In this document: one piece after another, positions 1-64,000 of the stretch
Layout: every line of letters starts with the position of its first letter
How positions within the stretch are numbered: the stretch's first letter is position 1
Source of the DNA: Thalassobaculaceae bacterium
GTDB lineage: Bacteria > Pseudomonadota > Alphaproteobacteria > Thalassobaculales > Thalassobaculaceae
Assembly: GCA_965228875.1 (NCBI GenBank)
Contig: OZ245843.1
Location: forward strand, 1,842,616 to 1,906,615
DNA length: 64,000 bases
Reading direction: 5' to 3'
Notes under the pieces: model-generated
Databases searched by the model: none
Seen by the model: only the letters and a program-made list of their open reading frames with translations
Told to the model about the DNA's origin: nothing
Made by a program: the position numbers and the translations under genes

Positions 1-1160
1 CTGGTCTCCGATTTCGGGGTGATGAAATCGGTGGAGCGAGTCGAGTTCAGGATGTTCTCGTCGGCCCCGTATTCCCGCTCGACGGCGTAGGTGTCGAGCA
101 GGCTCTCGGGCGCCAGCGCCTGCAGCACCAGGTCGAGCTTCCAGGCCAGGTTGTCCGCGTCCTGCATGCCGGAGTTGGCGCCGCGGGCACCGAACGGCGA
201 GACCTGATGGGCGGCATCGCCGGCGAACAGAACCCGGCCGTGGCGGAACCGGGTCATGCGCCGGCACTGGAACGTGTAGATCGATTTCCACACGATCTCG
301 TAGGCGATGTCCGGTCCCAGCATCCGGTCGATCCTGGCGCGGACGTTCTCGTCCCTGAGTTCGAACTCGCGGTCGACGTCCCAGCCGATCTGGAAATCCA
401 GGCGCCAGACGTTATCCGGCTGCCTGTGCAGCAGCGCGGACGATCCGGATTTGAACGGCGGGTCGAACCAGAACCGGCGCTCGGTCGGAAAGTCGACGTC
501 CATCCGGACGTCGGCGATCAGGAAGCTGTCCTCGAACACCCGGCCCTCGAAGCCCAGGCCGAGCGCGTTGCGCACCGGCGATCCGGCGCCGTCGCAGGCG
601 ATCACCCAATCGGCGACGATCCGGTAGCGACCGTCGGGCGTGAGAACCTCCAGCGTCGCGCCGTCGTCACCGGCCTCGAGCGCGTCGACCCGGTTGCGGC
701 CGCGGATCTCGATCGGCGCACCGGCTGCCTGGGCCGCCCGCACCCGATCGACCAGAACCTTCTCCAGATAGGGCTGCTGCAGGTTGATGAAGGCCGGATA
801 GCGGTGCCCGGTCTCCGGCAGCAGGTTGAACTCGAAGACCTGCCGGTCGCCATGGAAGACCCGGCCCACGTTCCAGACCACGCCCCGATCCACAAGGTCG
901 CCGCCGCACCCGAGACGGTCGGCGATCTCCAGCGCCCGCTTGGCGACACAGATCGCGCGCGATCCCATGCCGATGCCCTCGTGGTCGTCGAGCACCAGCA
1001 CGGGAACGCCCCTCAGGCCCAGATCGAGGGCGGCGGTCATGCCGACCGGCCCGCCACCGACGATCACGACGGGGTGGCGCACCGGCCCCGGCACGTCCTG
1101 GTCGGCCGATCGCCGGTACGGATACTCCCGGAAGGCGAGCGTGTAGCGGTCCTGCATCAT
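1..1160 (-). CDS. FAD-dependent monooxygenase (PheA/TfdB/MhpA-like), runs off the left edge
   Basis: Manual translation from ATG 1160: MMQDRYTLAFREYPY...VVIVGGGPVGM (GxGxxG), later IACDGAGS and FAGDAAHQVSPFGARGANSGMQDA motifs; absent from the ORF track because its stop lies outside the window. Confidence 0.9.
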   Translation of the reverse strand, partial: MMQDRYTLAFREYPYRRSADQDVPGPVRHPVVIVGGGPVGMTAALDLGLRGVPVLVLDDHEGIGMGSRAICVAKRALEIADRLGCGGDLVDRGVVWNVGRVFHGDRQVFEFNLLPETGHRYPAFINLQQPYLEKVLVDRVRAAQAAGAPIEIRGRNRVDALEAGDDGATLEVLTPDGRYRIVADWVIACDGAGSPVRNALGLGFEGRVFEDSFLIADVRMDVDFPTERRFWFDPPFKSGSSALLHRQPDNVWRLDFQIGWDVDREFELRDENVRARIDRMLGPDIAYEIVWKSIYTFQCRRMTRFRHGRVLFAGDAAHQVSPFGARGANSGMQDADNLAWKLDLVLQALAPESLLDTYAVEREYGADENILNSTRSTDFITPKSET

Positions 1161-1188
1161 GGCCGGTCTCCCCCGTCGGCTTGCGGGA

Positions 1189-2139
1189 TCAGGCCTGAAG
1201 GGCCTCCCACATCTCGACGTCGCGCTGGGCCGTCCAGATCCGCGGCGTGTCGATGCCGCGGGCCTCGTCGTAGGCGCGCGCCACGTTGAACGGCAGGCAG
1301 TGCTCGTAGATGGCGTAGTCCTTGAACTTGGCGTCGCAGGCGTCGCGCACCGCGTCCCACGCGTCCTTGAGACTGCCGCCGCGCGCCGCCACCCTCTGGG
1401 CCGGACGGTAGGTGCTCTCGACGAAATCCCGGGTCGCCTCCAGTGCGGCGTCCACCTGCCCGACACCGACCAGGGCGTCGCCGCGGCCCGGCGCGATCGA
1501 TTTCGGGTCGTAGGCCTTCACCGCATCCAGGGTGCCGCCCCAGTCCTCGAAATGACCGTCGCCGCAATAGCAGGCCGAGTGGTACTCGACGATATCGCCG
1601 GTGAACATGACCTGCTCGTCCGGCACCCAGATCACCGCGTCGCCGGCGGTATGGGCGCGGCCGATCTGCTTGATCTCGACCTTGCGGTTGCCAAGATACA
1701 CGGTCATCGAATCCGAGAAGGTGGTGGTCGGCCAGGTCAGGCCTGGAATGCTCTCGTGCCCCTCGAACAGGCGCGGAAAGCGCTGGAACTCGCTGTCCCA
1801 GTCCTCCTGACCGCGCTCCACCACCATGGCGCGGGCCTTGTCGGACATGATGATCTGCTGCGCGCCGAAGGCGCTGGCGCCGAGCACGCGCACCGCGTGA
1901 TAGTGGGTCATCACCACATGGGTGATCGGCTTGTCGGTGACCTCGCGCACCTTCTCGATCACCTTCTCCGCCAGGCGCGGCGTGGCCTGGGCCTCGACGA
2001 TCATCACGCTGTCGTCGCCGATGATGACGCCGGAGTTCGGATCGCCCTCGGCCGTGAAGGCCCAGAGGTCCTTGCCGACTTCCGTGAAGCTGATCTTCTT
2101 CTCCGCCATGTCGCCCTGGGACGCGAACGCCTTCGCCAT
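1189..2139 (-). CDS. MBL-fold metallo-hydrolase
   Basis: THYHAVR, AHTAGD and FTGD motifs; start moved to MAKAFASQGD (ATG 2139 after GGAGG-like RBS). Confidence 0.88.
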   Translation of the reverse strand: MAKAFASQGDMAEKKISFTEVGKDLWAFTAEGDPNSGVIIGDDSVMIVEAQATPRLAEKVIEKVREVTDKPITHVVMTHYHAVRVLGASAFGAQQIIMSDKARAMVVERGQEDWDSEFQRFPRLFEGHESIPGLTWPTTTFSDSMTVYLGNRKVEIKQIGRAHTAGDAVIWVPDEQVMFTGDIVEYHSACYCGDGHFEDWGGTLDAVKAYDPKSIAPGRGDALVGVGQVDAALEATRDFVESTYRPAQRVAARGGSLKDAWDAVRDACDAKFKDYAIYEHCLPFNVARAYDEARGIDTPRIWTAQRDVEMWEALQA

Positions 2140-2196
2140 GCTTTCCTCCGGTTTCTCTGCCATCCGGCGCCCTGGCTTGCGCTCTCCGGATGTTTG

Positions 2197-2225
2197 GTTA
2201 CGTTTGTGACAGTCACTTTTGTAAC
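2197..2225. promoter_or_regulatory. Inverted-repeat operator candidate GTTAC-N4-GTGAC-A-GTCAC-N4-GTAAC
   Basis: Two mirrored half-palindromic boxes in the divergent gap between the MBL hydrolase and the MarR gene. Confidence 0.6.
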
Positions 2226-2239
2226 TATCAACAGATCAG

Positions 2240-2677
2240 ATGACCTTAACCCTGGATAGCTTCCTGCCGTACAGGCTGAATCGCCTCTCGGAGACCGTGA
2301 GCCTCGACATGCGGCCGGTCTACAAGGAGATGCACGGCCTGAACCGGCCGGAGTGGCGGGTCCTCGCGGCCCTTGCCGAGATCGGTCCGACCACGGCCAC
2401 CGTGCTCGGCGCGCACTCCGCCCAGCACAAGACCAAGGTCAGCCGCGCGGTCAAGGCGCTGCAGGAGCGGCGCTGGATCACCCGCGACCGGGATCCTGCA
2501 GACCACCGCCTCGAGATCATCACCCTCACCCGTGCCGGCCGCGCCGCCTATGAAGGCCTGATGGCGCCAATGCGGGAGGCGGAGCAGCGCATTCTGAACC
2601 GACTGAGCTCCGAGGATCGGGAGGCCCTGGACCGCGCGCTGGACGCGCTGGAGGCGGCGATGGCGATCGGCCGATAA
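2240..2677 (+). CDS. MarR-family transcriptional regulator
   Basis: FLPYRLNRL N-terminus, KTKVSRAV helix, DHR..ITLT.AG wing. Confidence 0.92.
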   Translation: MTLTLDSFLPYRLNRLSETVSLDMRPVYKEMHGLNRPEWRVLAALAEIGPTTATVLGAHSAQHKTKVSRAVKALQERRWITRDRDPADHRLEIITLTRAGRAAYEGLMAPMREAEQRILNRLSSEDREALDRALDALEAAMAIGR

Positions 2678-2687
2678 CCGGGTCCGC

Positions 2688-4283
2688 TCACGTCGGAAGG
2701 TCGCCTTCGTTCCAGTAGCCGATATAGATCCCGACCTTCGCCTCGCCGGCGCTGCCGCCCCCGGCCTCGACGGCGGCGTCGGACAGGGTGACGCGCTGGC
2801 TGGTGCGGCGGGTCCAGCGGAACAGGGCCCGTTCCAGACGCGCCACCTCCGCCGCAAAGGCCGGATCGCCGCCAAGGTCGACCAGTTCGTCCGGATCGCT
2901 CTCCAGGTCGAACAGCATCGGCCGGAACCCCTCGGCGAAGGTGTATTTCCAGCGCCCGTCGAACACCATGAACAGCTTGGCGTCGGCCACCGGGACGCCG
3001 AGCCGGCGGCGCACGTCGCGCTGTGAATAGTCGTACTCGGCGAAGGCGTAGTCCCTGAGCCGTTCGGTCTCGCCATGCAGCAGAGGCAGCAGCGAGCGCC
3101 CTTCCAGGATATGCGGCTGCGCGTCGCCGCCGAACCAGTCGAGGAAGGTCGGCGCCAGGTCGATCGCCTCGACAAGCGCGTCGGTCGCCGTGCCCCGGGT
3201 CGCGTCGGCGGCCGGATCGGGGTCAACGACGATCAGCGGGATCCGGGCCGAGGCGTCGTGGAACAACTCCTTCTCCCCGAGCCAGTGATCGCCCAGGTAG
3301 TCGCCGTGATCGGAGGTGAAGACGATCAACGTCTCCTCGAGGAGCCCCCGCGCCTCCAGGAACGCCGTCAGCACGCCGATCTGGTCGTCGATCTGCTTGA
3401 TGAGGCCCATATAGGCGCCGAGCACGCGGGTCCTGACATGGTCCTGCGAGAACGCCCGCGAGACCCGTTCCTCCATGTAGGCGGCGAAGACCGGATGCGC
3501 GCCCTCGCGCTCGCCCTCGCTGCGCACCGCCGGAAGATGGGTGTTCGGCCCGTACAGGGCGTGGTACGGCGCCGGCGCGATGTAGGGCCAGTGCGGCTTG
3601 ATGTAGCTCAGGTGCAGACACCAGGGTCCGTCGCCGGCCTGCTCGATGAAGGCCATGGCGCGGCGGGTCATGTAGGGCGTCTCGGTATCCTCGTCCGGCG
3701 CCCGGGTCGGCTTGTCCGCATGCTCCAGGAACCAGCCGTCATGCAGCGTGCCGTCGGCGCCCTCGCCGCTGTTCGCCGCAGTCTGCCAGGGGTTGGCATC
3801 CGTCCAGCCCCGGTCGCGCATATAGCGCTCGTAGGCGGAGTTGCGCGGCGCGTAGGGGCCGTCCGGGTGCAGTCCGTCGTCACGCTCGAACGGCTCGAAG
3901 CCGCACTCCGACAGCCGCACGCCGATATCGCCGTCGGGATCGAGGCCGAGCCGGCGCATGCCCTCGACATCGGCCTTCATGTGGGTCTTGCCGCACAACG
4001 CCGTGCGCACGCCGAGCGGGCGCAGGTGGTCGCCCAGGGTCATCTCGCCGACCCTGAGCGGCACGCCGTTCCAGGTCGAGCCGTGCGAGCCGACATACCG
4101 CCCCGTGTAGAAGCACATCCGCGACGGCCCGCAGATCGGTGACTGCACGTAGGCGCGCTCGAACCGCACCCCGCGCGCCGCCAGAGCGTCGATGTTCGGG
4201 GTGTGGAGGTGCGGATGGCCGTAGCAGGAGAGGTAGTCCCAGCGGAGCTGGTCGCACATGATGAAGAGCACGTTCCGCGCCAT
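2688..4283 (-). CDS. Sulfatase / phosphonate monoester hydrolase (alkaline phosphatase superfamily)
   Basis: NVLFIMCDQLR, CGPSR (CxPxR formylglycine motif), GKTH, TSDHGD. Confidence 0.9.
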   Translation of the reverse strand: MARNVLFIMCDQLRWDYLSCYGHPHLHTPNIDALAARGVRFERAYVQSPICGPSRMCFYTGRYVGSHGSTWNGVPLRVGEMTLGDHLRPLGVRTALCGKTHMKADVEGMRRLGLDPDGDIGVRLSECGFEPFERDDGLHPDGPYAPRNSAYERYMRDRGWTDANPWQTAANSGEGADGTLHDGWFLEHADKPTRAPDEDTETPYMTRRAMAFIEQAGDGPWCLHLSYIKPHWPYIAPAPYHALYGPNTHLPAVRSEGEREGAHPVFAAYMEERVSRAFSQDHVRTRVLGAYMGLIKQIDDQIGVLTAFLEARGLLEETLIVFTSDHGDYLGDHWLGEKELFHDASARIPLIVVDPDPAADATRGTATDALVEAIDLAPTFLDWFGGDAQPHILEGRSLLPLLHGETERLRDYAFAEYDYSQRDVRRRLGVPVADAKLFMVFDGRWKYTFAEGFRPMLFDLESDPDELVDLGGDPAFAAEVARLERALFRWTRRTSQRVTLSDAAVEAGGGSAGEAKVGIYIGYWNEGDLPT

Positions 4284-4312
4284 CGTGCCCTCTCCCGCCG
4301 AGGCCTCCCGGG

Positions 4313-5497
4313 TCAGGCCGCTTTCGGCAGCAGTTTCTCGACCAGCAGCGCCCAGAACGACGCCCCGTGGGGCAGCGCCTCGTCGTTGAAGTCGTAACCC
4401 GGGTTGTGGACGTTCACCCCGCCGTTCTCGCCGGTTCCGTTGCCGAGATTGACGTAGCAGCCGGGACGCGCCTGCAACATGTAGGCGAAGTCCTCCGAGC
4501 CCATGACCGGAGCAGGATCGGTGTCGACGTTTTCCGCGCCGAACATCTCACGCGCGATCTCGGCGCACTTGTCGATATGCTCCGCATCGTTCGAGAGCGG
4601 CGGATAGCGGCGGTCGTAGCGGACGTCCACCCGTGCGTCGAATGCCTCGGCGATCGACCGGCAGATCTTCGACATCTTCGCCTCGGTCGCGTCCTGCACC
4701 TCGGGTTTGAAGGCCCGCACGGTGCCACGCAGGATCACCTTCTCCGGGATCACGTTGTAGGTGTCGCCGCCCTGGACCTGGGTGATCGACACCACCAGGC
4801 TGTCCAGCGGATCCGTCGTTCGGCTGGCGATGGTCTGCAGGCCCATGACGATCTGCGCCTGGACGACGATCGGATCGATGGCCTTGTGCGGACGCGCGGC
4901 GTGACCGCCGTAGCCGTGGATGGTGATCTCGAACATGTCGGCTCCGGCCATGGCGGGACCGGCGCGCATGCACATCTTGCCGACGGGCAGACCGGGGCGG
5001 TTGTGCAGGCCGTAGACCGCGTCGACCGGGTATTTCTCGAACAGCCCGTCCTCCTCGACCATGACCCGGCCGCCGGCCTCGTTCTCCTCGGCCGGCTGGA
5101 AGATCAGCACGACCTCGCCCGCGAAGTTCCGGGTCTCCGTCAGGTACTTGGCCGCGCCCAGCAGGATCGCGGTATGCCCGTCGTGTCCGCAGGCGTGCAT
5201 CTTGCCGGGAATGGTCGAGGCCCAGGGCTTGCCGGTCGTCTCGGTGATGTCCAGGGCGTCGAAGTCGGCGCGGATGCCGATGCGTCCGCCGTCGCCGCCG
5301 CTCCCCTTGATCGTGGCGACGATGCCGGTCTTGGCCAGCCCCCGCTCGATGGTGTCGACACCGATCTCCTCCAGACGCTTGGCGATGAAGTCGGACGTCC
5401 AGACCTCCTCGAAGGCGGTCTCGGGATGGGCGTGCATGTCGCGCCGCCACTCGGTCATGTCCTCGTGGAACTCGGCGATGCGGTTGATGATGGGCAT
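4313..5497 (-). CDS. M20D amidohydrolase (hippurate hydrolase-like)
   Basis: HAHPETAFEE, MHACGHDGH, FQPAEE, GSEDF; start MPIINRIAE after GGAG. Confidence 0.93.
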   Translation of the reverse strand: MPIINRIAEFHEDMTEWRRDMHAHPETAFEEVWTSDFIAKRLEEIGVDTIERGLAKTGIVATIKGSGGDGGRIGIRADFDALDITETTGKPWASTIPGKMHACGHDGHTAILLGAAKYLTETRNFAGEVVLIFQPAEENEAGGRVMVEEDGLFEKYPVDAVYGLHNRPGLPVGKMCMRAGPAMAGADMFEITIHGYGGHAARPHKAIDPIVVQAQIVMGLQTIASRTTDPLDSLVVSITQVQGGDTYNVIPEKVILRGTVRAFKPEVQDATEAKMSKICRSIAEAFDARVDVRYDRRYPPLSNDAEHIDKCAEIAREMFGAENVDTDPAPVMGSEDFAYMLQARPGCYVNLGNGTGENGGVNVHNPGYDFNDEALPHGASFWALLVEKLLPKAA

Positions 5498-5625
5498 GGG
5501 AAGCTCCTGGCTGGAATCCCGGAAGCCTAGGGGCAGGCGACGGCGATGCCAAGATCGCGGGTTGACGGAGACGATGCACCCCTCTGTCATACCGGTCCCG
5601 TCCCGAACGACACGTAGGATCCGCC

Positions 5626-7656
5626 TTGGCCGCCATCCGCATCGCCGTCGATATCGGCGGCACCTTCACCGATCTGCAGATCCTGAACGAGGACACCGGC
5701 GCCGCCGACGCCCATAAGGTGCCGACGACACCGACCGACCCGTCCGAGGGACTGATCGCCGGCATCCTCGAGGCCTCGGAACGGCTCGGTTTCCCCCTCG
5801 GCGACATCCGCGCGATCATGCACGGCACCACCATCGCCACCAATGCCGTGCTCGAACGCAAGCTGCCGGACGGCGCCCTGCTGATGACCGAGGGCTTCAC
5901 CGATGTGCTTGAGATCGGGCGGCATTTCCGCCGGCTGGTTTACGCCAACAAGGCGGAGGAGCGCGCCCTGCTGGTCCCGCGCGCCCGGCGTTACGGCATC
6001 GCCGAGCGGGTGCGGGCCGACGGCACGGTGGAGCGTGCGCTGGACGTCGAGGGCGTCCGTGCCGCCGCGCGGCGCGCCGGCGAGGCCGGAGCGACGGCCG
6101 TCGCGATCTGCTTCCTGCACAGCTACGCCAACCCCGCGCACGAACTGGAAGCCGCCCGGATCGTCCAGGAGGAGCTCCCCGACGCCTTCGTCTCCTGCTC
6201 CCATGCGGTCAGTCCCGAGATCCGCGAGTTCGAGCGCTGTTCGACCACGGTGCTGAACGCCCTGCTCATGCCGGTGGTGAAGACCTATCTGTCGAAACTT
6301 CGCAGCCGTCTCGCCTCAAGCGGAATTGCCGCGCCGGTCTACCTGGTGCAGTCCAACGGCGGTGTCACGACCCCCGAGACGGCGGGGGAGCAGCCGGCCC
6401 GCCTGTTGCTGTCGGGACCCGCCGGCGGCGCGCGGGCGGCCGAGGTGCTGTCGGCCGAACTCGACCTCGCCAACCTGATCGCCGTCGACATGGGCGGCAC
6501 GTCCTACGATGTCTCGATCGTCGACGGCGGCGCGATCCGCCAGGTGACCGAGGGCAAGGTCGACGGCCTGCCGGTGCGTCTGCCGATGATCGAGATCCGC
6601 ACCATCGGCGCCGGAGGCGGCTCCATCGCCCGTGTCGACGAGACCGGGCGCCTCCATGTCGGTCCGGAAAGCGCCGGAGCCCGCCCCGGCCCGGTGAGCT
6701 ACCGGCGCGGCGGCACCGAGCCGACGGTGACCGACGCCAATGTCGTCCTGGGCCGTCTCGATCCGGACTTCTTTCTCGGCGGGGCGATGTCGCTAGACGT
6801 CGACGGCGCCCGCGCCGCCCTGCGCGATCGCGTGGCCGGGCCGCTCGGGCTGGACGACGGGGCGGCGGCCGACGGCGTGGTCGCCATTGCCACCACCCAC
6901 ATGGCCTCCGCCATCCGCCTGTCCCTGTTCGAGAAGGGGCTGGATCCCAAGGATTTCGCGTTGATCTCCTTTGGCGGCGCCGGCGGCCTGCACGCCTGCG
7001 ACACCGCCGCGGAGATCGGCGCCACCCGCGTCGTGTTCCCGCGCGATCCCGGCACGCTGAGCGCCTGGGGCATGCTGTTCAGCGACGTGGTCCACGATAT
7101 CGCCCGCTCGCGCCTGATGTCCGCCGAACCGGGCAACATCGGCGAGATCGAGCGGCTGATCGCCGACATGCGGCAGGAAGGCGACGACCGGCTCTCCCAG
7201 GACCGGATTCCGCAGGCCGACCGCAGTTTTCCGGCCATCCTGGATCTCCGCTATCCGGGCCAGGCCTACGAGATCGGCGTTCCCTTCGACGGCGACCTGT
7301 CGGCCTCGGTCGCCGGGTTCCACGACGCCCACGAACGCCAATACGCCCACGCCGAGCGTCATGTGACGCCGGAGATCGTCACCCTGCGCATGGCCGCCAC
7401 CGGACGCCTCAGCAAGCCGGCATCCCGGCCCTTCGCGGGCGGTGGCGGCGTCACGGTCAAGGCACGCCGCGCGGTTCGCCTCGCCGGCGCCGTGCGCGAC
7501 ACCGCCATTGTCGACCGCGACGCCCTCGGCCCCGGCGCCACGCTCGACGGTCCGGCCATCGTCGAGGAGGCCCACTCGACCCTGCTGATTCCGCCGGGCT
7601 GGCAGATCACGGTTCATGCCAGCGGAGCCCTGATCGCCGAAGGAGATGCCCAATGA
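5626..7656 (+). CDS. Hydantoinase A / 5-oxoprolinase subunit A
   Basis: DIGGTFTD, HGTTIATN, SGPAGG, DMGGTSYD, IGAGGGS, FGGAGGLH. Confidence 0.93.
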   Translation: MAAIRIAVDIGGTFTDLQILNEDTGAADAHKVPTTPTDPSEGLIAGILEASERLGFPLGDIRAIMHGTTIATNAVLERKLPDGALLMTEGFTDVLEIGRHFRRLVYANKAEERALLVPRARRYGIAERVRADGTVERALDVEGVRAAARRAGEAGATAVAICFLHSYANPAHELEAARIVQEELPDAFVSCSHAVSPEIREFERCSTTVLNALLMPVVKTYLSKLRSRLASSGIAAPVYLVQSNGGVTTPETAGEQPARLLLSGPAGGARAAEVLSAELDLANLIAVDMGGTSYDVSIVDGGAIRQVTEGKVDGLPVRLPMIEIRTIGAGGGSIARVDETGRLHVGPESAGARPGPVSYRRGGTEPTVTDANVVLGRLDPDFFLGGAMSLDVDGARAALRDRVAGPLGLDDGAAADGVVAIATTHMASAIRLSLFEKGLDPKDFALISFGGAGGLHACDTAAEIGATRVVFPRDPGTLSAWGMLFSDVVHDIARSRLMSAEPGNIGEIERLIADMRQEGDDRLSQDRIPQADRSFPAILDLRYPGQAYEIGVPFDGDLSASVAGFHDAHERQYAHAERHVTPEIVTLRMAATGRLSKPASRPFAGGGGVTVKARRAVRLAGAVRDTAIVDRDALGPGATLDGPAIVEEAHSTLLIPPGWQITVHASGALIAEGDAQ

Positions 7657-9296
7657 GCGCACTCGACCCGGTCCAGGTGGAGATCATCCGCAATGCCCTG
7701 GTGGCGGCGGCGGAGGAGATGGGCGTCACCATCTGGCGGACCAGCCGCTCGTCGGTGGTGCGCGACCTGCTCGACTACTCGACCTGCGTGTTCGACGCCG
7801 ATGGCGGCGCGGTCGGCCAGTCGACGGCGATCCCGATCCATCTCAATTCGATGCCCTCCTGTCTCAGCGAGATCCTCGCCAACCACATTCCGATCGAGGA
7901 GTGGGAGGACGGCGACGTCATCATCACCAACGACCCCTACGCCGGCGGTCAGCACCTTTCGGACATTCAGACCTTCAAGCCGGTGTTTCACGAGGGCCGC
8001 CGCATCGCCATCGCCGGGATCCTGGTCCACCACCTGGACGTCGGCGGCGGGGCGGCCGGCTCCTACGACCCGAGCGCCACGGAGATCCAGCAGGAGGGCT
8101 TCCGTATCCCGCCGCTGAAGATCGTCGAGCGCGGCAAGCGGAACGAGGCGGTGGTCAAGCTGCTGCTGCGCCAGACCCGCGAGCCGGCCAATGTCGGTGG
8201 CGATTTCGCCTCGCAGCTCGCGGCGCTGGAGACCGGGGCGGCGAACCTGACACGGATCGTCGGGCGCTACGGTCCGGACCTGCTGGCGGCCGCCATGGCC
8301 CGCATCCAGGACCAGTCGGAAGCGGCGATGCGCGCCATGATCCGCGACGTCCCGGACGGCACCTACAGCTTCGAGGACTTCGTCGACGACGACGGCATCG
8401 ACCGGGACCGGCCGATCCGCATCGCCGTCACGCTGACCGTCAGCGGCGAGACCATGGCCATCGACCTGGACGGCTCCAGCCCGCAGGCGCGGGGTCCCGT
8501 CAACTGCACCTACGCCATGGCGTATTCGGCGGCCATGTGCGGCGTGCTGATGTCGCTCGGCACCGAGATCCCGGCCAATGCCGGCTGCTACCGCCCGGCG
8601 ACGGTGACAGCGCCGCCCGGCAGCGTGGTGAACTGCCGCGCCCCGGCGCCGGTCGCCAACCGGATGGCGGTCGCCCACCGCGTGGTCAACGCGGTCATGG
8701 GCGCGTTCCATCAGGCGATGCCGGGGCTGGTGCCGGCGGCCTATTACGGCGTCAGTTACGCCACCTCGATGAACTGCATCCACGAGGACGGCAGCCGGCA
8801 GGTGTATTTCGACCTGGAATGCGGCGGCTGGGGCGGGCATCCGGACGAGGACGGGGCCAGCGGCTTCTCCTGCGGCCTGCACAACATCTCCAACGCCCCG
8901 ATCGAGATGCTGGAGAATTCCCTGCCGATCCAGTTCCAGGAATACGCCCTGGTGCCGGACAGTGGCGGGCGGGGGCGCAGCCGTGGCGGGCTCGGGCTCG
9001 CCCGCGCCTACCGCCTGGAGACGAAGAGCGGCGTCTTCGCCGCCAACCTCGACCGCTTCAAGGTCCGCCCCTACGGCCTCGCCGGCGGTGAGCCCGGCCA
9101 GCCCGGCACCCTGACGATCACCCGCGCGGCGACCGGCGCTGTCGAACAACTCCCGTCGAAGATCTCCGGCGTGCCGGCCGCGAAGGGCGATATCGTCCGC
9201 CTGCAGACCGCCGGCGGCGGCGGCTACGGCGACCCGGCCGAACGAACCGAGGCGGCGAAGGCGTATGATCGGGAGAACGGCTACACGAGCAGCTGA
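7653..9296 (+). CDS. Hydantoinase B / 5-oxoprolinase subunit B
   Basis: NDPYAGGQHLSD, HHLDVGG, DSGGRGRSRGG, TAGGGGYGDP; 4-bp ATGA overlap with subunit A. Confidence 0.93.
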   Translation: MSALDPVQVEIIRNALVAAAEEMGVTIWRTSRSSVVRDLLDYSTCVFDADGGAVGQSTAIPIHLNSMPSCLSEILANHIPIEEWEDGDVIITNDPYAGGQHLSDIQTFKPVFHEGRRIAIAGILVHHLDVGGGAAGSYDPSATEIQQEGFRIPPLKIVERGKRNEAVVKLLLRQTREPANVGGDFASQLAALETGAANLTRIVGRYGPDLLAAAMARIQDQSEAAMRAMIRDVPDGTYSFEDFVDDDGIDRDRPIRIAVTLTVSGETMAIDLDGSSPQARGPVNCTYAMAYSAAMCGVLMSLGTEIPANAGCYRPATVTAPPGSVVNCRAPAPVANRMAVAHRVVNAVMGAFHQAMPGLVPAAYYGVSYATSMNCIHEDGSRQVYFDLECGGWGGHPDEDGASGFSCGLHNISNAPIEMLENSLPIQFQEYALVPDSGGRGRSRGGLGLARAYRLETKSGVFAANLDRFKVRPYGLAGGEPGQPGTLTITRAATGAVEQLPSKISGVPAAKGDIVRLQTAGGGGYGDPAERTEAAKAYDRENGYTSS

Positions 9297-9373
9297 CACG
9301 AACGCGGCACCCCGTGCGTGTCGAAGGCCGCCAAGCGCCCGCCTGACCCGCCAAACTTTCGAGGCAACGCCCC

Positions 9374-10261
9374 ATGACCGAGATCCCCGACACCGACACC
9401 ATCGTCTACGTCAACGGCCGTCAGGTGCGGAAGTCGCAGGCGGTGATCTCGATCTACGACAGCGGGTTCTGTCACGGCGACGGCGCCTACGAGGGGATCC
9501 GTCTGTACGACGGCAAGGTGTTCCGGCTGGAAGCCCATATCCGCCGCCTGTACGAGGCCCTCACCCTGCTCGATATCGACCCCGGCATCGATCAGTCGGA
9601 CATGGCGAAGATCGTGCTCGACACCTTCCGCGCGAACGAGCTCGAGACCGACCTGCACATGCGCCTCCAGGTGACCCGGGGCATCAAGCGCATGACCGGA
9701 ATGAACCCGAAGCTGAACCTCGGGCCGGCCTCGATCGTCGCCTTCGTCGACCACAAGCCGCCGATCTTCGACAAGGCGGGAATCACGCTGATCACCTCGA
9801 CCCTGCGCCGGGCCTCGCCGAACGTGATCGACGCCAAGATCCACCACACCAACCAGCTCAATCAGATCCTGGCCAACATCGAGGCGAACCGCCAGGGCGC
9901 GGACGAGGCGATCATGCTCGACGACCGCGGGTTCGTCGCCGAGACCAACTCGACCACCATGTTCTGCGTGAAGGACGGCGTGCTGATGACGCCGCATCCG
10001 ACCTTCATCGTCGTCGGCATCACCCGCGGCATCCTGCTGGAGATGGCGCGGGAGGAAGGCTGGGGCCCGCGCGAGGCCGACCTCAGCGTCTACGACTTCG
10101 TCACCGCCGACGAGGCGTTCATCTGCGGCACCGTCGGCGAACTGGTGCCGATCAGGGCGATCGACGGGCGGCCGGTCGCCGGAGCCGTTCCCGGGCCGAT
10201 CACCGCGCGGCTGATGGAACGCTACAGGGCGTTGACCCGGACCGAAGGCACCGCGGTCTGA
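9374..10261 (+). CDS. Fold-type IV PLP aminotransferase-like protein
   Basis: DSGFCHGDGAYEGIR, VAETNSTT, GITRG, ADEAFICGT; His at the usual catalytic-Lys position. Confidence 0.88.
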   Translation: MTEIPDTDTIVYVNGRQVRKSQAVISIYDSGFCHGDGAYEGIRLYDGKVFRLEAHIRRLYEALTLLDIDPGIDQSDMAKIVLDTFRANELETDLHMRLQVTRGIKRMTGMNPKLNLGPASIVAFVDHKPPIFDKAGITLITSTLRRASPNVIDAKIHHTNQLNQILANIEANRQGADEAIMLDDRGFVAETNSTTMFCVKDGVLMTPHPTFIVVGITRGILLEMAREEGWGPREADLSVYDFVTADEAFICGTVGELVPIRAIDGRPVAGAVPGPITARLMERYRALTRTEGTAV

Positions 10262-10264
10262 CGG

Positions 10265-10579
10265 TCAGGCAAGGAACCTGCGCAGGACGCCGACCAGCTG
10301 AACCGCGCCCTCGACCAGCTGCTGGGTGGAGGCGGCCTGATCGATTTCGCCCTTGATGCGGCGCATGTCGGCGACATCCCGGTCGCTGGCGACGACGCCG
10401 GCGGCGACCAGCTTCTCGCGCGCGCCGCTCAGCGTGTTGACCGCGTCGTCGAGCTTCGGCTTGAGAGCGGTCATCGCGTCGAGATCGGCGTCGTCCAGCG
10501 CCTTCTTGTAGGCCTTGCTGAGCCTGAACACCGCGTCCTGAGCGTCCTCCAGCACCATCATGTCGTTGTCGGCCATCAT
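10265..10579 (-). CDS. Hypothetical helical protein
   Basis: 104-aa ORF with host-like codon bias and GGGAGAGG RBS. Confidence 0.7.
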   Translation of the reverse strand: MMADNDMMVLEDAQDAVFRLSKAYKKALDDADLDAMTALKPKLDDAVNTLSGAREKLVAAGVVASDRDVADMRRIKGEIDQAASTQQLVEGAVQLVGVLRRFLA

Positions 10580-10600
10580 CCTCTCCCGCGTCCAGCCGGT

Positions 10601-10714
10601 TAGAGCGCGATCGGTTCGGGTCGAAACGCTCTGAACCGTGAAGCGCCCTCTAACTCATTAATCAAAGGCCGAGTTCACACGATCAGCGTTTCCAGCCGAT
10701 CGTGATTTGCTCTG
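10601..10714 (-). repeat. ~115-bp double-hairpin intergenic repeat, copy 1 (CIR/RIME/BRU-RS-like)
   Basis: TAGAGCGCGATCGGTTC...CGATCGTGATTTGCTCTG; reverse-complement match to copies at 35958, 56239 and 62864. Confidence 0.88.
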
Positions 10715-10725
10715 GCCCCGTCCTT

Positions 10726-11637
10726 CTACGAAGCCGAGAGCGACGCCCCCGCCTCGTCCAGCGCCGCGTCGAACAGCGCCTTGAGCGCCGGCGTCGCGGT
10801 CAGCTCGGAGATCACACCGTCGGTGCGCGCCTGCAGGCCCGACAGATCCCGGCCGGTGATCATTCCGGCCGCCCTGAAGGCGACGGCCAGCCCCGCCATG
10901 AGGTCGTCGAGCGTCAGCGTGTCGTACGCCGCCAGCAGCTTGCGCAGCTCGAGGCCGAGCTTGGCCGTCTTCAGGCACTGGGAGACGGCGTCGGCGGTCA
11001 CCCGCTCCTCCCGGGCGACGATCGCCATCAACCGTTCGCGCAGTCGGAGAAGCTCCGTGCGCCGCTGCGCCACCGTCAGCGCCGTGTCGTCGCGGACGCT
11101 CTCGATATCGGCTGCCAGGAATCCACGCTCGACGACGAAACGGGCCGGATGCGCCTGCAGGCTCTTCGCCAGGGCCGCCATCTGCACCGTCAGCTTGTCC
11201 AGCGGCGCGATCGCCTGCTTCACCACCGGCGCGGCCAGAAGGCTGCCCTGTTCGAGCGATGCGAAGACCGCGGCGAACGTCGCGTACTGGCCGCGCAGCT
11301 TGACGAGCACCCCGTCCCAGTCCTTCGCGCTGCCGGCGCCGCCGAATGAGACCGGGTCCGCCAGAATGTCCAGCGTTGTGCGGGTGATCGGGTTCTTCGA
11401 CCCTTCGACCAGCTTCACGAAGGTGTCGGCGGCTTCGCTTGCGGACTGCGGCGGGGCGGCGACCTCCGCCTTGCGCAGCGCATCGATGCTGTCGATCGCC
11501 GCGTCGGCGGTCGCCTGGAACTGCACCGCTCCGACCTGCACGCTCCTGGCCTTCTCGGCGCAGCCGGCAAGCGCCAACGTCGCGCCGAGCACGAAGATCA
11601 GAGAGAAAGGCCGCAGCCCCGTGGTCATGGCCGCCAT
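10726..11637 (-). CDS. Hypothetical lipoprotein
   Basis: Hydrophobic N-terminus with LAGC lipobox; mostly helical body. Confidence 0.72.
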   Translation of the reverse strand: MAAMTTGLRPFSLIFVLGATLALAGCAEKARSVQVGAVQFQATADAAIDSIDALRKAEVAAPPQSASEAADTFVKLVEGSKNPITRTTLDILADPVSFGGAGSAKDWDGVLVKLRGQYATFAAVFASLEQGSLLAAPVVKQAIAPLDKLTVQMAALAKSLQAHPARFVVERGFLAADIESVRDDTALTVAQRRTELLRLRERLMAIVAREERVTADAVSQCLKTAKLGLELRKLLAAYDTLTLDDLMAGLAVAFRAAGMITGRDLSGLQARTDGVISELTATPALKALFDAALDEAGASLSAS

Positions 11638-11754
11638 GCCGCCCCCTTAAGCCGCAGTGATAACCCGGATCCCGCAACCTAATCCCGCCAGCGCCGGGAA
11701 CTCAACCGGATTCGACCCCATACGTTGCCGGACCGGAGGATCCGGACAACCGTT

Positions 11755-12621
11755 TCAGGTGTCGATCCTGGATCGCACGAAGCCGCCGACGGCCTCCAGC
11801 AGTTGGTCGAGGTCGGCCTTCAGGGCGGCGAACCTGGCGGTTTTTTCAAAGCTGTCGGTGTCCATATACAGGGCGCGGTTCAGCTCGATCTGCAGGGAGT
11901 GACGGCCCCGCTCCGGATCGGAGTGGCGGGCGACCAGTTCGGCCCCCTTGTAGGGATGGTTGATCGCCACCCGGTAGCCCAAGTCCCGCAGCACTCCGGC
12001 GGCCGCATCGATGAAGGCGGGGTCGCAGGTCTCGCCCTCCCGGTCGCTCAGCACCATGTCCGGACGGGCCGAGCCGGCATCCACGTTCATCGCATTTCCC
12101 ACCGGCTTCATCGAATGGCAGTCGATATGAAAGACCTGACCGAACCGGTCGTGGGCCGCCGCGATCGCATCGGCAACCGCCGCGTGATACGGGCGATGGT
12201 AGGTCTCGAGCCGATGCATGACCTCGGCCACGGTCAGTTTGCGGTCATAGATCGGCCGCCCCTTGAGGATGTACCGGCGCACCACGCCCATCCCGTAGGC
12301 AGTCTTCTCACCGGGATTGACCGGCAGCGGCCACACGCCGTCGATCAGATCGAGGTCAAGGTCGTCCTCCGCCCGGTTGGCGTCGACATAGGCGCGGGGA
12401 AACCGCGCGGCGATCAGCGTCGCACCGACCGCCGGCGCATGATCGAACAGCTCGTCCACGAAGGCATCGACCGAGGTCATCAGTTCGGCCTCGGTCACGA
12501 CATGATCGAAGTCATCCGGCCAGTCCGCGCTGTTGTGCGGACTGTCGACCACCAGGGGGATCTGTTCGGCCGTCGGTTCCCGGCGCAGGAACACGCCGGG
12601 AACGAGTTGGTCAGGCGCCAT
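11755..12621 (-). CDS. N-formylglutamate amidohydrolase family protein
   Basis: DSPH, RAYVDANR, YHRPYH, DCHSM, NHPYKG, QIELNRALY. Confidence 0.9.
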   Translation of the reverse strand: MAPDQLVPGVFLRREPTAEQIPLVVDSPHNSADWPDDFDHVVTEAELMTSVDAFVDELFDHAPAVGATLIAARFPRAYVDANRAEDDLDLDLIDGVWPLPVNPGEKTAYGMGVVRRYILKGRPIYDRKLTVAEVMHRLETYHRPYHAAVADAIAAAHDRFGQVFHIDCHSMKPVGNAMNVDAGSARPDMVLSDREGETCDPAFIDAAAGVLRDLGYRVAINHPYKGAELVARHSDPERGRHSLQIELNRALYMDTDSFEKTARFAALKADLDQLLEAVGGFVRSRIDT

Positions 12622-13645
12622 CGTTCAGGTGACAGGCGGAATACCGGCCCGGCGCGATCTCCCGCAGCATCGGTTGCTCGACCTTGCACCGCTCCGTCGC
12701 ATGCGGGCAGCGGGGATGGAAGTGGCAACCGCTCGGCGGATTCAGCGGCGACGGGATCTCGCCCTTCACCGGCACGAACCGTCGCTTGCGGGTATCGAGG
12801 CGCGGAACCTCGGCCAACAGGGCCTGGGTATAGGGATGGTTCGCCGACTCGAAGATATCCTCGGTCCTTGCGGTCTCGACCACGCGGCCGAGATACATGA
12901 TCACCACCCTGTCCGACAGGTGCTCGACGACGCCGAGATCGTGGCTGATGAAAAGATAGGTAAGGCTGAACTCCTCGCGCAGGCGCATGAACAGGTTCAG
13001 CACCTGGGCCTGGATCGAGACGTCGAGAGCGGCCACCGACTCGTCGCAGACCAGGAACTCCGGATTGACCGCCAGCGCGCGGGCGATGCCGATACGCTGG
13101 CGCTGACCGCCGGAGAACTGGTGCGGGTAGCGTCGGGCGTAGGTCGGATCGAGGCCGACCCGGATCAGCATTTCGTCGACATAATCCTGCAGGTCCTTGG
13201 CATCGACCAGCCCATGGACACGCGGCGCCTCGCCGACGATGTCCTGGACCCGAAGGCGCGGGTTCAGCGAACTCATCGGGTCCTGGAAGATCATCTGCAC
13301 CTTGAGCGCGGCGTCACGCGCCTCGGTGGCCGACATCGTCGACATCTCGCGGCCGCGGAACAGCACCTCTCCGGAGGTCGCCGCATGGACACCGGCGACG
13401 ACCCGGCCAAGGGTGGACTTGCCGCACCCGGACTCGCCGACCAGGCCCACCACCTCGCCATCGGAGATCGACATGGAGACGGTGTCGACGGCGTGGACGA
13501 CCTCGTCCTTCAGACCGGCACCGAAGACGTTGGCGATCTTCGCCGCCGCGTCCAAGGGTTTCACGAACCGCTTGGTGACGTTGCGCAACTCCACGATCGG
13601 CGTTTCCGCCGCCGGCGCGACCTCCTTCTCGACCGCCGCGCTCAT
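12611..13645 (-). CDS. Oligopeptide/dipeptide ABC transporter ATP-binding protein (DppF/OppF-like)
   Basis: GESGCGKS, FSGGQRQR, HPYT, C-terminal Cys motif; start MSAAVEKE. Confidence 0.93.
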   Translation of the reverse strand: MSAAVEKEVAPAAETPIVELRNVTKRFVKPLDAAAKIANVFGAGLKDEVVHAVDTVSMSISDGEVVGLVGESGCGKSTLGRVVAGVHAATSGEVLFRGREMSTMSATEARDAALKVQMIFQDPMSSLNPRLRVQDIVGEAPRVHGLVDAKDLQDYVDEMLIRVGLDPTYARRYPHQFSGGQRQRIGIARALAVNPEFLVCDESVAALDVSIQAQVLNLFMRLREEFSLTYLFISHDLGVVEHLSDRVVIMYLGRVVETARTEDIFESANHPYTQALLAEVPRLDTRKRRFVPVKGEIPSPLNPPSGCHFHPRCPHATERCKVEQPMLREIAPGRYSACHLNDGA

Positions 13646-14658
13646 GCCGGCACCTCCACGCCGGGGGCCTGGGCGCTCTGCCCGGCCGGCACCGGATAAT
13701 GGCAGCGCACGTCGCGTTCCGGGACCGGATGGGTGATCAGCGGCGCGGTGTCGCAGTCTTCGCCGACCCGCGGGCAGCGTGTCTTGAAGGGACATCCCGG
13801 CGGCAGGTTCAGCAGGGACGGCGTCATGCCGGGAATCTGTGCCAGCGGCTGGCCTCGCCGGTTGCGGCTCGGTACGGAATTGATGAGGCCGTGGGTATAG
13901 GGATGCGCCGGGCTGTCCAGGACGTCGTTGACCGTCCCGTGCTCGACCACGCGGCCGGCGTACATGACGCAGATCTCGTCAGCCAGGCCGGCAACCACGG
14001 ACAGGTCGTGGGTGATCCAGATCAGGGCCGTGCCCGTTTCCTCGCAGAGCTTCTGCACCTCGTAGAGGATCTGTCCCTGGATGGTGACGTCGAGCGCCGT
14101 CGTCGGCTCGTCGGCGACGATCAGATCGGGCTTGTTCAGCAACGCGATCGCGATCGCGACCCGCTGGCGCATGCCGCCGGAGAACTGATGCGGATAGGAT
14201 TTCAGACGCTCCTCCGCCGAGGGGATGCCGACCTGCAGCAGGGCGGCCCGCGACCGTTCCCACGCCTCCTCGCGGCTGACGTTCTCGTGCGCCTGGATCG
14301 CCTCGATCATCTGCGTATCGACGCGCAGCACGGGGTTCAGGGTCATCATCGGATCCTGGAAGATCATCGCGATGTTGTTGCCCCGCAGCCGGCGCATGCG
14401 CTCATCCGGCGCGTTCGCGATGTTCTCGCCCTTGTACAGGATCTCACCGCCGACGACCCGGCCGGGCTGATCGACCAGGCCGAGCACCGAGAACCCGGTC
14501 ACGGTCTTGCCGGATCCGGACTCCCCGACCAGTCCGAGGATCTCGCCCGGGCGCACGGTGAAGGACACGTCGTCCACCGCCTTGACCACACCGCCACGGG
14601 TGAAGAAATGGGTCTGCAGGTTCCGAACCTCGAGCGTCGGAACATCGGTATTCGCCAC
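13642..14658 (-). CDS. Oligopeptide/dipeptide ABC transporter ATP-binding protein (DppD/OppD-like)
   Basis: [28 protein letters not shown] start at 14658 after GAGGGG. Confidence 0.92.
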
Positions 14659-14669
14659 GGGACCCCCTC

Positions 14670-15629
14670 TTACTTCTGCAGGCGTGGATTGAGCACGTCG
14701 CGCAGCCGGTCGCCGACCAGGTTGATGCTCATGATCATGAACAGCAGCGCAAGACCGGGAAACACGCTGATCCAGTACTTTCCGCTCATCACGTACTCGA
14801 ACCCATTGGAGATCAGCTTGCCGAGCGACGGTTCGGTCTGCGGCAGCCCGAGACCGAGGAACGACAGCGTCGCCTCGAGGGAAATGGCATGGGCGGTCTG
14901 CATGGTACCGACGACGATGATCGGCGCGACACAGTTCGGCAGCAGGTGTCGGAACAGGACGCGCCGGTTGCTGAGCGCCAGACAGTTCGCCGCCTCGACG
15001 TACTCTTTGCGGCGCTCCACCAGGGCCGACCCGCGGATCGTGCGGGCGTAGTAGGCCCACTGCACGACGACGAGGGCGACGATGATCTTGAAGACCGCGA
15101 AATAACTCGGTTCGTTCGGTCCGCCCTTCATCACCGCCAGCAGGATCAGGGCGACCAGAATCGCCGGGAAGGAAAGCTGAATGTCGACGAACCGCATAAT
15201 CACCGCGTCGACGCGGCCGCCGAAATAGGCGGCGATCAGACCCAGCGAGCAGCCGATCACCAGCGCGATGACGCCCGATCCGATCCCGACGCCGAGGCTG
15301 ATCCGCAGACCATAGATCATCGCGCTGAGCAGGTCGCGTCCCGCGCCGTCGGTGCCGAGCCAGGCGATCGGACCCGCGCCGAAATTCATCGCCTCTCCCG
15401 GCGCCAGGCGGCTGTCCATGATGCTGACAGACGCCAGGTCATAGGGATTGGTCGGCGCCACGAACGGGCCGACGATGGCGATCAGGAGCACGATGAAAAC
15501 GCCGATCGCGCCGATCACCGCGACCGGACTCTCCACATAGTCCGAAAGGAACCGCCGGAACGGGGTCTCGACGCCACCGGAACTCTGCTTGGCCGCCGGG
15601 GCGGCGTCATCTTCTTGAATCGCTGTCAT
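14670..15629 (-). CDS. Peptide ABC transporter permease (DppC/OppC-like)
   Basis: LGTDGAGRD, EYVEAA loop, LSFLGLG; start MTAIQEDD. Confidence 0.92.
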   Translation of the reverse strand: MTAIQEDDAAPAAKQSSGGVETPFRRFLSDYVESPVAVIGAIGVFIVLLIAIVGPFVAPTNPYDLASVSIMDSRLAPGEAMNFGAGPIAWLGTDGAGRDLLSAMIYGLRISLGVGIGSGVIALVIGCSLGLIAAYFGGRVDAVIMRFVDIQLSFPAILVALILLAVMKGGPNEPSYFAVFKIIVALVVVQWAYYARTIRGSALVERRKEYVEAANCLALSNRRVLFRHLLPNCVAPIIVVGTMQTAHAISLEATLSFLGLGLPQTEPSLGKLISNGFEYVMSGKYWISVFPGLALLFMIMSINLVGDRLRDVLNPRLQK

Positions 15630-16609
15630 GCCTTGATGTCCTGCAAACGGACCCGCGGGTCGAGCAGCGAGTAGCAGATGTCGACCACCAGGTTCAGGAA
15701 GACGAACAGCAGCACGATGATCATCAGGTAGGCGACAATCACCGGCCGGTCGAGAAGGCCGATGGAATCGATCAGCAGTTTGCCGATCCCCGGCCACGCG
15801 AACACCGTCTCGGTCACGACCGAGAAGGCCACCAGGCCACCGAACTCGAGGCCGAGCACGGTGACGACGGGGATGAGGATGTTCTTCATCACGTGCACGA
15901 GGATCACCCGCCGGTCCGTCAGCCCCTTGGCGCGGGCGAACTTGACGTAGTCCTGGTGCACGACCTCCCGCGTTCCCGCGCGGGCCAGGCGGATCACCAT
16001 CGACAGCTTGAACAGCGCCAGATTGATAGCCGGCAGCAGCACATGGCTCCACCCGTCGAGACTCAAGAGCGATGTCGGGAAGCCGAGGACGTAGGTGATC
16101 TCGTCGCCGCGCCCGGTGGAGGGCAGCAAGCCGAGTTGTACCGAGAACAGCAGGATCATCATGATGCCGACCCAGAAGGTCGGCAGGCTGAAGCCCAGAA
16201 TAGACGCGGACATGATCACCTTGGAGGAGACCGTGTCCGGTTTCAGCCCGGCCCACACGCCGAGCGGTATTCCGAAGACCACGGCGATCAGCAGCGCGGC
16301 GATCGCCAGTTCCATCGTTGCCGGCAGCCGGTCGAGAATGAGCTGCAGCGCCGGTTCGTTGAACACGAAACTCTCGCCCAGATTGCCCTGCGCCGCCTTG
16401 GTCAGGAACCGCAGGTACTGGATATGGAATGGCTTATCGAGGCCGAGGCTCTCCACGATCGCCTGACGCTCCGCCTGATCGGCGTCGTCGGCGACGAGGA
16501 TTTCCGTCGGGTCGCCCACCAGGAACACCCCGGAGAACACCAGAAAGGACATAACCAGGACGACCAGGGCCGCCTGCATCAATCGTCTGATGATGAAGAC
16601 CGTCATCAT
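15626..16609 (-). CDS. Peptide ABC transporter permease (DppB/OppB-like)
   Basis: FIIRRL start, LPATMELA, DYVKFARAKGL, ETVFAWPGIG. Confidence 0.93.
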   Translation of the reverse strand: MMTVFIIRRLMQAALVVLVMSFLVFSGVFLVGDPTEILVADDADQAERQAIVESLGLDKPFHIQYLRFLTKAAQGNLGESFVFNEPALQLILDRLPATMELAIAALLIAVVFGIPLGVWAGLKPDTVSSKVIMSASILGFSLPTFWVGIMMILLFSVQLGLLPSTGRGDEITYVLGFPTSLLSLDGWSHVLLPAINLALFKLSMVIRLARAGTREVVHQDYVKFARAKGLTDRRVILVHVMKNILIPVVTVLGLEFGGLVAFSVVTETVFAWPGIGKLLIDSIGLLDRPVIVAYLMIIVLLFVFLNLVVDICYSLLDPRVRLQDIKA

Positions 16610-16725
16610 CGACCTCCCGAAAGACCGCTTCCGCGACGGCCGCCGGAGCGCCATCGCGGAAGGGTACGCGGAAACAGGTCCGAAACGAGCGCGGCCGGAT
16701 CCGCCCGGCCGCGCTCAGCTCTGCG

Positions 16726-18341
16726 TCAGTTGGCGGGCGACAGGTCGTACGCCGTCGTCCGCTCGTCGGTGCGCGGGGCATAGGTCAGTCCCTTGCGCGC
16801 CGCCCAGGTGTTCACCTGGTAGTGCAGCGGGATGATGCCCTGGTTCTGACCGATGGCGATGTCGGTCGCCTCGGCGAGCAGCGCGCCACGCTTGGCATCG
16901 TCCACCGACGCCAGCGCCTCCTCGATCAGCGCGTCCACCTTCGGGTCCGAATGCCGGCCGCGGTTCGACGCGCCCCAGCCCTTGGACGGGTTGTGGGTCG
17001 CCAGCAGCGACTTCAGCGGCGAGGACGCCTCGCCCGTGCCGGAACCCCAGCCGACCAGCACGAGGCTGAACTCCGGCGAGCCGTCCGGCGCGCCCTTGGA
17101 CGCACGCGAGAAGTAGACGTTCTTCGGCATGGTCACGACCTTGGTCGGGAGACCCGCCGCCGAGAGCATCTGGCCGATCGCCTCGGTGATCTTGGCGTCG
17201 TTGATGTAGCGGTCGTTCGGCCCGTGGATGGTCAGGCCGAAGCCGTCACCCCAGCCCGCTTCCGCCAGCAGCTTCTTGGCGCCAGCCACATCGTACTTCT
17301 CCGGCTTCAGGTTCGGCGACAGACCGAAGAAACCCTTCGGCAGCAGCTGACCGGCCGGAATGGCGACGCCCTCCATGACCCGTTCGACGATGGCCGGACG
17401 GTTGATCATCATGGAGATGGCCTTGCGCACCCGTGCGTCCCGCAGCGGGTTCTTGTCCAGCGGGTTGCCGTCCTTGTCGGTGACGAAGGGCGACTGGTCG
17501 CGGAACTGATCCATGTGCAGGTAGATCACACGGTTGGACACGCCCGAGCTGAGGTCGACGTCCTTGTTCTTCTTCAGAACCTCGATATCGGCGGTCGGCA
17601 CGTTGTCGATCATGTCGACGTCGCCGGCCAGCAGCGCGGCGACCCGCGCCGGCTCGGACGGGATGAACTTGAAGGTCACCTTGTCCCAGGGCTGCGCCAT
17701 CGGACCGACATAGCCCTCGTACTTCTCGAGAACGATGCGGTCGCCCTTCTTCCACTCGACGAACTTGTACGGTCCGGTGCCGAACGTGGCAGTGCCGTCG
17801 TTGAAGTCGCCGGCATCGATACCCTTGTTGGTCGCCGCATCCGCGGTGCCCTTGGCCTCCGACGACATGATCATGACCGTGGTCAGATCGTTCGGCATCA
17901 GCGGATAGGGCTTCTCCGTCGTGATGTGCAGCGTGTGGTCGTCGATCTTCTTGAGGGTCTTGCCCTTGGTGTAGATCCGGAACGACGAGTTGCCGCCGGT
18001 ATAGCCGTCGGCCCGCTCGAACGAATAGATCACATCGTCGACGGTGAAGTCGGTCCCGTCATGGAACTTCACGCCCTGGCGGAGCTTGAACTCCCAGGTC
18101 GTGTCGTCCAGCGCCTTGTACGACTCGGCCAGCCGCGGGAACAGCTGCTGGTTGGAGCGAAGTCCACGAGACGGCCGAAGACGTGGCCGATCATCGCGTT
18201 GTTCGGTCCGAGGTTGTGAAAATACGGATCCATCGAGGACGGTTCCGACCGAATCCCGATCGTCACGTCCGCCGCCATCGCCGGGCCGGCCAATGCCGCC
18301 ATCGCGACCGCCGTCACCCCCAGCCGACGAATGAAACTCAT
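16726..18341 (-). pseudogene. Family-5 ABC substrate-binding protein with a single -1 frameshift near 18157 (pseudogene or sequencing error)
   Basis: Signal peptide MSFIRRLGV...AMAADVTIG in one frame; LAESY...TWEFKLRQGVKFHDG and the rest in another; span 1616 bp = 3n-1. Confidence 0.85.
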
Positions 18342-18452
18342 CCCTGCCTCCATCTGTGCGTTCGGATTCCTAGGCATCCGCGCTCGTGTCGTTGCACGCG
18401 CGAAGCCCAGAGCATGGCGGAATTGGACACACCGCACAATCCCGCATGCTGA

Positions 18453-18467
18453 CCAATGTCACATTGG
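18453..18467. promoter_or_regulatory. Palindrome CCAATGT-C-ACATTGG, operator candidate
   Basis: Perfect 7-bp inverted repeat in the divergent gap upstream of the ABC operon. Confidence 0.4.
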
Positions 18468-18618
18468 CGCTATGGCAATCCGGACGGGCATGGCCTAGCC
18501 TCGATCCGGTACCTCACCGACGCTCTCATCCTGTGATCCACAGCCGACGCCGTCTCAAGGAATCGACCGTATTCGACCGGTCCGCCCCCGCCCCTCGCCT
18601 TTCGCCGGGGGCGGAAGG

Positions 18619-19584
18619 GTGAGCGGCGTCGCCGATCCGCGCCCGTGGCCGGTCGAACTGTCGGCGCCGGATATCGAACGCTGGCGCGGCGGCAATACCG
18701 GCGCGCCGTTCTTCACCAGCCTGGACTCCGGTCGGCCCGGCCCGCACGTCATGGTCACCGCCGTCACCCACGGGAACGAACTGTGCGGTGCCATCGTTCT
18801 GGACAATCTGCTCGCCGGCGGTCTGCGGCCACGGGCAGGGCGGCTCACCGTCGGTTTCAGCAACGTGGCCGCCTTCCTCGCGTTCGACCCCGCCTATCCA
18901 CAGCTGTCGCGCTTCGTGGACGAGGATCTCAACCGGGTCTGGGATCGGGCGACGCTGGATGGGCCACGCTCCAGCGTCGAGCTTGCCCGCGCCCGTGACA
19001 TCAGGCCGCTTCTCGATACCGCCGATCTGCTTCTCGACATTCATTCGATGTCCAACCCGGTCGAGCCCCTGATGCTGGCCGGCGCCTGCGACAAGGGCAT
19101 CGACCTCGCCCGGCGGGTCGGCACGCCGGCGTCGATCGTCGTCGATGCCGGCCACGCGGCCGGTGTCCGCATGCGCGACTACGGCTCTTTCGCCGACCCC
19201 GCCGATCCCCGCGCCGCGCTGTTGCTCGAGGCCGGGCAGCACTGGTCCGCCGACACCCTGCCGGTCGCCGAGGAGGCGCTGTTCCGGTTCCTTGTCGCCT
19301 CCGGCACCCTGGCGCCGGAGGACGTGCCGGCCGACTACCGGACGCCGCCGCCGCCCCAGCGCATCATCCAGGTGACCGAGGCCGTGACCGTTCAAAGCCG
19401 CGCCTTCGCTTTCGTCGAGGGCTATCTCGGCATGGAGGAGATCACCGACGCCGGTACCGTGATCGGCCACGACGACGGCGAACCGGTCGTCACCCCCTAC
19501 GACCGCTGCATCCTCATCATGCCCTCGCATCGCCCCGCACCGGGGCAGACGGCGGTCCGGCTCGGGCGGGTGATCGATGGCTGA
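18619..19584 (+). CDS. Succinylglutamate desuccinylase / aspartoacylase (M14) family protein
   Basis: THGNELCG, DLNRVW, LDIHSM, EAGQH. Confidence 0.88.
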   Translation: MSGVADPRPWPVELSAPDIERWRGGNTGAPFFTSLDSGRPGPHVMVTAVTHGNELCGAIVLDNLLAGGLRPRAGRLTVGFSNVAAFLAFDPAYPQLSRFVDEDLNRVWDRATLDGPRSSVELARARDIRPLLDTADLLLDIHSMSNPVEPLMLAGACDKGIDLARRVGTPASIVVDAGHAAGVRMRDYGSFADPADPRAALLLEAGQHWSADTLPVAEEALFRFLVASGTLAPEDVPADYRTPPPPQRIIQVTEAVTVQSRAFAFVEGYLGMEEITDAGTVIGHDDGEPVVTPYDRCILIMPSHRPAPGQTAVRLGRVIDG

Positions 19585-20695
19585 TCCGCAGCACGACGCG
19601 CCGGATCGCGGCGACAGCGAAAGGACGCCCGGCGGCGACCGGATGACCGCCGGGCGGCCGCGCGGTTCAATGGTGCTCGCGCTTGCCATCGGGACCGCCG
19701 GCGGCCTGCTCTTCGCCTGGCTCAAGCTGCCGCTGCCGTGGATGATGGGGGCGATGGTGGCGACCACGATCGCGTCGATCGCCGGCGCCAACATCCGCAT
19801 CGAACTGCGTCTGCGCATGGTGATGATCGCCGTTCTCGGCGTGATGCTGGGCAGCGCGTTCCGCCCGGAACTGGTCGACCAGGTCGGCGAGTGGGCGGTG
19901 TCGATCTGCGGTCTGCTCGTCTATGCCGTCACCGCCGGCGCGCTGGTGACCTGGTATTTCCGCCGGGTCGGCGGCTACGATCCGGTCACCGCCTACTTCG
20001 CGTCGTCGCCGGGCGGCCTCAACGAGATGGTGCTGGTCGGCCGCGAGATGGGCGGCGACGACCGGGTGATCGCCCTCACCCACTCGGCACGCATCCTGCT
20101 CGTGGTGATGACGATCCCGTTCCTGTTCCGGATGTTCGCCGACTACACGCCGTCGCCCGATCTCCTGCCCCGCGGGCCGGGCCTCGACATGGCCCTGCGG
20201 GACTGGCTGATCCTCGCCGGCTGCGCGGCGCTCGGCGCGGCGGCGGCCAAGCTGCTCAGGCTTCCGGCGGCGTTCCTGGTCGGACCGATGGTCCTGTCCG
20301 GCGCGGTCCACCTGTCCGGCCTGACCGAAGCGAGCCCGCCGAGCCTGCTGGTCGCCTGCGCCCAGGTGGTCATGGGGTCCGGGATCGGCTGCCGGTTCGC
20401 CGGCACCGCCGTCTCCGAGGTGCTGCGCATCGTGCGGATCTCGATCGGCTCGACCGTGATCCTGATGGCCTCTGGCGTGCTCTTCGGCGTGGTGCTGGAG
20501 CACATCACCGGCGTGCCGTGGTTCGTCCTCGTCCTGGCCTATGCGCCGGGCGGCCTCGCCGAGATGAGTCTGGTGGCGCTGGCGCTCGGCCGCGACGTGG
20601 CCTTCGTCGCCACCCACCACATCTTCCGGATCGGATTCATCGTGATCCTGGCGCCGATGGCGTTCCGGATCATGCGGCGCGGCGACAAGTCCTGA
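19577..20695 (+). CDS. AbrB-family membrane protein (PF05145-like, duplicated domain)
   Basis: Repeated PLPWMMG / PAAFLVGPM and SPGGLNEM / APGGLAEM motifs. Confidence 0.87.
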   Translation: MADPQHDAPDRGDSERTPGGDRMTAGRPRGSMVLALAIGTAGGLLFAWLKLPLPWMMGAMVATTIASIAGANIRIELRLRMVMIAVLGVMLGSAFRPELVDQVGEWAVSICGLLVYAVTAGALVTWYFRRVGGYDPVTAYFASSPGGLNEMVLVGREMGGDDRVIALTHSARILLVVMTIPFLFRMFADYTPSPDLLPRGPGLDMALRDWLILAGCAALGAAAAKLLRLPAAFLVGPMVLSGAVHLSGLTEASPPSLLVACAQVVMGSGIGCRFAGTAVSEVLRIVRISIGSTVILMASGVLFGVVLEHITGVPWFVLVLAYAPGGLAEMSLVALALGRDVAFVATHHIFRIGFIVILAPMAFRIMRRGDKS

Positions 20696-20698
20696 GGC

Positions 20699-20923
20699 TC
20701 ACCGCCTGTCGGCGGGGAACAACGCCGCCGCCCGTTCCGCGATCCAGAGCGTCAGAACCGCATACAGCGGGACCAGCGGATAGCGCAGGTCCCAGAGCCA
20801 GGTTCCCCGCAACTGCCGCTCCAGGCCGGCGAACTTGACCGGATCCAGGCTGAAGCCGACCCAGAGCTTCCACAGCGCGACACCGAGCACGACCGTGACG
20901 GCGAGACGGATCAGATGGCGCAC
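20699..20923 (-). CDS. Small hypothetical membrane protein
   Basis: Two hydrophobic segments; GTG start after GGGGAGG. Confidence 0.6.
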   Translation of the reverse strand: MRHLIRLAVTVVLGVALWKLWVGFSLDPVKFAGLERQLRGTWLWDLRYPLVPLYAVLTLWIAERAAALFPADRR

Positions 20924-21008
20924 GGCCTCACCTCCCCTTCGCGTTTCCCGGTCCACGGCCGGGTCCCGCTCCTGAAGGCGGCGCCCGGCGCTTCCGACGG
21001 CTGCCGCC

Positions 21009-21791
21009 TCACAGCCGCCTCGCCGAGCCGGAGTCGACGCGGAACACGAGAAGGTCAGCCCGTCGCTCGAGTTGGCCGGTCAGTTCGACATAGTGGCCGG
21101 TATGGGCGAGCACGTCGTCGGGCAGCGCCTTGCCCGCCCGGTCGCCCAGCAGCATGACCAGCGGCGCCCCCGCCTCGCGGTAGACCACGAACATCGGCGG
21201 AATACCGCCGATCAGGCAGAGATTGGCGCAGAGCTTATGGGTCTTTCCCTGCCCCGGCCGCATGGCACCGAGATAGCATTTCGAGTCCACAATCTCGCCG
21301 CGCAGGGTCCGTGCGCCAAGATCTTCGGTCGCCGGCCGCCACCCTGCGGGCACCGCCGCGGCATCCTCCGCCGGACGCAGGCGGACCTTGCCGCCGACCT
21401 GGATGAACTCGACGCCGACCTCCCCGCGGCCGAGCGCGATGCCGCCGACATCGGCCGCGCCGCCCTCGAGCGCCTCGGCCGCCGCCTGGACACCACGTTT
21501 GCCCTGACCCGACAGAACCACCGCGCGCCCCCGGGGGTGATCCGCGTCCGGCGGCGTGTAGAGAACCGGGTAGGGTTCGGCCAGCAGCACGCCCGTCCGC
21601 GTCTGGTAGCCGTCGCCCCACCGGAACGATGCGTCGCCCCAGTCGCCCTGGGCGACGGCGAATACGGCGGCGACCGCCACGCCGGCACCGATCAGTCCGC
21701 CGGCGACGACCGCCAGGAACCCGACCAGGGCCCGAGGCACCGGCATGTAGCCGACGAAGAACGCATCCCGCGATCCGGGTCCGCTGCTCAT
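21009..21791 (-). CDS. Hypothetical membrane-anchored protein with Cys/His cluster
   Basis: FFVGY then TM helix; DSKCYLGAMRPG..THKLCANLCLIGGIPP; ATGA overlap with upstream gene. Confidence 0.8.
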   Translation of the reverse strand: MSSGPGSRDAFFVGYMPVPRALVGFLAVVAGGLIGAGVAVAAVFAVAQGDWGDASFRWGDGYQTRTGVLLAEPYPVLYTPPDADHPRGRAVVLSGQGKRGVQAAAEALEGGAADVGGIALGRGEVGVEFIQVGGKVRLRPAEDAAAVPAGWRPATEDLGARTLRGEIVDSKCYLGAMRPGQGKTHKLCANLCLIGGIPPMFVVYREAGAPLVMLLGDRAGKALPDDVLAHTGHYVELTGQLERRADLLVFRVDSGSARRL

Positions 21792-22846
21792 ACCGCGCCC
21801 TCCTCCAGGATGATCGGCGGTGTCCGGGTGCCCGGTGGCAGGGGGCGCGGATCGATCATCACGTAGTCGCCGTCGCGGCGCACCCGGAAGGTCGGCACCC
21901 TCTCCGTGAACGGCGCCGGAGCGCGGCCGGTTTCCGGGTCGTACTGAAAACCGTGCCACGGGCAGGTGACGCAGCCGTCGCGGATCCGGCCCTCGCCGAG
22001 TGGGCCGTTCTGATGGGCGCAGGCGTTCCAGAGCGCCGAGATCCGGTCGCCGTAGCGGAACACCGCCGCCCGCTCGCCGTCCGGCAGCGTCACCGTGCGG
22101 CCGCGACCGTCCTCCAACTCGTCGATCCGCAGCGCCCGGACCCACTCGCCTGACACCTCCAGGGCGGCATGGGCCCGGTCGTTCCGCTCCTCGACCCTGC
22201 CGGCGGCGATGTGCAGACCGCAGACCAGCGCTAGGCTCAGTGCCACCATCGCCGGGAACGCCGCGCTGTCCTCGGCCTGAACGACGCCGAGCACGACATG
22301 CATCACCACCAGCGCATAGGCGAGGTAGACCAGCATGTGCAGGGTCTTCCAGGTCCTGGGACCGAGGAAGGCGAGCCAGAAGTCGTGACTGGTCGCCGCC
22401 ATAGCGAACAGGATCGCCAGCGCCATCAGGCCCAGCCACTCGAACGGAAAGCCGATGAAAGAGGTCACGTCGGTATTGGCGACCAGCAGCGCCGTCCACG
22501 GGCCGATCGGCGAGAACGCCGCATACCAGCCGAGCACGGCATAGAGATGCGCGAGCGCGACGAAGAAGGTCAGCACGCCGAAGTGTCGCCGGTTGTAGAG
22601 CACCGGGAGGAACCTGCGATCGAGCCGCGCCAGCGGGCCGATGCACAGGATCACCGTCAGCATCCAGAACGTGCAGGTGCCGAACGCGCGCATGCGCAGT
22701 TCCGCCCCGCCGATGGTCGGCGGTTCGATCCAGCCCGGGGCATAGCGCAGATAAACGATCAGATAGGCCGCGACGCCGAGGCCGAGCGCGATGTCGTAGG
22801 CCAGCTTGTACGGGGTCCACTGGACCGGGCGATATGAGACGCTCAT
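21788..22846 (-). CDS. Ferric-reductase-like transmembrane (MsrQ-type) domain fused to Rieske [2Fe-2S] domain
   Basis: NRRHFG, LAH, ATS, WKTLHMLVY..H heme-ligand pattern; C-terminal CAHQNG...CPWHG. Confidence 0.88.
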   Translation of the reverse strand: MSVSYRPVQWTPYKLAYDIALGLGVAAYLIVYLRYAPGWIEPPTIGGAELRMRAFGTCTFWMLTVILCIGPLARLDRRFLPVLYNRRHFGVLTFFVALAHLYAVLGWYAAFSPIGPWTALLVANTDVTSFIGFPFEWLGLMALAILFAMAATSHDFWLAFLGPRTWKTLHMLVYLAYALVVMHVVLGVVQAEDSAAFPAMVALSLALVCGLHIAAGRVEERNDRAHAALEVSGEWVRALRIDELEDGRGRTVTLPDGERAAVFRYGDRISALWNACAHQNGPLGEGRIRDGCVTCPWHGFQYDPETGRAPAPFTERVPTFRVRRDGDYVMIDPRPLPPGTRTPPIILEEGAV

Positions 22847-23001
22847 CCCCTCGTCTCCCCCTGTCCAGGTTCTTCGACCACCGGCCCCGGTTCGACCGGT
22901 CGCTCCTGTTTCAGCACCAGTCCGAGCAGCAGACCGACGGCAAGGGTCAGGGTGAGCGCCGGCCAGATCCGGCGGTGGGCGTGTCGCCAGGGCGCCTGCA
23001 T
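22843..23001 (-). CDS. Small single-TM hypothetical protein (52 aa)
   Basis: MQAPWRHAHRRIWPALTLTLAVGLLLGL; start/stop overlaps on both sides. Confidence 0.7.
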   Translation of the reverse strand: MQAPWRHAHRRIWPALTLTLAVGLLLGLVLKQERPVEPGPVVEEPGQGETRG

Positions 23002-23222
23002 CAGACGCCCTCCCCGTCCGGTGCGGGCCGACGGACCCAGCGCCACAGCACCAGCGGCCAGAGGCCGACGACGCCGGGCAACGCCAGCAGTCGGAACAGG
23101 TAGGCGCGCCGGGCGGACGGGTCGATCCGGTCGACACCCCACAACAGAAAGGCGGCAGCCACCGCCGCACCGGCCCACATATAGGCCTGGGCAACCTGAA
23201 TGAGCACGCTGGCCAGGGTCAT
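23001..23222 (-). CDS. Small two-TM hypothetical protein (73 aa)
   Basis: GVDRIDPSARRAYLFRLLALPGVVGLWPLVLWRW; GGAG RBS; TGATG coupling to next gene. Confidence 0.72.
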   Translation of the reverse strand: MTLASVLIQVAQAYMWAGAAVAAAFLLWGVDRIDPSARRAYLFRLLALPGVVGLWPLVLWRWVRRPAPDGEGV

Positions 23223-23369
23223 CCGCCGCTCCCGCTCCCTCTCTACGCATCGAGGATCGTTGCCCCGTCCAATGCGGGCAAGGCCGATTGCGTTACACGG
23301 CGCGCAACCCGCGCGGATGTGATCGCAGCGGTCGCCTGCTAGGCTCGGAGGAAACCGGGAGGAACTCGA

Positions 23370-24509
23370 ATGAAGATCACCGCCATCCGCGCCCATGTTC
23401 TGGAAGCGCCGATCGAGGACCGCTTCGCCTTCAGCCAGACCTGGGTCGACCGGCGCGTCGGTCTTGTCGTCGAGATCGAGACCGATGCCGGGATCACCGG
23501 CTGGGGCGACGGGTACGGACCGCCCTGGGCGCTGGCGACGGTCATCGAACGGTACTACGCGCCGCGCCTTGTCGGCCGCTCGCCGCTGGCCGGCGACGCG
23601 ATCTGGGAGGAGCTGTACAACGGGCTGCGCGACCACGGGCAGCGCGGCGTCCCGGTCCAGGCCCTGTCGGCCGTCGACATCGCGCTTTGGGACCTGCGGG
23701 GCAAGCATCTGGGTGTCCCGGTTCACGTGCTGATGGGTGGGCCGATCCGTTCGACCGTGCGGGCCTATGCCACCGGCCTCTACCGGCGCAGCGACGACAG
23801 GGCGGAGAACCACCGCCTGCTGGCGGCGGAAGCACAGGGCTATCTCGACGCCGGCTTCACCGCGATGAAGACCAAGGTCGGATTCGGTTTCGACGACGAC
23901 ATCGCCCTGGTCGAGATGCTGCGCGGCACGATCGGCGACGAGACCGCCCTGTTCGTCGACGCCAACCACGGCTGCGACCGGGTCCAGGCCGCCCGCCTCG
24001 CCCGCGCCATGGAGCCGCTCGATATCGGCTGGTTCGAGGAACCGGTCGAGCCCGAGGACATCGATGGCTATGCCGAGCTGCGCACCCGCACCTCGATCCC
24101 GATCGCCGGCGGCGAATGCTCCTTCACCCGCCACGACTTCCGCCGCATCCTCGAGGCGCGGGCGATGGACGTCATCCAGCCCGACACCGCGTCGTGCGGC
24201 GGGCTGACCGAGGCCAAGCGGATCGCCGACATGGCCTGGACCCACGGCACCCGATACAACCCGCATGTCTGGGGCACCGGGATCGGTCTCGCGGCGGCGA
24301 TGCAGCTTCTCGCCGTGCTGCCGACCACGACACCGGCCTTCGGCGCCCACCAGCCGCTCCTGGAATACGACAGCACCCCGCACCCCTTCCGCCAGGGTCT
24401 TCTGGTCCAGCCGGTGAGGGTCGAGGACGGCATCGCCCACGTCCCCGAAGGCCCCGGACTCGGTATCGAGATCCGCCGCGACGTCCTGGATCGCTGGCGG
24501 GTAAACTGA
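23370..24509 (+). CDS. Mandelate racemase / muconate lactonizing enzyme family (D-galactarolactone cycloisomerase-like)
   Basis: KTKVG, VDANH, WFEEP, AGGE, QPD, PHVWG. Confidence 0.9.
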   Translation: MKITAIRAHVLEAPIEDRFAFSQTWVDRRVGLVVEIETDAGITGWGDGYGPPWALATVIERYYAPRLVGRSPLAGDAIWEELYNGLRDHGQRGVPVQALSAVDIALWDLRGKHLGVPVHVLMGGPIRSTVRAYATGLYRRSDDRAENHRLLAAEAQGYLDAGFTAMKTKVGFGFDDDIALVEMLRGTIGDETALFVDANHGCDRVQAARLARAMEPLDIGWFEEPVEPEDIDGYAELRTRTSIPIAGGECSFTRHDFRRILEARAMDVIQPDTASCGGLTEAKRIADMAWTHGTRYNPHVWGTGIGLAAAMQLLAVLPTTTPAFGAHQPLLEYDSTPHPFRQGLLVQPVRVEDGIAHVPEGPGLGIEIRRDVLDRWRVN

Positions 24510-24576
24510 GGCGCGCCGCGTCTCGACGCCTCGACCCCGGTCCTGATAGTCTGCCGGCGCCGCGCCCGTGGTGCGG

Positions 24577-24734
24577 CACGTTATCGGGGCGGGGTGGAAG
24601 TCCCCACCGGCGGTGATGTCCCGGACCGGGTCCGGGGCTCAGCCCGCGAGCGCCTTCGGGTTCAAATCCGGAGGGTCAGCAGATCCGGTGCGATCCCGGA
24701 GCCGACGGTCACAGTCCGGATGGAAGATAACGAA
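24577..24734 (+). ncRNA. FMN riboswitch (RFN element)
   Basis: GGGGCGGGGTGGAAGTCCCCACCGGCGGT, AGCCCGCGAGCG, GCAGATCCGGTGCGATCCCGGAGCCGACGGTCACAGTCCGGATGGAAGA; closing stem CGTTATC/GATAACG; directly upstream of ribH. Confidence 0.95.
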
Positions 24735-24822
24735 GGAGAGAGACGCACGGCGCCTGATCGGCGCGCTGTGGGCTCGCGAGTTCGTACGCCCTGGTTCACG
24801 TCCCTTGATCGAGGAGGACAGC

Positions 24823-25326
24823 ATGAATCAGAGCACCGGGACCAACGCTGAAACCCAGACCGAAACCAACACCGAAACCGACCGCATCGCCTTCATCCAG
24901 GCCCGCTGGCACGCCGAGATCGTCGACGCCTGCCGCGTCTCGTTCATCGAGACCCTGTCGCGGGAACGGCCGGGCACCTTCACCGTGGACGTCCACGACG
25001 TGCCGGGAGCCTTCGAGATCCCGCTGCTGGCCCGCCGGCTGGCGAAGACCCGGCGGTACCGCGCCGTCGTCGCCTCGGCCTTCGTGGTCGATGGCGGCAT
25101 CTACCGCCACGATTTCGTCGCACAGAGCGTCATCTCCGGCCTCATGCAGGCGCAGATGGAGGCCGATGTCCCGGTGCTCTCGGCGGTGCTCACCCCGCAC
25201 CGCTTTCACGAGACCGAGGAGCACAAGGCGTTCTTCCTCGAGCACTTCCGGGTCAAGGGCCGCGAGGTGGCCGACGCCTGCCTGGCGGTTGTCGACGGGT
25301 CTGTCGCGGCGGCGACGGCGGCGTGA
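24823..25326 (+). CDS. ribH: 6,7-dimethyl-8-ribityllumazine synthase, type II (RibH2)
   Basis: IQARWH, VPGAFEIP, DGGIYRHDFV, VLTPH; GAGGAGG RBS. Confidence 0.93.
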   Translation: MNQSTGTNAETQTETNTETDRIAFIQARWHAEIVDACRVSFIETLSRERPGTFTVDVHDVPGAFEIPLLARRLAKTRRYRAVVASAFVVDGGIYRHDFVAQSVISGLMQAQMEADVPVLSAVLTPHRFHETEEHKAFFLEHFRVKGREVADACLAVVDGSVAAATAA

Positions 25327-25371
25327 CGGCCGACCAGGCTGATCCCAGACGCGGTGACCGGCTCCCCGGTG

Positions 25372-26841
25372 CTACTGCGGACCGCCTGACAGCGGCCAGC
25401 AGCGCCGGAGCGCCGGGCGGGTATAGGGCAGCCGCTCCACATTCGAGGCGCAGACGCCGCCGGTGTCGACCACCACCGCCTCGCGGGCGATCGCCTGGAA
25501 CGCGATCTTCCAGGCGCTGCCCGACTTCGCCACCAGCGCCGGCTGGGCCGCCGGGTCGATCCCGACGCGACGCAGATGGGTGTCGTCGAACGGCATGACC
25601 CGCTCGCCGGTCAGCACGACGTTGAGGCCGAACTCCGTGCGGATGACGGCGACGTCGCCCATCGGCACCTCCTGGCCGGTCATATAGGCACCGTCGCGCA
25701 CATACCGCACGGCGGCCTCCTCGAAGATCACGTCGCCCGCGATGTCCACCGGCGCCCCGTGCAGATCCGGGAGGGTTCGGCCGCCGACCACCCCCGAGAA
25801 CCGGCGCTGGCCAAGCGCCGTGGCCGCAGCGACCGGGTCCCAGATCACGACCGTACCGCCAACCCGCCGACGCATCATCTCGGCCAGGATCGCCGTGCCG
25901 TCGCCCGGCGCGCCGCCGCCGACATTGTCGGCCGGTTCGACCAGCACCACCGGCCCTTCGCCCGGAACCGCCGCCCGCCGCACGGCTTCGTCGACCGGGA
26001 CCAGCGTCGGAAGGAACGCCTCGCGCGCCGCCTCGATCATCGCCGCCACCGCGTCGACCTCACGGTTCACGGCCACTGCATCGCTGCCATAGCCGGTCAC
26101 CGCGACCCCCAGATGATCGACATCGGCATAGGCGAAGCCCTGGGCAACGGAGATCACATCGACGCCGGGCACGCTCTCGGTCTCGGCGACGCGAGCCATC
26201 ACCGCATCCATCGGCGGCTCGGCCGTCGCCTGCATCTGCGGCACGGTGATCATCGCCAGCTTGCGGAACGCCTTGGCCGGTCTAGTACCGGCATCCAGCA
26301 TCGCCGCCAGCCGATGCGCCGCCTCTTCGCCGCGCGCGCCCATATCCGTGTGCGGAAAGGTGTCGTAGCCGATCAGCAGATCGCAGGCCTCGACCAGGGC
26401 CGGGCCGATATTGGCGTGCAGGTCATAGGTGGCGACCAGCGGTACGTCGTCGGGCACCCGCTCCCGCACCCGGCGGACCAGGGCGGCGTCAGTCTCCTCG
26501 ACCCCGTCGGCGACCATGGCACCGTGCAGGGCCAGCAGAATACCGTCCGGCCGTGCTGTCGCCGCGGCCTCGGCGATGCCGTCCGCCAGGGCCTCGAACG
26601 CCTCGCGGGTGACGGTACCGCTGGGGATTGCGCCGGCGAACAGGCCGGGAACGACGACGAGGCCCGCATCCTCCGCCCCCTTCAGCATGCCGCCGATCTC
26701 GGTGTTGGTCCCGGCATAACGCTCGACAAGGTCCGGGCCCTGTGCCCACTGATAGGCTCGGAACGCGGCGGCGTCGGTCGCGATCGGCGAGAACGTGTTG
26801 GTTTCGTGCCAGAGTCCGGCAATCAGCACCGTTGGTCGCAT
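25372..26841 (-). CDS. M81-family metallopeptidase (MlrC-like)
   Basis: HETNTFS, LHGAM, DLHAN, FPHTD, DNVGGG. Confidence 0.9.
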   Translation of the reverse strand: MRPTVLIAGLWHETNTFSPIATDAAAFRAYQWAQGPDLVERYAGTNTEIGGMLKGAEDAGLVVVPGLFAGAIPSGTVTREAFEALADGIAEAAATARPDGILLALHGAMVADGVEETDAALVRRVRERVPDDVPLVATYDLHANIGPALVEACDLLIGYDTFPHTDMGARGEEAAHRLAAMLDAGTRPAKAFRKLAMITVPQMQATAEPPMDAVMARVAETESVPGVDVISVAQGFAYADVDHLGVAVTGYGSDAVAVNREVDAVAAMIEAAREAFLPTLVPVDEAVRRAAVPGEGPVVLVEPADNVGGGAPGDGTAILAEMMRRRVGGTVVIWDPVAAATALGQRRFSGVVGGRTLPDLHGAPVDIAGDVIFEEAAVRYVRDGAYMTGQEVPMGDVAVIRTEFGLNVVLTGERVMPFDDTHLRRVGIDPAAQPALVAKSGSAWKIAFQAIAREAVVVDTGGVCASNVERLPYTRPALRRCWPLSGGPQ

Positions 26842-26897
26842 TCCCCCGCCCCGTCCGCTTCGGCATACTGCCGTACAAGAACCCCAGGGAGGCTAGC

Positions 26898-27461
26898 ATG
26901 TTCGATCTCGACCGCTTCATCGAGGACTGTTACGCGGCGCTTGAGGAGAAGACGCCCGAGCGCGCGGCCCAGGAGGTCGTGGCCCGGGCTGTCGACGATC
27001 CGCTGTCGGTCATGAAGGCGATCGGCGAGCCGGAAAGGGCCGGCGTCAACACGCTGTACCGTTCCGACCGGCTGACGGTGCTCAATCTGGTTTGGGGACC
27101 GAAGATGCATCTGATGCCGCACAATCACAACATGTGGGCGTCGATCGGGATCTACACCGGAGCCGAGGTCAATACCTTCTGGCGGCGGCAGGAGAACGGG
27201 CTGCAGCAGCTCGGCGGCAAGGAGATGACCGAAAGGGACGCGAGCTGGATGGGCGATACGGCGATCCATTCGGTCACCAACCCCCTCGACCGCCTCACCG
27301 GCGCCCTGCACGTTTATGGCGGCGATTTCTTCGCGCCCGGCCGCAGCGAATGGGACGCCGAGACCCTCGAGGAAGCGCCCTACGACAGCGAGAAGCTGGT
27401 CCGTCTGTTCGAGGAGAGCAACCAGCGCCTGGAGGAACTGAAGGCCACCGGCGCGGTGTGA
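26898..27461 (+). CDS. Cupin / cysteine-dioxygenase-like metal-binding protein
   Basis: PHNH, IHSVTNP, LHVYGGDFF; GGGAGG RBS. Confidence 0.8.
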   Translation: MFDLDRFIEDCYAALEEKTPERAAQEVVARAVDDPLSVMKAIGEPERAGVNTLYRSDRLTVLNLVWGPKMHLMPHNHNMWASIGIYTGAEVNTFWRRQENGLQQLGGKEMTERDASWMGDTAIHSVTNPLDRLTGALHVYGGDFFAPGRSEWDAETLEEAPYDSEKLVRLFEESNQRLEELKATGAV

Positions 27462-27476
27462 CGGGACGACGGGGGC

Positions 27477-27725
27477 CTACTGCCCCCGGTCCACCTTCCC
27501 AACGCCGTCATCGACCGGCGGCTGGTCCGGAGCCGCCGTCCCATCCGGCTCCGGCGCCCGAAGGAAGCCGTCGCGCGGCGTGCACTGGTCCGTGAAGATC
27601 TGGGTGACCATGCTTTCCTTGCACTGCGCCCATGGCCGCTCGAGCTGACCGCTGTCCGCCATATACATCGCGGTGATCATGCCGACCGCCACCAGCGCCA
27701 GGATGATCCAAGTGCTTCTGCCCAT
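27477..27725 (-). CDS. Small exported hypothetical protein
   Basis: N-terminal TM, two Cys (QCKES...QCTPR); GGAG RBS. Confidence 0.65.
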   Translation of the reverse strand: MGRSTWIILALVAVGMITAMYMADSGQLERPWAQCKESMVTQIFTDQCTPRDGFLRAPEPDGTAAPDQPPVDDGVGKVDRGQ

Positions 27726-27790
27726 CGTGTTCTCCGTCTCACGCGATCGCCCCCGCAATATGGGGACGACGATCGCGCCCGCCAGGGGCA

Positions 27791-28234
27791 TCAGGTCGGC
27801 CAGTCGACCACATGTTCGATGAGCTCGGCATCCTCGACGACGGTTTCCGAGATCACCCGCCCGCGCACCGAGATACCGGCCTCATGTACGGAATTCGGAT
27901 CGCCGCTGACCAGCGGGTGCCACCAATACAATGGCTTGCCGTCCTTCAGCAGACGGTAGGCGCAGGTCGACGGCATCCATTCGAGCTGGTTGACCACCTT
28001 GGCGCTCAGCACAACGCAGTCAGGCACCTCCGCCTTGCGGTTGGCGTAGTCCGAGCAGCGGCAGCTGTCGCAGTCGAGCAGCCGGCAGGCGACGTCGGTG
28101 TAGGCGATCTCGTCGGTGTCCGGGTCCTGCAGCTTGACCAGGCAGCACTTGCCGCAGCCGTCGCACAGGCTTTCCCACTCGTCCGGCGTCATCTGCGAGA
28201 GGGGCTTGGCCTCCCAGAACGGTCGGTCAGTCAC
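27791..28234 (-). CDS. YcgN-family (UPF0260) cysteine-cluster protein
   Basis: [21 protein letters not shown]. Confidence 0.92.
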
Positions 28235-29009
28235 GGTATCCGGGATCGATACGGTCCATCTTGCGCATCAGGGCGGCAAACTCCAGCGCGCCGTATTCCG
28301 CTTCCGAACTGGCGAAGCCGTTGACGTCCTCGCCCGACTTCTTGGCGATGTTGTCGGTCAGCACGTTGAGCGTGCCCGCAGCCCCCGCGTCGATCTGCAC
28401 CTGGGCCGCCCGCTCCAGGCGGTACAGCCACAGGAACGCCTCCGCGACGGTCCGACCGGTGGTCAGCAGGCCGTGGTTGCGCAGCACCATGGCGTGGTTG
28501 TCGCCCAGGCTCTCGACGATACGCTCGCGCTCGTCGAGATACAGGCTCACCCCCTCGTAGTCGTGGTAGCTGATCCGGTCGACGAACGCGGTCGAGCCCA
28601 TGGAGATCGGCTGCACCCCTTCCTTGACGGCGGCCAGCGCCATGCCCGCCCTGGAATGGGTGTGCATCACCACCTGGTGGTTCTCGCTGTGCGCCATGTG
28701 CACGGCGGAATGGATGACGAAGCCTGCCTGATTCACCGGATAGGGGTTGTCGGTGTCGATCTTGTTCCCCTCGACATCGATCTTCACCAGGTTCGAGGCC
28801 GTGACCTCGTCGTAGTTCAGGCCGTAGGGGTTGATCAGAAAGTGAAGATCCGGGCCCGGCACCTTGGCGGTCAGATGGCCGTAGATTAGCTCGCACCAGC
28901 CGAAATAGTCGACCATGCGATAGGCGGCGGCGAGCTGAACGCGCAGATCCCACTCGGCGTCGCTCACGCCGGCAGGCCGGGCTACCTTTGCAGGGCTGAG
29001 TTCGTTCAT
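28227..29009 (-). CDS. Class II aldolase/adducin family protein
   Basis: [25 protein letters not shown]. Confidence 0.92.
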
Positions 29010-29028
29010 CGGGCTCCTCCTGATCCTG

Positions 29029-29883
29029 TCATTGGCTCCTGGTGCGGATCTCCTCCAGCACGGGCATAAGGTATTCGCGGAACTTGTCCGGGTTCTCGCT
29101 CATCGGGAAATGGCCGACCTCCCGCATGATCACCGCCTCGGCCCCGTCGATCGCGGCCGCGGTCCGCTCGGTATCCTGCGGCGTGCAAGAATAGTCGTAC
29201 TCGCCGGTCAGAAGGTAGAGCGGGCAGCGGCCGGTGTCGATCAGGTGGGTGCGGTCGCGGAAATCCGAGTCCTCGCGATAGAAGTACAGATCGCCCCGAA
29301 ACACACCGGGGCCGCTCTGCATATAGCCCCACAGCGTCTCCCAGCGGAACTCGTCCGGCGACTGCGGCGCCACCAGACCCGACACCATGGCGGCGCAGAT
29401 CTCGCCGCCATGCACATCGCCGCGGTGCAGCCAACTGGTATCGTACCAGGAGGTTTGGTGATCCGCGCACTCCACGCCGATCAGGGCGCGGAACCGTTCA
29501 GGATGGTGCGCCGCCAGGTGCAGCACGATCCGCCCGCCCATGGAGCACCCGATCAGCGCCGGCCGGTCGAGCTCCATCGCCGAGGCGACGGTGAGGATCG
29601 CATCGGTGTAGAGCTCGGTGGTGAGCTGATATTCTTCGTCCTCGAACCCCACAGGCGGGTTGGACTTTCCGTGCCACGGCAGATCGAAAGCGATGACCCG
29701 GAAATGCTCGGTCACGGCCGGATCGGTCATCATGTGGCGGTACTGGCGTCCGTCGGAGCCGGCGGTATGCAGGCAGAGCAGCGGGATACCCTGGCCGGCC
29801 TCCTCGATATAGACGCGGCAGTCGCGGCCGCCGATCCGCAGGGTGGCGTAGCGGCCGACGATGGGCTCATAGGTCAGCGCCAT
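29029..29883 (-). CDS. Alpha/beta hydrolase
   Basis: LHTAG, DLPWHGKS, GCSMGG nucleophile elbow, GHFP. Confidence 0.9.
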   Translation of the reverse strand: MALTYEPIVGRYATLRIGGRDCRVYIEEAGQGIPLLCLHTAGSDGRQYRHMMTDPAVTEHFRVIAFDLPWHGKSNPPVGFEDEEYQLTTELYTDAILTVASAMELDRPALIGCSMGGRIVLHLAAHHPERFRALIGVECADHQTSWYDTSWLHRGDVHGGEICAAMVSGLVAPQSPDEFRWETLWGYMQSGPGVFRGDLYFYREDSDFRDRTHLIDTGRCPLYLLTGEYDYSCTPQDTERTAAAIDGAEAVIMREVGHFPMSENPDKFREYLMPVLEEIRTRSQ

Positions 29884-29886
29884 GCC

Positions 29887-30282
29887 TCACGCCCTCCCGG
29901 CGGTGCGGGGCGCCGCCAGTACGTCCTTGACATAACGCAGATGCGCCATCAGGGGTTGCAGATCACCCTCCAGGCTGGCGACACCGAGCCGGGTCATGGC
30001 GATGACGTCGTGGTAACCGGGGGCCGGCATCGGCTCCCAGTGCCGAGCCCAGGCCGAGGCCTGCGCCTTGATGGCAAAACGCCAGGACCTCATGCGGAAA
30101 GGCCCGGTCTCCACCGCATCGATCCGGCCCTCCGTCACGCGGATATGCACCGGAAGGTCGTCGGCCTGGACCAGAAACTCCGCGGACAGCGTCCGCCCGC
30201 GGCGAACCAGCGGTGTTCTGCCGTTTACCATCGCAGGTAGTTGCGCGAGAGTATGAGCGATCTCTTCGGCGGTCATGTCCAT
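29887..30282 (-). CDS. Hypothetical protein (SCP2-like fold possible), co-oriented with the hydrolase
   Basis: C-terminal LEGDLQPLMAHLRYVKDVL; start uncertain (30282 or 30276). Confidence 0.7.
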   Translation of the reverse strand: MDMTAEEIAHTLAQLPAMVNGRTPLVRRGRTLSAEFLVQADDLPVHIRVTEGRIDAVETGPFRMRSWRFAIKAQASAWARHWEPMPAPGYHDVIAMTRLGVASLEGDLQPLMAHLRYVKDVLAAPRTAGRA

Positions 30283-30360
30283 CCCTTCAGCGTCGTTTTC
30301 GCCAGGATAGGACAGCGGACATCGTTGGCGATAGGGGTGCAGAACGCTGCGGAAACGCGG

Positions 30361-30412
30361 CCCGAATACCGGGCTCGAGTATCGGGCCCGAGCACCGGGC
30401 CCGAGCACCGGG
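30361..30412. repeat. Four tandem 13-bp units, consensus CCCGAGCACCGGG
   Basis: cccgaataccggg ctcgagtatcggg cccgagcaccggg cccgagcaccggg in a divergent intergenic region. Confidence 0.8.
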
Positions 30413-30521
30413 TAGGTCACGAAATGTTAACCAGTGTCGATGTCAAACTGCTGCTGTCATCCCGACCGGCAAGGCATTGGACAGACGCGCCGGTCGACAC
30501 CAGCCCGAGTTGTGTCAAACC

Positions 30522-32189
30522 ATGCAAAGTGTCTTTGCGATGACGGATCGAACGGCGACTGATCCATCGATTGCGCGGGGGCTGGTGTCGCACCTCACCC
30601 GACGGCTCGCGGTCGTGGCCGCGATATGTCTGGCCGTGGTGCTGGTCGTCGAATTCACGCTCGCCGATCTGGCGCGCGACAACGCCAAGCACACCGCCCG
30701 CGAGGATCTGAATCGGCTGCGCGCTTCGCTGCAGCAGTCCCTCAGCCGCGACGTCCAGCTCCTGCGCGGCATGACCGGATTCGTCCGCGCCAACCCCAAC
30801 ATCACGCCAGAGGAATTCCGCCTGATCGCCCAGGACATTCTCGATGGCGCGGCGCCCTATGTCCGCAACCTCACCCTCGCCAAGGATCTGGTGATCTCGC
30901 ACATGTTCCCCGACGAGGGGAACCGTGGTGCCCTGGGCCTCGACTATCGCAACACACCGGCCCAGTGGCCCGCCGTCGAGCGCGTCATCAGCGAGCGCCG
31001 GATCATCGTCGCCGGACCGGTGAACCTGGTGCAGGGCGGCGTCGGCCTGATCGCCCGCTTTCCGATCTTCCTGCGCCCCGATCCGACGGGGGCACGGGAC
31101 CTTTGGGGCATTTCGTCGACGGTGTTCGATTTTCCGGGCCTGATCGAGCAGTCCGGCTACAAGGCGTTCGAGGTCGACTATCGCCTCGCCCTGGTCGGTC
31201 GCGATGGCGATCCCACCGACGGCGAAATCATCTGGGGCGACACCGACATCCGTGACTACGAACCGGTGGCGCTCGACGTGGTCATTCCGGCGGGGTCGTG
31301 GCGCGTTCTCGCCGCCCCCAGGGACGGCTGGCCGCATTTCACCAGTTACCTGCCGTATACCGTCGTCGCGGTGCTGATCCTGACATCGATCTACGGGTTC
31401 TGGAGCGCGGCACGCTATCGTCTGGCCGCCGAGCGGACCAATGCCAGCCAGGAGATCCTCGACGCCCTGCAGCGCGCGGAGGAGGCGAGCGCGGCCAAGT
31501 CCACGTTCCTGGCGGTGATGAGCCACGAATTGCGGACGCCGCTGAACGCCATCATCGGCTTCAGCGAACTGCTCGAGAACAGTCCGCGCGACAGCAAGAT
31601 CTGGGATCGGGCCCCCGAATACGTGAGCGACATCCGCCAGAGCGGCCGGTTCCTGCTGTCCATCATCGACGATATCCTCGACCTGTCCCGGATCGAGAGC
31701 GGCCGCCGCAATTCGATCATCGAGCATCTCGACGTCGTGCCGCTGATGATTGAGAGCGCCAACCGGATGCGGGTCGAGTTCGAAGCCAAGGACATCGCGC
31801 TGTCGGTATCGGCGGAGGTCGATCAGATCGTCGTCCTCGCCGACCGGCGCGCCGTCATGCAGATCCTGACGAACCTGCTGAACAACGCGCTGAAATACGC
31901 GGGGACGGCGGCCACCGTCGACGTATCCGCCCGACGGATCGAGACGGGCGCGATCCAAATCACGGTTCGCGACGACGGTCCGGGCATCCCCGAAGAGAAG
32001 CTGGACGAGATTATGAAACCCTTCGTCCAGTTGTCCTCGTCCTATGCCAGGGCCGCCGGTGGAGTCGGCCTCGGACTGACCATCTGCCAGTCGCTTGCCC
32101 GCACCATGGGCGGCAGCCTCGTCGTCGAGAGCAGTCTCGGACAAGGAACCGCGGTGCACCTGACCCTGCCAGCGAGTCCGGCAGCCTGA
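30522..32189 (+). CDS. CHASE-domain sensor histidine kinase
   Basis: TM, ALGLDY...AGPVNLVQGG (CHASE), TM, SHELRTPLN, NLLNNALKY, DDGPG, GVGLGL; start 30522 or 30540. Confidence 0.9.
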   Translation: MQSVFAMTDRTATDPSIARGLVSHLTRRLAVVAAICLAVVLVVEFTLADLARDNAKHTAREDLNRLRASLQQSLSRDVQLLRGMTGFVRANPNITPEEFRLIAQDILDGAAPYVRNLTLAKDLVISHMFPDEGNRGALGLDYRNTPAQWPAVERVISERRIIVAGPVNLVQGGVGLIARFPIFLRPDPTGARDLWGISSTVFDFPGLIEQSGYKAFEVDYRLALVGRDGDPTDGEIIWGDTDIRDYEPVALDVVIPAGSWRVLAAPRDGWPHFTSYLPYTVVAVLILTSIYGFWSAARYRLAAERTNASQEILDALQRAEEASAAKSTFLAVMSHELRTPLNAIIGFSELLENSPRDSKIWDRAPEYVSDIRQSGRFLLSIIDDILDLSRIESGRRNSIIEHLDVVPLMIESANRMRVEFEAKDIALSVSAEVDQIVVLADRRAVMQILTNLLNNALKYAGTAATVDVSARRIETGAIQITVRDDGPGIPEEKLDEIMKPFVQLSSSYARAAGGVGLGLTICQSLARTMGGSLVVESSLGQGTAVHLTLPASPAA

Positions 32190-32198
32190 GGCCCCGCG

Positions 32199-33485
32199 TC
32201 AAGCGTCGAGCGACAGTTCCTCGCCGGTCTCAAGCGCCAGCAGTTCCTCGATCGTCTGCCGCCGCCGGGCCAGCCGCAGCGCCCCGCCATCGACGACGAC
32301 CTCCGGGATCAGCGGACGGGAGTTGTAGTTCGACGACATCGCCGACCCGTAGGCTCCGGCGTCGGAGATGACGCAGAAGTCGCCGACGCGCGGCAGCGGA
32401 AGCGCGCGAAACTCGACCACGCCCCCCTCGCCCTGGGTGAAGACGTCGCCCGACTCGCAGAGCGGCCCCGCAACCGCGACCGGCCGTCCCTCCCCCGTGA
32501 CGGGCGCGCCGTCGGCGTCGACGAACCCGATCCGGTGAAAGCTGCCGTACATCGCGGGTCGGGCCAAGTCGTTGAACCCGGCATCGACCACGACGAAATA
32601 GCGCTCCGCCACGCGCTTTACCGCCCGGACCTCGGCGACCAGGCAGCCGGCGGCCGCGACCAGGAAACGGCCCGGCTCGATCTCCATCTCCACAGGCGTG
32701 GTCTGATGCTGCTGGATGGCGTTGCGCGCGGCGTCCCAGTTCGCGATGTAGTGCTGGGTGTCGACCTCCGCCGCGCCATCGCTGTACGGAACCGACAGGC
32801 CGCCGCCCGCCGACACCGCGCGGATCGGCAGGCCCAGCGCGCGATAGGCCTCGATCATGGCGTCGCCCACCCGCTCGAGATGACTGTAGTCGACGCCCGA
32901 TCCGATATGCATGTGCAGGCCGACCAGGTCGAGGCCAGCCGCCTTGATCCGCGGGCCGAGCGCGGCCAGTTCCTCGTGCCAGATCCCGTGCTTGGAGAAC
33001 GGACCGCCGGTGTTCGTCTTGTTGCTGTGGCCGTGACCGAACCCGGGGTTGATCCGCAGCCAGATCCGGTGGCCCGGGCTGACCGCCGCGATCTGATCGA
33101 TCATGTCCGGCGAGCCGCAGTTGACCGGGGTCCCGAGTTCGACGACCCGTCGCAGGGTCGGACGGTCGAAAATGTCGGCCGTGAACACGATCTCGTCGCC
33201 ACCGGCGGTGTAGCCGGCCGCCAGTGCGCGCTCGATCTCGCCGAGCGAGACGGCGTCCACCTTCACGCCGTTGCGGCGCATGACCCGCAGCAGGTCAAGG
33301 TTGCTGTTCGCCTTCTGGGCATAGCGGATGGTGTCGAAACCCCGCAGGCGCTCGATCTGACCTTCGATCCTTGCGGCGTCGTAAAGCCAGAACGGCGTGC
33401 CGACACGGGCCGCGAGGACGGCGATCAGCGCTCCCTGCGACGGCTCCTGCCGCTGCCGGTTCTCGAGTTCGCTCTCCATCGCCAT
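32199..33485 (-). CDS. lysA: Diaminopimelate decarboxylase
   Basis: YAQKANSN, HMHIGSG, EPGRFLV, GPLCESGD, GAYGSAMSSNYNSRP; start approximate. Confidence 0.93.
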   Translation of the reverse strand: MAMESELENRQRQEPSQGALIAVLAARVGTPFWLYDAARIEGQIERLRGFDTIRYAQKANSNLDLLRVMRRNGVKVDAVSLGEIERALAAGYTAGGDEIVFTADIFDRPTLRRVVELGTPVNCGSPDMIDQIAAVSPGHRIWLRINPGFGHGHSNKTNTGGPFSKHGIWHEELAALGPRIKAAGLDLVGLHMHIGSGVDYSHLERVGDAMIEAYRALGLPIRAVSAGGGLSVPYSDGAAEVDTQHYIANWDAARNAIQQHQTTPVEMEIEPGRFLVAAAGCLVAEVRAVKRVAERYFVVVDAGFNDLARPAMYGSFHRIGFVDADGAPVTGEGRPVAVAGPLCESGDVFTQGEGGVVEFRALPLPRVGDFCVISDAGAYGSAMSSNYNSRPLIPEVVVDGGALRLARRRQTIEELLALETGEELSLDA

Positions 33486-33559
33486 GCCATCCCCCGGAAA
33501 CGCCGCCACCGCCCAGGAAGCGGCGGTGGCGTGTCACATGCCGGGAAACCAACGCGATT

Positions 33560-34882
33560 TCAAGCCCGCCGGGTCTTGCCTCCGTTGCGTGCGACTTCGG
33601 TGTCTGGCCGAGCCGGTGACATTCCCTCACCCGAGACCTGGCGCAAAGTGGTCGATCCGCGCCCCCGCCACCGCCGCTCGAAATCGGCGATGTAGTCGCG
33701 GGTCTGCGGCACCGCATAGAGGTCCTTGGCCAGCTGGATCTGGAACACCATCAGGCAGCCGCGCCGGAACGCCACCTCACAGCCGACCAGGTAGAACTCC
33801 CACATCCGGAAGAACCGCTCGTCGTACATCTGAACGATCCTCTGCCGCTCCGCCTCGCAGTTCCGACGCCAGAGACGGAGCGTGTCGGCATAGTGCTGAC
33901 GCAGGATCTCCACGTCGGTGGTGTACATCGGCGTGCGCTCGATCGACGTGAACTGCTGGCGCAAGGACGGCGTGTAAGCCCCTGGAAATATGTACTTCTC
34001 CATCCACTGGTTCTGCGGCTCGGGGTTGTTGAACACCCCGATCGCATGAACCACCGCGACGCCATTGTCGCTCAACAGCCGGTTAACCTGTCCGTAGAAT
34101 TCGTCGTAGTGCCTCGGCCCGACATGCTCGAGCATCCCGACCGAGACGATCCGGTCGTAGCGGTCCTCGACCCGGCGATAGTCCTTGAGGTGGAAGCGCA
34201 CCCGGTCCGCCAGGCCGGCCTCCTCGGCGCGGCGGTTGGAGACCGCATGCTGCTCGCGGGACAGGGTCACGCCGTCGACCTGCAGATCGTCCACGATGGT
34301 CGCCAGAAACAGGCCGAGACCGCCCCACCCGGACCCGATGTCGAGCAGGCGCTGGCCCGGTTTCAGGTTCAGCTTGGCGGCGAGGTGCAGTTTCTTGTTC
34401 CACTGCGCCGTTTCCAGGTCGTCGTCGGGATCGAGGAAATAGCCGCAGCTGTACTGGCGATCGTGATCGAGGAAGAGGTCGAAAAGCGCGTCGCTCAGAT
34501 CGTAGTGGTGGGCGACCTTGCGCTGGGCCAGGTGGACCGGGTTCCAGTGCCGGAACGCCGCCCTCACCCCGCGCAATGCCGTCAGGAACCGCCGCAGCGC
34601 CCCGGATCGGGCGCCGGAAATGTTGGCCATGCAGAGGTCGAGGAGATCGTAGAGGGACGTACCGTCCTCGAGACTCAGGCTGCCGTCCATATAACCTTCG
34701 CCGATCGCCAACTCCGGGTTGAACATGATCCGCCGGTCGAGGGATGGGCTGCCGATCCGGATCGTCGCCCGGGGCCCGTCGGCGCCTCGACAATCATAAC
34801 GATTTCCGTCAGGGCCGATCAGTGTCAGGTGTCCGACGGAAATCAGTTGGCGAAACGCGTGCACGCAAAGCATCGTTGTCAC
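33560..34882 (-). CDS. cfa: Cyclopropane-fatty-acyl-phospholipid synthase family methyltransferase
   Basis: HHYDLS, YSCGYF, LDIGSGWG, VSVGMLEHVG, YIFPG, RMWEFYL. Confidence 0.9.
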   Translation of the reverse strand: MTTMLCVHAFRQLISVGHLTLIGPDGNRYDCRGADGPRATIRIGSPSLDRRIMFNPELAIGEGYMDGSLSLEDGTSLYDLLDLCMANISGARSGALRRFLTALRGVRAAFRHWNPVHLAQRKVAHHYDLSDALFDLFLDHDRQYSCGYFLDPDDDLETAQWNKKLHLAAKLNLKPGQRLLDIGSGWGGLGLFLATIVDDLQVDGVTLSREQHAVSNRRAEEAGLADRVRFHLKDYRRVEDRYDRIVSVGMLEHVGPRHYDEFYGQVNRLLSDNGVAVVHAIGVFNNPEPQNQWMEKYIFPGAYTPSLRQQFTSIERTPMYTTDVEILRQHYADTLRLWRRNCEAERQRIVQMYDERFFRMWEFYLVGCEVAFRRGCLMVFQIQLAKDLYAVPQTRDYIADFERRWRGRGSTTLRQVSGEGMSPARPDTEVARNGGKTRRA

Positions 34883-34970
34883 CCCCTGGTCTCTTGGGGT
34901 CCGATCGCGGGTGTGCGATCACCCTTAACCAATTTAAGGATATAATATCCTGGACAGTGGAGGGAAGCGC

Positions 34971-35960
34971 ATGAACACGCGTCGTTTCGGCCGAACCGGC
35001 CTGCAGATCTCGGAGCTCGTCTTCGGAGGCGGTTGGGTCGGGGGCATCCTGATTCACCAGGATGACGATATAAAACGGACGGCGATCCGCCGGGCACTGG
35101 ACGGCGGCATAAACTGGATCGACACCGCCGGCGACTACGGTCAGGGACAATCGGAGGTCGCGCTGGGCTGGCTACTGGCGGAGCTCGAGCCCGCCGAGCG
35201 ACCGCATGTGTCGACCAAGGTCCGTCTCGACCTCGAGAGCGGCGAAAGTCACGAGAGCCAGATCCGCCGCGGCATCGAGACCAGCCTCGAACGGCTGCGG
35301 ATGAACAAGGTCACCCTGTTCCAGCTGCACAACCCCGTCGAGCCGGAGCGCACCGGCCAGCACGTCGGCGTGCAGGACGTCATCGCCGACGGGGGCATTG
35401 CCGACATTCTGGACGGGCTGCGCCGCGAGGGACTCACCGACCACGTCGGCTTCACCGCCCTTGGCGACGCCGCGTCCTGTATCGAGGTCGTCGAGAGCGG
35501 CAAGGTCGACAGCGCGCAGGTCTACTACAACATGCTCAACCCGACGGCCGGCCTGAGCGAGCCCGTCGACGGGCTGGCCGCTCAGGACTTCACCGGCCTG
35601 ATGGCGGCCTGCCGGCAGAACGACGTCGCCATCATGAATATAAGGGTATTTGCCGCCGGGGTGCTGGCGACCGATGTCCGCCATGGTCGCGAGGTGGCGA
35701 TCACGCCGGAGTCGGCGGATCTGGACAGCGAGGCCAGGCGGGCCCGCGCGGCGATGGAGGTTGCGGGCAGCCCCGGCGAGGCCAGGGCCGAGACCGCCAT
35801 CCGCTTCTCACTCGCCAACCGGGAGCTGTCCTGCGTGGTGATCGGGCTGGCGGAGCTGGAACACCTGGACCTCGCGTTGAGGGCGGCGGAAAACGGTCCG
35901 CTCTCGGCGGCGACGCTCGCAGACCTGCGCGAGCTCTGGGCCCGTAACTTCGACCTTTAG
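34971..35960 (+). CDS. Aldo/keto reductase
   Basis: RFGRTGLQIS, GINWIDTAGDYG, STK, SLERL, QLH. Confidence 0.9.
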   Translation: MNTRRFGRTGLQISELVFGGGWVGGILIHQDDDIKRTAIRRALDGGINWIDTAGDYGQGQSEVALGWLLAELEPAERPHVSTKVRLDLESGESHESQIRRGIETSLERLRMNKVTLFQLHNPVEPERTGQHVGVQDVIADGGIADILDGLRREGLTDHVGFTALGDAASCIEVVESGKVDSAQVYYNMLNPTAGLSEPVDGLAAQDFTGLMAACRQNDVAIMNIRVFAAGVLATDVRHGREVAITPESADLDSEARRARAAMEVAGSPGEARAETAIRFSLANRELSCVVIGLAELEHLDLALRAAENGPLSAATLADLRELWARNFDL

Positions 35961-36072
35961 AGTGAATCACGATCAGATGTTTCCATCTGATCGTGTGAAT
36001 TTGCTCGTTCTTTAATGGCTTAGAGGGCGATTCACGCTTCGGATCGTTTCGATCTGAAGCGATCGCGCTCTA
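35958..36072 (+). repeat. ~115-bp double-hairpin intergenic repeat, copy 2
   Basis: TAGAGTGAATCACGATCAGATG...GATCGCGCTCTA; its first TAG is the stop codon of the aldo/keto reductase. Confidence 0.92.
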
Positions 36073-36086
36073 GCGCCAGCCGCCTC

Positions 36087-37433
36087 TCAGCGCACCGGCG
36101 ATCTCGGGTCGGTCTCGGAGGGCCCCGAGGCCGGCGCGGCGGGCTGGCGCGTGTCGCCTCCCGATGCGGCTGGTCCTGACGCCGTGGTTCCTAACGCCGT
36201 GGGTCCTGGCGCCGGCGTCGCCGCGTCCGCTGGCGGGAACAGGGTCGGGATGTCGGCCGCCGCCTCGGCTTTGCGCTCGGCATCCTCGCCGCCCAGCATC
36301 CTCCGGGCCCCCACGACGATGCGGTTGTAGGCCTTCTCCGAGAGCAGCCCGGAGGCGATGGCGAGGAACGACAGGACGTAGGGGTTGAGATCGTCGATCT
36401 TGTTGTCGGCGGTGCTGCCGCCGGTGAGCGTGAGCTGGCCGGCCCGGAAGAAGATGTAGATGATGATCGCCGCCGCCATCCCCTCCAGCGGACGGGCGAC
36501 GAACCAGGTCACCGTGATCGCCCCGTCGCGCCGTTCCCCGTCTCGGAACAGTTCGCGGCTCATGTGGATCGTGCTGCCGAGAAGGCCCATGGAGACGGTG
36601 AGCGCGAAGGTGAGAAACTCGCTCGGCAGCTGCACCAGGTAGATCAGCACCGAGACGTTGGTGTTCAGCACCTGGCTGACATTCGCCTGAACGTTCGCCT
36701 TGATCTCGTATTCCTTGAAGACCTCGTCGCGGATCGAGTCGCTCTGCTTGCGAAGGCGGTCGAGTTCCTGGGTCTCCAGCCTGAACAGGACCGACAGGTC
36801 GTTGTAGCGATGGGCCGCGCGCTTGATCTCCGTGGCTGCCGCCAGCGCGTTCGCCGACGCCGGGACGAGACGATCTCGGATGTTCTGGAGCGCGTCGCGG
36901 TCGTCGTCGTCTTCGGATGTCCGAATCAACTCGTCGATGACGATCTCGATATGAACCGCGTAACTGCGCCAGTCCCATTCCGCCGGATCACGATCGTTGG
37001 ACGGCCCCACCGACCGACCGACCTTGACGTCCAGTTCGGCCGCCGCTTCGACCACGTCGCCGAACAGGTCGCTCAGTCGGTTCTCCGCCTGCTGCCGCGT
37101 CGCCTCGAGCGCGCGAAGCGTCTGCTTCATGTCGAGGACCGTCCGACGGGTGACGTCGAGCTGATCCACAACATAGGCTTCGCGTTCCGGAATGATGCGA
37201 AGGACCTTGAGCACGTCGCCGGCCTGGTCGGCGCTGTCCTGGATCGTGGTCGACTGGAAGACGGTCGCGCTCAGGATGATGAAGGCGGATCCGAGGCTGA
37301 TGACGTAGAGCAGAACCAGCCAGGAGAGACCGGTGATGCCGATACCCGCCTCGCGGGCGAACTCCACCGTCGCCTTCAGCCCGTCGCCACCGCGCTCGCG
37401 CCCATCGCCGTCTTTCGCACCATCGTTGGACAT
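36087..37433 (-). CDS. Hypothetical membrane protein: N-terminal TM, long coiled-coil, C-terminal 3-TM module
   Basis: MGLLGS...ARPLEG...IFFRAG...NPYVLSFLAIASGLLSE; Pro/Ala-rich tail. Confidence 0.78.
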   Translation of the reverse strand: MSNDGAKDGDGRERGGDGLKATVEFAREAGIGITGLSWLVLLYVISLGSAFIILSATVFQSTTIQDSADQAGDVLKVLRIIPEREAYVVDQLDVTRRTVLDMKQTLRALEATRQQAENRLSDLFGDVVEAAAELDVKVGRSVGPSNDRDPAEWDWRSYAVHIEIVIDELIRTSEDDDDRDALQNIRDRLVPASANALAAATEIKRAAHRYNDLSVLFRLETQELDRLRKQSDSIRDEVFKEYEIKANVQANVSQVLNTNVSVLIYLVQLPSEFLTFALTVSMGLLGSTIHMSRELFRDGERRDGAITVTWFVARPLEGMAAAIIIYIFFRAGQLTLTGGSTADNKIDDLNPYVLSFLAIASGLLSEKAYNRIVVGARRMLGGEDAERKAEAAADIPTLFPPADAATPAPGPTALGTTASGPAASGGDTRQPAAPASGPSETDPRSPVR

Positions 37434-37512
37434 CGCACCCCTGCCCGACAAAGCAGGACCGCATAGTCGATCGCGAATCCCTCGAAGACAAGGATCGCGC
37501 GCACCGATCGGG

Positions 37513-37528
37513 TGTGAGCTAGGTCACA
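37513..37528. promoter_or_regulatory. CRP/FNR-family box TGTGA-N6-TCACA
   Basis: gTGTGAgctaggTCACAc, about 80 bp upstream of the 37433 start. Confidence 0.45.
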
Positions 37529-37555
37529 CTCCGGCCTCCGGCATGGGGTCTCCGG

Positions 37556-37657
37556 TCAGTCTCCTTGCGACTTGAGGGTGAACTCGCCCTCGCGAATCCG
37601 ATGCGGCCACTCCGATACCATCTCGGCGACGGTCTCTTCGCCATAGATGTCGATCAT
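37556..37657 (-). pseudogene. Displaced original 3' end of the target gene (MIDIYGEETVAEMVSEWPHRIREGEFTLKSQGD*)
   Basis: Manual translation, 33 codons plus TGA; 23 of 32 aligned residues identical to the C-terminus of 39287..39538. Confidence 0.92.
37644..37657 (+). repeat. att core, left copy TAGATGTCGATCAT
   Basis: Identical to 39372-39385; sequences diverge completely to the right of it. Confidence 0.9.
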
Positions 37658-37784
37658 CTACGCCCGGCCCGCCAGCGCCGTCCATTCGGGAATCATGAAC
37701 CGGCTTGTCGGGCCATCTGCCCATGGTAAACCAAGCCAGCCGTTACGCTTTACGTCACACTGCAGCATTTGGCAGGAGGCTTGT

Positions 37785-38090
37785 ATGTCCGCCGGACCCC
37801 CGCGAACCACCGAGCACCAGAAGCGTCTCCGGAAGCAATTCGGAATGTGGATCAAACGCCTCCGGGAGGCGTCGGAGTTAACGCAGAAGGATGTGTCGGA
37901 AGCCCTCGGGCATGGATACTTAACGACTCTTTCGCAGTACGAAAGAGGAATTCGACCGGTTCCTATGAACTACTGGCCTATTCTGGCAAATATCTACCAC
38001 ATGAAGCCGAAAGAGTTCGCCATGCGAGCCCTAAAACTTTCGGAACCTGATGTGTTCTACATGATTTGGGGTTCAGATCAGGAAGATTGA
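37785..38090 (+). CDS. XRE-family helix-turn-helix protein
   Basis: IKRLREASELTQKDVSEALG...LSQYERG; AGGAGG RBS at 37774; AT-richer codons. Confidence 0.9.
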   Translation: MSAGPPRTTEHQKRLRKQFGMWIKRLREASELTQKDVSEALGHGYLTTLSQYERGIRPVPMNYWPILANIYHMKPKEFAMRALKLSEPDVFYMIWGSDQED

Positions 38091-38092
38091 GC

Positions 38093-39256
38093 ATGACGGT
38101 GATGAAACGATCCGGATCGAAGTACTGGATGTACGAATTCAGGTTCGACGGGGAGCGGTATCGCGGGTCGACCAAACAGACCAACAAGAAGGCTGCCCAG
38201 GATGTCGAGCGGAAGGTGCTCGAAGACCTCAAGGCGCGAAAGCGTGGTGGGTTCGAGACGAGCATCATCCTGGGGGAGGCCGTCGATGCCTACGGTGAGC
38301 GGTACGCCCGGCGCACCCGGAGCGGGCGCCAGATCCAGGTCCAGGTGGCCGCCCGGGTGAAGCACCTGGGGGCCGACCGTGTGTTCGACGACCTGGACAC
38401 CGACGACGTGATCGGGATGTTCGACCGGATGGTCGAGAACGGCTACAGCAAGTACACCGCTGGGCTCTACACGGCCCGGCTCGGCGCGGTGATCAACTGG
38501 TTCGCCGAGAGCAAGCCGAAGGTCGCCCGTTCGACCAACATCGCGTTCCCCAAGGCCAAGCGTCCCCGCCGGGAGCGGGATCTGACGCTGGACGAGGAGC
38601 AGGCGATCCTGGACCAGCTGGACCCGGACCTGCCGATCCACGAGCACACCAAGCTCCGCTACCTGATCGACACCCAGGATGTCGCCGTCATGCTGGCCGA
38701 CACCGGGGCGCGGATCAGCGAGGCGGTCTCGGCGACCTGGGACATGGTCCTTTGGGACCGGGACATGCTGAGGCTCTACCGGATCAATACGGACAGCTGG
38801 TCGAACATCCCTCTGTCGCCGCGCATGGCTGACATGCTGCGCCGCCGGGAGGAACTGACCGAGGGCTCGCCCTATATCTTCCCGAACCAGTCGACGAACC
38901 CGCGATCGACCAGTCCCCACAAGTCGACCGAGATGCACGCCCTGGAGCGCGCCATCGACTGCGCCGGGGTGAACGCCCAGCACCTTGTGGACCGCTACGG
39001 GAAGGTCACGCTGCACACCTACCGGCACACCTTCATCACCCGACGGGCCGAGAAGGGGATCGCACCCTGGACCCTCCAGGAGGTCGCCGGTCATGCCCAC
39101 CTGTCGACAGCCCTGGGCTACGTCCAGAACCGCCGGATCGCCTCGGCGTCCGTCAAGGCGGCGCTGGCGGGGTCCCCACAGCTGGTTTCGGAGAGAGAAG
39201 CCTCCCCCTACTTGTCCCCTCGCTACAGCGGTCGCACTAAGCGCGCTCTGTCTTGA
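38093..39256 (+). CDS. Phage-type tyrosine recombinase / integrase
   Basis: N-terminal arm-binding-like YWMYEFRFDGERYRGST; DTGARISE (R), HTYRHT (HxxR), AGH and LGY (catalytic Y). Confidence 0.93.
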   Translation: MTVMKRSGSKYWMYEFRFDGERYRGSTKQTNKKAAQDVERKVLEDLKARKRGGFETSIILGEAVDAYGERYARRTRSGRQIQVQVAARVKHLGADRVFDDLDTDDVIGMFDRMVENGYSKYTAGLYTARLGAVINWFAESKPKVARSTNIAFPKAKRPRRERDLTLDEEQAILDQLDPDLPIHEHTKLRYLIDTQDVAVMLADTGARISEAVSATWDMVLWDRDMLRLYRINTDSWSNIPLSPRMADMLRRREELTEGSPYIFPNQSTNPRSTSPHKSTEMHALERAIDCAGVNAQHLVDRYGKVTLHTYRHTFITRRAEKGIAPWTLQEVAGHAHLSTALGYVQNRRIASASVKAALAGSPQLVSEREASPYLSPRYSGRTKRALS

Positions 39257-39286
39257 AGGGACGCTCTGGGGGCGCCTTGGTCGGAG

Positions 39287-39538
39287 CTAAGTATCTGACT
39301 TCAAAGTGAACTCTCCGGCACGGATACGGTCGGGCCACTCGGCCACCATATCCGCCACCATCGTAGCCCCGTAGATGTCGATCATGTCGGTCAGCGCCGC
39401 GAATATCGCCGAGGAGGCGACGATCTCCGACGACGCGCCCTGCGCCACCGCGTCGTCCCAGGCTTCCAGCATCACCTTGAGCGCAAGTCGCTTCTGCTCG
39501 TCCTCGGGCAGGATCGGCGGTTGTTGCTCGTCGCTCAT
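39287..39538 (-). CDS. Small conserved alphaproteobacterial hypothetical protein (83 aa); integration target, chimeric C-terminus
   Basis: MSDEQQPP...KRLALKVMLEAWDDA...MIDIYG...RIRAGEFTL; GGAGG RBS; last 99 bp lie within the element boundaries. Confidence 0.87.
   Translation of the reverse strand: MSDEQQPPILPEDEQKRLALKVMLEAWDDAVAQGASSEIVASSAIFAALTDMIDIYGATMVADMVAEWPDRIRAGEFTLKSDT
39372..39385 (+). repeat. att core, right copy TAGATGTCGATCAT
   Basis: Identical to 37644-37657; encodes MIDI(Y) on the minus strand. Confidence 0.9.
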
Positions 39539-39673
39539 GCTTGCCTCCACAGGGGCCGGACTCGGTACCCGGCGAGCCTTAGCGCGCCGCGGCCGCGCTG
39601 TCACCCGGAACGTGGCCGGGAGCCGTGCCGAGGACCATGGCGGAGCCGGAGCGCCCATGGCAGTGTCGGCGGC

Positions 39674-41641
39674 ATGCACGATCCGTCCCGCGACCCCCGG
39701 CTCGAGTTCCGAGACGGCGCGCCGGTCTCCACCCGGTTCGACGATGTCTACTTCTCCCGCGCGGGCGGGCTGGCGGAGTCCGCGCACGTCTTTCTCGACG
39801 GCTGCGACCTTCCCGACGGCTGGGACCGCCCGGGCGGCCTGCCGTTCACGATCGGGGAGACCGGGTTCGGCACGGGACTGAACTTCCTTGCCGCCTGGGA
39901 GGTGTGGCGCGCGCGCCGACCGGCCGGCGGAGTCCTGCATTACGTGGCGGTGGAGGGGTACCCGATCCCCCGCCCGCTGATGCGCGAGGCGCTGTCGGCG
40001 TTTCCGCGGCTCGCGCCTCTCGCCGCCCGGCTTGTCGAGCGCTATCCGGACACGCCTAGCGGCCTGCATCGGATCTGGTTCGAGCCCGATCGCGTGTGCC
40101 TGACCCTGTCCATCGGCGAAGCGGCCGCAGCCCTGGCCGCCGTCGAAGCGCGGGTCGATGCCTGGTTTCTCGACGGTTTCGCTCCCGCCAGGAACCCGGA
40201 TATGTGGCGCGGGGAGGTCCTGCGCGAGGTTGCCCGGCTGTCCGTTACGGGGACCCGGATCGCAAGCTTCACCGCCGCCGGCAGCGTGCGCCGGGGCCTC
40301 GCCGCCGTCGGCTTCGAGATCTGGAAACGTCCCGGCTTCGGACACAAGCGGGATTGCATCGCCGGCCGCTTCGCCGGGGCGTCCGGGGCGAATACGACCG
40401 TCAGTGCTGGCCAGCCCCCGTGGTTCGCCGCGCCACCGCCGGTCGCCGCCCGTCATGTCGCGGTGGTCGGAGGCGGCGTTGGGGGTGCGGCCACGGTCCG
40501 CGCGCTCGGCCGACGTGGCGTGGCGGTCACCTGGCTCGACCGGCATGGCCGCGCGGCGGCGGAGGCGTCGGGCAACCCCGTCGGCCTCATGATGGCCCGG
40601 CCCGTCCTCGATGCTGGAGGATCGGGATCGGTCAGTCCGGCCGCCTTCCGCCACGCCGTCGAGGAGGCCGCCGGGCTCGGTGTGGCGTTCGGCGGCGACG
40701 GTGTCCTGGAACTGGCGCCGGATCCGGCCTCCGAGGCCCGGTTCGCCGCCCTGGAGGAGGCCGGGCTGCTCTCACCGGTCGGCGCCGTAACCGTGGACGC
40801 CGAAACCGCCGCATCCATCGCCGGTGTCCGGCTCGGACGGCCGGGGCTGTGGCACCGTTCGGGCGGGTGGGTGAATCCCGGAGACTGGACCGCGGCCCTG
40901 GCCGGCGCCGTCCGTCCGATGCGGGCAGTGGTGGGGCGCATCGCCGCCGACGGCAGCGGCTGGACCCTGCTCGACGCCTGCGGCGGTGTCCTGGTGACAG
41001 CGGACGCGGTGGTCGTGGCGTCGGCGATGACCGCCCCGAGACTTCTGGACCGCGCGTTCCTTCCGCTGCAGGCCGTGCGCGGACAGCTCACGCGCCTTGC
41101 CACCACCGCCGCCAGCCGCCGCATCCGGGCCTGTCTCGCCTTCGGGGGATATCTGTCGCCGGCGATCTCGGGCAGCCACGTCGCCGGCGCGACCTACGGT
41201 TTCGACGACACGGCGGCGGGAGTCTGGCCGGTTCCCGTCCGGTCCGAGGACCATGCGCGCGTTCTGAACGGGTTCCCGGACGCGGTCTCGACGCTGTTCG
41301 GAACGGCCCCGTCGCTTCTCGGCGGACGGGCCGCCGTGCGGGCCGTGACACCCGACCGCCAGCCGGCCGCCGGTCCGCTCTGCGACGCCGCCGCCCTCGC
41401 GATGGACTTCGCCCACCTGCGCAAGGACGCCCGTGACGAGTCCGGCTCCTCGCCACCGTACAGTCCCGGCCTCTTCGCGCTCACCGGCCTCGGGTCGCGC
41501 GGGCTGGTGACGGCCCCGCTGATGGCGGAACTCGCCGTATCGCAGATGCTCGGCGAGCCATGGCCCGTCGCCCGATCCGTGGCGGCGGCGGTCCATCCGA
41601 ACCGGTTCGCGATCCGCGCGCTCAAGCGACGCCGGCTGTAG
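39674..41641 (+). CDS. mnmC: Bifunctional tRNA mnm5s2U34 biosynthesis protein MnmC
   Basis: FDDVYFS, ETGFGTGLNF, WFLDGFAPARNPDMW, GFGHKR; FAD domain GGGVGG, ASGN, GLGSRG. Confidence 0.93.
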   Translation: MHDPSRDPRLEFRDGAPVSTRFDDVYFSRAGGLAESAHVFLDGCDLPDGWDRPGGLPFTIGETGFGTGLNFLAAWEVWRARRPAGGVLHYVAVEGYPIPRPLMREALSAFPRLAPLAARLVERYPDTPSGLHRIWFEPDRVCLTLSIGEAAAALAAVEARVDAWFLDGFAPARNPDMWRGEVLREVARLSVTGTRIASFTAAGSVRRGLAAVGFEIWKRPGFGHKRDCIAGRFAGASGANTTVSAGQPPWFAAPPPVAARHVAVVGGGVGGAATVRALGRRGVAVTWLDRHGRAAAEASGNPVGLMMARPVLDAGGSGSVSPAAFRHAVEEAAGLGVAFGGDGVLELAPDPASEARFAALEEAGLLSPVGAVTVDAETAASIAGVRLGRPGLWHRSGGWVNPGDWTAALAGAVRPMRAVVGRIAADGSGWTLLDACGGVLVTADAVVVASAMTAPRLLDRAFLPLQAVRGQLTRLATTAASRRIRACLAFGGYLSPAISGSHVAGATYGFDDTAAGVWPVPVRSEDHARVLNGFPDAVSTLFGTAPSLLGGRAAVRAVTPDRQPAAGPLCDAAALAMDFAHLRKDARDESGSSPPYSPGLFALTGLGSRGLVTAPLMAELAVSQMLGEPWPVARSVAAAVHPNRFAIRALKRRRL

Positions 41642-41786
41642 CTGCCAGGCACGGTCTGGTTCTCGGAATGTAGAAGGATCGCCCCCTCGGCCTTTCGAGC
41701 GCGGCATCCCGGTGCGATGGTAGGGTCCTGTTTGCACCGCCGGGCGCGTCCCGCCCGGTTTCCGCCCGCACACTTCGGAGGATCGC

Positions 41787-42176
41787 TTGGACCCCTATAC
41801 CATCCAGCAACAGGTGACGTTCATCTACACCCGCGATCTGGCGGCGGGGTCGTCCTTCCTGCGCGATAAGCTCGCCCTGGACCTCGTCCTGAACCAGAAC
41901 GACCTCTGCCACATCTACCGTGTCGCGCCCAACGCATTCCTCGGTGTGTGCACCAACAGGCCGGCGCCGGCGGATCCCGGCGTGACCTACAGCTTCGTCG
42001 TTTCCGATGCCGACGCGGCCTACAGGACGCTGAGGGCACGGGGAGTCGAGTTCGAGGGACCGCCGGAGCTGAGCGAACGCTTCAACGTCTACTCGGCGTT
42101 CTTCCGCGGGATCGAGACCTATCGGTTCGAGATCCAGGAATTCCGCGATCCGAGCTGGCCTTCGCCGGTCGGCTGA
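41787..42176 (+). CDS. VOC/glyoxalase family protein
   Basis: Beta-alpha-beta pattern, RGVEF, YSAFFRG..YRFEIQ; TTG start after GGAGG. Confidence 0.8.
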   Translation: MDPYTIQQQVTFIYTRDLAAGSSFLRDKLALDLVLNQNDLCHIYRVAPNAFLGVCTNRPAPADPGVTYSFVVSDADAAYRTLRARGVEFEGPPELSERFNVYSAFFRGIETYRFEIQEFRDPSWPSPVG

Positions 42177-42186
42177 GCGCGAGAGG

Positions 42187-42690
42187 TCAGGCCGCGAGCG
42201 CCTCATCGGGCCGCGGCCGCGGGTCGGGCCGGGGAAGAACCGCCACCAGCAGCCCGACGATCCGGTCGCCCGACGCGTCGCGGAACGGCAGGACGAGGCG
42301 GTCGAACGTCGCGATCCAACCACCCTCGACGAGATGCATCTCGCTATGGTGCGGGCTCCCGCCGGTGAGTGCCGTTCGGCAGGCGCTCTCGGCGATCCCA
42401 CGCAGACCGCGTGGCATCTCGTCGAGGTACTGACCTTCTGGGCTCTCACCGAAGAGTTTCGCCAGAGTCCGTCCGACCTGTTGCCACCGCATACGGCCGG
42501 TCTCCGCCTCGACGTCGACCCAGGCCAGGTCGCCGGCTGCAGGGGGCCCGACGTCAGAGTCGGCGGCTGACGACTCCACGAGGGGATCGACAGCCGGCGT
42601 TCTCCGGCGAACACCATCGTCCTGCCAGGCCGACAGCAGATCTTTGAGGTCGTGTCCCATCGGGGCGGGAGCGTTGCGCGTCATGGCCAT
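42187..42690 (-). CDS. Stand-alone PAS-domain protein (PAS_5-like, divergent)
   Basis: QVGRTL...FGESPEGQYLDE, FDRLVLPF. Confidence 0.65.
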   Translation of the reverse strand: MAMTRNAPAPMGHDLKDLLSAWQDDGVRRRTPAVDPLVESSAADSDVGPPAAGDLAWVDVEAETGRMRWQQVGRTLAKLFGESPEGQYLDEMPRGLRGIAESACRTALTGGSPHHSEMHLVEGGWIATFDRLVLPFRDASGDRIVGLLVAVLPRPDPRPRPDEALAA

Positions 42691-42787
42691 GTCGTCTCTG
42701 GTGTCTTCGTCCTCGACACACTGCCACGGGAGTTCCTAATCTTAAGTTGACGCGACGTTCCCGCCAGTTCTCGAGGATACCCAAGAC

Positions 42788-44185
42788 ATGACCAGCACCG
42801 ACCTCGCCCTGCTTCCGGCGACGGAACTCCTGCACGGGTACGCCCGAAAGACGATTTCCCCGGTGGAAGCGACCCGGGCGGCGCTGGACCGCATCGACGC
42901 CCTGAACGGCAAGCTCAATGCCTATCGACTGGTGGATCACGACGCCGCGCTGTCGAGCGCGAAGGCATCGGAGGCGCGCTGGGCGAAGGGGGAGCCGCTC
43001 GGCCTGGTCGACGGCGTGCCGACGTCGATCAAGGACCTCTCGCTGACCGAGGGATGGTCGACGATGCGTGGCTCCAAGGCGGTCGACCCGGACGGCCCCT
43101 GGGACGTGGACGCGCCTTTCGTCGCCCGTCTGCGCGAGCATGGGGCGGTTCTGCTCGGCAAGACGACGACACCCGAGTTCGGATGGAAGGGCGTGACGGA
43201 CTGTCCGCTCACCGGCATCACCCGCAACCCCTGGGACCCGTCCAAGACCCCCGGGGGAAGTTCCGGCGGTGCGGCCGTCGCGGCGGCGACCGGCATGGGA
43301 GCACTGCACCAGGGATCCGACGGCGGCGGCTCGATCCGCATGCCGGCGGGATACACCGGGATCTACGGGATCAAGCCCACCTTCGGGCGCGTCCCGGCCT
43401 TCCCGCTCTCGCCCTTCGGCACCGTCTCCCATATCGGACCGATGACCCGGACGGTCGCCGACTCGGCCCTGATGCTGACGGTCATGAGCGAGCCTGACGC
43501 CCGCGACTGGTACGCTCTTCCCTACGACGCCGCCGATTACCGCAATGCCCTGCGGCCCTCGGTCGCCGGCTGGCGGATCGCCTACAGCCCCGACCTCGGC
43601 CACGCGACGGTTCAACCCGAAGTCGCGGCCCTGGTCGAAGCGGCCGTCGCCGTGTTCCGCGAGCTGGGCGCCATCGTCGAGGTGGTCGACAGCCCGATTG
43701 CTGACAGCCACGACACGTTCACCGCCCACTGGTTCACCGGGGCCGCCAACCTGTTCACCGGATTCTCGGAAGAGCAGAAGGCGGTCATCGACCCCGGTCT
43801 CGTCGAGGCGGCGGAGGCCGGCGCGCGCTATTCGTTGCTGGACTATCTCGCCGCGGTCAAGGCGCGCGAGGCGATGGGGACGGCGATGAACGAGTTCCAC
43901 GAGACCTACGATCTGCTGCTCACGCCGACCCTGCCTCAGCCCGCCTTCGAGGCGGGTCACGAGGTGCCGCCGGGCTCGAACATGCGGCGCTGGACCGAGT
44001 GGACGCCCTTCTCCTACCCGTTCAACCTCACCCAGCAGCCCGCCGCCTCGATCCCGTGCGGCCTGACCGCCGCCGGCCTTCCCGTGGGGCTGCAGATCGT
44101 CGGTCCCAAGGGCGGAGACGATATGGTCCTGAACGCGTCCGCCGCGTTTGAGAGCGTGATGCCGATCGCCCTGCCGGACGTTTGA
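42788..44185 (+). CDS. Amidase (amidase-signature family)
   Basis: GVPTSIKD, GKTTTPEFG, PGGSSGG, GSDGGGSIRMPA. Confidence 0.94.
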   Translation: MTSTDLALLPATELLHGYARKTISPVEATRAALDRIDALNGKLNAYRLVDHDAALSSAKASEARWAKGEPLGLVDGVPTSIKDLSLTEGWSTMRGSKAVDPDGPWDVDAPFVARLREHGAVLLGKTTTPEFGWKGVTDCPLTGITRNPWDPSKTPGGSSGGAAVAAATGMGALHQGSDGGGSIRMPAGYTGIYGIKPTFGRVPAFPLSPFGTVSHIGPMTRTVADSALMLTVMSEPDARDWYALPYDAADYRNALRPSVAGWRIAYSPDLGHATVQPEVAALVEAAVAVFRELGAIVEVVDSPIADSHDTFTAHWFTGAANLFTGFSEEQKAVIDPGLVEAAEAGARYSLLDYLAAVKAREAMGTAMNEFHETYDLLLTPTLPQPAFEAGHEVPPGSNMRRWTEWTPFSYPFNLTQQPAASIPCGLTAAGLPVGLQIVGPKGGDDMVLNASAAFESVMPIALPDV

Positions 44186-44371
44186 ACCGGCAGGTCCGCA
44201 GTCAGCGTCCAGCGGTCAGCATCCACGCCTCGATTGCGGACCATATACGCCTGACAGCCGCACCAAATTCATGATAATATTGAATTTAAATGAACGAAAC
44301 CTCTAGCGGGGGTTGAGCTCGCGACCATCGATTCTGAGTAACTGTTGGCCGATGGGCATCGACAGGGCCGA

Positions 44372-46216
44372 ATGTGGATCGACTTCACACTGCTGTTCCT
44401 GCTGCTGAACAACATCTCGATCTTTGTCGTGATGGTCGTCGGCTACTCATTTCTCATCGATTGGCTGAGAGGCGCCGAGCCGATCGCGCGAAGCGCCTGC
44501 CTCGGACTGTTCTTCGGCCTGATCGTCTTCATCTCGATGCAGGTCAAGATTCCGGCGGCGGACGGCGTCGTCATCGACCAGCGCAACGCCATCGTGGTGT
44601 TGAGCGGCGCGTTCGGCGGGCCGATCTGCGCCATCGTCACCGGGCTGCTCGCCTCCGCGTTCCGCGCCTATATCGGCGGGATCGGGACGGTCGCGGGGAT
44701 CTTCGGAGTCTGTCTGTCGGTCCTCGCCGGGATTGCCCTCCACCGGTTCGGCTGGCATCGCCGAGGCGCCTTGAACCTGGCCGCCGCCGCCGCTCTCGCG
44801 GTGGTCTTCACGGCCCCCGGCTTCCTCCTAGTCGGCGACCTGCAGACCGGTTGGGAGTTGCTCAAGCGCATGGCGGTGCCGTGGGGGACCGCCATCTTCG
44901 TCGGTATCTTCCTCGGCGGCCTGTTGCTCCAGCGCGAGGATCGCCGCCAGAAGATCGAGCTCGACAAGCAGCGCACCGAGGACCAGTACCGCGCGCTCTT
45001 CATGAGTTCCGAGGTGCCGATCTGGAACCAGGACTACTCCCGTATCCACGACCGGCTGCAGCAACTTCGCGCCATCGGGGTGACCGATCTACGCGCGTAT
45101 GTCGATCGCAATCCGGATCTTCTCGACGAGCTTGCCGCTCTGTCGCGGATCACTCTGGTGAATGACGCGACCCTGCGGCTCTACGGTCTCGACTCGACCG
45201 CGGAATTCATCGCCTCGCAGTCCCGTCTGATGAGGTGCGCCGAGTCTTCGGTCTTCGCCGACCAGATGTACGCCATCTGGAACGGGGATCAGGCCTTCAG
45301 GTCCGAGGACACGCACAGCACACACGACGGGCGCGAGCTGACGGTGATCCTGTCGATGCCGATCCCCTCGCGCGCCGAGGACTTCGCCAGCATTCCGGTC
45401 AGCGTTCTCGACATTTCAGACCGCAAGAAGGCCGAACGCGCCCGCGACGACGCGGTCGAACAGGCGACCCGTGCCAACCAGGCCAAGTCAGACTTTCTCG
45501 CCGCCATGAGTCACGAGTTGCGCACCCCGTTGAACGCGGTGCTCGGCTTCTCCGAGATCCTGACCAGCGAGACGTTCGGCCCGCTCGGCAACGACCGGTA
45601 TGTCGAGTATGCCCGCCACATCCACTCGAGCGGCGGCATGCTGCTCGACCTCGTCAACGACCTGCTGGATATCTCAACCATCGAGGCCGGACGACGGGAC
45701 CTCGAGATCGCTCCGGTCGCCGTACAGGATCTGGTCGCAGACTCCCTCTCCGTCGTCGACCAACGCGCCCGCAGTGTCGGCATCGAGATCCGGACCCACT
45801 TGCCGGACATACCCCTGATCCTTCATGTCGACAGGCGCGCCATCCAGCAGGTCCTGATCAACCTGCTGACCAACTCGGTCAAGTATACCGATGCCGGCGG
45901 TACGTTGACGATCAGGTCGGGCGGCGATGGTGCCGTCACCGACATCATCGTTTCCGACACTGGTGTCGGCATCCCGCGAGACCGGCTCGAAGAGGTGATG
46001 AACCCCTTCGTGCGTGGCGAACGGGACCCCCACAAGGCTCAAGGCGGCTGGGGTCTCGGGCTGTCCATCGCCCGATCGCTGGTCGAAATGCATGGCGGGA
46101 CGCTGATCATCGACAGCGCGGTCGGCCGGGGCACGTCGGTTACGGTCCGCCTGCCTGGGGGTGCCGGCATGCAGACGCCTGTCCCGACTGACATGTCACT
46201 GACGGCCGCACGCTGA
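44372..46216 (+). CDS. Sensor histidine kinase with 5TM-5TMR_LYT and PAS domains
   Basis: GVVIDQR...GAFGGP...RAYIGG TM module; SHELRTPLN, NLLTNSVKY, DTGVG, GWGLGL. Confidence 0.9.
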   Translation: MWIDFTLLFLLLNNISIFVVMVVGYSFLIDWLRGAEPIARSACLGLFFGLIVFISMQVKIPAADGVVIDQRNAIVVLSGAFGGPICAIVTGLLASAFRAYIGGIGTVAGIFGVCLSVLAGIALHRFGWHRRGALNLAAAAALAVVFTAPGFLLVGDLQTGWELLKRMAVPWGTAIFVGIFLGGLLLQREDRRQKIELDKQRTEDQYRALFMSSEVPIWNQDYSRIHDRLQQLRAIGVTDLRAYVDRNPDLLDELAALSRITLVNDATLRLYGLDSTAEFIASQSRLMRCAESSVFADQMYAIWNGDQAFRSEDTHSTHDGRELTVILSMPIPSRAEDFASIPVSVLDISDRKKAERARDDAVEQATRANQAKSDFLAAMSHELRTPLNAVLGFSEILTSETFGPLGNDRYVEYARHIHSSGGMLLDLVNDLLDISTIEAGRRDLEIAPVAVQDLVADSLSVVDQRARSVGIEIRTHLPDIPLILHVDRRAIQQVLINLLTNSVKYTDAGGTLTIRSGGDGAVTDIIVSDTGVGIPRDRLEEVMNPFVRGERDPHKAQGGWGLGLSIARSLVEMHGGTLIIDSAVGRGTSVTVRLPGGAGMQTPVPTDMSLTAAR

Positions 46217-46320
46217 AGCACGGTCGGCCCGGATCCAGTAGATCGGTCCCACTGTCCCCCTAAGATATTGAAACAAATACTGACTCACTGGGCCGGCGCT
46301 TGGCGGATGACCATGTCATG

Positions 46321-46956
46321 TCACTCAAGAGACCGACTCCGTCGATCTCGGGCCAGGGCGGCGCGCACCGCGGCGCTGACCTCGCTGGCGCGGACGATGC
46401 CGTCCGGGTCGAACGCCAAGCCGGCCTCGGCGAAGGCACGGGCCACCCAGGTGTTGCAGGTGTTGGCGAGGGAGAAGGTGCCGACCGCGTCGTAGAACCG
46501 GCTCCGCGGGTACAGGCCCTGCCCGAGCGGCGGCGTCCGTCCTCCGGCCGGCCGGGCGAAGCTGGCGGCGATGAACGCCATGAGCCGGTCGAACCCGGCG
46601 CCGCCGAGCGGAACGGCCACGGTTTCCGCATCGGGGAGGTAGCGGTCGGGCTCGGCCGGCATGCCGACAAGGTGCATGACGGCCGGCGTGTCGACGAACA
46701 GGGCGCTGAAGTAGGTCGCGAGCGCCGGGTCGGGGTCCCGATAGAAGGCGGCATCTCCCCAGCCGAACTCGATCCATCGCGCTCCCGTCAGATCGCCGAT
46801 CTCGGGAAGGAGGACGGGATCGATCCGTTCGACCGGCACGGCGATGCCCGTGTGCCATCCGATATTGACCAGATGGACGACCACCTCCCGGGCCCGCACT
46901 TCACCGGTCGTCGCCGCGAGCGTCAGCGCGACCCAAAGGATGAGGATCCTGGCCAT
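46321..46956 (-). CDS. DUF2459-like exported protein
   Basis: Signal peptide, GWHTGI, FGWGD..FY, TCNTW. Confidence 0.8.
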   Translation of the reverse strand: MARILILWVALTLAATTGEVRAREVVVHLVNIGWHTGIAVPVERIDPVLLPEIGDLTGARWIEFGWGDAAFYRDPDPALATYFSALFVDTPAVMHLVGMPAEPDRYLPDAETVAVPLGGAGFDRLMAFIAASFARPAGGRTPPLGQGLYPRSRFYDAVGTFSLANTCNTWVARAFAEAGLAFDPDGIVRASEVSAAVRAALARDRRSRSLE

Positions 46957-47041
46957 CCTCGCTCGCCCCTCCCGTTTGCGACCGCCCGCCGGCTAAGGTC
47001 TCAGGCTAGAATGCCCGGCGAAAGAGGCGAAGCCGAGGCGG

Positions 47042-47596
47042 ATGATGAGCTGCACAGTCGTACTGCTGAACGGTCCGGGCAGCGCCGGGAAGACTTCGAT
47101 CGCCCGCGCGTTGCAGGTCGCGGCGTCCCGACCGTTCCTGCATGTGTCGATGGACGCCTTCCTCGACATGTTGCCCGGCGGCTACGACGATCATCCGGAC
47201 GGGCTCCGTTTCCGGACCGTCAGCGGCGACGGGCCGACCGAGATGGCGATCGAGACCGGCCCCGTGGCCAACCGGCTGCTCGCCGGCATGCGCGCCAGCG
47301 TCGCCGCACTGGCCGATGCTGGCAACGATCTGGTCGTGGACGAGGTCCTTCTCGACGACGGGATGGCCGACTACGAGCGCCGGCTCGCCGGCCACCGGCT
47401 GATCCGGGTCGCCGTCACCGCGCCCCTGGCCGTTCTGGAAGCGAGGGAACGGACGCGCGGCGACCGTCTCATCGGGCTCGCCCGCTGGCAGGTCGGCCGG
47501 GTTCATGCGGGAAAATCCTACGACCTGCGCGTCGACACCGCTGCCGGCACCGCCGAGGAATGCGCCCGCCGGATCGTGGCGGCGTTCGGATTGTAG
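47042..47596 (+). CDS. Chloramphenicol phosphotransferase-like P-loop kinase
   Basis: LNGPGSAGKTS, LVVDEV, RERTRGDR..GLA, YDLRVDT. Confidence 0.88.
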   Translation: MMSCTVVLLNGPGSAGKTSIARALQVAASRPFLHVSMDAFLDMLPGGYDDHPDGLRFRTVSGDGPTEMAIETGPVANRLLAGMRASVAALADAGNDLVVDEVLLDDGMADYERRLAGHRLIRVAVTAPLAVLEARERTRGDRLIGLARWQVGRVHAGKSYDLRVDTAAGTAEECARRIVAAFGL

Positions 47597-47626
47597 GGTC
47601 CCCCGCTCCCCGCCGCCGGACGGGGC

Positions 47627-49084
47627 CTATGCCCGGCCCTGGCGCAGCGCGCGGCCCGGCCGCTCACCCGTGGTTCGACCGTCGGCCCAGACGACGCGGC
47701 CGTTGACGATCACCGTGTCGATCCCGGCGGCCGGTCGCATCGGATCCTCGAAGGTGGCGCTGTCGATGATGTCTCGGGCGTCGAACACGCAGAGATCGGC
47801 CAGCTTGCCCTCGGTCAGCTCACCCCGGTCGGTCAACCCGAACTCGGCGGCCGAGAGGGAAGTCATCCGCCGCACCGCCTCCTCCAGCGGGAACAGCCCC
47901 AGGTCGCGCGAGTAATGTCCGAGAATGCGCGGGAAAGTGCCCCACAGGCGCGGATGGGGAAACTCGTCGTGGGGCAGACCGTCCGACCCGAACATGGCGT
48001 TGGGGTAGGAGAGGATGCGCTGGACGTCGTCCTCGTCCATCGAGAAATAGATTGCGCCCGCCGGCTGCAGGCGCTCGGCCGCCTCGTATACGTCCACGCC
48101 CCAATCGGCGGCGATGTCGGCGAGGTCGCGGCCCTTGTGCTCCGGGTGCGGCACGGACCAGGTCACCAGAACCCGGTTGGAGAAGGCGATGGAATCCGCC
48201 TTAAGCACCGTCGACGACGCCTGATAGGGATAGACGTCGAGGCCGATCTTCTGGCTGTGCCGGTAGCGCTCGAACAGGGCCAGCGTCTCCTTCGAGCGGC
48301 CGAAGTTCTGCTTGCCGTGCACCTTGTGGTGCGAGACCACGACCGGAACTCCCGCCTCGCGGCCGATCAGGAACGTCTCCTCCAGGCTCTTGATGACGTC
48401 GTCGCCCTCGTTGCGCATGTGGGTGACGTAGCGCCCGCCATGGGCCTTCAGCGCTTTTGCGACCTCGATGATCTCGTCGGTCGGCGCCTCGGCGGCCGGT
48501 GCGTAGAACAGCCCGGTCGACAGGCCGACCGCGCCCGCATCCAGAGACTGCTCCAGCTTGCCGCGCATGGCCTTGATCTCGTCCGCGCCGGCCGCCCGGT
48601 ACACGTCGTCCATGGTGCCGACCCGCAGGGTCGAATGGCCGACCAGGAAGGCCGCGTTGACGCTGGCGGGGGCCTCGTCGACAGCGGTCAGGAACGCGTC
48701 GAAGGTGGCGTAGCGCCACCACTCCTCGTCGCCCAGCAGGTCGAGCGGCGGCGGCGGGCGTCGGTCCATCACCAGCGGCGCCAGGGAGATGCCGCAATTC
48801 CCGACAACCACGCTGGTCACTCCCTGGCTGACCTTCATGTCCATGGTCGGTTTGGACAGGAGCGCCCGGTCGTCGTGGGTATGCACGTCGATGAAACCGG
48901 GAGCGACGATCCGGCCGGTGACGTCGATGTCGCGGCCCGCCCGGACCGCCGACAGGTCGCCGACGGCCGCGATCCGATCGTCGACGATCGCCACATCGGC
49001 GCGCATCCGGGCCGCCCCGGTGCCGTCGATCACCTCTCCACCGCTGAGCTTCAGGTCGCAGCGTTCCAGTCCGGCCATCGTCAT
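47627..49084 (-). CDS. N-acyl-D-amino-acid deacylase
   Basis: PGFIDVHTHDD, GNCG, THMRNE, SHHK, GSDG, HPRLWGTFPR; start MTMAGLERC. Confidence 0.93.
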   Translation of the reverse strand: MTMAGLERCDLKLSGGEVIDGTGAARMRADVAIVDDRIAAVGDLSAVRAGRDIDVTGRIVAPGFIDVHTHDDRALLSKPTMDMKVSQGVTSVVVGNCGISLAPLVMDRRPPPPLDLLGDEEWWRYATFDAFLTAVDEAPASVNAAFLVGHSTLRVGTMDDVYRAAGADEIKAMRGKLEQSLDAGAVGLSTGLFYAPAAEAPTDEIIEVAKALKAHGGRYVTHMRNEGDDVIKSLEETFLIGREAGVPVVVSHHKVHGKQNFGRSKETLALFERYRHSQKIGLDVYPYQASSTVLKADSIAFSNRVLVTWSVPHPEHKGRDLADIAADWGVDVYEAAERLQPAGAIYFSMDEDDVQRILSYPNAMFGSDGLPHDEFPHPRLWGTFPRILGHYSRDLGLFPLEEAVRRMTSLSAAEFGLTDRGELTEGKLADLCVFDARDIIDSATFEDPMRPAAGIDTVIVNGRVVWADGRTTGERPGRALRQGRA

Positions 49085-49216
49085 CTCCCTGTGTCGCGTG
49101 CCCTGATCGAAGGGCGCGGCACGAGCGGTGTCAAGGTGGCGAAATCGGCGCATTGACCCGCCGCCGGCCGACCCCACCTCTTCAATCGACCGCTTCCCCG
49201 AACCGAAAGGATCGCC

Positions 49217-50380
49217 ATGCGCGCCGCCCGACGCCTGCTTATCGCGCTTCCGCTGTTCGCCCTCTCCCTGGCGGCAGGCCTGCCGAACGAGGCCATGGCA
49301 GAGGAGACGGCGCGGGCCGAAGCCTGCTCCCTGACCTCGCAGGTGCGCGTCCCGGATCTCGACCACCCCTGGGGAGCGACCTTTCTGCCCGATGGAATGG
49401 CGGTCATCACCGAGCGCGGGGGCCGGATCTGGCTCGCGGACCCGCGCAACGGCCGCAAGACGGAGATCGCCGGCGCGCCGCGCGTCCGGGCCGCCGGCCA
49501 GGGCGGGCTCCTGGACGTGGTCGCCCATCCGGCCTTCGCGACCAACAACCGGCTGTACTTCTCTTATTCCGAACGCCGAGACGACGGCCTGACCGGCACC
49601 GCGATCGCCCATGCCACGCTGACGCGCGACGGCACTCCGCGCCTGGAGGGCCTGACACCGATCTTCTCGATGTCCCTGCCCACCGGTTCGACCCGCCATT
49701 TCGGTTCCAGGATCGTCTTCAAGGGCGATGGCACCCTGTGGTTCACCATCGGCGACCGGGGCGATCGGCCGAGGGCCCAGAACCCCAAGGACCATGCCGG
49801 CTCGGTCCTGCGGATCTCCGAAGATGGCGGCATTCCCGACGACAACCCCTTCGCCGACGGTCGGCTGGGCGCGCCGGAGGTCTGGTCGTTCGGACACCGC
49901 AACGCGCAGGGCGCCGCCCGCCACCCGGACACCGGCGACCTCTGGACCGTGGAGCATGGTGCGCGCGGCGGCGACGAGATCAACCGCCCGGCAGCGGGGA
50001 AGAACTACGGCTGGCCGACCATCGCCTATGGCCGGCACTACTTCGGCGGTCAGATCGGCATCGGGACCGCGGCGGAGGGGATGGAGCAACCGGCCTACTA
50101 CTGGGATCCGTCGATCGCCCCGTCCGGCCTCGCCTTCGTGCGCAGCCCGCTGTTCCCGGCCTGGGACGGAGACCTGCTGGTCGGCGCACTCAAGTACCGG
50201 ATGCTGGTCCGTCTCGACATCGACGGCGGTCGCGTCGTCGGCGAGGAGCGCCTGTTCGAGGACAGCTTCGGGCGCGTGCGCGACGTGCGCATCGGCCCCG
50301 ACGGCGCGATCTGGCTGCTCACCGACGAGAGCAGGGGCGCGCTCGTGCGGATCGCCCCGGCAAACGGCGTGTGCGGCTGA
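49217..50380 (+). CDS. PQQ-dependent sugar dehydrogenase (YliI/GSDH family)
   Basis: HPWG..FLPDG, GQGGLLDV, HFGSRI, GHRNAQG, EHG.RGGDEIN, RVRDV. Confidence 0.92.
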   Translation: MRAARRLLIALPLFALSLAAGLPNEAMAEETARAEACSLTSQVRVPDLDHPWGATFLPDGMAVITERGGRIWLADPRNGRKTEIAGAPRVRAAGQGGLLDVVAHPAFATNNRLYFSYSERRDDGLTGTAIAHATLTRDGTPRLEGLTPIFSMSLPTGSTRHFGSRIVFKGDGTLWFTIGDRGDRPRAQNPKDHAGSVLRISEDGGIPDDNPFADGRLGAPEVWSFGHRNAQGAARHPDTGDLWTVEHGARGGDEINRPAAGKNYGWPTIAYGRHYFGGQIGIGTAAEGMEQPAYYWDPSIAPSGLAFVRSPLFPAWDGDLLVGALKYRMLVRLDIDGGRVVGEERLFEDSFGRVRDVRIGPDGAIWLLTDESRGALVRIAPANGVCG

Positions 50381-50387
50381 CCCCTAC

Positions 50388-50486
50388 AAGAGCACGATCG
50401 CCTCAGATCGAAGCGCCCTCTGAGCCATTAACGCGAAGAGCAAGTTCACACGATCAGAAGGTTCCCTCTGATCGTGGCCTGCTTTA
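50388..50486 (-). repeat. Double-hairpin intergenic repeat, copy 3 (internal ~17-bp deletion)
   Basis: AAGAGCACGATCGCCTCAGATCGAAGCGCCCTCT...TTCACACGATCAGAAGGTTCCCTCTGATCGTGGCCTGCTTTA; terminal TTA is the stop of 50484..51509. Confidence 0.85.
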
Positions 50487-51509
50487 GCGACGGGCGGCGA
50501 TCGCCCCGGCCTGGTTGAGGAACGTCAGATCCGCCTCCTGGGCGATCTGAAGCGTTTCGCCGATGTGGCTGACGGCGATCATGTTGCCCGACTTGTGGGG
50601 GAAGAAGGTCAGCACCTCGTAGGCCGGGTTGCCGTTGCCGACATCGGTGCAGGACAGTTCCACATGCGGCAGCACCGTGTCGCCACCGGGAATGATCCGC
50701 AGATCCGCCTCCGCCGTCAGCGTTCCGGAACAGCTCGGCGCCTTGAGCTTCATCAGCTCCTGGCGCAGGTCCTCCTCACTGTGCTGACCCGACACCGACT
50801 GCACGAGGCCGAGCCCACGTTCGATCCGCCAGACCAGAGCGGCGTTCCAGCGCTTCATCGCCTGTTCGATATCGTTGGGGATGGCAAACCGGTCGCTCGG
50901 CAGATCGTGCAGGACGCGCCAGGCGAACGCCTGCGGCCGCAGCGTGAACAAATCCTCCCCCTGGACCTTGGCGACCCGGGCGCGCGCTTCCGCCGCCTTC
51001 TGGCTGTCCCGTGCGCCGGCCCTCACCTGCCGCACGCACTCCTCCATGGCGCCGAAGGCCTTGGCGGTTCCCTTGAGCGGGAAGGTCAGCGTGCCGAAGA
51101 ATCCGGTGATGGTCGCCACGTTGCCGGCCTTAAACGCCTTCACTAGTTCGGGGTGGTCCTGCAGCAGGGTTCCGAGGGTATCGCGGCTGACCACCTGGAA
51201 GGCACCCGCCACCTCCGGCCGGTCGTCGATCTTGATGGTGATCTGCGCCGCCTGGCCGGGCTCGAGGCTCCAGCCGCGGTTGATCAGATACACTTCGTAG
51301 CCGCCGTTCGCGGCGAGTCCGAACCCGAGGTCGGTCTCGCTCTCGTAGTCGCCGACGATCGCGCAGCGCTGGAACTGCCCGTCCTTGGAGACATAGGCGT
51401 CGCCCTGCCAGATCCCGCTCTTGAACGCGGCGGCGGCCGGATCGGCGACAACGACGATCAGCGCGGCGGCGACGGCGCATGCCGTCGCCAGGGTACGGAG
51501 TGCGGACAT
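50484..51509 (-). CDS. Hypothetical secreted protein
   Basis: Signal peptide ending AAA; paired Cys; host-like codon bias. Confidence 0.75.
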   Translation of the reverse strand: MSALRTLATACAVAAALIVVVADPAAAAFKSGIWQGDAYVSKDGQFQRCAIVGDYESETDLGFGLAANGGYEVYLINRGWSLEPGQAAQITIKIDDRPEVAGAFQVVSRDTLGTLLQDHPELVKAFKAGNVATITGFFGTLTFPLKGTAKAFGAMEECVRQVRAGARDSQKAAEARARVAKVQGEDLFTLRPQAFAWRVLHDLPSDRFAIPNDIEQAMKRWNAALVWRIERGLGLVQSVSGQHSEEDLRQELMKLKAPSCSGTLTAEADLRIIPGGDTVLPHVELSCTDVGNGNPAYEVLTFFPHKSGNMIAVSHIGETLQIAQEADLTFLNQAGAIAARR

Positions 51510-51632
51510 TCGGCGGCTCCCGGCCGGTGGCGATTTCCCTGCCCTAGCGCGACTGGGGGGTCGGGCTCAAGGACAGCCGTCAGGAAACCGCAAAATCGTG
51601 ACGGATGTTGGGCAGCGCCAAGACCGCCGGGG

Positions 51633-52433
51633 TCAGGCGAACTTGGCGGTGATGCCGCCATCGACCACCAGTTCCGTCGCGGTGACGTAGCGGGCGTCGT
51701 CCGAGGCGAGGAACAGGACGGCTCGGGCCACGTCCCAGGCATCGCCCATGCGGCCCATCGGGCACTGCTCGCCGCGCAGCCGGGCCATTTCCTGCTTGTC
51801 GCCGTCGGCATAGGCGTCCTGCAGCCCGGCGTAGATCATCGGTGTGTCCATCAGCCCCGGCAGAACGCAGTTCGACCGCACGCCCCGACGGGCGTACTGA
51901 AGCGCGATCGATCGGGAGAACGGGATCAGCGCGCCCTTGGTCGTGCTGTAGGTGATGTAGTCGACCCCGGTGTGGCGGATGCCGGCGATCGACGACGTGA
52001 ACACGACCGCTCCGCCCTCGCCCGCCTCCAGCGCCGGCAGCGCCGCGCGGGTGACGAGATACGCGCTCTTCAGGTTGATGTCGGTGACCCGGTCCCAGTC
52101 GTCCTCCTCGATTTCGAGAGGCCCGCCGACAACGGCGATCCCGACGTTGTGGTGAAGAATGTCGATCGCGCCGAACCGCGCGACCGCGCCGGCGACGGCC
52201 GCCTCGACCTCGGCGCGCTTCGAGACGTCGCAGGTAAGCGCGACCGCCTCGCCCCCCTCGCTCTCGATGATGGCGCGGGTCTCCTCCGCTGCGTCCGGGT
52301 TGATGTCCAGGCATGCGACCTTCGCACCCTCGCGGGCGAACAGGACCGAGCTCGCCTTGCCGTTGCCCCAGCCGGGGCCGATCGACCCGGCGCCCGTCAC
52401 CACCGCCACTTTGCCCGCGACCCGTCCTGTCAT
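51633..52433 (-). CDS. SDR-family oxidoreductase
   Basis: TGAGSIGPGWGNG, HNVG, YSTTK, PGLMDT; start MTGRVAGK. Confidence 0.92.
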   Translation of the reverse strand: MTGRVAGKVAVVTGAGSIGPGWGNGKASSVLFAREGAKVACLDINPDAAEETRAIIESEGGEAVALTCDVSKRAEVEAAVAGAVARFGAIDILHHNVGIAVVGGPLEIEEDDWDRVTDINLKSAYLVTRAALPALEAGEGGAVVFTSSIAGIRHTGVDYITYSTTKGALIPFSRSIALQYARRGVRSNCVLPGLMDTPMIYAGLQDAYADGDKQEMARLRGEQCPMGRMGDAWDVARAVLFLASDDARYVTATELVVDGGITAKFA

Positions 52434-52534
52434 ACCTTCCTCCCGGCCTCTGCGGCACATCGCCCGCCGTTCTGTCATCGGCGCGTCGTTATCGGCGGCC
52501 ATAGTGCAGCCCCCACATGGCCCTGGGAAGACAC

Positions 52535-53755
52535 ATGACCGACACGAATACACAGGACCCACAGCCGGAGCGGGCCTCCGCGGCGGAGGTGTTCGCGGCG
52601 TTCGCCAGGCTCGGCGTCACCGCGTTCGGCGGTCCGGTCGCCCATATCGGCTATTTCCGCACGGAATTCGTCGAGCGCCGCCGCTGGCTCGACGATGCCG
52701 CCTTCGCCGATCTTGTGGCGCTCTGCCAGTTCCTGCCGGGACCGGCGTCCAGCCAGCTCGGCCTCGCCCTCGGTGCCCGCCGCGCGGGACCGCTCGGTGC
52801 GCTCGCGGCCTGGAGTGCGTTCACCCTGCCCTCCGCCGTGCTGATGGTGCTCGCGGCCTACGGTGTCATCGCCTTCACCGAGGGCGCGGCGGCCGCCGCC
52901 GCGATCCAGGCGCTGAAGATCGTCGCCGTCGCCGTCGTCGCCCAGGCGGTCCGGCAGATGGCCGGTTCCCTCGCGCCCGACCCGGTCCGGGCCACAATCC
53001 TCGCCGCCGCGACGGCCCTCGCCCTCGCGCTGCCGGGCGTCGCCGGCCAGCTCGCGGCGATCGGCACCGGTGTCGTCGCCGGGCTGCTGTTCTGCCGGTC
53101 TCTCACCGGCGATGGCGGCCAGCCGAAGCCCCTGTCGCTTGCCGTTCCGCCGCATGTCGGCGCCGTCCTTCTGGCCCTGGCCGCACTACTGCTCGCCCTG
53201 CCTGTCCTGGTCCCGGTCCCGGAGATGCTGGCGATGGCCGAGGCCGCGTATCGGGCGGGAGCGCTGGTGTTCGGCGGCGGTCACGTCGTCCTGCCGCTGC
53301 TGGAGGCGGATACGGTCCAGACCGGCCTGGTGGAGCGCGACGCGTTCCTGGCCGGCTACGGCCTGGCGCAGGCGGTGCCGGGCCCGCTGTTCACCTTCGC
53401 CGCCTTCCTCGGCGCCCTGGCCGACACGCCGCTGAACGGGATCGTCGGCGCCGCCGTGGCCCTGGTCGCCGTGTTCCTTCCCGGGACGCTGCTGCTGTTC
53501 GGCGCGCTGCCGTTCTGGGACCGGCTGCGCGGCTGGCTGCCGGCGCGGGCCGCCTTCACAGGGGTGAACGCCGCCGTCGTCGGCCTGCTCGTCGCGGTCC
53601 TTTACGATCCGGTGGCGACCGCCGGAATCCGCGGCCCGCTCGATGTGGCGGCCGCGGTCTTCGCCTATGTTCTGCTGGTGGTCTGGAAGGCGCCGCCCTG
53701 GAGCGTCGTCATCGGATATGCGGCCGGCGGTGCGGTCCTCGGCGCCATGCTGTAG
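52535..53755 (+). CDS. chrA: Chromate efflux transporter (long-chain CHR)
   Basis: AFGGPVAH, QFLPGPASSQ, VFGGGHVVLP, QAVPGP. Confidence 0.92.
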   Translation: MTDTNTQDPQPERASAAEVFAAFARLGVTAFGGPVAHIGYFRTEFVERRRWLDDAAFADLVALCQFLPGPASSQLGLALGARRAGPLGALAAWSAFTLPSAVLMVLAAYGVIAFTEGAAAAAAIQALKIVAVAVVAQAVRQMAGSLAPDPVRATILAAATALALALPGVAGQLAAIGTGVVAGLLFCRSLTGDGGQPKPLSLAVPPHVGAVLLALAALLLALPVLVPVPEMLAMAEAAYRAGALVFGGGHVVLPLLEADTVQTGLVERDAFLAGYGLAQAVPGPLFTFAAFLGALADTPLNGIVGAAVALVAVFLPGTLLLFGALPFWDRLRGWLPARAAFTGVNAAVVGLLVAVLYDPVATAGIRGPLDVAAAVFAYVLLVVWKAPPWSVVIGYAAGGAVLGAML

Positions 53756-53778
53756 ACGCCCTGATTGGCCCGCTGGGC

Positions 53779-54240
53779 CTACTGAGCCTGCTGCGCGTCG
53801 ACGGCAGCAAGCGTATCGGACAACAGGGCGTGCAGGGTTCCTGTGATGTCGGATCCCGCCCGCTCTCTCAGCCGCAGCTCCGCCGCCCGCCAGTAGGGCC
53901 GGGCGTTCTCGAGCACCCGTCGCCCCTCGGGTGTCAGTTCGACAGAGCGGCTGCGCCGATCGGCGCCGGTCGCCAGCCTGACCCATCCCGCCGCGCGCAA
54001 CGGCGACAGGTTCCGGGTCAGTGTCGTGCGGTCCATGTCGAGTTTCTCGGCAAGGTCGGTAACCGACGGCCGATCGAGTCTGGCCACCTTGGCGAGCAGG
54101 GCGTACTGGGTCACCTTCAGGCCGGTCTCCCGCAGCGCGTCGTCGTAGTACTGGGTCAGCCGCCGCGCCGCGCCGCGCACCGCGGAGCAGGTGCAGGCCA
54201 AACCGGCGCCATCGGGCAGGTCCATCGGGGAAGGCGACAT
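53779..54240 (-). CDS. MarR-family regulator
   Basis: CTC...RGAARRLTQYYD, MDRTTLTRNL, DRRSR; start 54240 or 54246. Confidence 0.9.
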   Translation of the reverse strand: MSPSPMDLPDGAGLACTCSAVRGAARRLTQYYDDALRETGLKVTQYALLAKVARLDRPSVTDLAEKLDMDRTTLTRNLSPLRAAGWVRLATGADRRSRSVELTPEGRRVLENARPYWRAAELRLRERAGSDITGTLHALLSDTLAAVDAQQAQ

Positions 54241-54246
54241 TGACAT

Positions 54247-54280
54247 TTCCGTGCAGGTACACGAGTGTAGCTGCACGGAA
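54247..54280. promoter_or_regulatory. 34-bp near-perfect palindrome, probable MarR operator
   Basis: TTCCGTGCAG-G-TACAC-GA-GTGTA-G-CTGCACGGAA between divergent marR and MFS genes. Confidence 0.65.
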
Positions 54281-54327
54281 TGTATCACACCCCTCGATTC
54301 CGGCCAACCACCCTATCGGAGTCCGCC

Positions 54328-55557
54328 ATGTCGACCGCCTCCCTCCCCGCCGGCCCAGGTTGGCGCACGCCGCTGGTGGTGATCGTCGCCGGCTGCCTGA
54401 TCGCGATGATCGGGTTCGGCATCCGCTCGGTCTTCGGCCTCTTCCTGGAGCCGATGACCATCGACCGCGGCTGGGATCGGGAGACTTTCGGCCTCGCGCT
54501 CGCCATCCAGAACCTGCTCTGGGGCTTCGGCGTGCCGGTGGCCGGCATGATCGCCGACCGGTTCGGACCGTCCAGGGTGCTGGCCGTCGGCGCGGTGGTC
54601 TACATGATCGGCGTCTGGGGGATGGCCACGGTCGAGAGCGCCTTGGCGCTGCACGTGTTCGCCGGCGTTCTGACCGGGCTGGGCGTGGCGTTCACCGCCT
54701 TCTCGCTGGCCATGGCCGCCATGGCCAAGGTGGTCGGGCCGGAGCGCCGGTCCATGGCGCTCGGCCTCGGCACCGCCGCCGGCTCGTTCGGTCAGGTGGT
54801 GTTCTCACCGTTGGGCCAGGGCTTCATCGCCGCCTATGGCTGGGAAAGCGCACTGCTGGTCCTCTCGGTCACCGCACTGATCATTATTCCTCTGGCCTTC
54901 GTGCTGCCGTCCGACACCTCGGCCAAGGGCGAGGCGCCCAGCGACCAGACCCTGCGCCAGGCGCTGTCCGAAGCCGGCGCCCATCGCGGCTACGTGCTGC
55001 TGACCATCGGCTTCTTCGTCTGCGGCTTCCACGTTGCTTTCATCACCGTCCACTTCCCGGCCTATGTCGCGGATCTCGGACTCGACCCGTCGGTCGGCGC
55101 CTACGCCCTGGCCCTGGTCGGCCTGTTCAACATCGTCGGCTCGTTCGGCGCCGGCGTGGCGGGCCAGAAGTGGAGCAAGAAGTCCGGGCTGAGCACCATC
55201 TATTTCGCCCGCGCCCTGGTCATCCTGGCGCTGCTGCTGGCGCCGAAGACGGCGCTCACGATCTACCTCTTCGCCGGCGCCATGGGCATTCTGTGGCTGT
55301 CCACCGTGCCGCTGACCACCGGCATCGTCGCCCAGGTGTTCGGCGTGCGGTACATGGCCACCCTGTTCGGCATCGTGTTCCTGAGCCATCAGCTCGGCTC
55401 GTTCCTCGGGGTCTGGCTCGGTGGCTATCTATACGACACCACCGGATCCTATGACGGCGTCTGGTGGGCTGGCGTGGCGCTCGGTTTTGCCGCGGCGGTC
55501 ATCCATCTGCCGATCAACGAGAAGCCGCTGGCCAGGCTGGCACCCGCAGCGGGATAG
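54328..55557 (+). CDS. MFS transporter
   Basis: About 12 TM segments, GMIADRFG motif A, FFVCGFH, SHQLG. Confidence 0.92.
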   Translation: MSTASLPAGPGWRTPLVVIVAGCLIAMIGFGIRSVFGLFLEPMTIDRGWDRETFGLALAIQNLLWGFGVPVAGMIADRFGPSRVLAVGAVVYMIGVWGMATVESALALHVFAGVLTGLGVAFTAFSLAMAAMAKVVGPERRSMALGLGTAAGSFGQVVFSPLGQGFIAAYGWESALLVLSVTALIIIPLAFVLPSDTSAKGEAPSDQTLRQALSEAGAHRGYVLLTIGFFVCGFHVAFITVHFPAYVADLGLDPSVGAYALALVGLFNIVGSFGAGVAGQKWSKKSGLSTIYFARALVILALLLAPKTALTIYLFAGAMGILWLSTVPLTTGIVAQVFGVRYMATLFGIVFLSHQLGSFLGVWLGGYLYDTTGSYDGVWWAGVALGFAAAVIHLPINEKPLARLAPAAG

Positions 55558-55695
55558 GAACACGACCGTCCGGCCGGACTCCTTGGAGATCTGACAGGTA
55601 CCGTCTAAGGTACAATGGTATTCAGTCCAATCGGCTCAGCTCGGTCTGATGCCCTTAGATTGGCCCTTCCACCCGATCGGATCGATGGAGCGGCC

Positions 55696-56241
55696 TTGAA
55701 CGTCAGGTACCAGACGCATTCCGCGGGCTCGTTCGTCGGGACCGCACACAGTCCGACGGACGCGCCGCACCCTCGGCTGGCCGCCGCCTATGGCGCCTGG
55801 CTGAACGCCCCGAAGGTCGCAGGTCTCCCTCCGCGCCGGGAGATCGCTCTCGAGCAGGTTCCGGACGCCGTCGGTCAGATCGGGATCGTCGACGTGCTTC
55901 CAGACGACGGGTTTCGCTATCGCCTGTTCGGATCCGGACTGGTCGCCGCCATCGGCTACGACGCGACGGGCTGGACCACGGACCAACTCAGGCCGCCCGA
56001 ATATGCGAACGTGATCACCGCCCAGTACCGGCAGGTCGTCGAGGAGCGGCACCCCATTCTGCATGAGATCCGCACGAAGACGCCCAAAGAGAACGAGCGT
56101 CGGTACTTCCGCCTCACCGCGCCACTCACGTTGAGCGATGGCAGGGTCGACCAGCTCTGGCTGACGGTCGCCATGCTTGGCAGCTTCGGCAACGACGTGT
56201 TCGACCCGGACGACTCGCCCATCCTTCCGAGTTGGGACTAG
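55696..56241 (+). CDS. Stand-alone PAS-domain protein (PAS_5-like)
   Basis: LPPRREI, FRYRLFGS, GYDATG, YFRLTAPL; TTG start after GGAG (uncertain). Confidence 0.78.
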   Translation: MNVRYQTHSAGSFVGTAHSPTDAPHPRLAAAYGAWLNAPKVAGLPPRREIALEQVPDAVGQIGIVDVLPDDGFRYRLFGSGLVAAIGYDATGWTTDQLRPPEYANVITAQYRQVVEERHPILHEIRTKTPKENERRYFRLTAPLTLSDGRVDQLWLTVAMLGSFGNDVFDPDDSPILPSWD

Positions 56242-56353
56242 AGCAAATCACGATCAGATGGAAACATCGGCTCGTGTGAATTTGCGCTATCTTTAATGGG
56301 ATAGAGGGCGATTCACGGTTCAGATCGATTCGATCTGAACCGATCGCGCTCTA
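56239..56353 (+). repeat. ~115-bp double-hairpin intergenic repeat, copy 4
   Basis: TAGAGCAAATCACGATCAGATGGAAACATC...CGGTTCAGATCGATTCGATCTGAACCGATCGCGCTCTA; first TAG is the PAS gene stop. Confidence 0.92.
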
Positions 56354-56435
56354 CCCGGCGCGACCGTGTTGGGGCCGCCGCCACCGGGCAGAGGGGACTG
56401 GACAAATCCGCCTCCTGCGGTGATTACCACCGGCC

Positions 56436-57320
56436 ATGGCCCGCCTGATCAAACGCCTGCTGTTCCCGCTTGAAGCCGTCGGCGCGCTGGCCGCCTACGG
56501 GCTGATGCGGCTGCTGCCGATCGACGTGGCCTCGGCCCTCGGCGCGTCGGCCCTTGCCACGGTCGGGCCGATGCTGCGGCTGCACCGGATCGCCCGCACA
56601 AACCTGGAACGCGCCTTCCCGGAGAAGGATGCCGCCGAGATCGATCGCATCCTGGACGGCATGTGGCGCAATCTCGGACGCACCGCCGGAGAGTTCGCCC
56701 ATATCCGCACCCTGCTGCGTGAGATGAACAGCCGCGTCGAGATCGTCGGCGCCGAACACGCGCTGCGGGCGATGGACGGGGGCGGGCCGGCGATCTACGT
56801 GTCCGGTCACATCGCCAACTGGGAACTGATGCCGCTGGCGGCCGCCCATGTGGGCCTGGTGATCGACGCGGTCTACCGCGCGCCGGACAACCCGCTGATC
56901 GCCTCGCTCTACGACAAGCGCCGGCCGCATCCCGACGCCACCATGTTTCCCAAAGGCAGCGCCGGTGCGCGTGGCGTCATGGACGCGCTGAAGCGCGGCC
57001 GACCGCTCGGCCTGCTGATCGACCAGAAGATGAACGACGGGATCGAAGCCACGTTCTTCGGCCGCCGGGCGATGACGACCCCCGCCTTCGCCCAGCTCGC
57101 CCGGCGCTTCGACTGCCCGATCGTTGCGGTGCGGATCGAACGGCTGGAGGGTGTGCGCTTCCGGGTCACGGCCTTCGAGGGCGTGACGGTACCCCGGGAC
57201 GGCAAGCCGGCGGACGACGTCGCCACGACGGTGCAGCGGTTCAACGACCTGTTGGAAAGCTGGATCCGCGAGCGCCCGGAGCAATGGCTCTGGGTGCACA
57301 GAAGGTGGCCAAAACAGTAG
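56436..57320 (+). CDS. Lipid A biosynthesis acyltransferase (LpxL/HtrB family)
   Basis: GHIANWE, LIDQK, FFGR.A, PEQWLWVHRRW. Confidence 0.92.
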   Translation: MARLIKRLLFPLEAVGALAAYGLMRLLPIDVASALGASALATVGPMLRLHRIARTNLERAFPEKDAAEIDRILDGMWRNLGRTAGEFAHIRTLLREMNSRVEIVGAEHALRAMDGGGPAIYVSGHIANWELMPLAAAHVGLVIDAVYRAPDNPLIASLYDKRRPHPDATMFPKGSAGARGVMDALKRGRPLGLLIDQKMNDGIEATFFGRRAMTTPAFAQLARRFDCPIVAVRIERLEGVRFRVTAFEGVTVPRDGKPADDVATTVQRFNDLLESWIRERPEQWLWVHRRWPKQ

Positions 57321-57322
57321 AC

Positions 57323-57411
57323 CGTCATCCCGGTGGAGCGAAGCGACGACCGGGACCCAGTTGCCGAGGAATTCTGGGTCCCGGCCCTCCCTTTGGTCGG
57401 CCGGGATGACG
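57323..57411. repeat. CGTC-type REP-like palindromic element
   Basis: CGTCATCCCGG...CCGGGACCCAG-N-CTGGGTCCCGG...CCGGGATGACG between convergent genes. Confidence 0.8.
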
Positions 57412-57420
57412 CTCTTGTTC

Positions 57421-59214
57421 TTATGCCGCGCTCTCCGGTTCGCGGAACTGGAGGGCGTGCAGGCGGGCGTAGGTGCCGCCCCGCTGCACCAGGGCGCGAT
57501 GGTCGCCGCTCTCCACCACCTGCCCCGCCTCGAAGGCGTGGATCACGTCGGCGCCCTGCACCGTGGACAGCCGGTGGGCGATGACAATGGTGGTCCGCCC
57601 CTTCATCAGCCGGCTCAGCGCCGCCTGGATCTGGCGCTCGGATTCGGTGTCCAGCGCACTGGTCGCCTCGTCGAGCAGCAGGATCGGCGCGTCCTTAAGG
57701 ATCGCCCGGGCAATGGCGATGCGCTGGCGCTGGCCGCCGGACAGCTTGGTGCCATGCTCGCCGACACGGGTCTCGTAGCCGTCCGGCAGGTCCTCGATGA
57801 AGCCGTGGGCGGCCGCCGCCTCCGCCGCCGCGCGGACCTCGGCATCGCTCGCGCCGGGCATGCCGAAGCGGATGTTCTCGGCCACCGTGTCGTCGAACAG
57901 CACGATCTCCTGACTGACCAGGGCGACGGCATCGCGCAGGCTGGCCAGGGTCAGCGACCGCACATCGTGACCGGCGATGGCGACCGCCCCCGCCTCGACG
58001 TCGTAAAAACGCGGGATGAGGTTCAGCACCGTGCTCTTGCCGGCACCGCTCGGCCCGACCAGCGCCGTCACCTTGCCGGCGGGCGCGGTCAGGCTGACGC
58101 CGGCCAACGCCTCGGTGCCGTCGGCGTAGCGGAAGCGCACGTCGCGCAGCGCGACTTCCGCCGGCGCGCGGGCCAGCATTTGCGCGTCCGGCGCCTCGGC
58201 GATGGCCGACTGCCGGTCGAGCAGCGCGAACAGCCGCTCCGCCGCCGCCAGCCCTTCCTGCAGGGTCGTGCTCACCTTGCCGAGGCCGCGCAGCGGCTGA
58301 TAGGCCATCAGCACGGCGGCGATGAACGAGAAGAAGGCGCCCGGCGTGGTCGCCCCCTCGATCACCCGGAAGCCGCCATAGACGATGACCGCCGCCACCG
58401 CGATGCCGCCGAAGGCGTCGATGATCGGCTGCACCGCCGCCCGCACCCGGCCCTGACGGTAGGTCAGCTGGAAGATCTCCTCGATCAGCGTGCCGACCCG
58501 TCGGGTCTCGGCCCCCTCCATGGCGTAGGCCTTGATGACCCGGATGCCCTGGAACGCCTGTCCGAGCAGGGTCGTCAGCTCCCCCATCCGCGCCTGGGCG
58601 TCGCCGGAGACCCGGCGCATCCGCTTGCCCAGCCGCTGGATCGGCACCACGGTCAGCGGCGCCACCACCAGCGCGATCAGCGACAGCAGCCAGTCCTGGT
58701 AGACCATCACCATGACCAGGAAGATCACCGACAGCCCGTCGCGCACCAGTCCGACCACGGCGTTCGAAACAGCCTGGCGCAGCGCCTGGACGTCGAAGGT
58801 GAAATGCGAGATCAGCCCGCCGGACGATCGGCTCTGGAACAGGGCGATGTCCTGCTCGAGCAGGTGACCGAACAGCCGAAGCTGCACGTCGGCGACGATG
58901 CGCTGTCCGACGCGCGCCAGCAGCGCGTCCTGGAAATACGACGCCGCCGATTTCAGCGCGAAGGTGGCGATCACCGCGCCGCCGACCAGCCACAGCATGG
59001 AGCGGTCCTGCTCGACGAACACCTTGTCGACCACGGGATCCATCAGCCAGGCGGTCAGCGCGGTGGTCGCCGCGACGATCGCCATGGCCAGCGCCGCGAC
59101 AGCGAGCCACCCCGCATGCGGGCGCACGAATGTCGCCCACAGCCGCCGCATCAGCGGCGCGGAGCGGGCGTCATTCAGGGCAATGCGGGTCTTTTCGGGT
59201 TTCGCCTCGGCCAT
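57421..59214 (-). CDS. msbA: MsbA-like lipid A export ABC transporter
   Basis: TM domain plus GPSGAGKS, LSGGQRQR, LDEATSALD, AHRLST; beside lipid A acyltransferase; start MAEAKPEK. Confidence 0.82.
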   Translation of the reverse strand: MAEAKPEKTRIALNDARSAPLMRRLWATFVRPHAGWLAVAALAMAIVAATTALTAWLMDPVVDKVFVEQDRSMLWLVGGAVIATFALKSAASYFQDALLARVGQRIVADVQLRLFGHLLEQDIALFQSRSSGGLISHFTFDVQALRQAVSNAVVGLVRDGLSVIFLVMVMVYQDWLLSLIALVVAPLTVVPIQRLGKRMRRVSGDAQARMGELTTLLGQAFQGIRVIKAYAMEGAETRRVGTLIEEIFQLTYRQGRVRAAVQPIIDAFGGIAVAAVIVYGGFRVIEGATTPGAFFSFIAAVLMAYQPLRGLGKVSTTLQEGLAAAERLFALLDRQSAIAEAPDAQMLARAPAEVALRDVRFRYADGTEALAGVSLTAPAGKVTALVGPSGAGKSTVLNLIPRFYDVEAGAVAIAGHDVRSLTLASLRDAVALVSQEIVLFDDTVAENIRFGMPGASDAEVRAAAEAAAAHGFIEDLPDGYETRVGEHGTKLSGGQRQRIAIARAILKDAPILLLDEATSALDTESERQIQAALSRLMKGRTTIVIAHRLSTVQGADVIHAFEAGQVVESGDHRALVQRGGTYARLHALQFREPESAA

Positions 59215-59283
59215 CGGGTTCTGATACACGATTGCCCGCATGCGCGCACGCGCCGCCGTCACCCAGGAAACGAAGCCAGCCCC

Positions 59284-59967
59284 GTGGTCGATTTGCCGAA
59301 AACCGCCGAGCCTCCCGCCCCGCTCACCGACGACGCCCGCCGGTCGGCCTGGTGGAACCTGCTGCTGGTGGATCACGGGTTCCTGCGCGAGATCTATCTG
59401 AACAAGCGCCGGGTCGACGACGATCTGTACCGCGCCGCGCAACCGAGCCCGAACCACCTGCGCCGCGCCAGAGCCGACGGTTTCAAGACCATCCTGAACC
59501 TGCGCGGCCCGCGCGACGACGGCCCCTATACGCTGGAGCGCGCCGCCTGCGCCGATCTCGGTCTCACGCTGGTCGACTTCCCGATCCGCTCGCGCTCGGC
59601 CCTCGACCGGCCGACGCTGCTGGCCGCCGTAGATATCTGGAAGACGCTGGAATACCCGGTGCTGATGCACTGCAAGTCGGGGGCCGACCGCACAGGCTTC
59701 ATGGCGACGATGTATCTCTGGCAGCACAGGGGCGTGCCGCTCCGTCAGGCCATGGATCAGCTATCCCTGCGCTACGGCCATGTCCGCCAGGCCAAGACCG
59801 GGGTGATCGACTTCTTCTACGAGCAGTACCTGAATGCCGAGGCCGAGACCGGAATCGGCTTTCGCGACTGGATCGAGACGGTGTACGACCGCGACGCCCT
59901 GAACGCCGCGTTCAAGGAGAACTGGGCGGCGAAGATCATGGTCGACAGGATCCTGCGGCGGGAGTGA
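59284..59967 (+). CDS. Dual-specificity / tyrosine phosphatase family protein
   Basis: YRAAQP, ILNLRG, HCKSGADRTG P-loop; GTG start approximate. Confidence 0.88.
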   Translation: MVDLPKTAEPPAPLTDDARRSAWWNLLLVDHGFLREIYLNKRRVDDDLYRAAQPSPNHLRRARADGFKTILNLRGPRDDGPYTLERAACADLGLTLVDFPIRSRSALDRPTLLAAVDIWKTLEYPVLMHCKSGADRTGFMATMYLWQHRGVPLRQAMDQLSLRYGHVRQAKTGVIDFFYEQYLNAEAETGIGFRDWIETVYDRDALNAAFKENWAAKIMVDRILRRE

Positions 59968-59977
59968 CACTGTCGAC

Positions 59978-60841
59978 ATGACGTTGACGAGGGCCCCCGA
60001 CTATCTGGCCTACGACCGCGACGGCACGCTTGGCATCGACGTGCTGCGGGCCGCCTTCTCCGGCCCCGCCTTCGAGCGCCATGCCCACGCCACCTTCGCC
60101 ATCGGCCTGACCACCAGCGGCCGGCAGAGCTTCAACCATCGCGGCCGGCGCCATACCAGCACGCCCGGGCGGATCATCGCCTTCAATCCCGAGGACCCGC
60201 ATGACGGCGAGGCGGCGGACGAGAGCGGTTTCGCCTACTGGATGCTGTACCCGGATGTCGGGGTCTGGGAACGGGTCCTGGCCGACGCCACGGGCCGCGC
60301 CGAGACACCGTTCTTCGCCGACACGCTGATCCACGACCCGGCGGTGGCGCGCCTCTTCGCCGCGACCATGCCGACCCTTCAGGCCCGGGCGACGGCAACA
60401 GGCGGCACCAGGGAGAGCCTCGCGGCGGAGAGCCGTCTGGAGCTGCTGCTGCTGGCCCTGGCCCTGCGCCACGGCCGCAGCGCCGCGCCCGACACCCGGG
60501 GCGCGGCCGGAGAAGACCGGACCGTACGCCGGGTGCGCGAGATGCTGCATGCGGAGTATGCGCGCGATATCCGCCTCGACGATCTGGCGCGCGAGACCGG
60601 CCGCAGCCGCTTTCAGGTCAACCGGGCGTTCCAGACGGCAACCGGTCTGCCGCCGCACCGATACCTGACCAACATCCGCCTCGAACACGCCCGCGCCCTG
60701 CTGGCGGCTGGAGACGCGCCGGCCGAGGTGGCGGCGGCGGTCGGCTTTGCCGACCAGAGCCACCTGAGCCGGCGCTTCAAGGCGGCGTACGGGGTGACTC
60801 CGGGCCGGTTCCGGGCGGCGTATCTCGGGCGCACGCTCTGA
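59978..60841 (+). CDS. AraC-family regulator
   Basis: Cupin RHAH..., GLPPHRYL, GFADQSHL, YGVTPG. Confidence 0.92.
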   Translation: MTLTRAPDYLAYDRDGTLGIDVLRAAFSGPAFERHAHATFAIGLTTSGRQSFNHRGRRHTSTPGRIIAFNPEDPHDGEAADESGFAYWMLYPDVGVWERVLADATGRAETPFFADTLIHDPAVARLFAATMPTLQARATATGGTRESLAAESRLELLLLALALRHGRSAAPDTRGAAGEDRTVRRVREMLHAEYARDIRLDDLARETGRSRFQVNRAFQTATGLPPHRYLTNIRLEHARALLAAGDAPAEVAAAVGFADQSHLSRRFKAAYGVTPGRFRAAYLGRTL

Positions 60842-60877
60842 GGGCGCTCGGTCTGAGGGCGCTCGGTCTAAGGGCGC
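60837..60877. repeat. 15-bp tandem repeat (TCTGAGGGCGCTCGG, ~2.7 copies) spanning the araC stop
   Basis: tctgagggcgctcgg tctgagggcgctcgg tctaagggcgc. Confidence 0.75.
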
Positions 60878-60957
60878 GCACAACCGTCCAATCCCCACCG
60901 ACCGACGACAGGCCATCCTGGCTCCGATGTCCAGACGATCACCCGGAGCCTCATCAG

Positions 60958-61365
60958 ATGCACGACACCAAGATCTCCATCGCCGTCCGCGACGACCTGG
61001 CGACATGGCAGAAACTCAACGTGGTCGCCTTTCTGGCCAGCGCCGTCGCCGCCCGCCATCCAGAGGCGATCGGGGCGCCGTACCGGGATCGCGACGGTCT
61101 GCGGTACCTGGCGATGCTGGGCCAGCCGGTGCTGATCCTGGCCGGGACCGGCGAGGCGCTGGCCCGTGGGCACCGGCGGGCGCTGGAACGCGGGCTCGAC
61201 CTCGCGGTCTATTCGGAGGGGATGTTCAGAACCGGCAACGACGCGGATAACCGCGCCGTGGTCGCCGGCCTGGCGACCGACGCCCTGGACCTTGTCGGCC
61301 TTGCCACACGGGGCGAGCGCCGGGAGGTCGACAAGGCGTTGAAGGGTTTGAAGCTGCACGCGTAG
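60958..61365 (+). CDS. DUF2000-family protein
   Basis: DTKI..VRDDLATWQKLNVVAFL...LKLH. Confidence 0.85.
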   Translation: MHDTKISIAVRDDLATWQKLNVVAFLASAVAARHPEAIGAPYRDRDGLRYLAMLGQPVLILAGTGEALARGHRRALERGLDLAVYSEGMFRTGNDADNRAVVAGLATDALDLVGLATRGERREVDKALKGLKLHA

Positions 61366-61505
61366 TGCATCCTGCTCGCGATTTTTTCTGTCCCTCCGGA
61401 ATAACGCCCACCCTTGCAGGTCTTACTCATCACAGCGGGCGCAAACCCGAACCGGGCGCGCCCAAGGATCCGTATCGCGCCCCAAGGGCGAGATGGAGGT
61501 ACAAG

Positions 61506-62102
61506 ATGACGCTGAACGACAAAACTCGTAACTCGAAGCTTCTGAGCCTGATCGCCGGCACGTCGCTGCTGGCCCTGAGCGCCGGTCCGGCGCTCGCCGG
61601 CAGCACCTCGGTCGAGACCAAGTCCAGCACCGCCGTCCAGACCGACGCCGCCTCGGCCGACGCGCAGACCGGCGCCGAGATCAAGGCCGACCTGAACAAG
61701 GCCGGCGAGGCAGCCAGCGACACCGCGAAGGCCGTCGGCGACGCCGCCAGCGACGCCGCGACCGCCGCCGAGACCAAGGTGCGCGAGCTGCTCGCCAGCA
61801 ACGACATCGACAGCATCGAAGGCACCGCCGTGCGGGATGCCAACGGCAACTCCGTGGGCGAGGTCGACGGTGTCGTGCGCAGCCGGGTCGACGACGAGCT
61901 GTTCTTCGTGACCGATGTCGGCGGCTTCCTCGGCCTTGGCGAGCGCGAGGTGGCGATCCCGGCCGACGAGTTCACCCGGGCGCAGGATCACTTCATCCTC
62001 GCTTCCATGACCAAGGAGCAGCTGGAGAACCGTCCGGAGTACGACGCCTCGCGGTTCGTCTCCGTGGCGATCGACGCGACCGGTTCGATCACCACGCAGT
62101 AA
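61506..62102 (+). CDS. Secreted PRC-barrel domain protein
   Basis: Signal peptide, Ala-rich linker, GEVDGV, VGGFLGLGEREVAIP; GGAGG RBS. Confidence 0.87.
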   Translation: MTLNDKTRNSKLLSLIAGTSLLALSAGPALAGSTSVETKSSTAVQTDAASADAQTGAEIKADLNKAGEAASDTAKAVGDAASDAATAAETKVRELLASNDIDSIEGTAVRDANGNSVGEVDGVVRSRVDDELFFVTDVGGFLGLGEREVAIPADEFTRAQDHFILASMTKEQLENRPEYDASRFVSVAIDATGSITTQ

Positions 62103-62125
62103 GCGCGACGCTTCCTCAACACGTC

Positions 62126-62157
62126 GACGGCCGCCCTACGGGGCGGCCGTCTCTTTT
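62126..62157 (+). terminator. Rho-independent terminator
   Basis: GACGGCCGCCC-TACG-GGGCGGCCGTC followed by TCTTTT. Confidence 0.85.
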
Positions 62158-62177
62158 CGTGTGCGACGATGCGCCGA

Positions 62178-62804
62178 TCAGGCGTCGGCCGGGATCTCCA
62201 TGCCGCGCTGGACCGCCGGACGCGCCATCAGCGCGTCGAACCAGCGCTTGACGTTCGGATAGTCGGCCAGGTCGACCTTCTGCCACTCGTAGCGCGCGAC
62301 CCAGGGCAGGATGGCGATGTCGGCGATCGAGTACTCATTGTTGGCGACGTAGTCGACGCCTTCCAGACGCGCGTTCAGCACGCCGTAGAGCCGGCGGCAC
62401 TCCTTACCGTAGCGCTCCTTGCCGTAGGGCACGTCGACCTTGGCGGCCCGCTCGAAATGGTGGACCTGACCGAAGATCGGGCCGATGCCGCCCATCTGCC
62501 ACATCAGCCACTGGATCACCTCGTAGCGCCGGGCCGTGTCCTTCGGCATCAGCTTGCCCGACTTCTCGGCGAGGTACATCAGGATCGCGCCGGATTCGAT
62601 GACCGTGTAGGGCTTGCCCTCCGGTCCCTCGGTATCGACGATCGCCGGAATCTTGGAGTTCGGATTGACGGCGATGTACTCCGGGGTGAACTGCACATCC
62701 TGGCCGATCGGGATCGGGTAGACGTTGTAGGGCAGGCCGATCTCCTCGAGCATGATCGACGCCTTGCGCCCGTTCGAGGTCTTCCAGGTGTAGAGTTCGA
62801 TCAT
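62178..62804 (-). CDS. Glutathione S-transferase (YfcG-like)
   Basis: TSNGRK, NPNSKIPAI, ESGAIL, WQMGGIGP, SIADIA; start MIELYTW. Confidence 0.92.
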   Translation of the reverse strand: MIELYTWKTSNGRKASIMLEEIGLPYNVYPIPIGQDVQFTPEYIAVNPNSKIPAIVDTEGPEGKPYTVIESGAILMYLAEKSGKLMPKDTARRYEVIQWLMWQMGGIGPIFGQVHHFERAAKVDVPYGKERYGKECRRLYGVLNARLEGVDYVANNEYSIADIAILPWVARYEWQKVDLADYPNVKRWFDALMARPAVQRGMEIPADA

Positions 62805-62863
62805 CGGGTCAGTCCCCCCTGTTGAAACGTCGGCCGCCACACGCCAGCCGTTGGCGAGGACCC

Positions 62864-62978
62864 TAGAATAGATCACGATCGGATGGAAACATCCGATCGT
62901 GTGAATTTGCTCTGTCTGTAATGACTTAGAGAGCGGTTCACGGATCGGATCAATCTGATCTCAGTCGTTCGCGCTCCC
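62864..62978 (+). repeat. ~115-bp double-hairpin intergenic repeat, copy 5 (right arm degenerate)
   Basis: TAGAATAGATCACGATCGGATGGAAACATCCGATCGTGTGAATTTGCTC...TTAGAGAGCGGTTCACGG...CGCGCTCC. Confidence 0.87.
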
Positions 62979-63097
62979 GTCGAGAGCCGCTGCACATCCG
63001 GCACCTGCCACACCCGAGGCCGGACGGGGCGGACAAGCCGCCGACTGCCTGCTAGACCCGGCACGCAAGCAACCCGGCGTCAATCGGAGACCCGCCC

Positions 63098-63433
63098 GTG
63101 ATCGCCAACTACCTCTTCCTGTTCGTGGCCATCGTCGCTGAAGTCGTCGGCACGACCGCCCTCGCCCGTTCGGACGGCTTCACCCGCCTGACGCCCAGCC
63201 TCATCACCGTGGTCAGCTACGCTGTCGCCTTCTACTGCCTCTCCATCCCGATCCGGGTCATGCCCACCGGCGTGGTCTATGCGATCTGGTCGGGGATGGG
63301 CATCGTCCTGATCAGTTTCGTCGCCTGGTTCTGGTACCGGCAGACCCTCGACTTCGCCGCCCTGCTCGGTCTCGGCTTCATCGTGACCGGCGTCATCATC
63401 GTCAATGTCTTCTCGAAGTCCGTGAGCCACTGA
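63098..63433 (+). CDS. SMR-family small multidrug transporter (EmrE/QacE-like)
   Basis: AIVAEVVGT (conserved Glu), SDGF, YAIWSG; 4 TM, 111 aa. Confidence 0.92.
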   Translation: MIANYLFLFVAIVAEVVGTTALARSDGFTRLTPSLITVVSYAVAFYCLSIPIRVMPTGVVYAIWSGMGIVLISFVAWFWYRQTLDFAALLGLGFIVTGVIIVNVFSKSVSH

Positions 63434-63455
63434 GCGTGGGATGCGCTGAAACCTC

Positions 63456-63929
63456 TCAGATCTCGAAGTCGAACCCCTGGAGGATCATCTCGACGCCGCC
63501 GTCCTTGCCGGCCAGGGGCATGTCGATGGATTCGGCGGCGACATACGGCCTCAGCGAGTGGGCCATGTTTCCGAACATCCGCAGGGGACGACGTTCGCCG
63601 ATCACCCGAACGAAGTGCTGACGCAGGCGCTCCCAGTAGACAGGCTCGTAGACCTCGTCGAGGTAGTTTCCCGTCTCGTCGCGCCCCACAGCCGTCGTCA
63701 CACGCGTGCCCAGAAGCCGGAAACGCAGGCGAAAGGGCGTCGGTTCGACGTCGAGGAGCACGACCCGACCACCAAACCCCATGAGTTCTTCGGCTGAGAG
63801 ATCACTGCGCCTCGGCACGTCGTCGCCGTCACGACGGCTCTCCCAAAGTGCCAGCAGCCGTTGGAGTTCCGGCGACCGCAGCGTGTTGGTCTCATCGATC
63901 TGCCACCAGCCGTCCAGCGGTATCGGCAT
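63456..63929 (-). CDS. Stand-alone PAS-domain protein (PAS_5-like)
   Basis: W...R....PRRSDL, FRLLGT, GRDETG.YLDE, MPL. Confidence 0.82.
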   Translation of the reverse strand: MPIPLDGWWQIDETNTLRSPELQRLLALWESRRDGDDVPRRSDLSAEELMGFGGRVVLLDVEPTPFRLRFRLLGTRVTTAVGRDETGNYLDEVYEPVYWERLRQHFVRVIGERRPLRMFGNMAHSLRPYVAAESIDMPLAGKDGGVEMILQGFDFEI

Positions 63930-64000
63930 CCCCTACCCCCCTGCGACCCTCGACAGGCGAACCAGACAGCGGAGATCACAGGTCAGACAACGGAAAGATT

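Follow-up and report, generated by a model that had tools for sequence, protein, structure and literature searches.

The locus raises the question of what two genes enclosed by identical 14-bp sequences inside a protein-coding gene represent: a minimal integrative element, as one half of the preliminary description had it, or a prophage reduced by internal deletion. Within the window (the whole 64,000-bp stretch of Thalassobaculaceae DNA analysed here), the core TAGATGTCGATCAT is present at 37644-37657 (attL core) and 39372-39385 (attR core), both placed from the 14-mer and the coordinates of a contig joint and neither assigned to a strand. The copies lie 1728 bp apart and were the sole two matches at one mismatch or fewer in the 64-kb window, against a mean of 0.01 matches, and never two or more, in 100 shuffles. 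They enclose an XRE-family helix-turn-helix gene (37785-38090, plus strand; 101 aa, GC 0.52) and, starting 2 bp after it, a tyrosine integrase gene with an open frame (38093-39256, plus strand; 387 aa). The scan, the open reading frames and the Pfam matches thus bear out the earlier statement that nothing but these two genes is enclosed, and the replication, transfer, capsid and cargo genes said to be missing are indeed not found between the cores; a domain search of the two-gene unit gave no relaxase match either. The left arm, from the left core to the XRE start, is non-coding and 127 bp long (37658-37784, plus strand); it would presumably serve as one attP arm in the circular form and hold the promoter and operator of the XRE gene, and a consensus scan of it returned no sigma-70-like site. 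The right arm, from the integrase stop to the right core, measures 115 bp (39257-39371). Both arms and the core amount to 256 bp, and an attP of the lambda type is about as long. A search for arm sites gave a single shared 9-mer, GTCGGGCCA, at 39329 and 37707, and a near-repeat at 39339/39351; these are not above chance level and could be fortuitous. Rfam returned nothing above threshold at the locus, no tRNA lies nearby, and PADLOC gave no meaningful match. The inverted-repeat scan of 36000-41000 showed no pair with arms at the two unit ends, and with one close integrase copy in the genome and no terminal inverted repeats listed, the unit does not classify as an insertion sequence or transposon.

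Translation of the interrupted gene shows a hybrid of 83 aa (39287-39538, minus strand), of which codons 1-51 are native, codons 52-56 fall in the core and the last 27 are borne by the element. This substitute C-terminus, ATMVADMVAEWPDRIRAGEFTLKSDT*, is encoded in the right arm (39287-39371, minus strand). The native 3' end (33 codons and a stop; 37556-37657, minus strand) lies displaced at the other side of the unit, severed from the remainder of the gene, and translates as MIDIYGEETVAEMVSEWPHRIREGEFTLKSQGD*. The C-termini of same-genus orthologues (...MIDIYGEETVAEMVAEWPDRIREGEFTLKPQGD) resemble the displaced end far better than the element-borne one, and by blastn the displaced end is 81-87% identical to the relatives' single copy. 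When the two junctions are compared, 55 of 88 nt are identical to the left of the cores and 21 of 60 to the right, the 127-bp arm having no homology to the target gene; homology is confined to the left side because both stretches there encode the 3' end of one gene. A HMMER extension of the native-end match past the core (query residues 34-51, with one TAG) was rejected as not real homology, as 2 of 18 residues, counted by eye, and 21 of 60 nucleotides match. The 83-aa protein belongs to no Pfam, NCBIfam, PHROG or PADLOC family, its gene is present in 20 of the 24 other genomes of its family, and no piece of it was found in any of the viral loci searched (best E 0.15). All eight same-genus genomes that have the gene carry it as one uninterrupted copy, with no integrase. 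With the core identical on the two sides, and with attB uninterrupted at the same position in relatives, the unit is a site-specifically integrated element, and the insertion is precise, recent and strain-specific. Integration inside a protein-coding gene, as originally proposed, is therefore supported by the empty sites, the displaced native end and the substitute 3' end alike. The target is not unusual, as had been thought, since 43.4% of about 1.75 million mapped islands sit in coding sequences (PMC12424338).

The search for the empty site suggested in the preliminary description was also extended to sequencing runs, and the empty form was seen in two of the four compared, both of them metagenomes (X2 and X6), in addition to the eight genomes. 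A contig of run X6 joins 37643 to 39372 and so skips exactly 1728 bases, the 14 letters fitting either side, which independently confirms the size proposed for the excisable unit. Run X2 contains a 70-bp empty-junction contig alongside an element contig reaching across both junctions. The contigs of the element show 100% identity in two metagenome studies, and the flanks there differ by about 1.5%. The depths of the two forms in run X2 (12.6 and 30) add up to roughly the depths of the flanks (37.5 and 45.5); all flank contigs carry the letters of another strain, and the short flanks of the element contig hold none of the listed variant places. It should be noted that the run contigs are simplified assemblies, from which the flank variants of a minor strain can be dropped, so that a mixture of two strains explains the depths as well. 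No circle joint was present among the contigs of the runs compared, and assembled contigs cannot show rare forms.

The integrase matches PF00589 (E 6.6e-16, 59 bits against a cutoff of 27.1, residues 164-346) and the integrase family phrog_1 (E 1.7e-42). In an alignment of 26 sequences, R207, E210, R311, H334 and Y343 show no variation and H308 very little, which corresponds to the R/E/H/R/H/Y set of tyrosine recombinases as given in one part of PMC2943603, its Table 1. The R, HxxR, H and Y motifs noted earlier thus stand, but the active site is not intact, a point that had been missed: the codon AAT at 38786-38788 (plus strand) places Asn232 at the position of the catalytic Lys (K235 in lambda Int, K201 in Cre), where each of the other 25 aligned sequences has Lys. 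This codon is covered by contigs of runs X2 and X6 with 0 differences. The window integrase shares 96% identity with its sister P0004, and at 5 of their 16 differences it departs from strongly conserved residues that the sister keeps: K232 (24/24 others), R290 (17/24), P296 (21/24), L318 (22/24) and T340 (23/24). At position 198 the window protein has the commoner residue (A in 12/24) and P0004 does not. The role of the catalytic Lys in the beta2-beta3 loop is treated in a section of PMC2943603, according to which no substitution of this residue in Cre, Asn included, was measurably active in vitro and K201N had weak activity in vivo. As judged from its residues, the protein is a family member by descent that has probably lost enzymatic activity, and it appears to have been caught early in decay, the frame still open and the catalytic Lys gone. 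Separately, a run guessed to be RNA (X10) covers parts of the integrase gene.

The integrase lineage is rare: a set of 1.84 billion representatives contains just 18 clusters at E <= 1e-30. The closest relatives, P0004, P0005 and P0006, share 96%, 51% and 46% identity, and the longest contigs listed for P0005 and P0006 measure 41,589 and 9,626 bp. Among the other genomes searched, one of 63 in the order (G013, 33% identity) and none of 400 in the class contained a match. Searches of genome and metagenome contigs gave a 27% relative (locus L028) and a 28% fragment (locus L029), respectively, while the best cultured-phage match was Roseobacter phage CRP-125 (24%) and the best plasmid match an Azospirillum replicon (28.5%). 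At the DNA level, the element has no match among cultured phages.

The XRE gene product matches HTH_31 (E 1.7e-7) and HTH_3 (E 2.6e-6) in Pfam, and transcriptional regulators and repressors in PHROG; among cultured phages, only weak matches to Paenibacillus phages were obtained. It is identical at 100 of 101 residues to P0160 of the sister element. This sister variant retains the pair of genes, P0004 and P0160 both listing a longest contig of 13,057 bp. Against the 16 differences in the integrase, about 4.2 would be expected in the XRE protein and one is seen, an inequality that is weak (Poisson estimate, P about 0.08). The gene occupies the position that xis has in lambda; given this position and its conserved partnership with this integrase lineage, its product could be a directionality factor, and the earlier statement that an excisionase is missing may therefore not hold. 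Being nearly unchanged, the gene may also have kept a role in repression or immunity, and this would help to explain why this end of a prophage survived.

To place the gene pair in context, XRE homologues were sought in 81 loci, comprising 79 viral contigs and the loci L028 and L029. Twelve of the 81 carry an XRE homologue (32-38% identity) on the same strand as the integrase relative and no more than about 520 bp upstream of it, and in a thirteenth the two are 3.3 kb apart; in L041 and L042 the genes adjoin each other as in the window. Viral contigs with a related XRE-Int cassette are 8-51 kb long. The three that were checked (L033, L038 and L046; 44-51 kb) all carry a T7-type TerL (phrog_38), together with a tail fibre gene in L046 and with an RNA polymerase (phrog_414) and a primase/helicase (phrog_239) in L033. 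These phage relatives are distant from the window integrase (25-37% identity). On these gene assignments, XRE and Int form a conserved cassette in viral contigs, and those of the three checked belong to T7-like phages. In G013, a genome of the same family, the integrase gene and a truncated XRE gene occur with the latter fused in frame to a T7-type TerL, the fusion ORF matching PF22530, Terminase_6N and HTH_31 together. There are two 2.9-kb copies in this genome, in which the DNA beyond XRE matches DNA downstream of another T7-type TerL (99.4% over 349 bp); no clear att repeats were seen at the ends of the G013 repeats. As read from the fusion and the two copies, G013 holds the cassette in deletion remnants of T7-like phages. 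The viral cassette, the G013 remnants and the loss of the catalytic Lys with four further departures are the points that are new beside the preliminary description.

We favour, with a probability of about 0.5, the explanation that a temperate T7-like prophage left the 1728-bp unit as a grounded remnant. The unit would represent the integration end (attP arms, XRE regulator and integrase) of a T7-like podophage that entered by lambda-type site-specific recombination within the 14-bp core, at codons 52-56 of the conserved 83-aa gene. The incoming DNA would have brought its own diverged copy of the last codons, by virtue of which the target gene stayed open, and displaced the native end, as e14 does in icd. 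The remaining prophage, roughly 40 kb that held the genes for RNA polymerase, replication, structure and packaging, would have been lost by internal deletion, and the unit would now be grounded, considering the Asn at the catalytic Lys position and the substitutions accruing at near-invariant positions. This remnant reading is favoured by the related cassettes in full-size T7-like phages, by the decay to this very end seen in G013, and by the attP lying just downstream of int in T7-like pelagiphages, which is the layout found here. Against it stand the absence of any leftover phage gene fragment, the two perfect cores with arms and core close to lambda-type attP size, and the a priori improbability of a single deletion ending 127 bp from the core, just upstream of XRE. 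Both frames are open besides, the XRE protein is almost identical to that of the sister, and position 198 and the weak XRE/Int inequality also count against decay. Moreover, the phage contexts come only from the 25-37% relatives and not from P0004, P0005 or P0006, and nothing marks this particular lineage as ever having been a full phage. The complete genome of the organism itself gave no match to a T7-type TerL or RNA polymerase, while the same TerL query did match the control genome G013; with no structural, packaging or replication genes between the cores either, the unit is at most a prophage remnant. Of the two possibilities originally offered, a minimal element or an internally deleted prophage, the viral cassettes and the G013 remnants thus lean towards the prophage.

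Another explanation, which we consider tentative and clearly the less probable one, is that of a naturally minimal integrative element with no parts beyond an attP of about 256 bp, an integrase, and XRE as regulator or directionality factor. Such an element would have entered as a 1.7-kb circle or been rescued from incoming DNA, would move passively from cell to cell and would since have begun to decay in this copy. Its anatomy (attP arm, XRE, Int, attP arm) shows no gene leftovers, its genes are arranged in operon-like fashion, the sister variant has the same pair, and identical element contigs recur in two metagenome studies within flanks that differ. Such units would be uncatalogued, since the largest island database omits islands under 2 kb (PMC12424338), and integrative mobilizable elements with fewer than five genes numbered only 12 (0.5%) in one survey, as reported in part of 10.64898/2026.01.13.699239. 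However, the unit is present as a single genome copy with no second host or site in the order and class genomes searched, its integrase is decaying, all relatives with readable context sit in a phage or phage remnant, and no replication or transfer function or helper phage was found in the genome; the identical contigs may also stem from the window's own strain mixed with a sister strain, as the X2 depths would allow. A wider version, in which a free-standing 1.7-kb lysogeny cassette (attP, regulator or directionality factor, and integrase) integrates by itself, spreads, and serves T7-like phages as the vehicle for acquiring or exchanging lysogeny, we regard as unlikely. That the unit is still mobile, with the N232 integrase active enough, XRE as directionality factor and the metagenome mix reflecting ongoing excision, is more doubtful again: the empty and occupied forms together in X2 and X6, the X2 flank letters and the weak in vivo activity of Cre K201N would fit, but all 25 relatives keep the Lys, the window protein has lost four further near-invariant residues, and two strains account for the depths equally well. 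Least probable by far is that homologous recombination through the duplicated 3' end swapped the cassette in, with the integrase as a passenger. The two 3' ends do share 55 of 88 nt, yet identity is limited to 14 bp at the junction and falls to about 63% next to it, a level at which homologous recombination is inefficient, and on the other side 21 of 60 nt match, which is no homology; the integrase, 115 bp from the core, also has the standard attP layout.

Among known systems, the defective prophage e14 of about 15 kb (and phage 21) in icd of Escherichia coli is one of the closest, as it likewise combines a tyrosine integrase, the 3' part of a coding gene and a substitute end. KplE1/CPS-53, a cryptic prophage, retains attL, attR, intS and a directionality factor. 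In icd, the displaced native end persists as a pseudo-fragment of 163 bp, according to a passage in PMC6379469 citing Hill et al. 1989; e14 has many genes, whereas the window unit has two, an 83-aa target of no family and a 102-bp displaced piece. The same source, where it deals with grounded prophages, describes them as fixed by recombinase mutation and eroded by deletion, with immunity genes tending to stay (PMC6379469). Compared with these, the window unit is an extreme reduction to 1.73 kb, with no phage gene fragment and perfect att cores, and it is smaller than the 2-kb floor of the TIGER/Islander resource (PMC12424338). Temperate T7-like podophages of marine Alphaproteobacteria, the pelagiphages of the HTVC019P type, encode a tyrosine integrase and have their attP core immediately behind int, as set out in a section of 10.1101/410191, where an XRE family regulator is named in the abbreviation list of Fig. 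4. The targets described there are tRNA genes (10.1101/410191), in contrast to the protein gene used in the window lineage, and no T7-like gene occurs in the window or was found elsewhere in the genome. Tycheposons, PICI-type satellites and small IMEs resemble the unit as small site-specific elements around a tyrosine recombinase. However, the tycheposon-type elements described in part of 10.1101/2020.12.28.424599 measure 10-20 kb and combine a tyrosine recombinase module of around 1 kb with a module for replication (2-4 kb) and with genes for cargo or packaging, whereas the window unit is without a replication, mobilization or cargo gene. With two genes and no related-type helper found in the genome, it is not a phage satellite of the PICI, P4-like, PLE or PICMI kind.

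As a remnant, the unit is a clean example of a prophage whittled far down with its attachment sites still perfect, and for the rare integrase lineage it establishes a new attachment site in a protein gene. Were it instead a self-sufficient mini-element, it would point to a class of mobile DNA hidden by the 2-kb size floors of island finders, and if the free-standing lysogeny cassette were true, it would be the smallest self-integrating element. The origin of the integrases in T7-like phages is called unclear in a passage of 10.1101/410191, and the recurrence of paired XRE and Int genes in T7-like viral contigs suggests a lysogeny cassette that has been conserved.

Two copies of the 14-mer TAGATGTCGATCAT (37644–37657 and 39372–39385) are the sole matches in the window with up to one mismatch, while chance predicts a mean of 0.01 matches over 100 shuffles. 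Between them lie, on the forward strand, the gene of a 101-aa XRE-type HTH protein (37785–38090; HTH_31, E 1.7e-7) and, after a gap of 2 bp, that of a 387-aa tyrosine recombinase (38093–39256; PF00589, E 6.6e-16; phrog_1 integrase, E 1.7e-42), which confirms the repeats and the gene pair reported in the preliminary description. The integrase gene is spaced 115 bp from the core, and arms and core together comprise 127 + 14 + 115 = 256 bp. No tRNA was found in 25000–50000 and no Rfam family matched at threshold. The base composition of the two genes is in strong contrast (GC of 0.52 in the XRE gene vs 0.66 in the integrase gene and 0.68 in the window). A 147-aa frame (37647–38090, forward strand), the ATG of which falls within the left att core, reads in frame into the XRE gene; it is probably a chance occurrence, because public gene calls have the 101-aa form.

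The insertion was found, as had been proposed, inside a protein-coding gene (39287–39538, reverse strand). Its translated product, an acidic protein of 83 aa, belongs to no family in Pfam, NCBIfam, PHROG or PADLOC; the gene adjoins an mnmC-like gene (Methyltransf_30 and DAO) and is shared by 20 of the 24 other genomes of the family. A 3' end to the left of the first repeat (37556–37657, reverse strand) translates as MIDIYGEETVAEMVSEWPHRIREGEFTLKSQGD before the stop, a close match to the C-terminus of same-genus orthologues. The present gene terminates in ATMVADMVAEWPDRIRAGEFTLKSDT before the stop, an ending seen in no relative compared. As the relatives share the former ending and none the latter, the element supplied the diverged last 27 codons and the native end was displaced. 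The two 3' ends are identical at 55 of 88 nt, and the opposite side of the core is unrelated (21 of 60); such one-sided homology is a classic mark of phage integration at a gene 3' end, with e14 in icd as an example (PMC6379469). The target had been considered unusual, which does not hold for its type, since 43.4% of islands in the TIGER/Islander dataset are located in coding sequences (PMC12424338).

Between an aldo/keto reductase gene (34971–35960) and the displaced 3' end, a gene at 36087–37451 (reverse strand) encodes a protein of 454 aa with predicted membrane and coiled-coil features (by eye) and no family in Pfam, PHROG, NCBIfam or PADLOC. It is missing in seven of eight same-genus loci compared, where the reductase gene is situated about 100 bp or less from the small gene, and is present in one (G001, L011) with approximately 70% nucleotide identity, which makes the position beside the small gene variable in two respects. 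Two genomes labelled as the same genus (G002 and G010), each assembled as one contig of ~1.5 Mb with a completeness rating of 99%, vs ~5 Mb in relatives, are without the 83-aa gene.

All eight same-genus genomes with the 83-aa gene possess one uninterrupted copy, in which the matches to window 37556–37657 and to 39299 onward coincide on the same bases, and the integrase is absent from all eight; the empty site anticipated in related genomes was thus recovered. Public contig sets of four sequencing runs (X2, X3, X6 and X10) were compared over window 36400–40600. In the seawater metagenome X6, a contig of 1662 bp (depth 17.6) passes directly from 37643 to 39372, omitting exactly the 1728 bp claimed for the unit, and an element contig covering 37999–39176 (depth 4.5) has no differences to the window. 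The metagenome X2 provided a 1798-bp contig (37628–39425, depth 12.6) with both junctions and no differences, and a 70-bp contig (depth 30) spanning 39372–39425, whose 16 extra letters ahead of 39372 equal window 37628–37643 and so represent the empty junction. Only the occupied form or fragments were seen in X3 and X10. In X2 and X6, flanking contigs show about 1.5% divergence from the window. The X2 depths of 12.6 and 30, against 37.5 and 45.5 in the flanks, are consistent with the window's strain being mixed with a sister strain devoid of the element, and are not evidence of excision. The insertion is genuine, exact and of recent date.

The integrase was aligned with 25 relatives (P0004, 96% identity; P0005, 51%; P0006, 46%; 21 representatives at 27–36%; and a copy from G013, a genome of the same family). 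R207, E210, R311, H334 and Y343 are invariant in all 26 sequences; the window has Asn at position 232 (AAT, 38786–38788), where 25 of 25 relatives have Lys. Judged from spacing and motif, this is the site of the beta2-beta3 loop lysine, for which Gibb et al. (2010) give lambda Int K235 and Cre K201 as equivalents and conservation in 94.7% of family members; none of the Cre K201 substitutions they describe was measurably active in vitro, and a few, including Asn, had only weak activity in vivo (PMC2943603). At 16 positions the window integrase differs from P0004; it departs from strongly conserved residues at five of these, K232 (24 of 24 others), R290 (17), P296 (21), L318 (22) and T340 (23), and P0004 departs only once, at the half-conserved A198 (12 of 24). 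An assembly error can be ruled out as the source of the N232 allele, as the X2 and X6 contigs carry it with no differences. The integrase is probably dead. Its XRE partner is identical at 100 of 101 positions to P0160, the XRE protein of the sister element that encodes P0004 (longest contig 13,057 bp for each protein); the contrast between one difference and 16, with about 4.2 expected in XRE, is only suggestive (P ~0.08, our own Poisson estimate).

The integrase lineage is rare: a word-indexed search of 5.8 billion proteins found only three at E <= 1e-20, and one of 1.84 billion representatives found 18 clusters at E <= 1e-30; of 63 genomes in the order, two (the own genome included) have a member, and of 401 in the class only the own genome does. 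A scan of viral contigs yielded 79 loci with integrase relatives (20–53% identity over the best segment). When these and two further loci (L028 and L029) were searched, 13 of 81 had an XRE homologue (32–38% identity), in 12 cases on the same strand as the integrase and no more than about 520 bp upstream of it; the pair is directly adjacent in L041 and L042, as in the window. The 12 contigs measure 8–51 kb, and all three checked carry a T7-type terminase (phrog_38), with a tail fibre gene in L046 and a single-subunit RNA polymerase (phrog_414) and primase/helicase (phrog_239) in L033. The attP core of T7-like pelagiphages is placed immediately 3' of int, with the RNA polymerase gene on its other side (10.1101/410191); this agrees with the 115-bp spacing in the window. 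The XRE-integrase cassette is of phage type.

Most T7-like viral contigs (L033, L038, L043, L044, L046 and L047) have an ORF of about 110–150 aa with no assigned function between XRE and integrase (~9570–10020), absent from the window, L041 and L042, which might be a candidate directionality factor of those phages. The XRE protein of the window may be a repressor and possibly a directionality factor too; its place just upstream of int resembles the lambda xis-int arrangement, and likewise Cox (P2) and Apl (186).

G013, from another genus, harbours three copies of the XRE-integrase pair, 33% identical to that of the window. One (L032, 8965–10443) is a 1.48-kb partial copy, truncated within XRE and joined in frame to a terminase of T7 type, giving one 630-aa ORF with Terminase_6N, PF22530 and HTH_31. 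The two others (L030, 4728–7647; L031, 12918–15838), 2.9 kb each and 99.8% alike, occupy different sites, and their 1.36 kb past XRE match a stretch immediately 3' of another T7-type terminase gene (99.4% identity across 349 bp). Around the G013 copies, no clear direct repeats could be found. These terminase-fused and terminase-flank copies indicate that T7-like prophages erode to the integrase end in this bacterial family. The window's own complete genome contains neither a T7-type terminase, with a query that does find G013, nor a T7-type RNA polymerase. In L032, an Hsp70-like gene is apparently split by a remnant of about 4.9 kb: the ORF at 8665–9219 opens with a GLDFGTSNS-type motif (by eye) and has no Pfam match, and that at 13925–14977 matches the HSP70 profile from position 120 only.

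The preliminary description left the choice between a minimal element and a prophage reduced by deletion, and the interpretation it gave is partly supported. We give a probability of about one half to the unit having arisen by deletion from a temperate T7-like prophage and being now a grounded remnant. The leading alternative, a naturally minimal element, appears possible but less probable; in its favour, no phage fragment remains, both cores are perfect and the 256 bp of arms and core correspond roughly to the size of a lambda-type attP. A unit this small would also escape island catalogues: TIGER/Islander discards islands <2 kb (PMC12424338), and in a recent survey, integrative mobilizable elements of fewer than five genes numbered only 12 (0.5%) (10.64898/2026.01.13.699239). 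Whether grounded prophage remnant or small integrative element, the unit has a new attachment site in a protein-coding gene.

Follow-up and report, generated by a model that had tools for sequence, protein, structure and literature searches.

A probable site-specific XRE-integrase element carrying a replacement end for a small conserved gene in a Thalassobaculaceae bacterium

The attP "replacement sequence" strategy is textbook knowledge and is known from phage 21 at icd. In E. coli, the element e14 also occupies icd, where, as far as the account in PMC6379469 goes, a tyrosine integrase inserts in the 3' part of a coding gene and a substitute 3' end is supplied; beyond the insert, the original end persists as a pseudo-fragment (a 163-bp pseudo-icd), and excision restores the native gene. 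In the part of the TIGER/Islander work drawn on here (PMC10111431), islands at tRNA genes, tmRNA genes and gene ends are described as keeping the recombinant target functional by attP replacement, with the integrase gene adjoining the att site. SGI1, at the 3' end of trmE, is one such island. Tycheposons (10.1101/2020.12.28.424599) and PICMIs (PMC10803314) are portrayed as small, integrase-bearing, marine and transient among close strains. Apart from excision, which is described for e14, these traits recur at the locus reported here, where, with a probability of about 0.88, a site-specific XRE-integrase element has inserted at a 14-nt core in a small gene, with attP supplying a replacement end.

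Unlike e14 and phage 21, which are multi-gene prophages, the element holds two genes in 1.7 kb; its identity block is just 14 nt, its substitute end has diverged strongly from the host's own (49 of 76 nt identical beyond the core), and what it targets is no central enzyme gene but one for an uncharacterised protein of 83 aa. The islands at tRNA genes and gene ends carry cargo and mobilisation functions, of which the element has none. Tycheposons and PICMIs, as the same sources present them, have replication, packaging or cargo modules and mostly tRNA targets, whereas the element has neither, their sequences having been compared via integrase searches only. Integration with a surrogate end is the usual way in which such elements spare their host, no new mechanism is revealed, and only the very small size is unusual. 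What is notable is the two-gene size, the rare integrase/XRE pair and a distant, multi-copy XRE-integrase relative of 2.9 kb.

The window, by which we mean the whole 64-kb stretch of DNA that was analysed, contains an insert of 1,728 nt (counting one core copy) flanked by a 14-nt exact direct repeat, TAGATGTCGATCAT on the + strand, with copies at 37644-37657 (left, attL crossover region) and 39372-39385 (right, attR crossover region). These are the only two copies in the window, even with one mismatch allowed, and none of 100 shuffles held two matches. The element-specific DNA (37658-39371, + strand) has a GC content of 0.63 vs 0.68 for the window, and the element is single-copy in the genome. 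Between the repeats, the only ORFs are an XRE-type helix-turn-helix gene (37785-38090, + strand, 101 aa) and a tyrosine integrase gene (38093-39256, + strand, 387 aa), with 127 nt upstream of the former, 2 nt between the two, 30 nt past the latter, and no pseudogene debris. With just 2 nt separating the XRE stop from the integrase start, the pair probably constitutes a single operon. The XRE-type protein matches Pfam HTH_31 (1.7e-07) and HTH_3 (2.6e-06) as well as PHROG transcriptional regulator/repressor families, and is a putative repressor and/or directionality factor; the integrase matches PF00589 (6.6e-16) and the phrog_1 integrase family (1.7e-42 over residues 5-345). As in the replacement-sequence class, the recombinase gene adjoins one att site: it converges with the target gene, their stops lying 30 nt apart, and ends about 115 nt from the core. 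A promoter and terminator scan gave no sigma-70-like site, and two weak terminator-like sites were noted, both solely downstream of the far-side gene end. There is no tRNA or tmRNA gene in the 64-kb window and no Rfam match at E <= 0.1 within 33000-43000. Short repeats near the cores were considered as arm-type sites and rejected, as they fall within coding repeats (MVAxMVAE).

The target gene, as it now stands (39287-39538, - strand), is a chimera of a host 5' part (39386-39538), the right core copy within codons 52-56, and an element-borne surrogate 3' end (39287-39371, - strand; 85 nt, codons 57-83 plus stop), and its 83-aa frame is open. Its current end (39287-39385, - strand) reads MIDIYGATMVADMVAEWPDRIRAGEFTLKSDT, followed by the stop; the orphan across the element (37556-37657, - strand; 33 codons plus stop, including the left core copy) reads MIDIYGEETVAEMVSEWPHRIREGEFTLKSQGD, likewise followed by a stop. 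The two ends share 23 of 32 aligned residues, and of the 17 conserved degenerate codons past the core, 13 have a different triplet in each end (12/16 counted from codon 6, with codon 5, TAC/TAT, as the thirteenth), exactly as given in the preliminary description. Upstream of the orphan core there is no residual similarity, the frame reading ...ALAGRA and a stop directly before MIDIYG. In the proposed mechanism, integrase-mediated recombination at the core would have integrated a 1,728-nt element composed of the XRE-type regulator gene, the integrase gene and an attP site; attP would have brought homologous DNA in place of the last 27 codons past the core, so that the interrupted gene stays open and family-like, and the host's own end would have stayed behind as the orphan. 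The XRE-integrase pair may be an operon under its own control, catalysing integration and possibly also excision.

Close strains were compared in assembled Logan contigs from sequencing runs X2, X6 and X8, in which rare forms are lost. Record 20 of X6, a metagenome contig (1,662 nt, depth 17.6) from a strain about 98% identical to the window (33 differences in 1,662 nt), joins 37643 to 39372, skipping 1,728 nt, and 14 letters at the joint fit both sides; this is an exact empty site. Excision at the core had been predicted to rejoin the 5' part in frame with the orphan, and this contig has just that arrangement, a frame of 84 aa being restored on joining since both core copies share the reading frame. 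The orphan had also been called undecayed, which is borne out by comparison with the intact allele in the element-free strain: over 107 nucleotides, a single synonymous one differs. The same run contains an element contig (depth 4.5) that matches the window without a single difference, and in run X2 the element has a depth of 12.6 vs 37.5-45.5 for its flanks. Record 29 of X8 (2,999 nt; 85 differences, 3 gaps), from a strain about 97% identical, crosses both junctions with the element in place. The element is therefore a present/absent polymorphism among close strains, whose flanks are 98-99% identical. Empty and occupied sites came from different strain backgrounds; no single clone showed both. 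No circular-form (attP) joint appeared among the contigs compared, which cannot show rare forms, and none of the sequencing runs listed was an RNA dataset with the locus.

The small gene is conserved, encodes 83/84 aa and lies divergently beside mnmC; of 36 other genomes from the same family, 28 have an orthologue. In all eight same-genus loci the insert is missing between the aldo-keto reductase/small gene and mnmC, and the gene is uninterrupted. Of 28 loci compared, 10 (eight of genus g1, two of g3) share the 14-nt core. Which of the two ends belongs to the host had been set as a test beforehand: the same-genus orthologues (8/8) all have the orphan-type end, as do the closest database homologues (EET...QG-type), so that the orphan is the host's own end, and the insert is an integrase element that brought the current C-terminus, as first proposed. 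The orphan is identical to same-genus ends at 27-28 of 30 residues, and a six-frame search of its own genome recovers it as a match to the small protein (E 3.4e-10). Among the 61 genomes searched, no other one had a second gene end; an additional match in one of them (G014) was discarded as a contig break with a 21-nt overlap. These findings add a new attB, namely the 14-nt core, which is present in at least two genera, lies in the conserved small gene adjoining mnmC and is paired with a compact integrase/regulator module; what looked like a gene duplication is thereby explained as an ordinary scar of integration.

Two homologous ends in the same orientation 1.7 kb apart could likewise stem from gene conversion or a local duplication at the host gene, without the integrase. 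Such an origin is practically negligible in probability, as the similarity stops exactly at the core on its upstream side, an integrase module lies between the copies, the empty site is exact, and synonymous sites are saturated between the ends whereas the strain flanks are 98-99% identical. Over 26 codons, surrogate and orphan differ with pN 0.17 and pS 0.94. The preliminary description had seen a "recoded" end in this silent divergence, a view that does not hold: for the same 26 codons in 406 orthologue pairs, the median pS is 0.64 (within-genus 0.46-0.81), and 11% of pairs reach 0.94 or more. As ordinary orthologue pairs are also saturated, the silent divergence of the surrogate is that of any diverged family member. 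Against same-genus orthologue ends, pN is 0.13-0.17 for the surrogate and 0.03-0.08 for the orphan; this roughly threefold non-synonymous rate indicates that the surrogate is less constrained than the host end. Judged from these comparisons, it looks like a diverged family member under somewhat relaxed constraint. Its best match to any homologue is 26/30. Each of the residues in its first 28 positions is also present in at least one of the 60 distinct family ends that were tabulated, the alanine after YG in three of them.

The exchange had further been interpreted as toggling about 40% of the protein. It is true that 32 of 83 residues are exchanged; the effect was overstated, as only seven of the first 30 and a tail of two to three residues differ. 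An AlphaFold2 model of the chimeric protein (mean pLDDT 88.7) shows four helices, and the crossover, at M52, falls within helix 37-56; in helices 3-4 of this confident model, the exchange removes three conserved-type glutamates (E58A, E59T, E74A). Together with the undecayed orphan and the occurrence of both states in natural populations, this would suit a programmed switch, in which regulated excision and re-integration toggle the protein between two functionally different C-termini. We regard such a switch as unsupported and very improbable: the two states come from different strain backgrounds rather than one clone, a second end is in no other of the 61 genomes searched, the surrogate residues in the first 28 positions are all found in normal orthologues, and a surrogate end is a general habit of integrases that target gene interiors, at least as outlined in PMC10111431. 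The integrase, moreover, appears to be under relaxed rather than maintained constraint (see below). The C-terminal exchange is probably a neutral-to-mildly-deleterious by-product of integration, not a regulatory device. The class of regulated gene-integrity or active-lysogeny switches was also rejected, as the target stays open and family-like after integration. The small protein itself had no family match in Pfam, NCBIfam, PHROG or PADLOC; the sole result of a profile search against PDB sequences was a short match (30 residues, E 1.2e-06) with a pentatricopeptide repeat protein, Foldseek gave nothing in the PDB at E <= 0.001, the best Z of a wide VIA-align comparison (5.5) is within noise for helical proteins, and the ESM Atlas yielded solely "hypothetical protein" clusters.

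Three integrase relatives from Logan assemblies (P0001-P0003) were aligned with the window integrase, and R207, H308, R311, H334 and Y343, which we take to be the catalytic residues of the tyrosine integrase family, are invariant in all four members. The window copy and its 96% identical relative P0001 differ at 16 positions, of which 11 are derived in the window copy vs two in P0001; seven of the 11 fall on sites invariant in P0001-P0003, including L318R and T340A. This excess of derived substitutions suggests relaxed constraint on the window integrase. It would also fit a grounded remnant of a larger prophage, island or ICE, in which internal deletion left an integrase module and both att sites, now immobile. 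The single copy in the genome, the lack of mobility functions beyond the integrase and the rarity of integrative elements with fewer than five genes (12 IMEs, 0.5%, in the portion of 10.64898/2026.01.13.699239 that was available) point the same way. This origin is nevertheless unlikely, if far from negligible: the unit is compact and free of pseudogene debris; a same-sized unit is present at about 97% identity in another strain, with three gaps per 2,999 nt, where P0001 (387 aa) and the XRE protein P0080 (99% identical) are full-length; and the only relative in the order is likewise small (2.9 kb) and multi-copy. On somewhat better than even odds, the two-gene form is probably the natural state of the element rather than a wreck.

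The element, which has no replication, transfer or packaging gene, was also compared with other classes. A prophage or phage satellite was rejected, as its 1,728 nt hold two ORFs only and no structural, packaging, replication or lysis genes; an ICE or IME was rejected on its ORFs, as a relaxase or type IV secretion ORF is absent and there is no room for one. The element may be an oriT-only hitcher. An insertion sequence or transposon was set aside because there is no transposase domain and there are no terminal inverted repeats, and because the repeat belongs to the conserved target gene in element-free relatives and is not a duplication made on insertion. Should the module be active, a poorly tractable group of marine Alphaproteobacteria would gain a natural cassette of very small size for site-specific integration, and the element would illustrate how far an integrative element can shrink.

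The only relative found in the order is in a genome of the same family but another genus, G013, which carries a 2,906-nt XRE and integrase unit in two 100% identical copies plus a 1.47-kb partial copy. Its XRE (32% identical, E 2e-19) and integrase (30%, E 4e-34) are homologous to those of the element and stand in the same order in a similarly very small unit. Unlike the element, the G013 unit is multi-copy and lies at dissimilar places, one copy (L052, the only one with flanks read) being between two genes; a surrogate gene end or clear direct repeat, both present in the element, was not seen. Compared with the element's integrase, that of the unit is missing the first ~46 residues, and the unit has 1.36 kb of extra DNA. 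We put forward, tentatively and as a doubtful extension, that XRE-integrase pairs make up a family of "nano" integrative elements, 1.7-2.9 kb in size and without cargo, replication or transfer functions. Such elements would persist because they repair or avoid their target gene, and host routes (such as transformation, vesicles or gene-transfer agents) would carry them between close marine strains. If so, these would be the smallest autonomous tyrosine-recombinase integrative elements, and the C-terminal exchange would be a natural experiment swapping about 40% of a conserved small protein. Other integrase searches returned one irrelevant locus in genome contigs, one locus at 28% in metagenome contigs, one record at 24% among phages, a best match of 28.5% among plasmids, and five loci at 25-29% identity in viral contigs, with no close viral relative. 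In a class sample of 401 genomes, the only matches were two tandem ones in a single genome (G222).

The inserted element is bounded by two exact copies of a 14-nt core (37644-37657 on the left and 39372-39385 on the right; plus-strand sequence TAGATGTCGATCAT), which are separated by 1,714 nt, giving an element size of 1,728 nt when the unique DNA is counted with one core copy. The core 14-mer occurs exactly twice in the 64-kb window with one mismatch allowed, and two matches were found in none of 100 shuffles. The stretch between the cores holds just two genes, each on the plus strand: an XRE-type helix-turn-helix gene (37785-38090, 101 aa), which matches Pfam HTH_31 and HTH_3 as well as PHROG regulator/repressor families, and a tyrosine integrase gene (38093-39256, 387 aa; PF00589, 6.6e-16; phrog_1 'integrase', 1.7e-42, residues 5-345), which starts 2 nt after the XRE stop. 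The integrase gene and the chimeric small gene are convergent, with a stop-to-stop distance of 30 nt, and no tRNA, tmRNA, or Rfam family was detected in the region of the element. The GC content of the XRE gene is 0.52 (GC3 0.61), far below that of the adjoining integrase gene (0.66, GC3 0.89) and of the host genes, which suggests a mosaic origin of the two-gene module.

The chimeric small gene (39287-39538, minus strand) encodes 83 aa and terminates in MIDIYGATMVADMVAEWPDRIRAGEFTLKSDT, while the orphan frame on the far side of the element (37556-37657, minus strand) translates as MIDIYGEETVAEMVSEWPHRIREGEFTLKSQGD. Aligned over 32 residues, the two ends agree at 23; silent differences affect 13 of the 17 degenerate codons that are conserved past the core, and nucleotide identity is 14/14 in the core, dropping to 49/76 past it. 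On the upstream side of the orphan core, similarity to the small gene is absent, and the frame reads ...ALAGRA-stop immediately ahead of the Met. All peptides, coordinates and counts of the preliminary description were reproduced, its structural reading of an insertion was right, and the finding is real.

Within the family, 28 of the 36 other genomes have an orthologue of the small gene, as do two of 24 sampled genomes that represent other families in the class. All eight same-genus orthologues have a C-terminus of the form ...MIDIYGEETVAEMVAEWP[DH]RIR[ED][GS]EFTLK.., which over 30 positions agrees with the orphan at 25-28 and with the current end at 23-24, and the insert is absent from all eight loci; in seven of them, the aldo-keto reductase gene (34971-35960 in the window) directly adjoins the small gene. 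The ATM...SDT end was found in none of 74 database homologues. The orphan is therefore the host's own end, and the current one arrived with the element, as had been predicted. No second, orphan-like match was present in any of the 61 genomes searched, except the window's own; such a match in genome G014 was rejected as a contig break with a 21-nt overlap.

The surrogate end had been described as a recoded replacement. Between the current end and the orphan (codons 5-30), pS is 0.94 and pN 0.17; however, ordinary orthologue pairs are also saturated over the same codons, with a median pS of 0.64 and values of at least 0.94 in 11% of 406 pairs, and recoding is therefore not supported. The orphan itself differs from same-genus orthologues by a pS of 0.46-0.81. 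The nearest sampled orthologue matches the surrogate end at no more than 57 of 76 nt, and the best residue match of this end to any homologue is 26/30 (P0016). Each residue at positions 1-28 of the surrogate end is found somewhere in the family, and the Ala after YG occurs in three of 60 distinct family ends. Its pN to same-genus ends is about three times that of the orphan (0.13-0.17 versus 0.03-0.08). We read the surrogate end as a genuine, though old and somewhat less constrained, fragment of the gene family carried in attP.

According to PMC10111431, the replacement by attP of the tRNA or protein-gene part beyond the crossover is the rule for gene-interior integrases, and the classical protein-gene case is e14 at icd, where a 163-bp pseudo-icd remains (PMC6379469). 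The element has all the sequence-level defining features of this class, and its mechanism is the target-repair strategy usual for integrative elements; the proposed C-terminal 'switch' is not supported. Identification as a prophage, ICE, IME, or IS was rejected on gene content. A preprint reports that fewer than five genes is a rare state for integrative elements (12 IMEs, 0.5%; 10.64898/2026.01.13.699239). Literature searches of open-access text turned up no account of an element made of just an XRE and an integrase gene, which does not establish its absence.

Logan contigs of four public runs were compared with window positions 34500-42500. In X6, a seawater metagenome, a 1,662-nt contig (depth 17.6) joins 37643 straight to 39372, skipping 1,728 nt, with 14 letters at the joint compatible with both sides; this empty attB strain is about 98% identical to the window (33 differences). 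The same run also has a 1,178-nt element contig identical to the window (depth 4.5). In X2, the flank depth is 37.5-45.5, and an element contig of 1,798 nt (37628-39425; depth 12.6) shows no differences; in X8, a 2,999-nt contig covers 36702-39703 with the element in place (85 differences, three gaps). At least two diverged strain backgrounds thus carry the element, while others equally close are without it. Occupied and empty sites were observed in different SNP backgrounds; contigs demonstrate presence, and rare excision products are invisible in them. The orphan is undecayed: over 107 nt, a single synonymous change separates it from the intact allele in the empty-site strain.

The integrase has no second copy in its own genome, and the 62 other family genomes yielded no relative at E ≤ 1e-40. 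Close relatives were also missing from the genome, viral, and metagenome contigs and from the phage and plasmid records that were scanned. A search of 5.8 billion proteins gave three relatives, P0001-P0003 (96%, 51%, and 46% identity), all from Logan assemblies, beyond which the matches are generic integrases of at most 30% identity. The integrase belongs to a modest clade of phage-type integrases, because 172 of the 1.84 billion representatives searched with a profile matched at E ≤ 1e-30. The sole relative of the XRE protein is 99% identical, and the longest contigs encoding it and P0001 are both 13,057 nt.

When a four-integrase profile was run against the whole order (63 genomes), one other genome, G013, gave three identical matches. 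Its 2,906-nt unit is present twice with 100% identity, the two places being dissimilar (L051, 9728-12633; L052, 7933-10838), and each copy has a homologous XRE gene (32%, E 2e-19) and, after it, a homologous integrase gene (30%, E 4e-34); the third locus (L050, 9975-11443) is a 1.47-kb partial copy beside or joined to a terminase-like ORF. The XRE-integrase pair is therefore a conserved module, which is also found elsewhere, on a very small unit that has multiplied recently. The L052 copy, the only one whose flanks were read, has a response-regulator gene on one side and an ABC-transporter gene on the other, with no surrogate gene end seen, and the unit ends showed no clear direct repeats. The element is mildly interesting for its extreme smallness, for being present in some close marine strains and absent from others, and for this distant multi-copy relative. 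In another genome, locus L044 (G222:C31) has tandem integrase-family ORFs (8363-9391 and 10097-11446; integrase-profile matches E 3e-35 and 2e-31).

Residues R207, H308, R311, H334, and Y343, which we take to be the catalytic residues of the integrase family, are invariant across the four-member integrase alignment. The window integrase differs from P0001 at 16 sites, of which 11 are derived in the window, two in P0001, and three are ambiguous (11:2 split, one-sided binomial p ~0.01); seven window-derived substitutions (V163D, K232N, R290C, L318R, D324A, T340A, and G368R) fall at sites invariant in P0001-P0003. This excess points to relaxed constraint, and the window copy may therefore be losing activity despite its intact frame. 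Of the 13 polarisable changes, the window integrase carries 11; the adjoining XRE protein is 99% identical to its relative.

The 83-aa target protein had no match in Pfam, NCBIfam, PHROG, or PADLOC and no convincing structural neighbours. AlphaFold2 (44 homologues) predicted four helices (12-32, 37-56, 58-65, and 68-73; mean pLDDT 88.7), placing the crossover at M52 within helix 2, with helices 3-4 and the tail as the exchanged part; from orphan to surrogate, the exchange comprises E58A, E59T, T60M, E63D, S66A, H70D, E74A, and the tail. By nucleotide matching, mnmC adjoins the small gene in 22 of 29 loci.

A second variable segment (35961-37555) lies directly beside the orphan end and is filled by a 454-aa ORF (36087-37451, minus strand), which matches nothing in Pfam, PHROG, NCBIfam, or PADLOC and shows hydrophobic stretches by eye. 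The segment is missing in seven of eight same-genus loci and has about 70% nucleotide identity in G001, a genome itself without the integrase element. A dispersed, partly palindromic repeat of about 115 nt occurs at 35957-36075, 56239-56353, and 62864-62976 (plus strand) and at 10601-10713 (minus strand); its copy at 35957-36075 had no Rfam match in a search of 33000-43000. The repeat has 74 matches in the genome, and in each of the four runs its depth was 10-15 times that of the bins around it; in appearance it is REP- or MITE-like.
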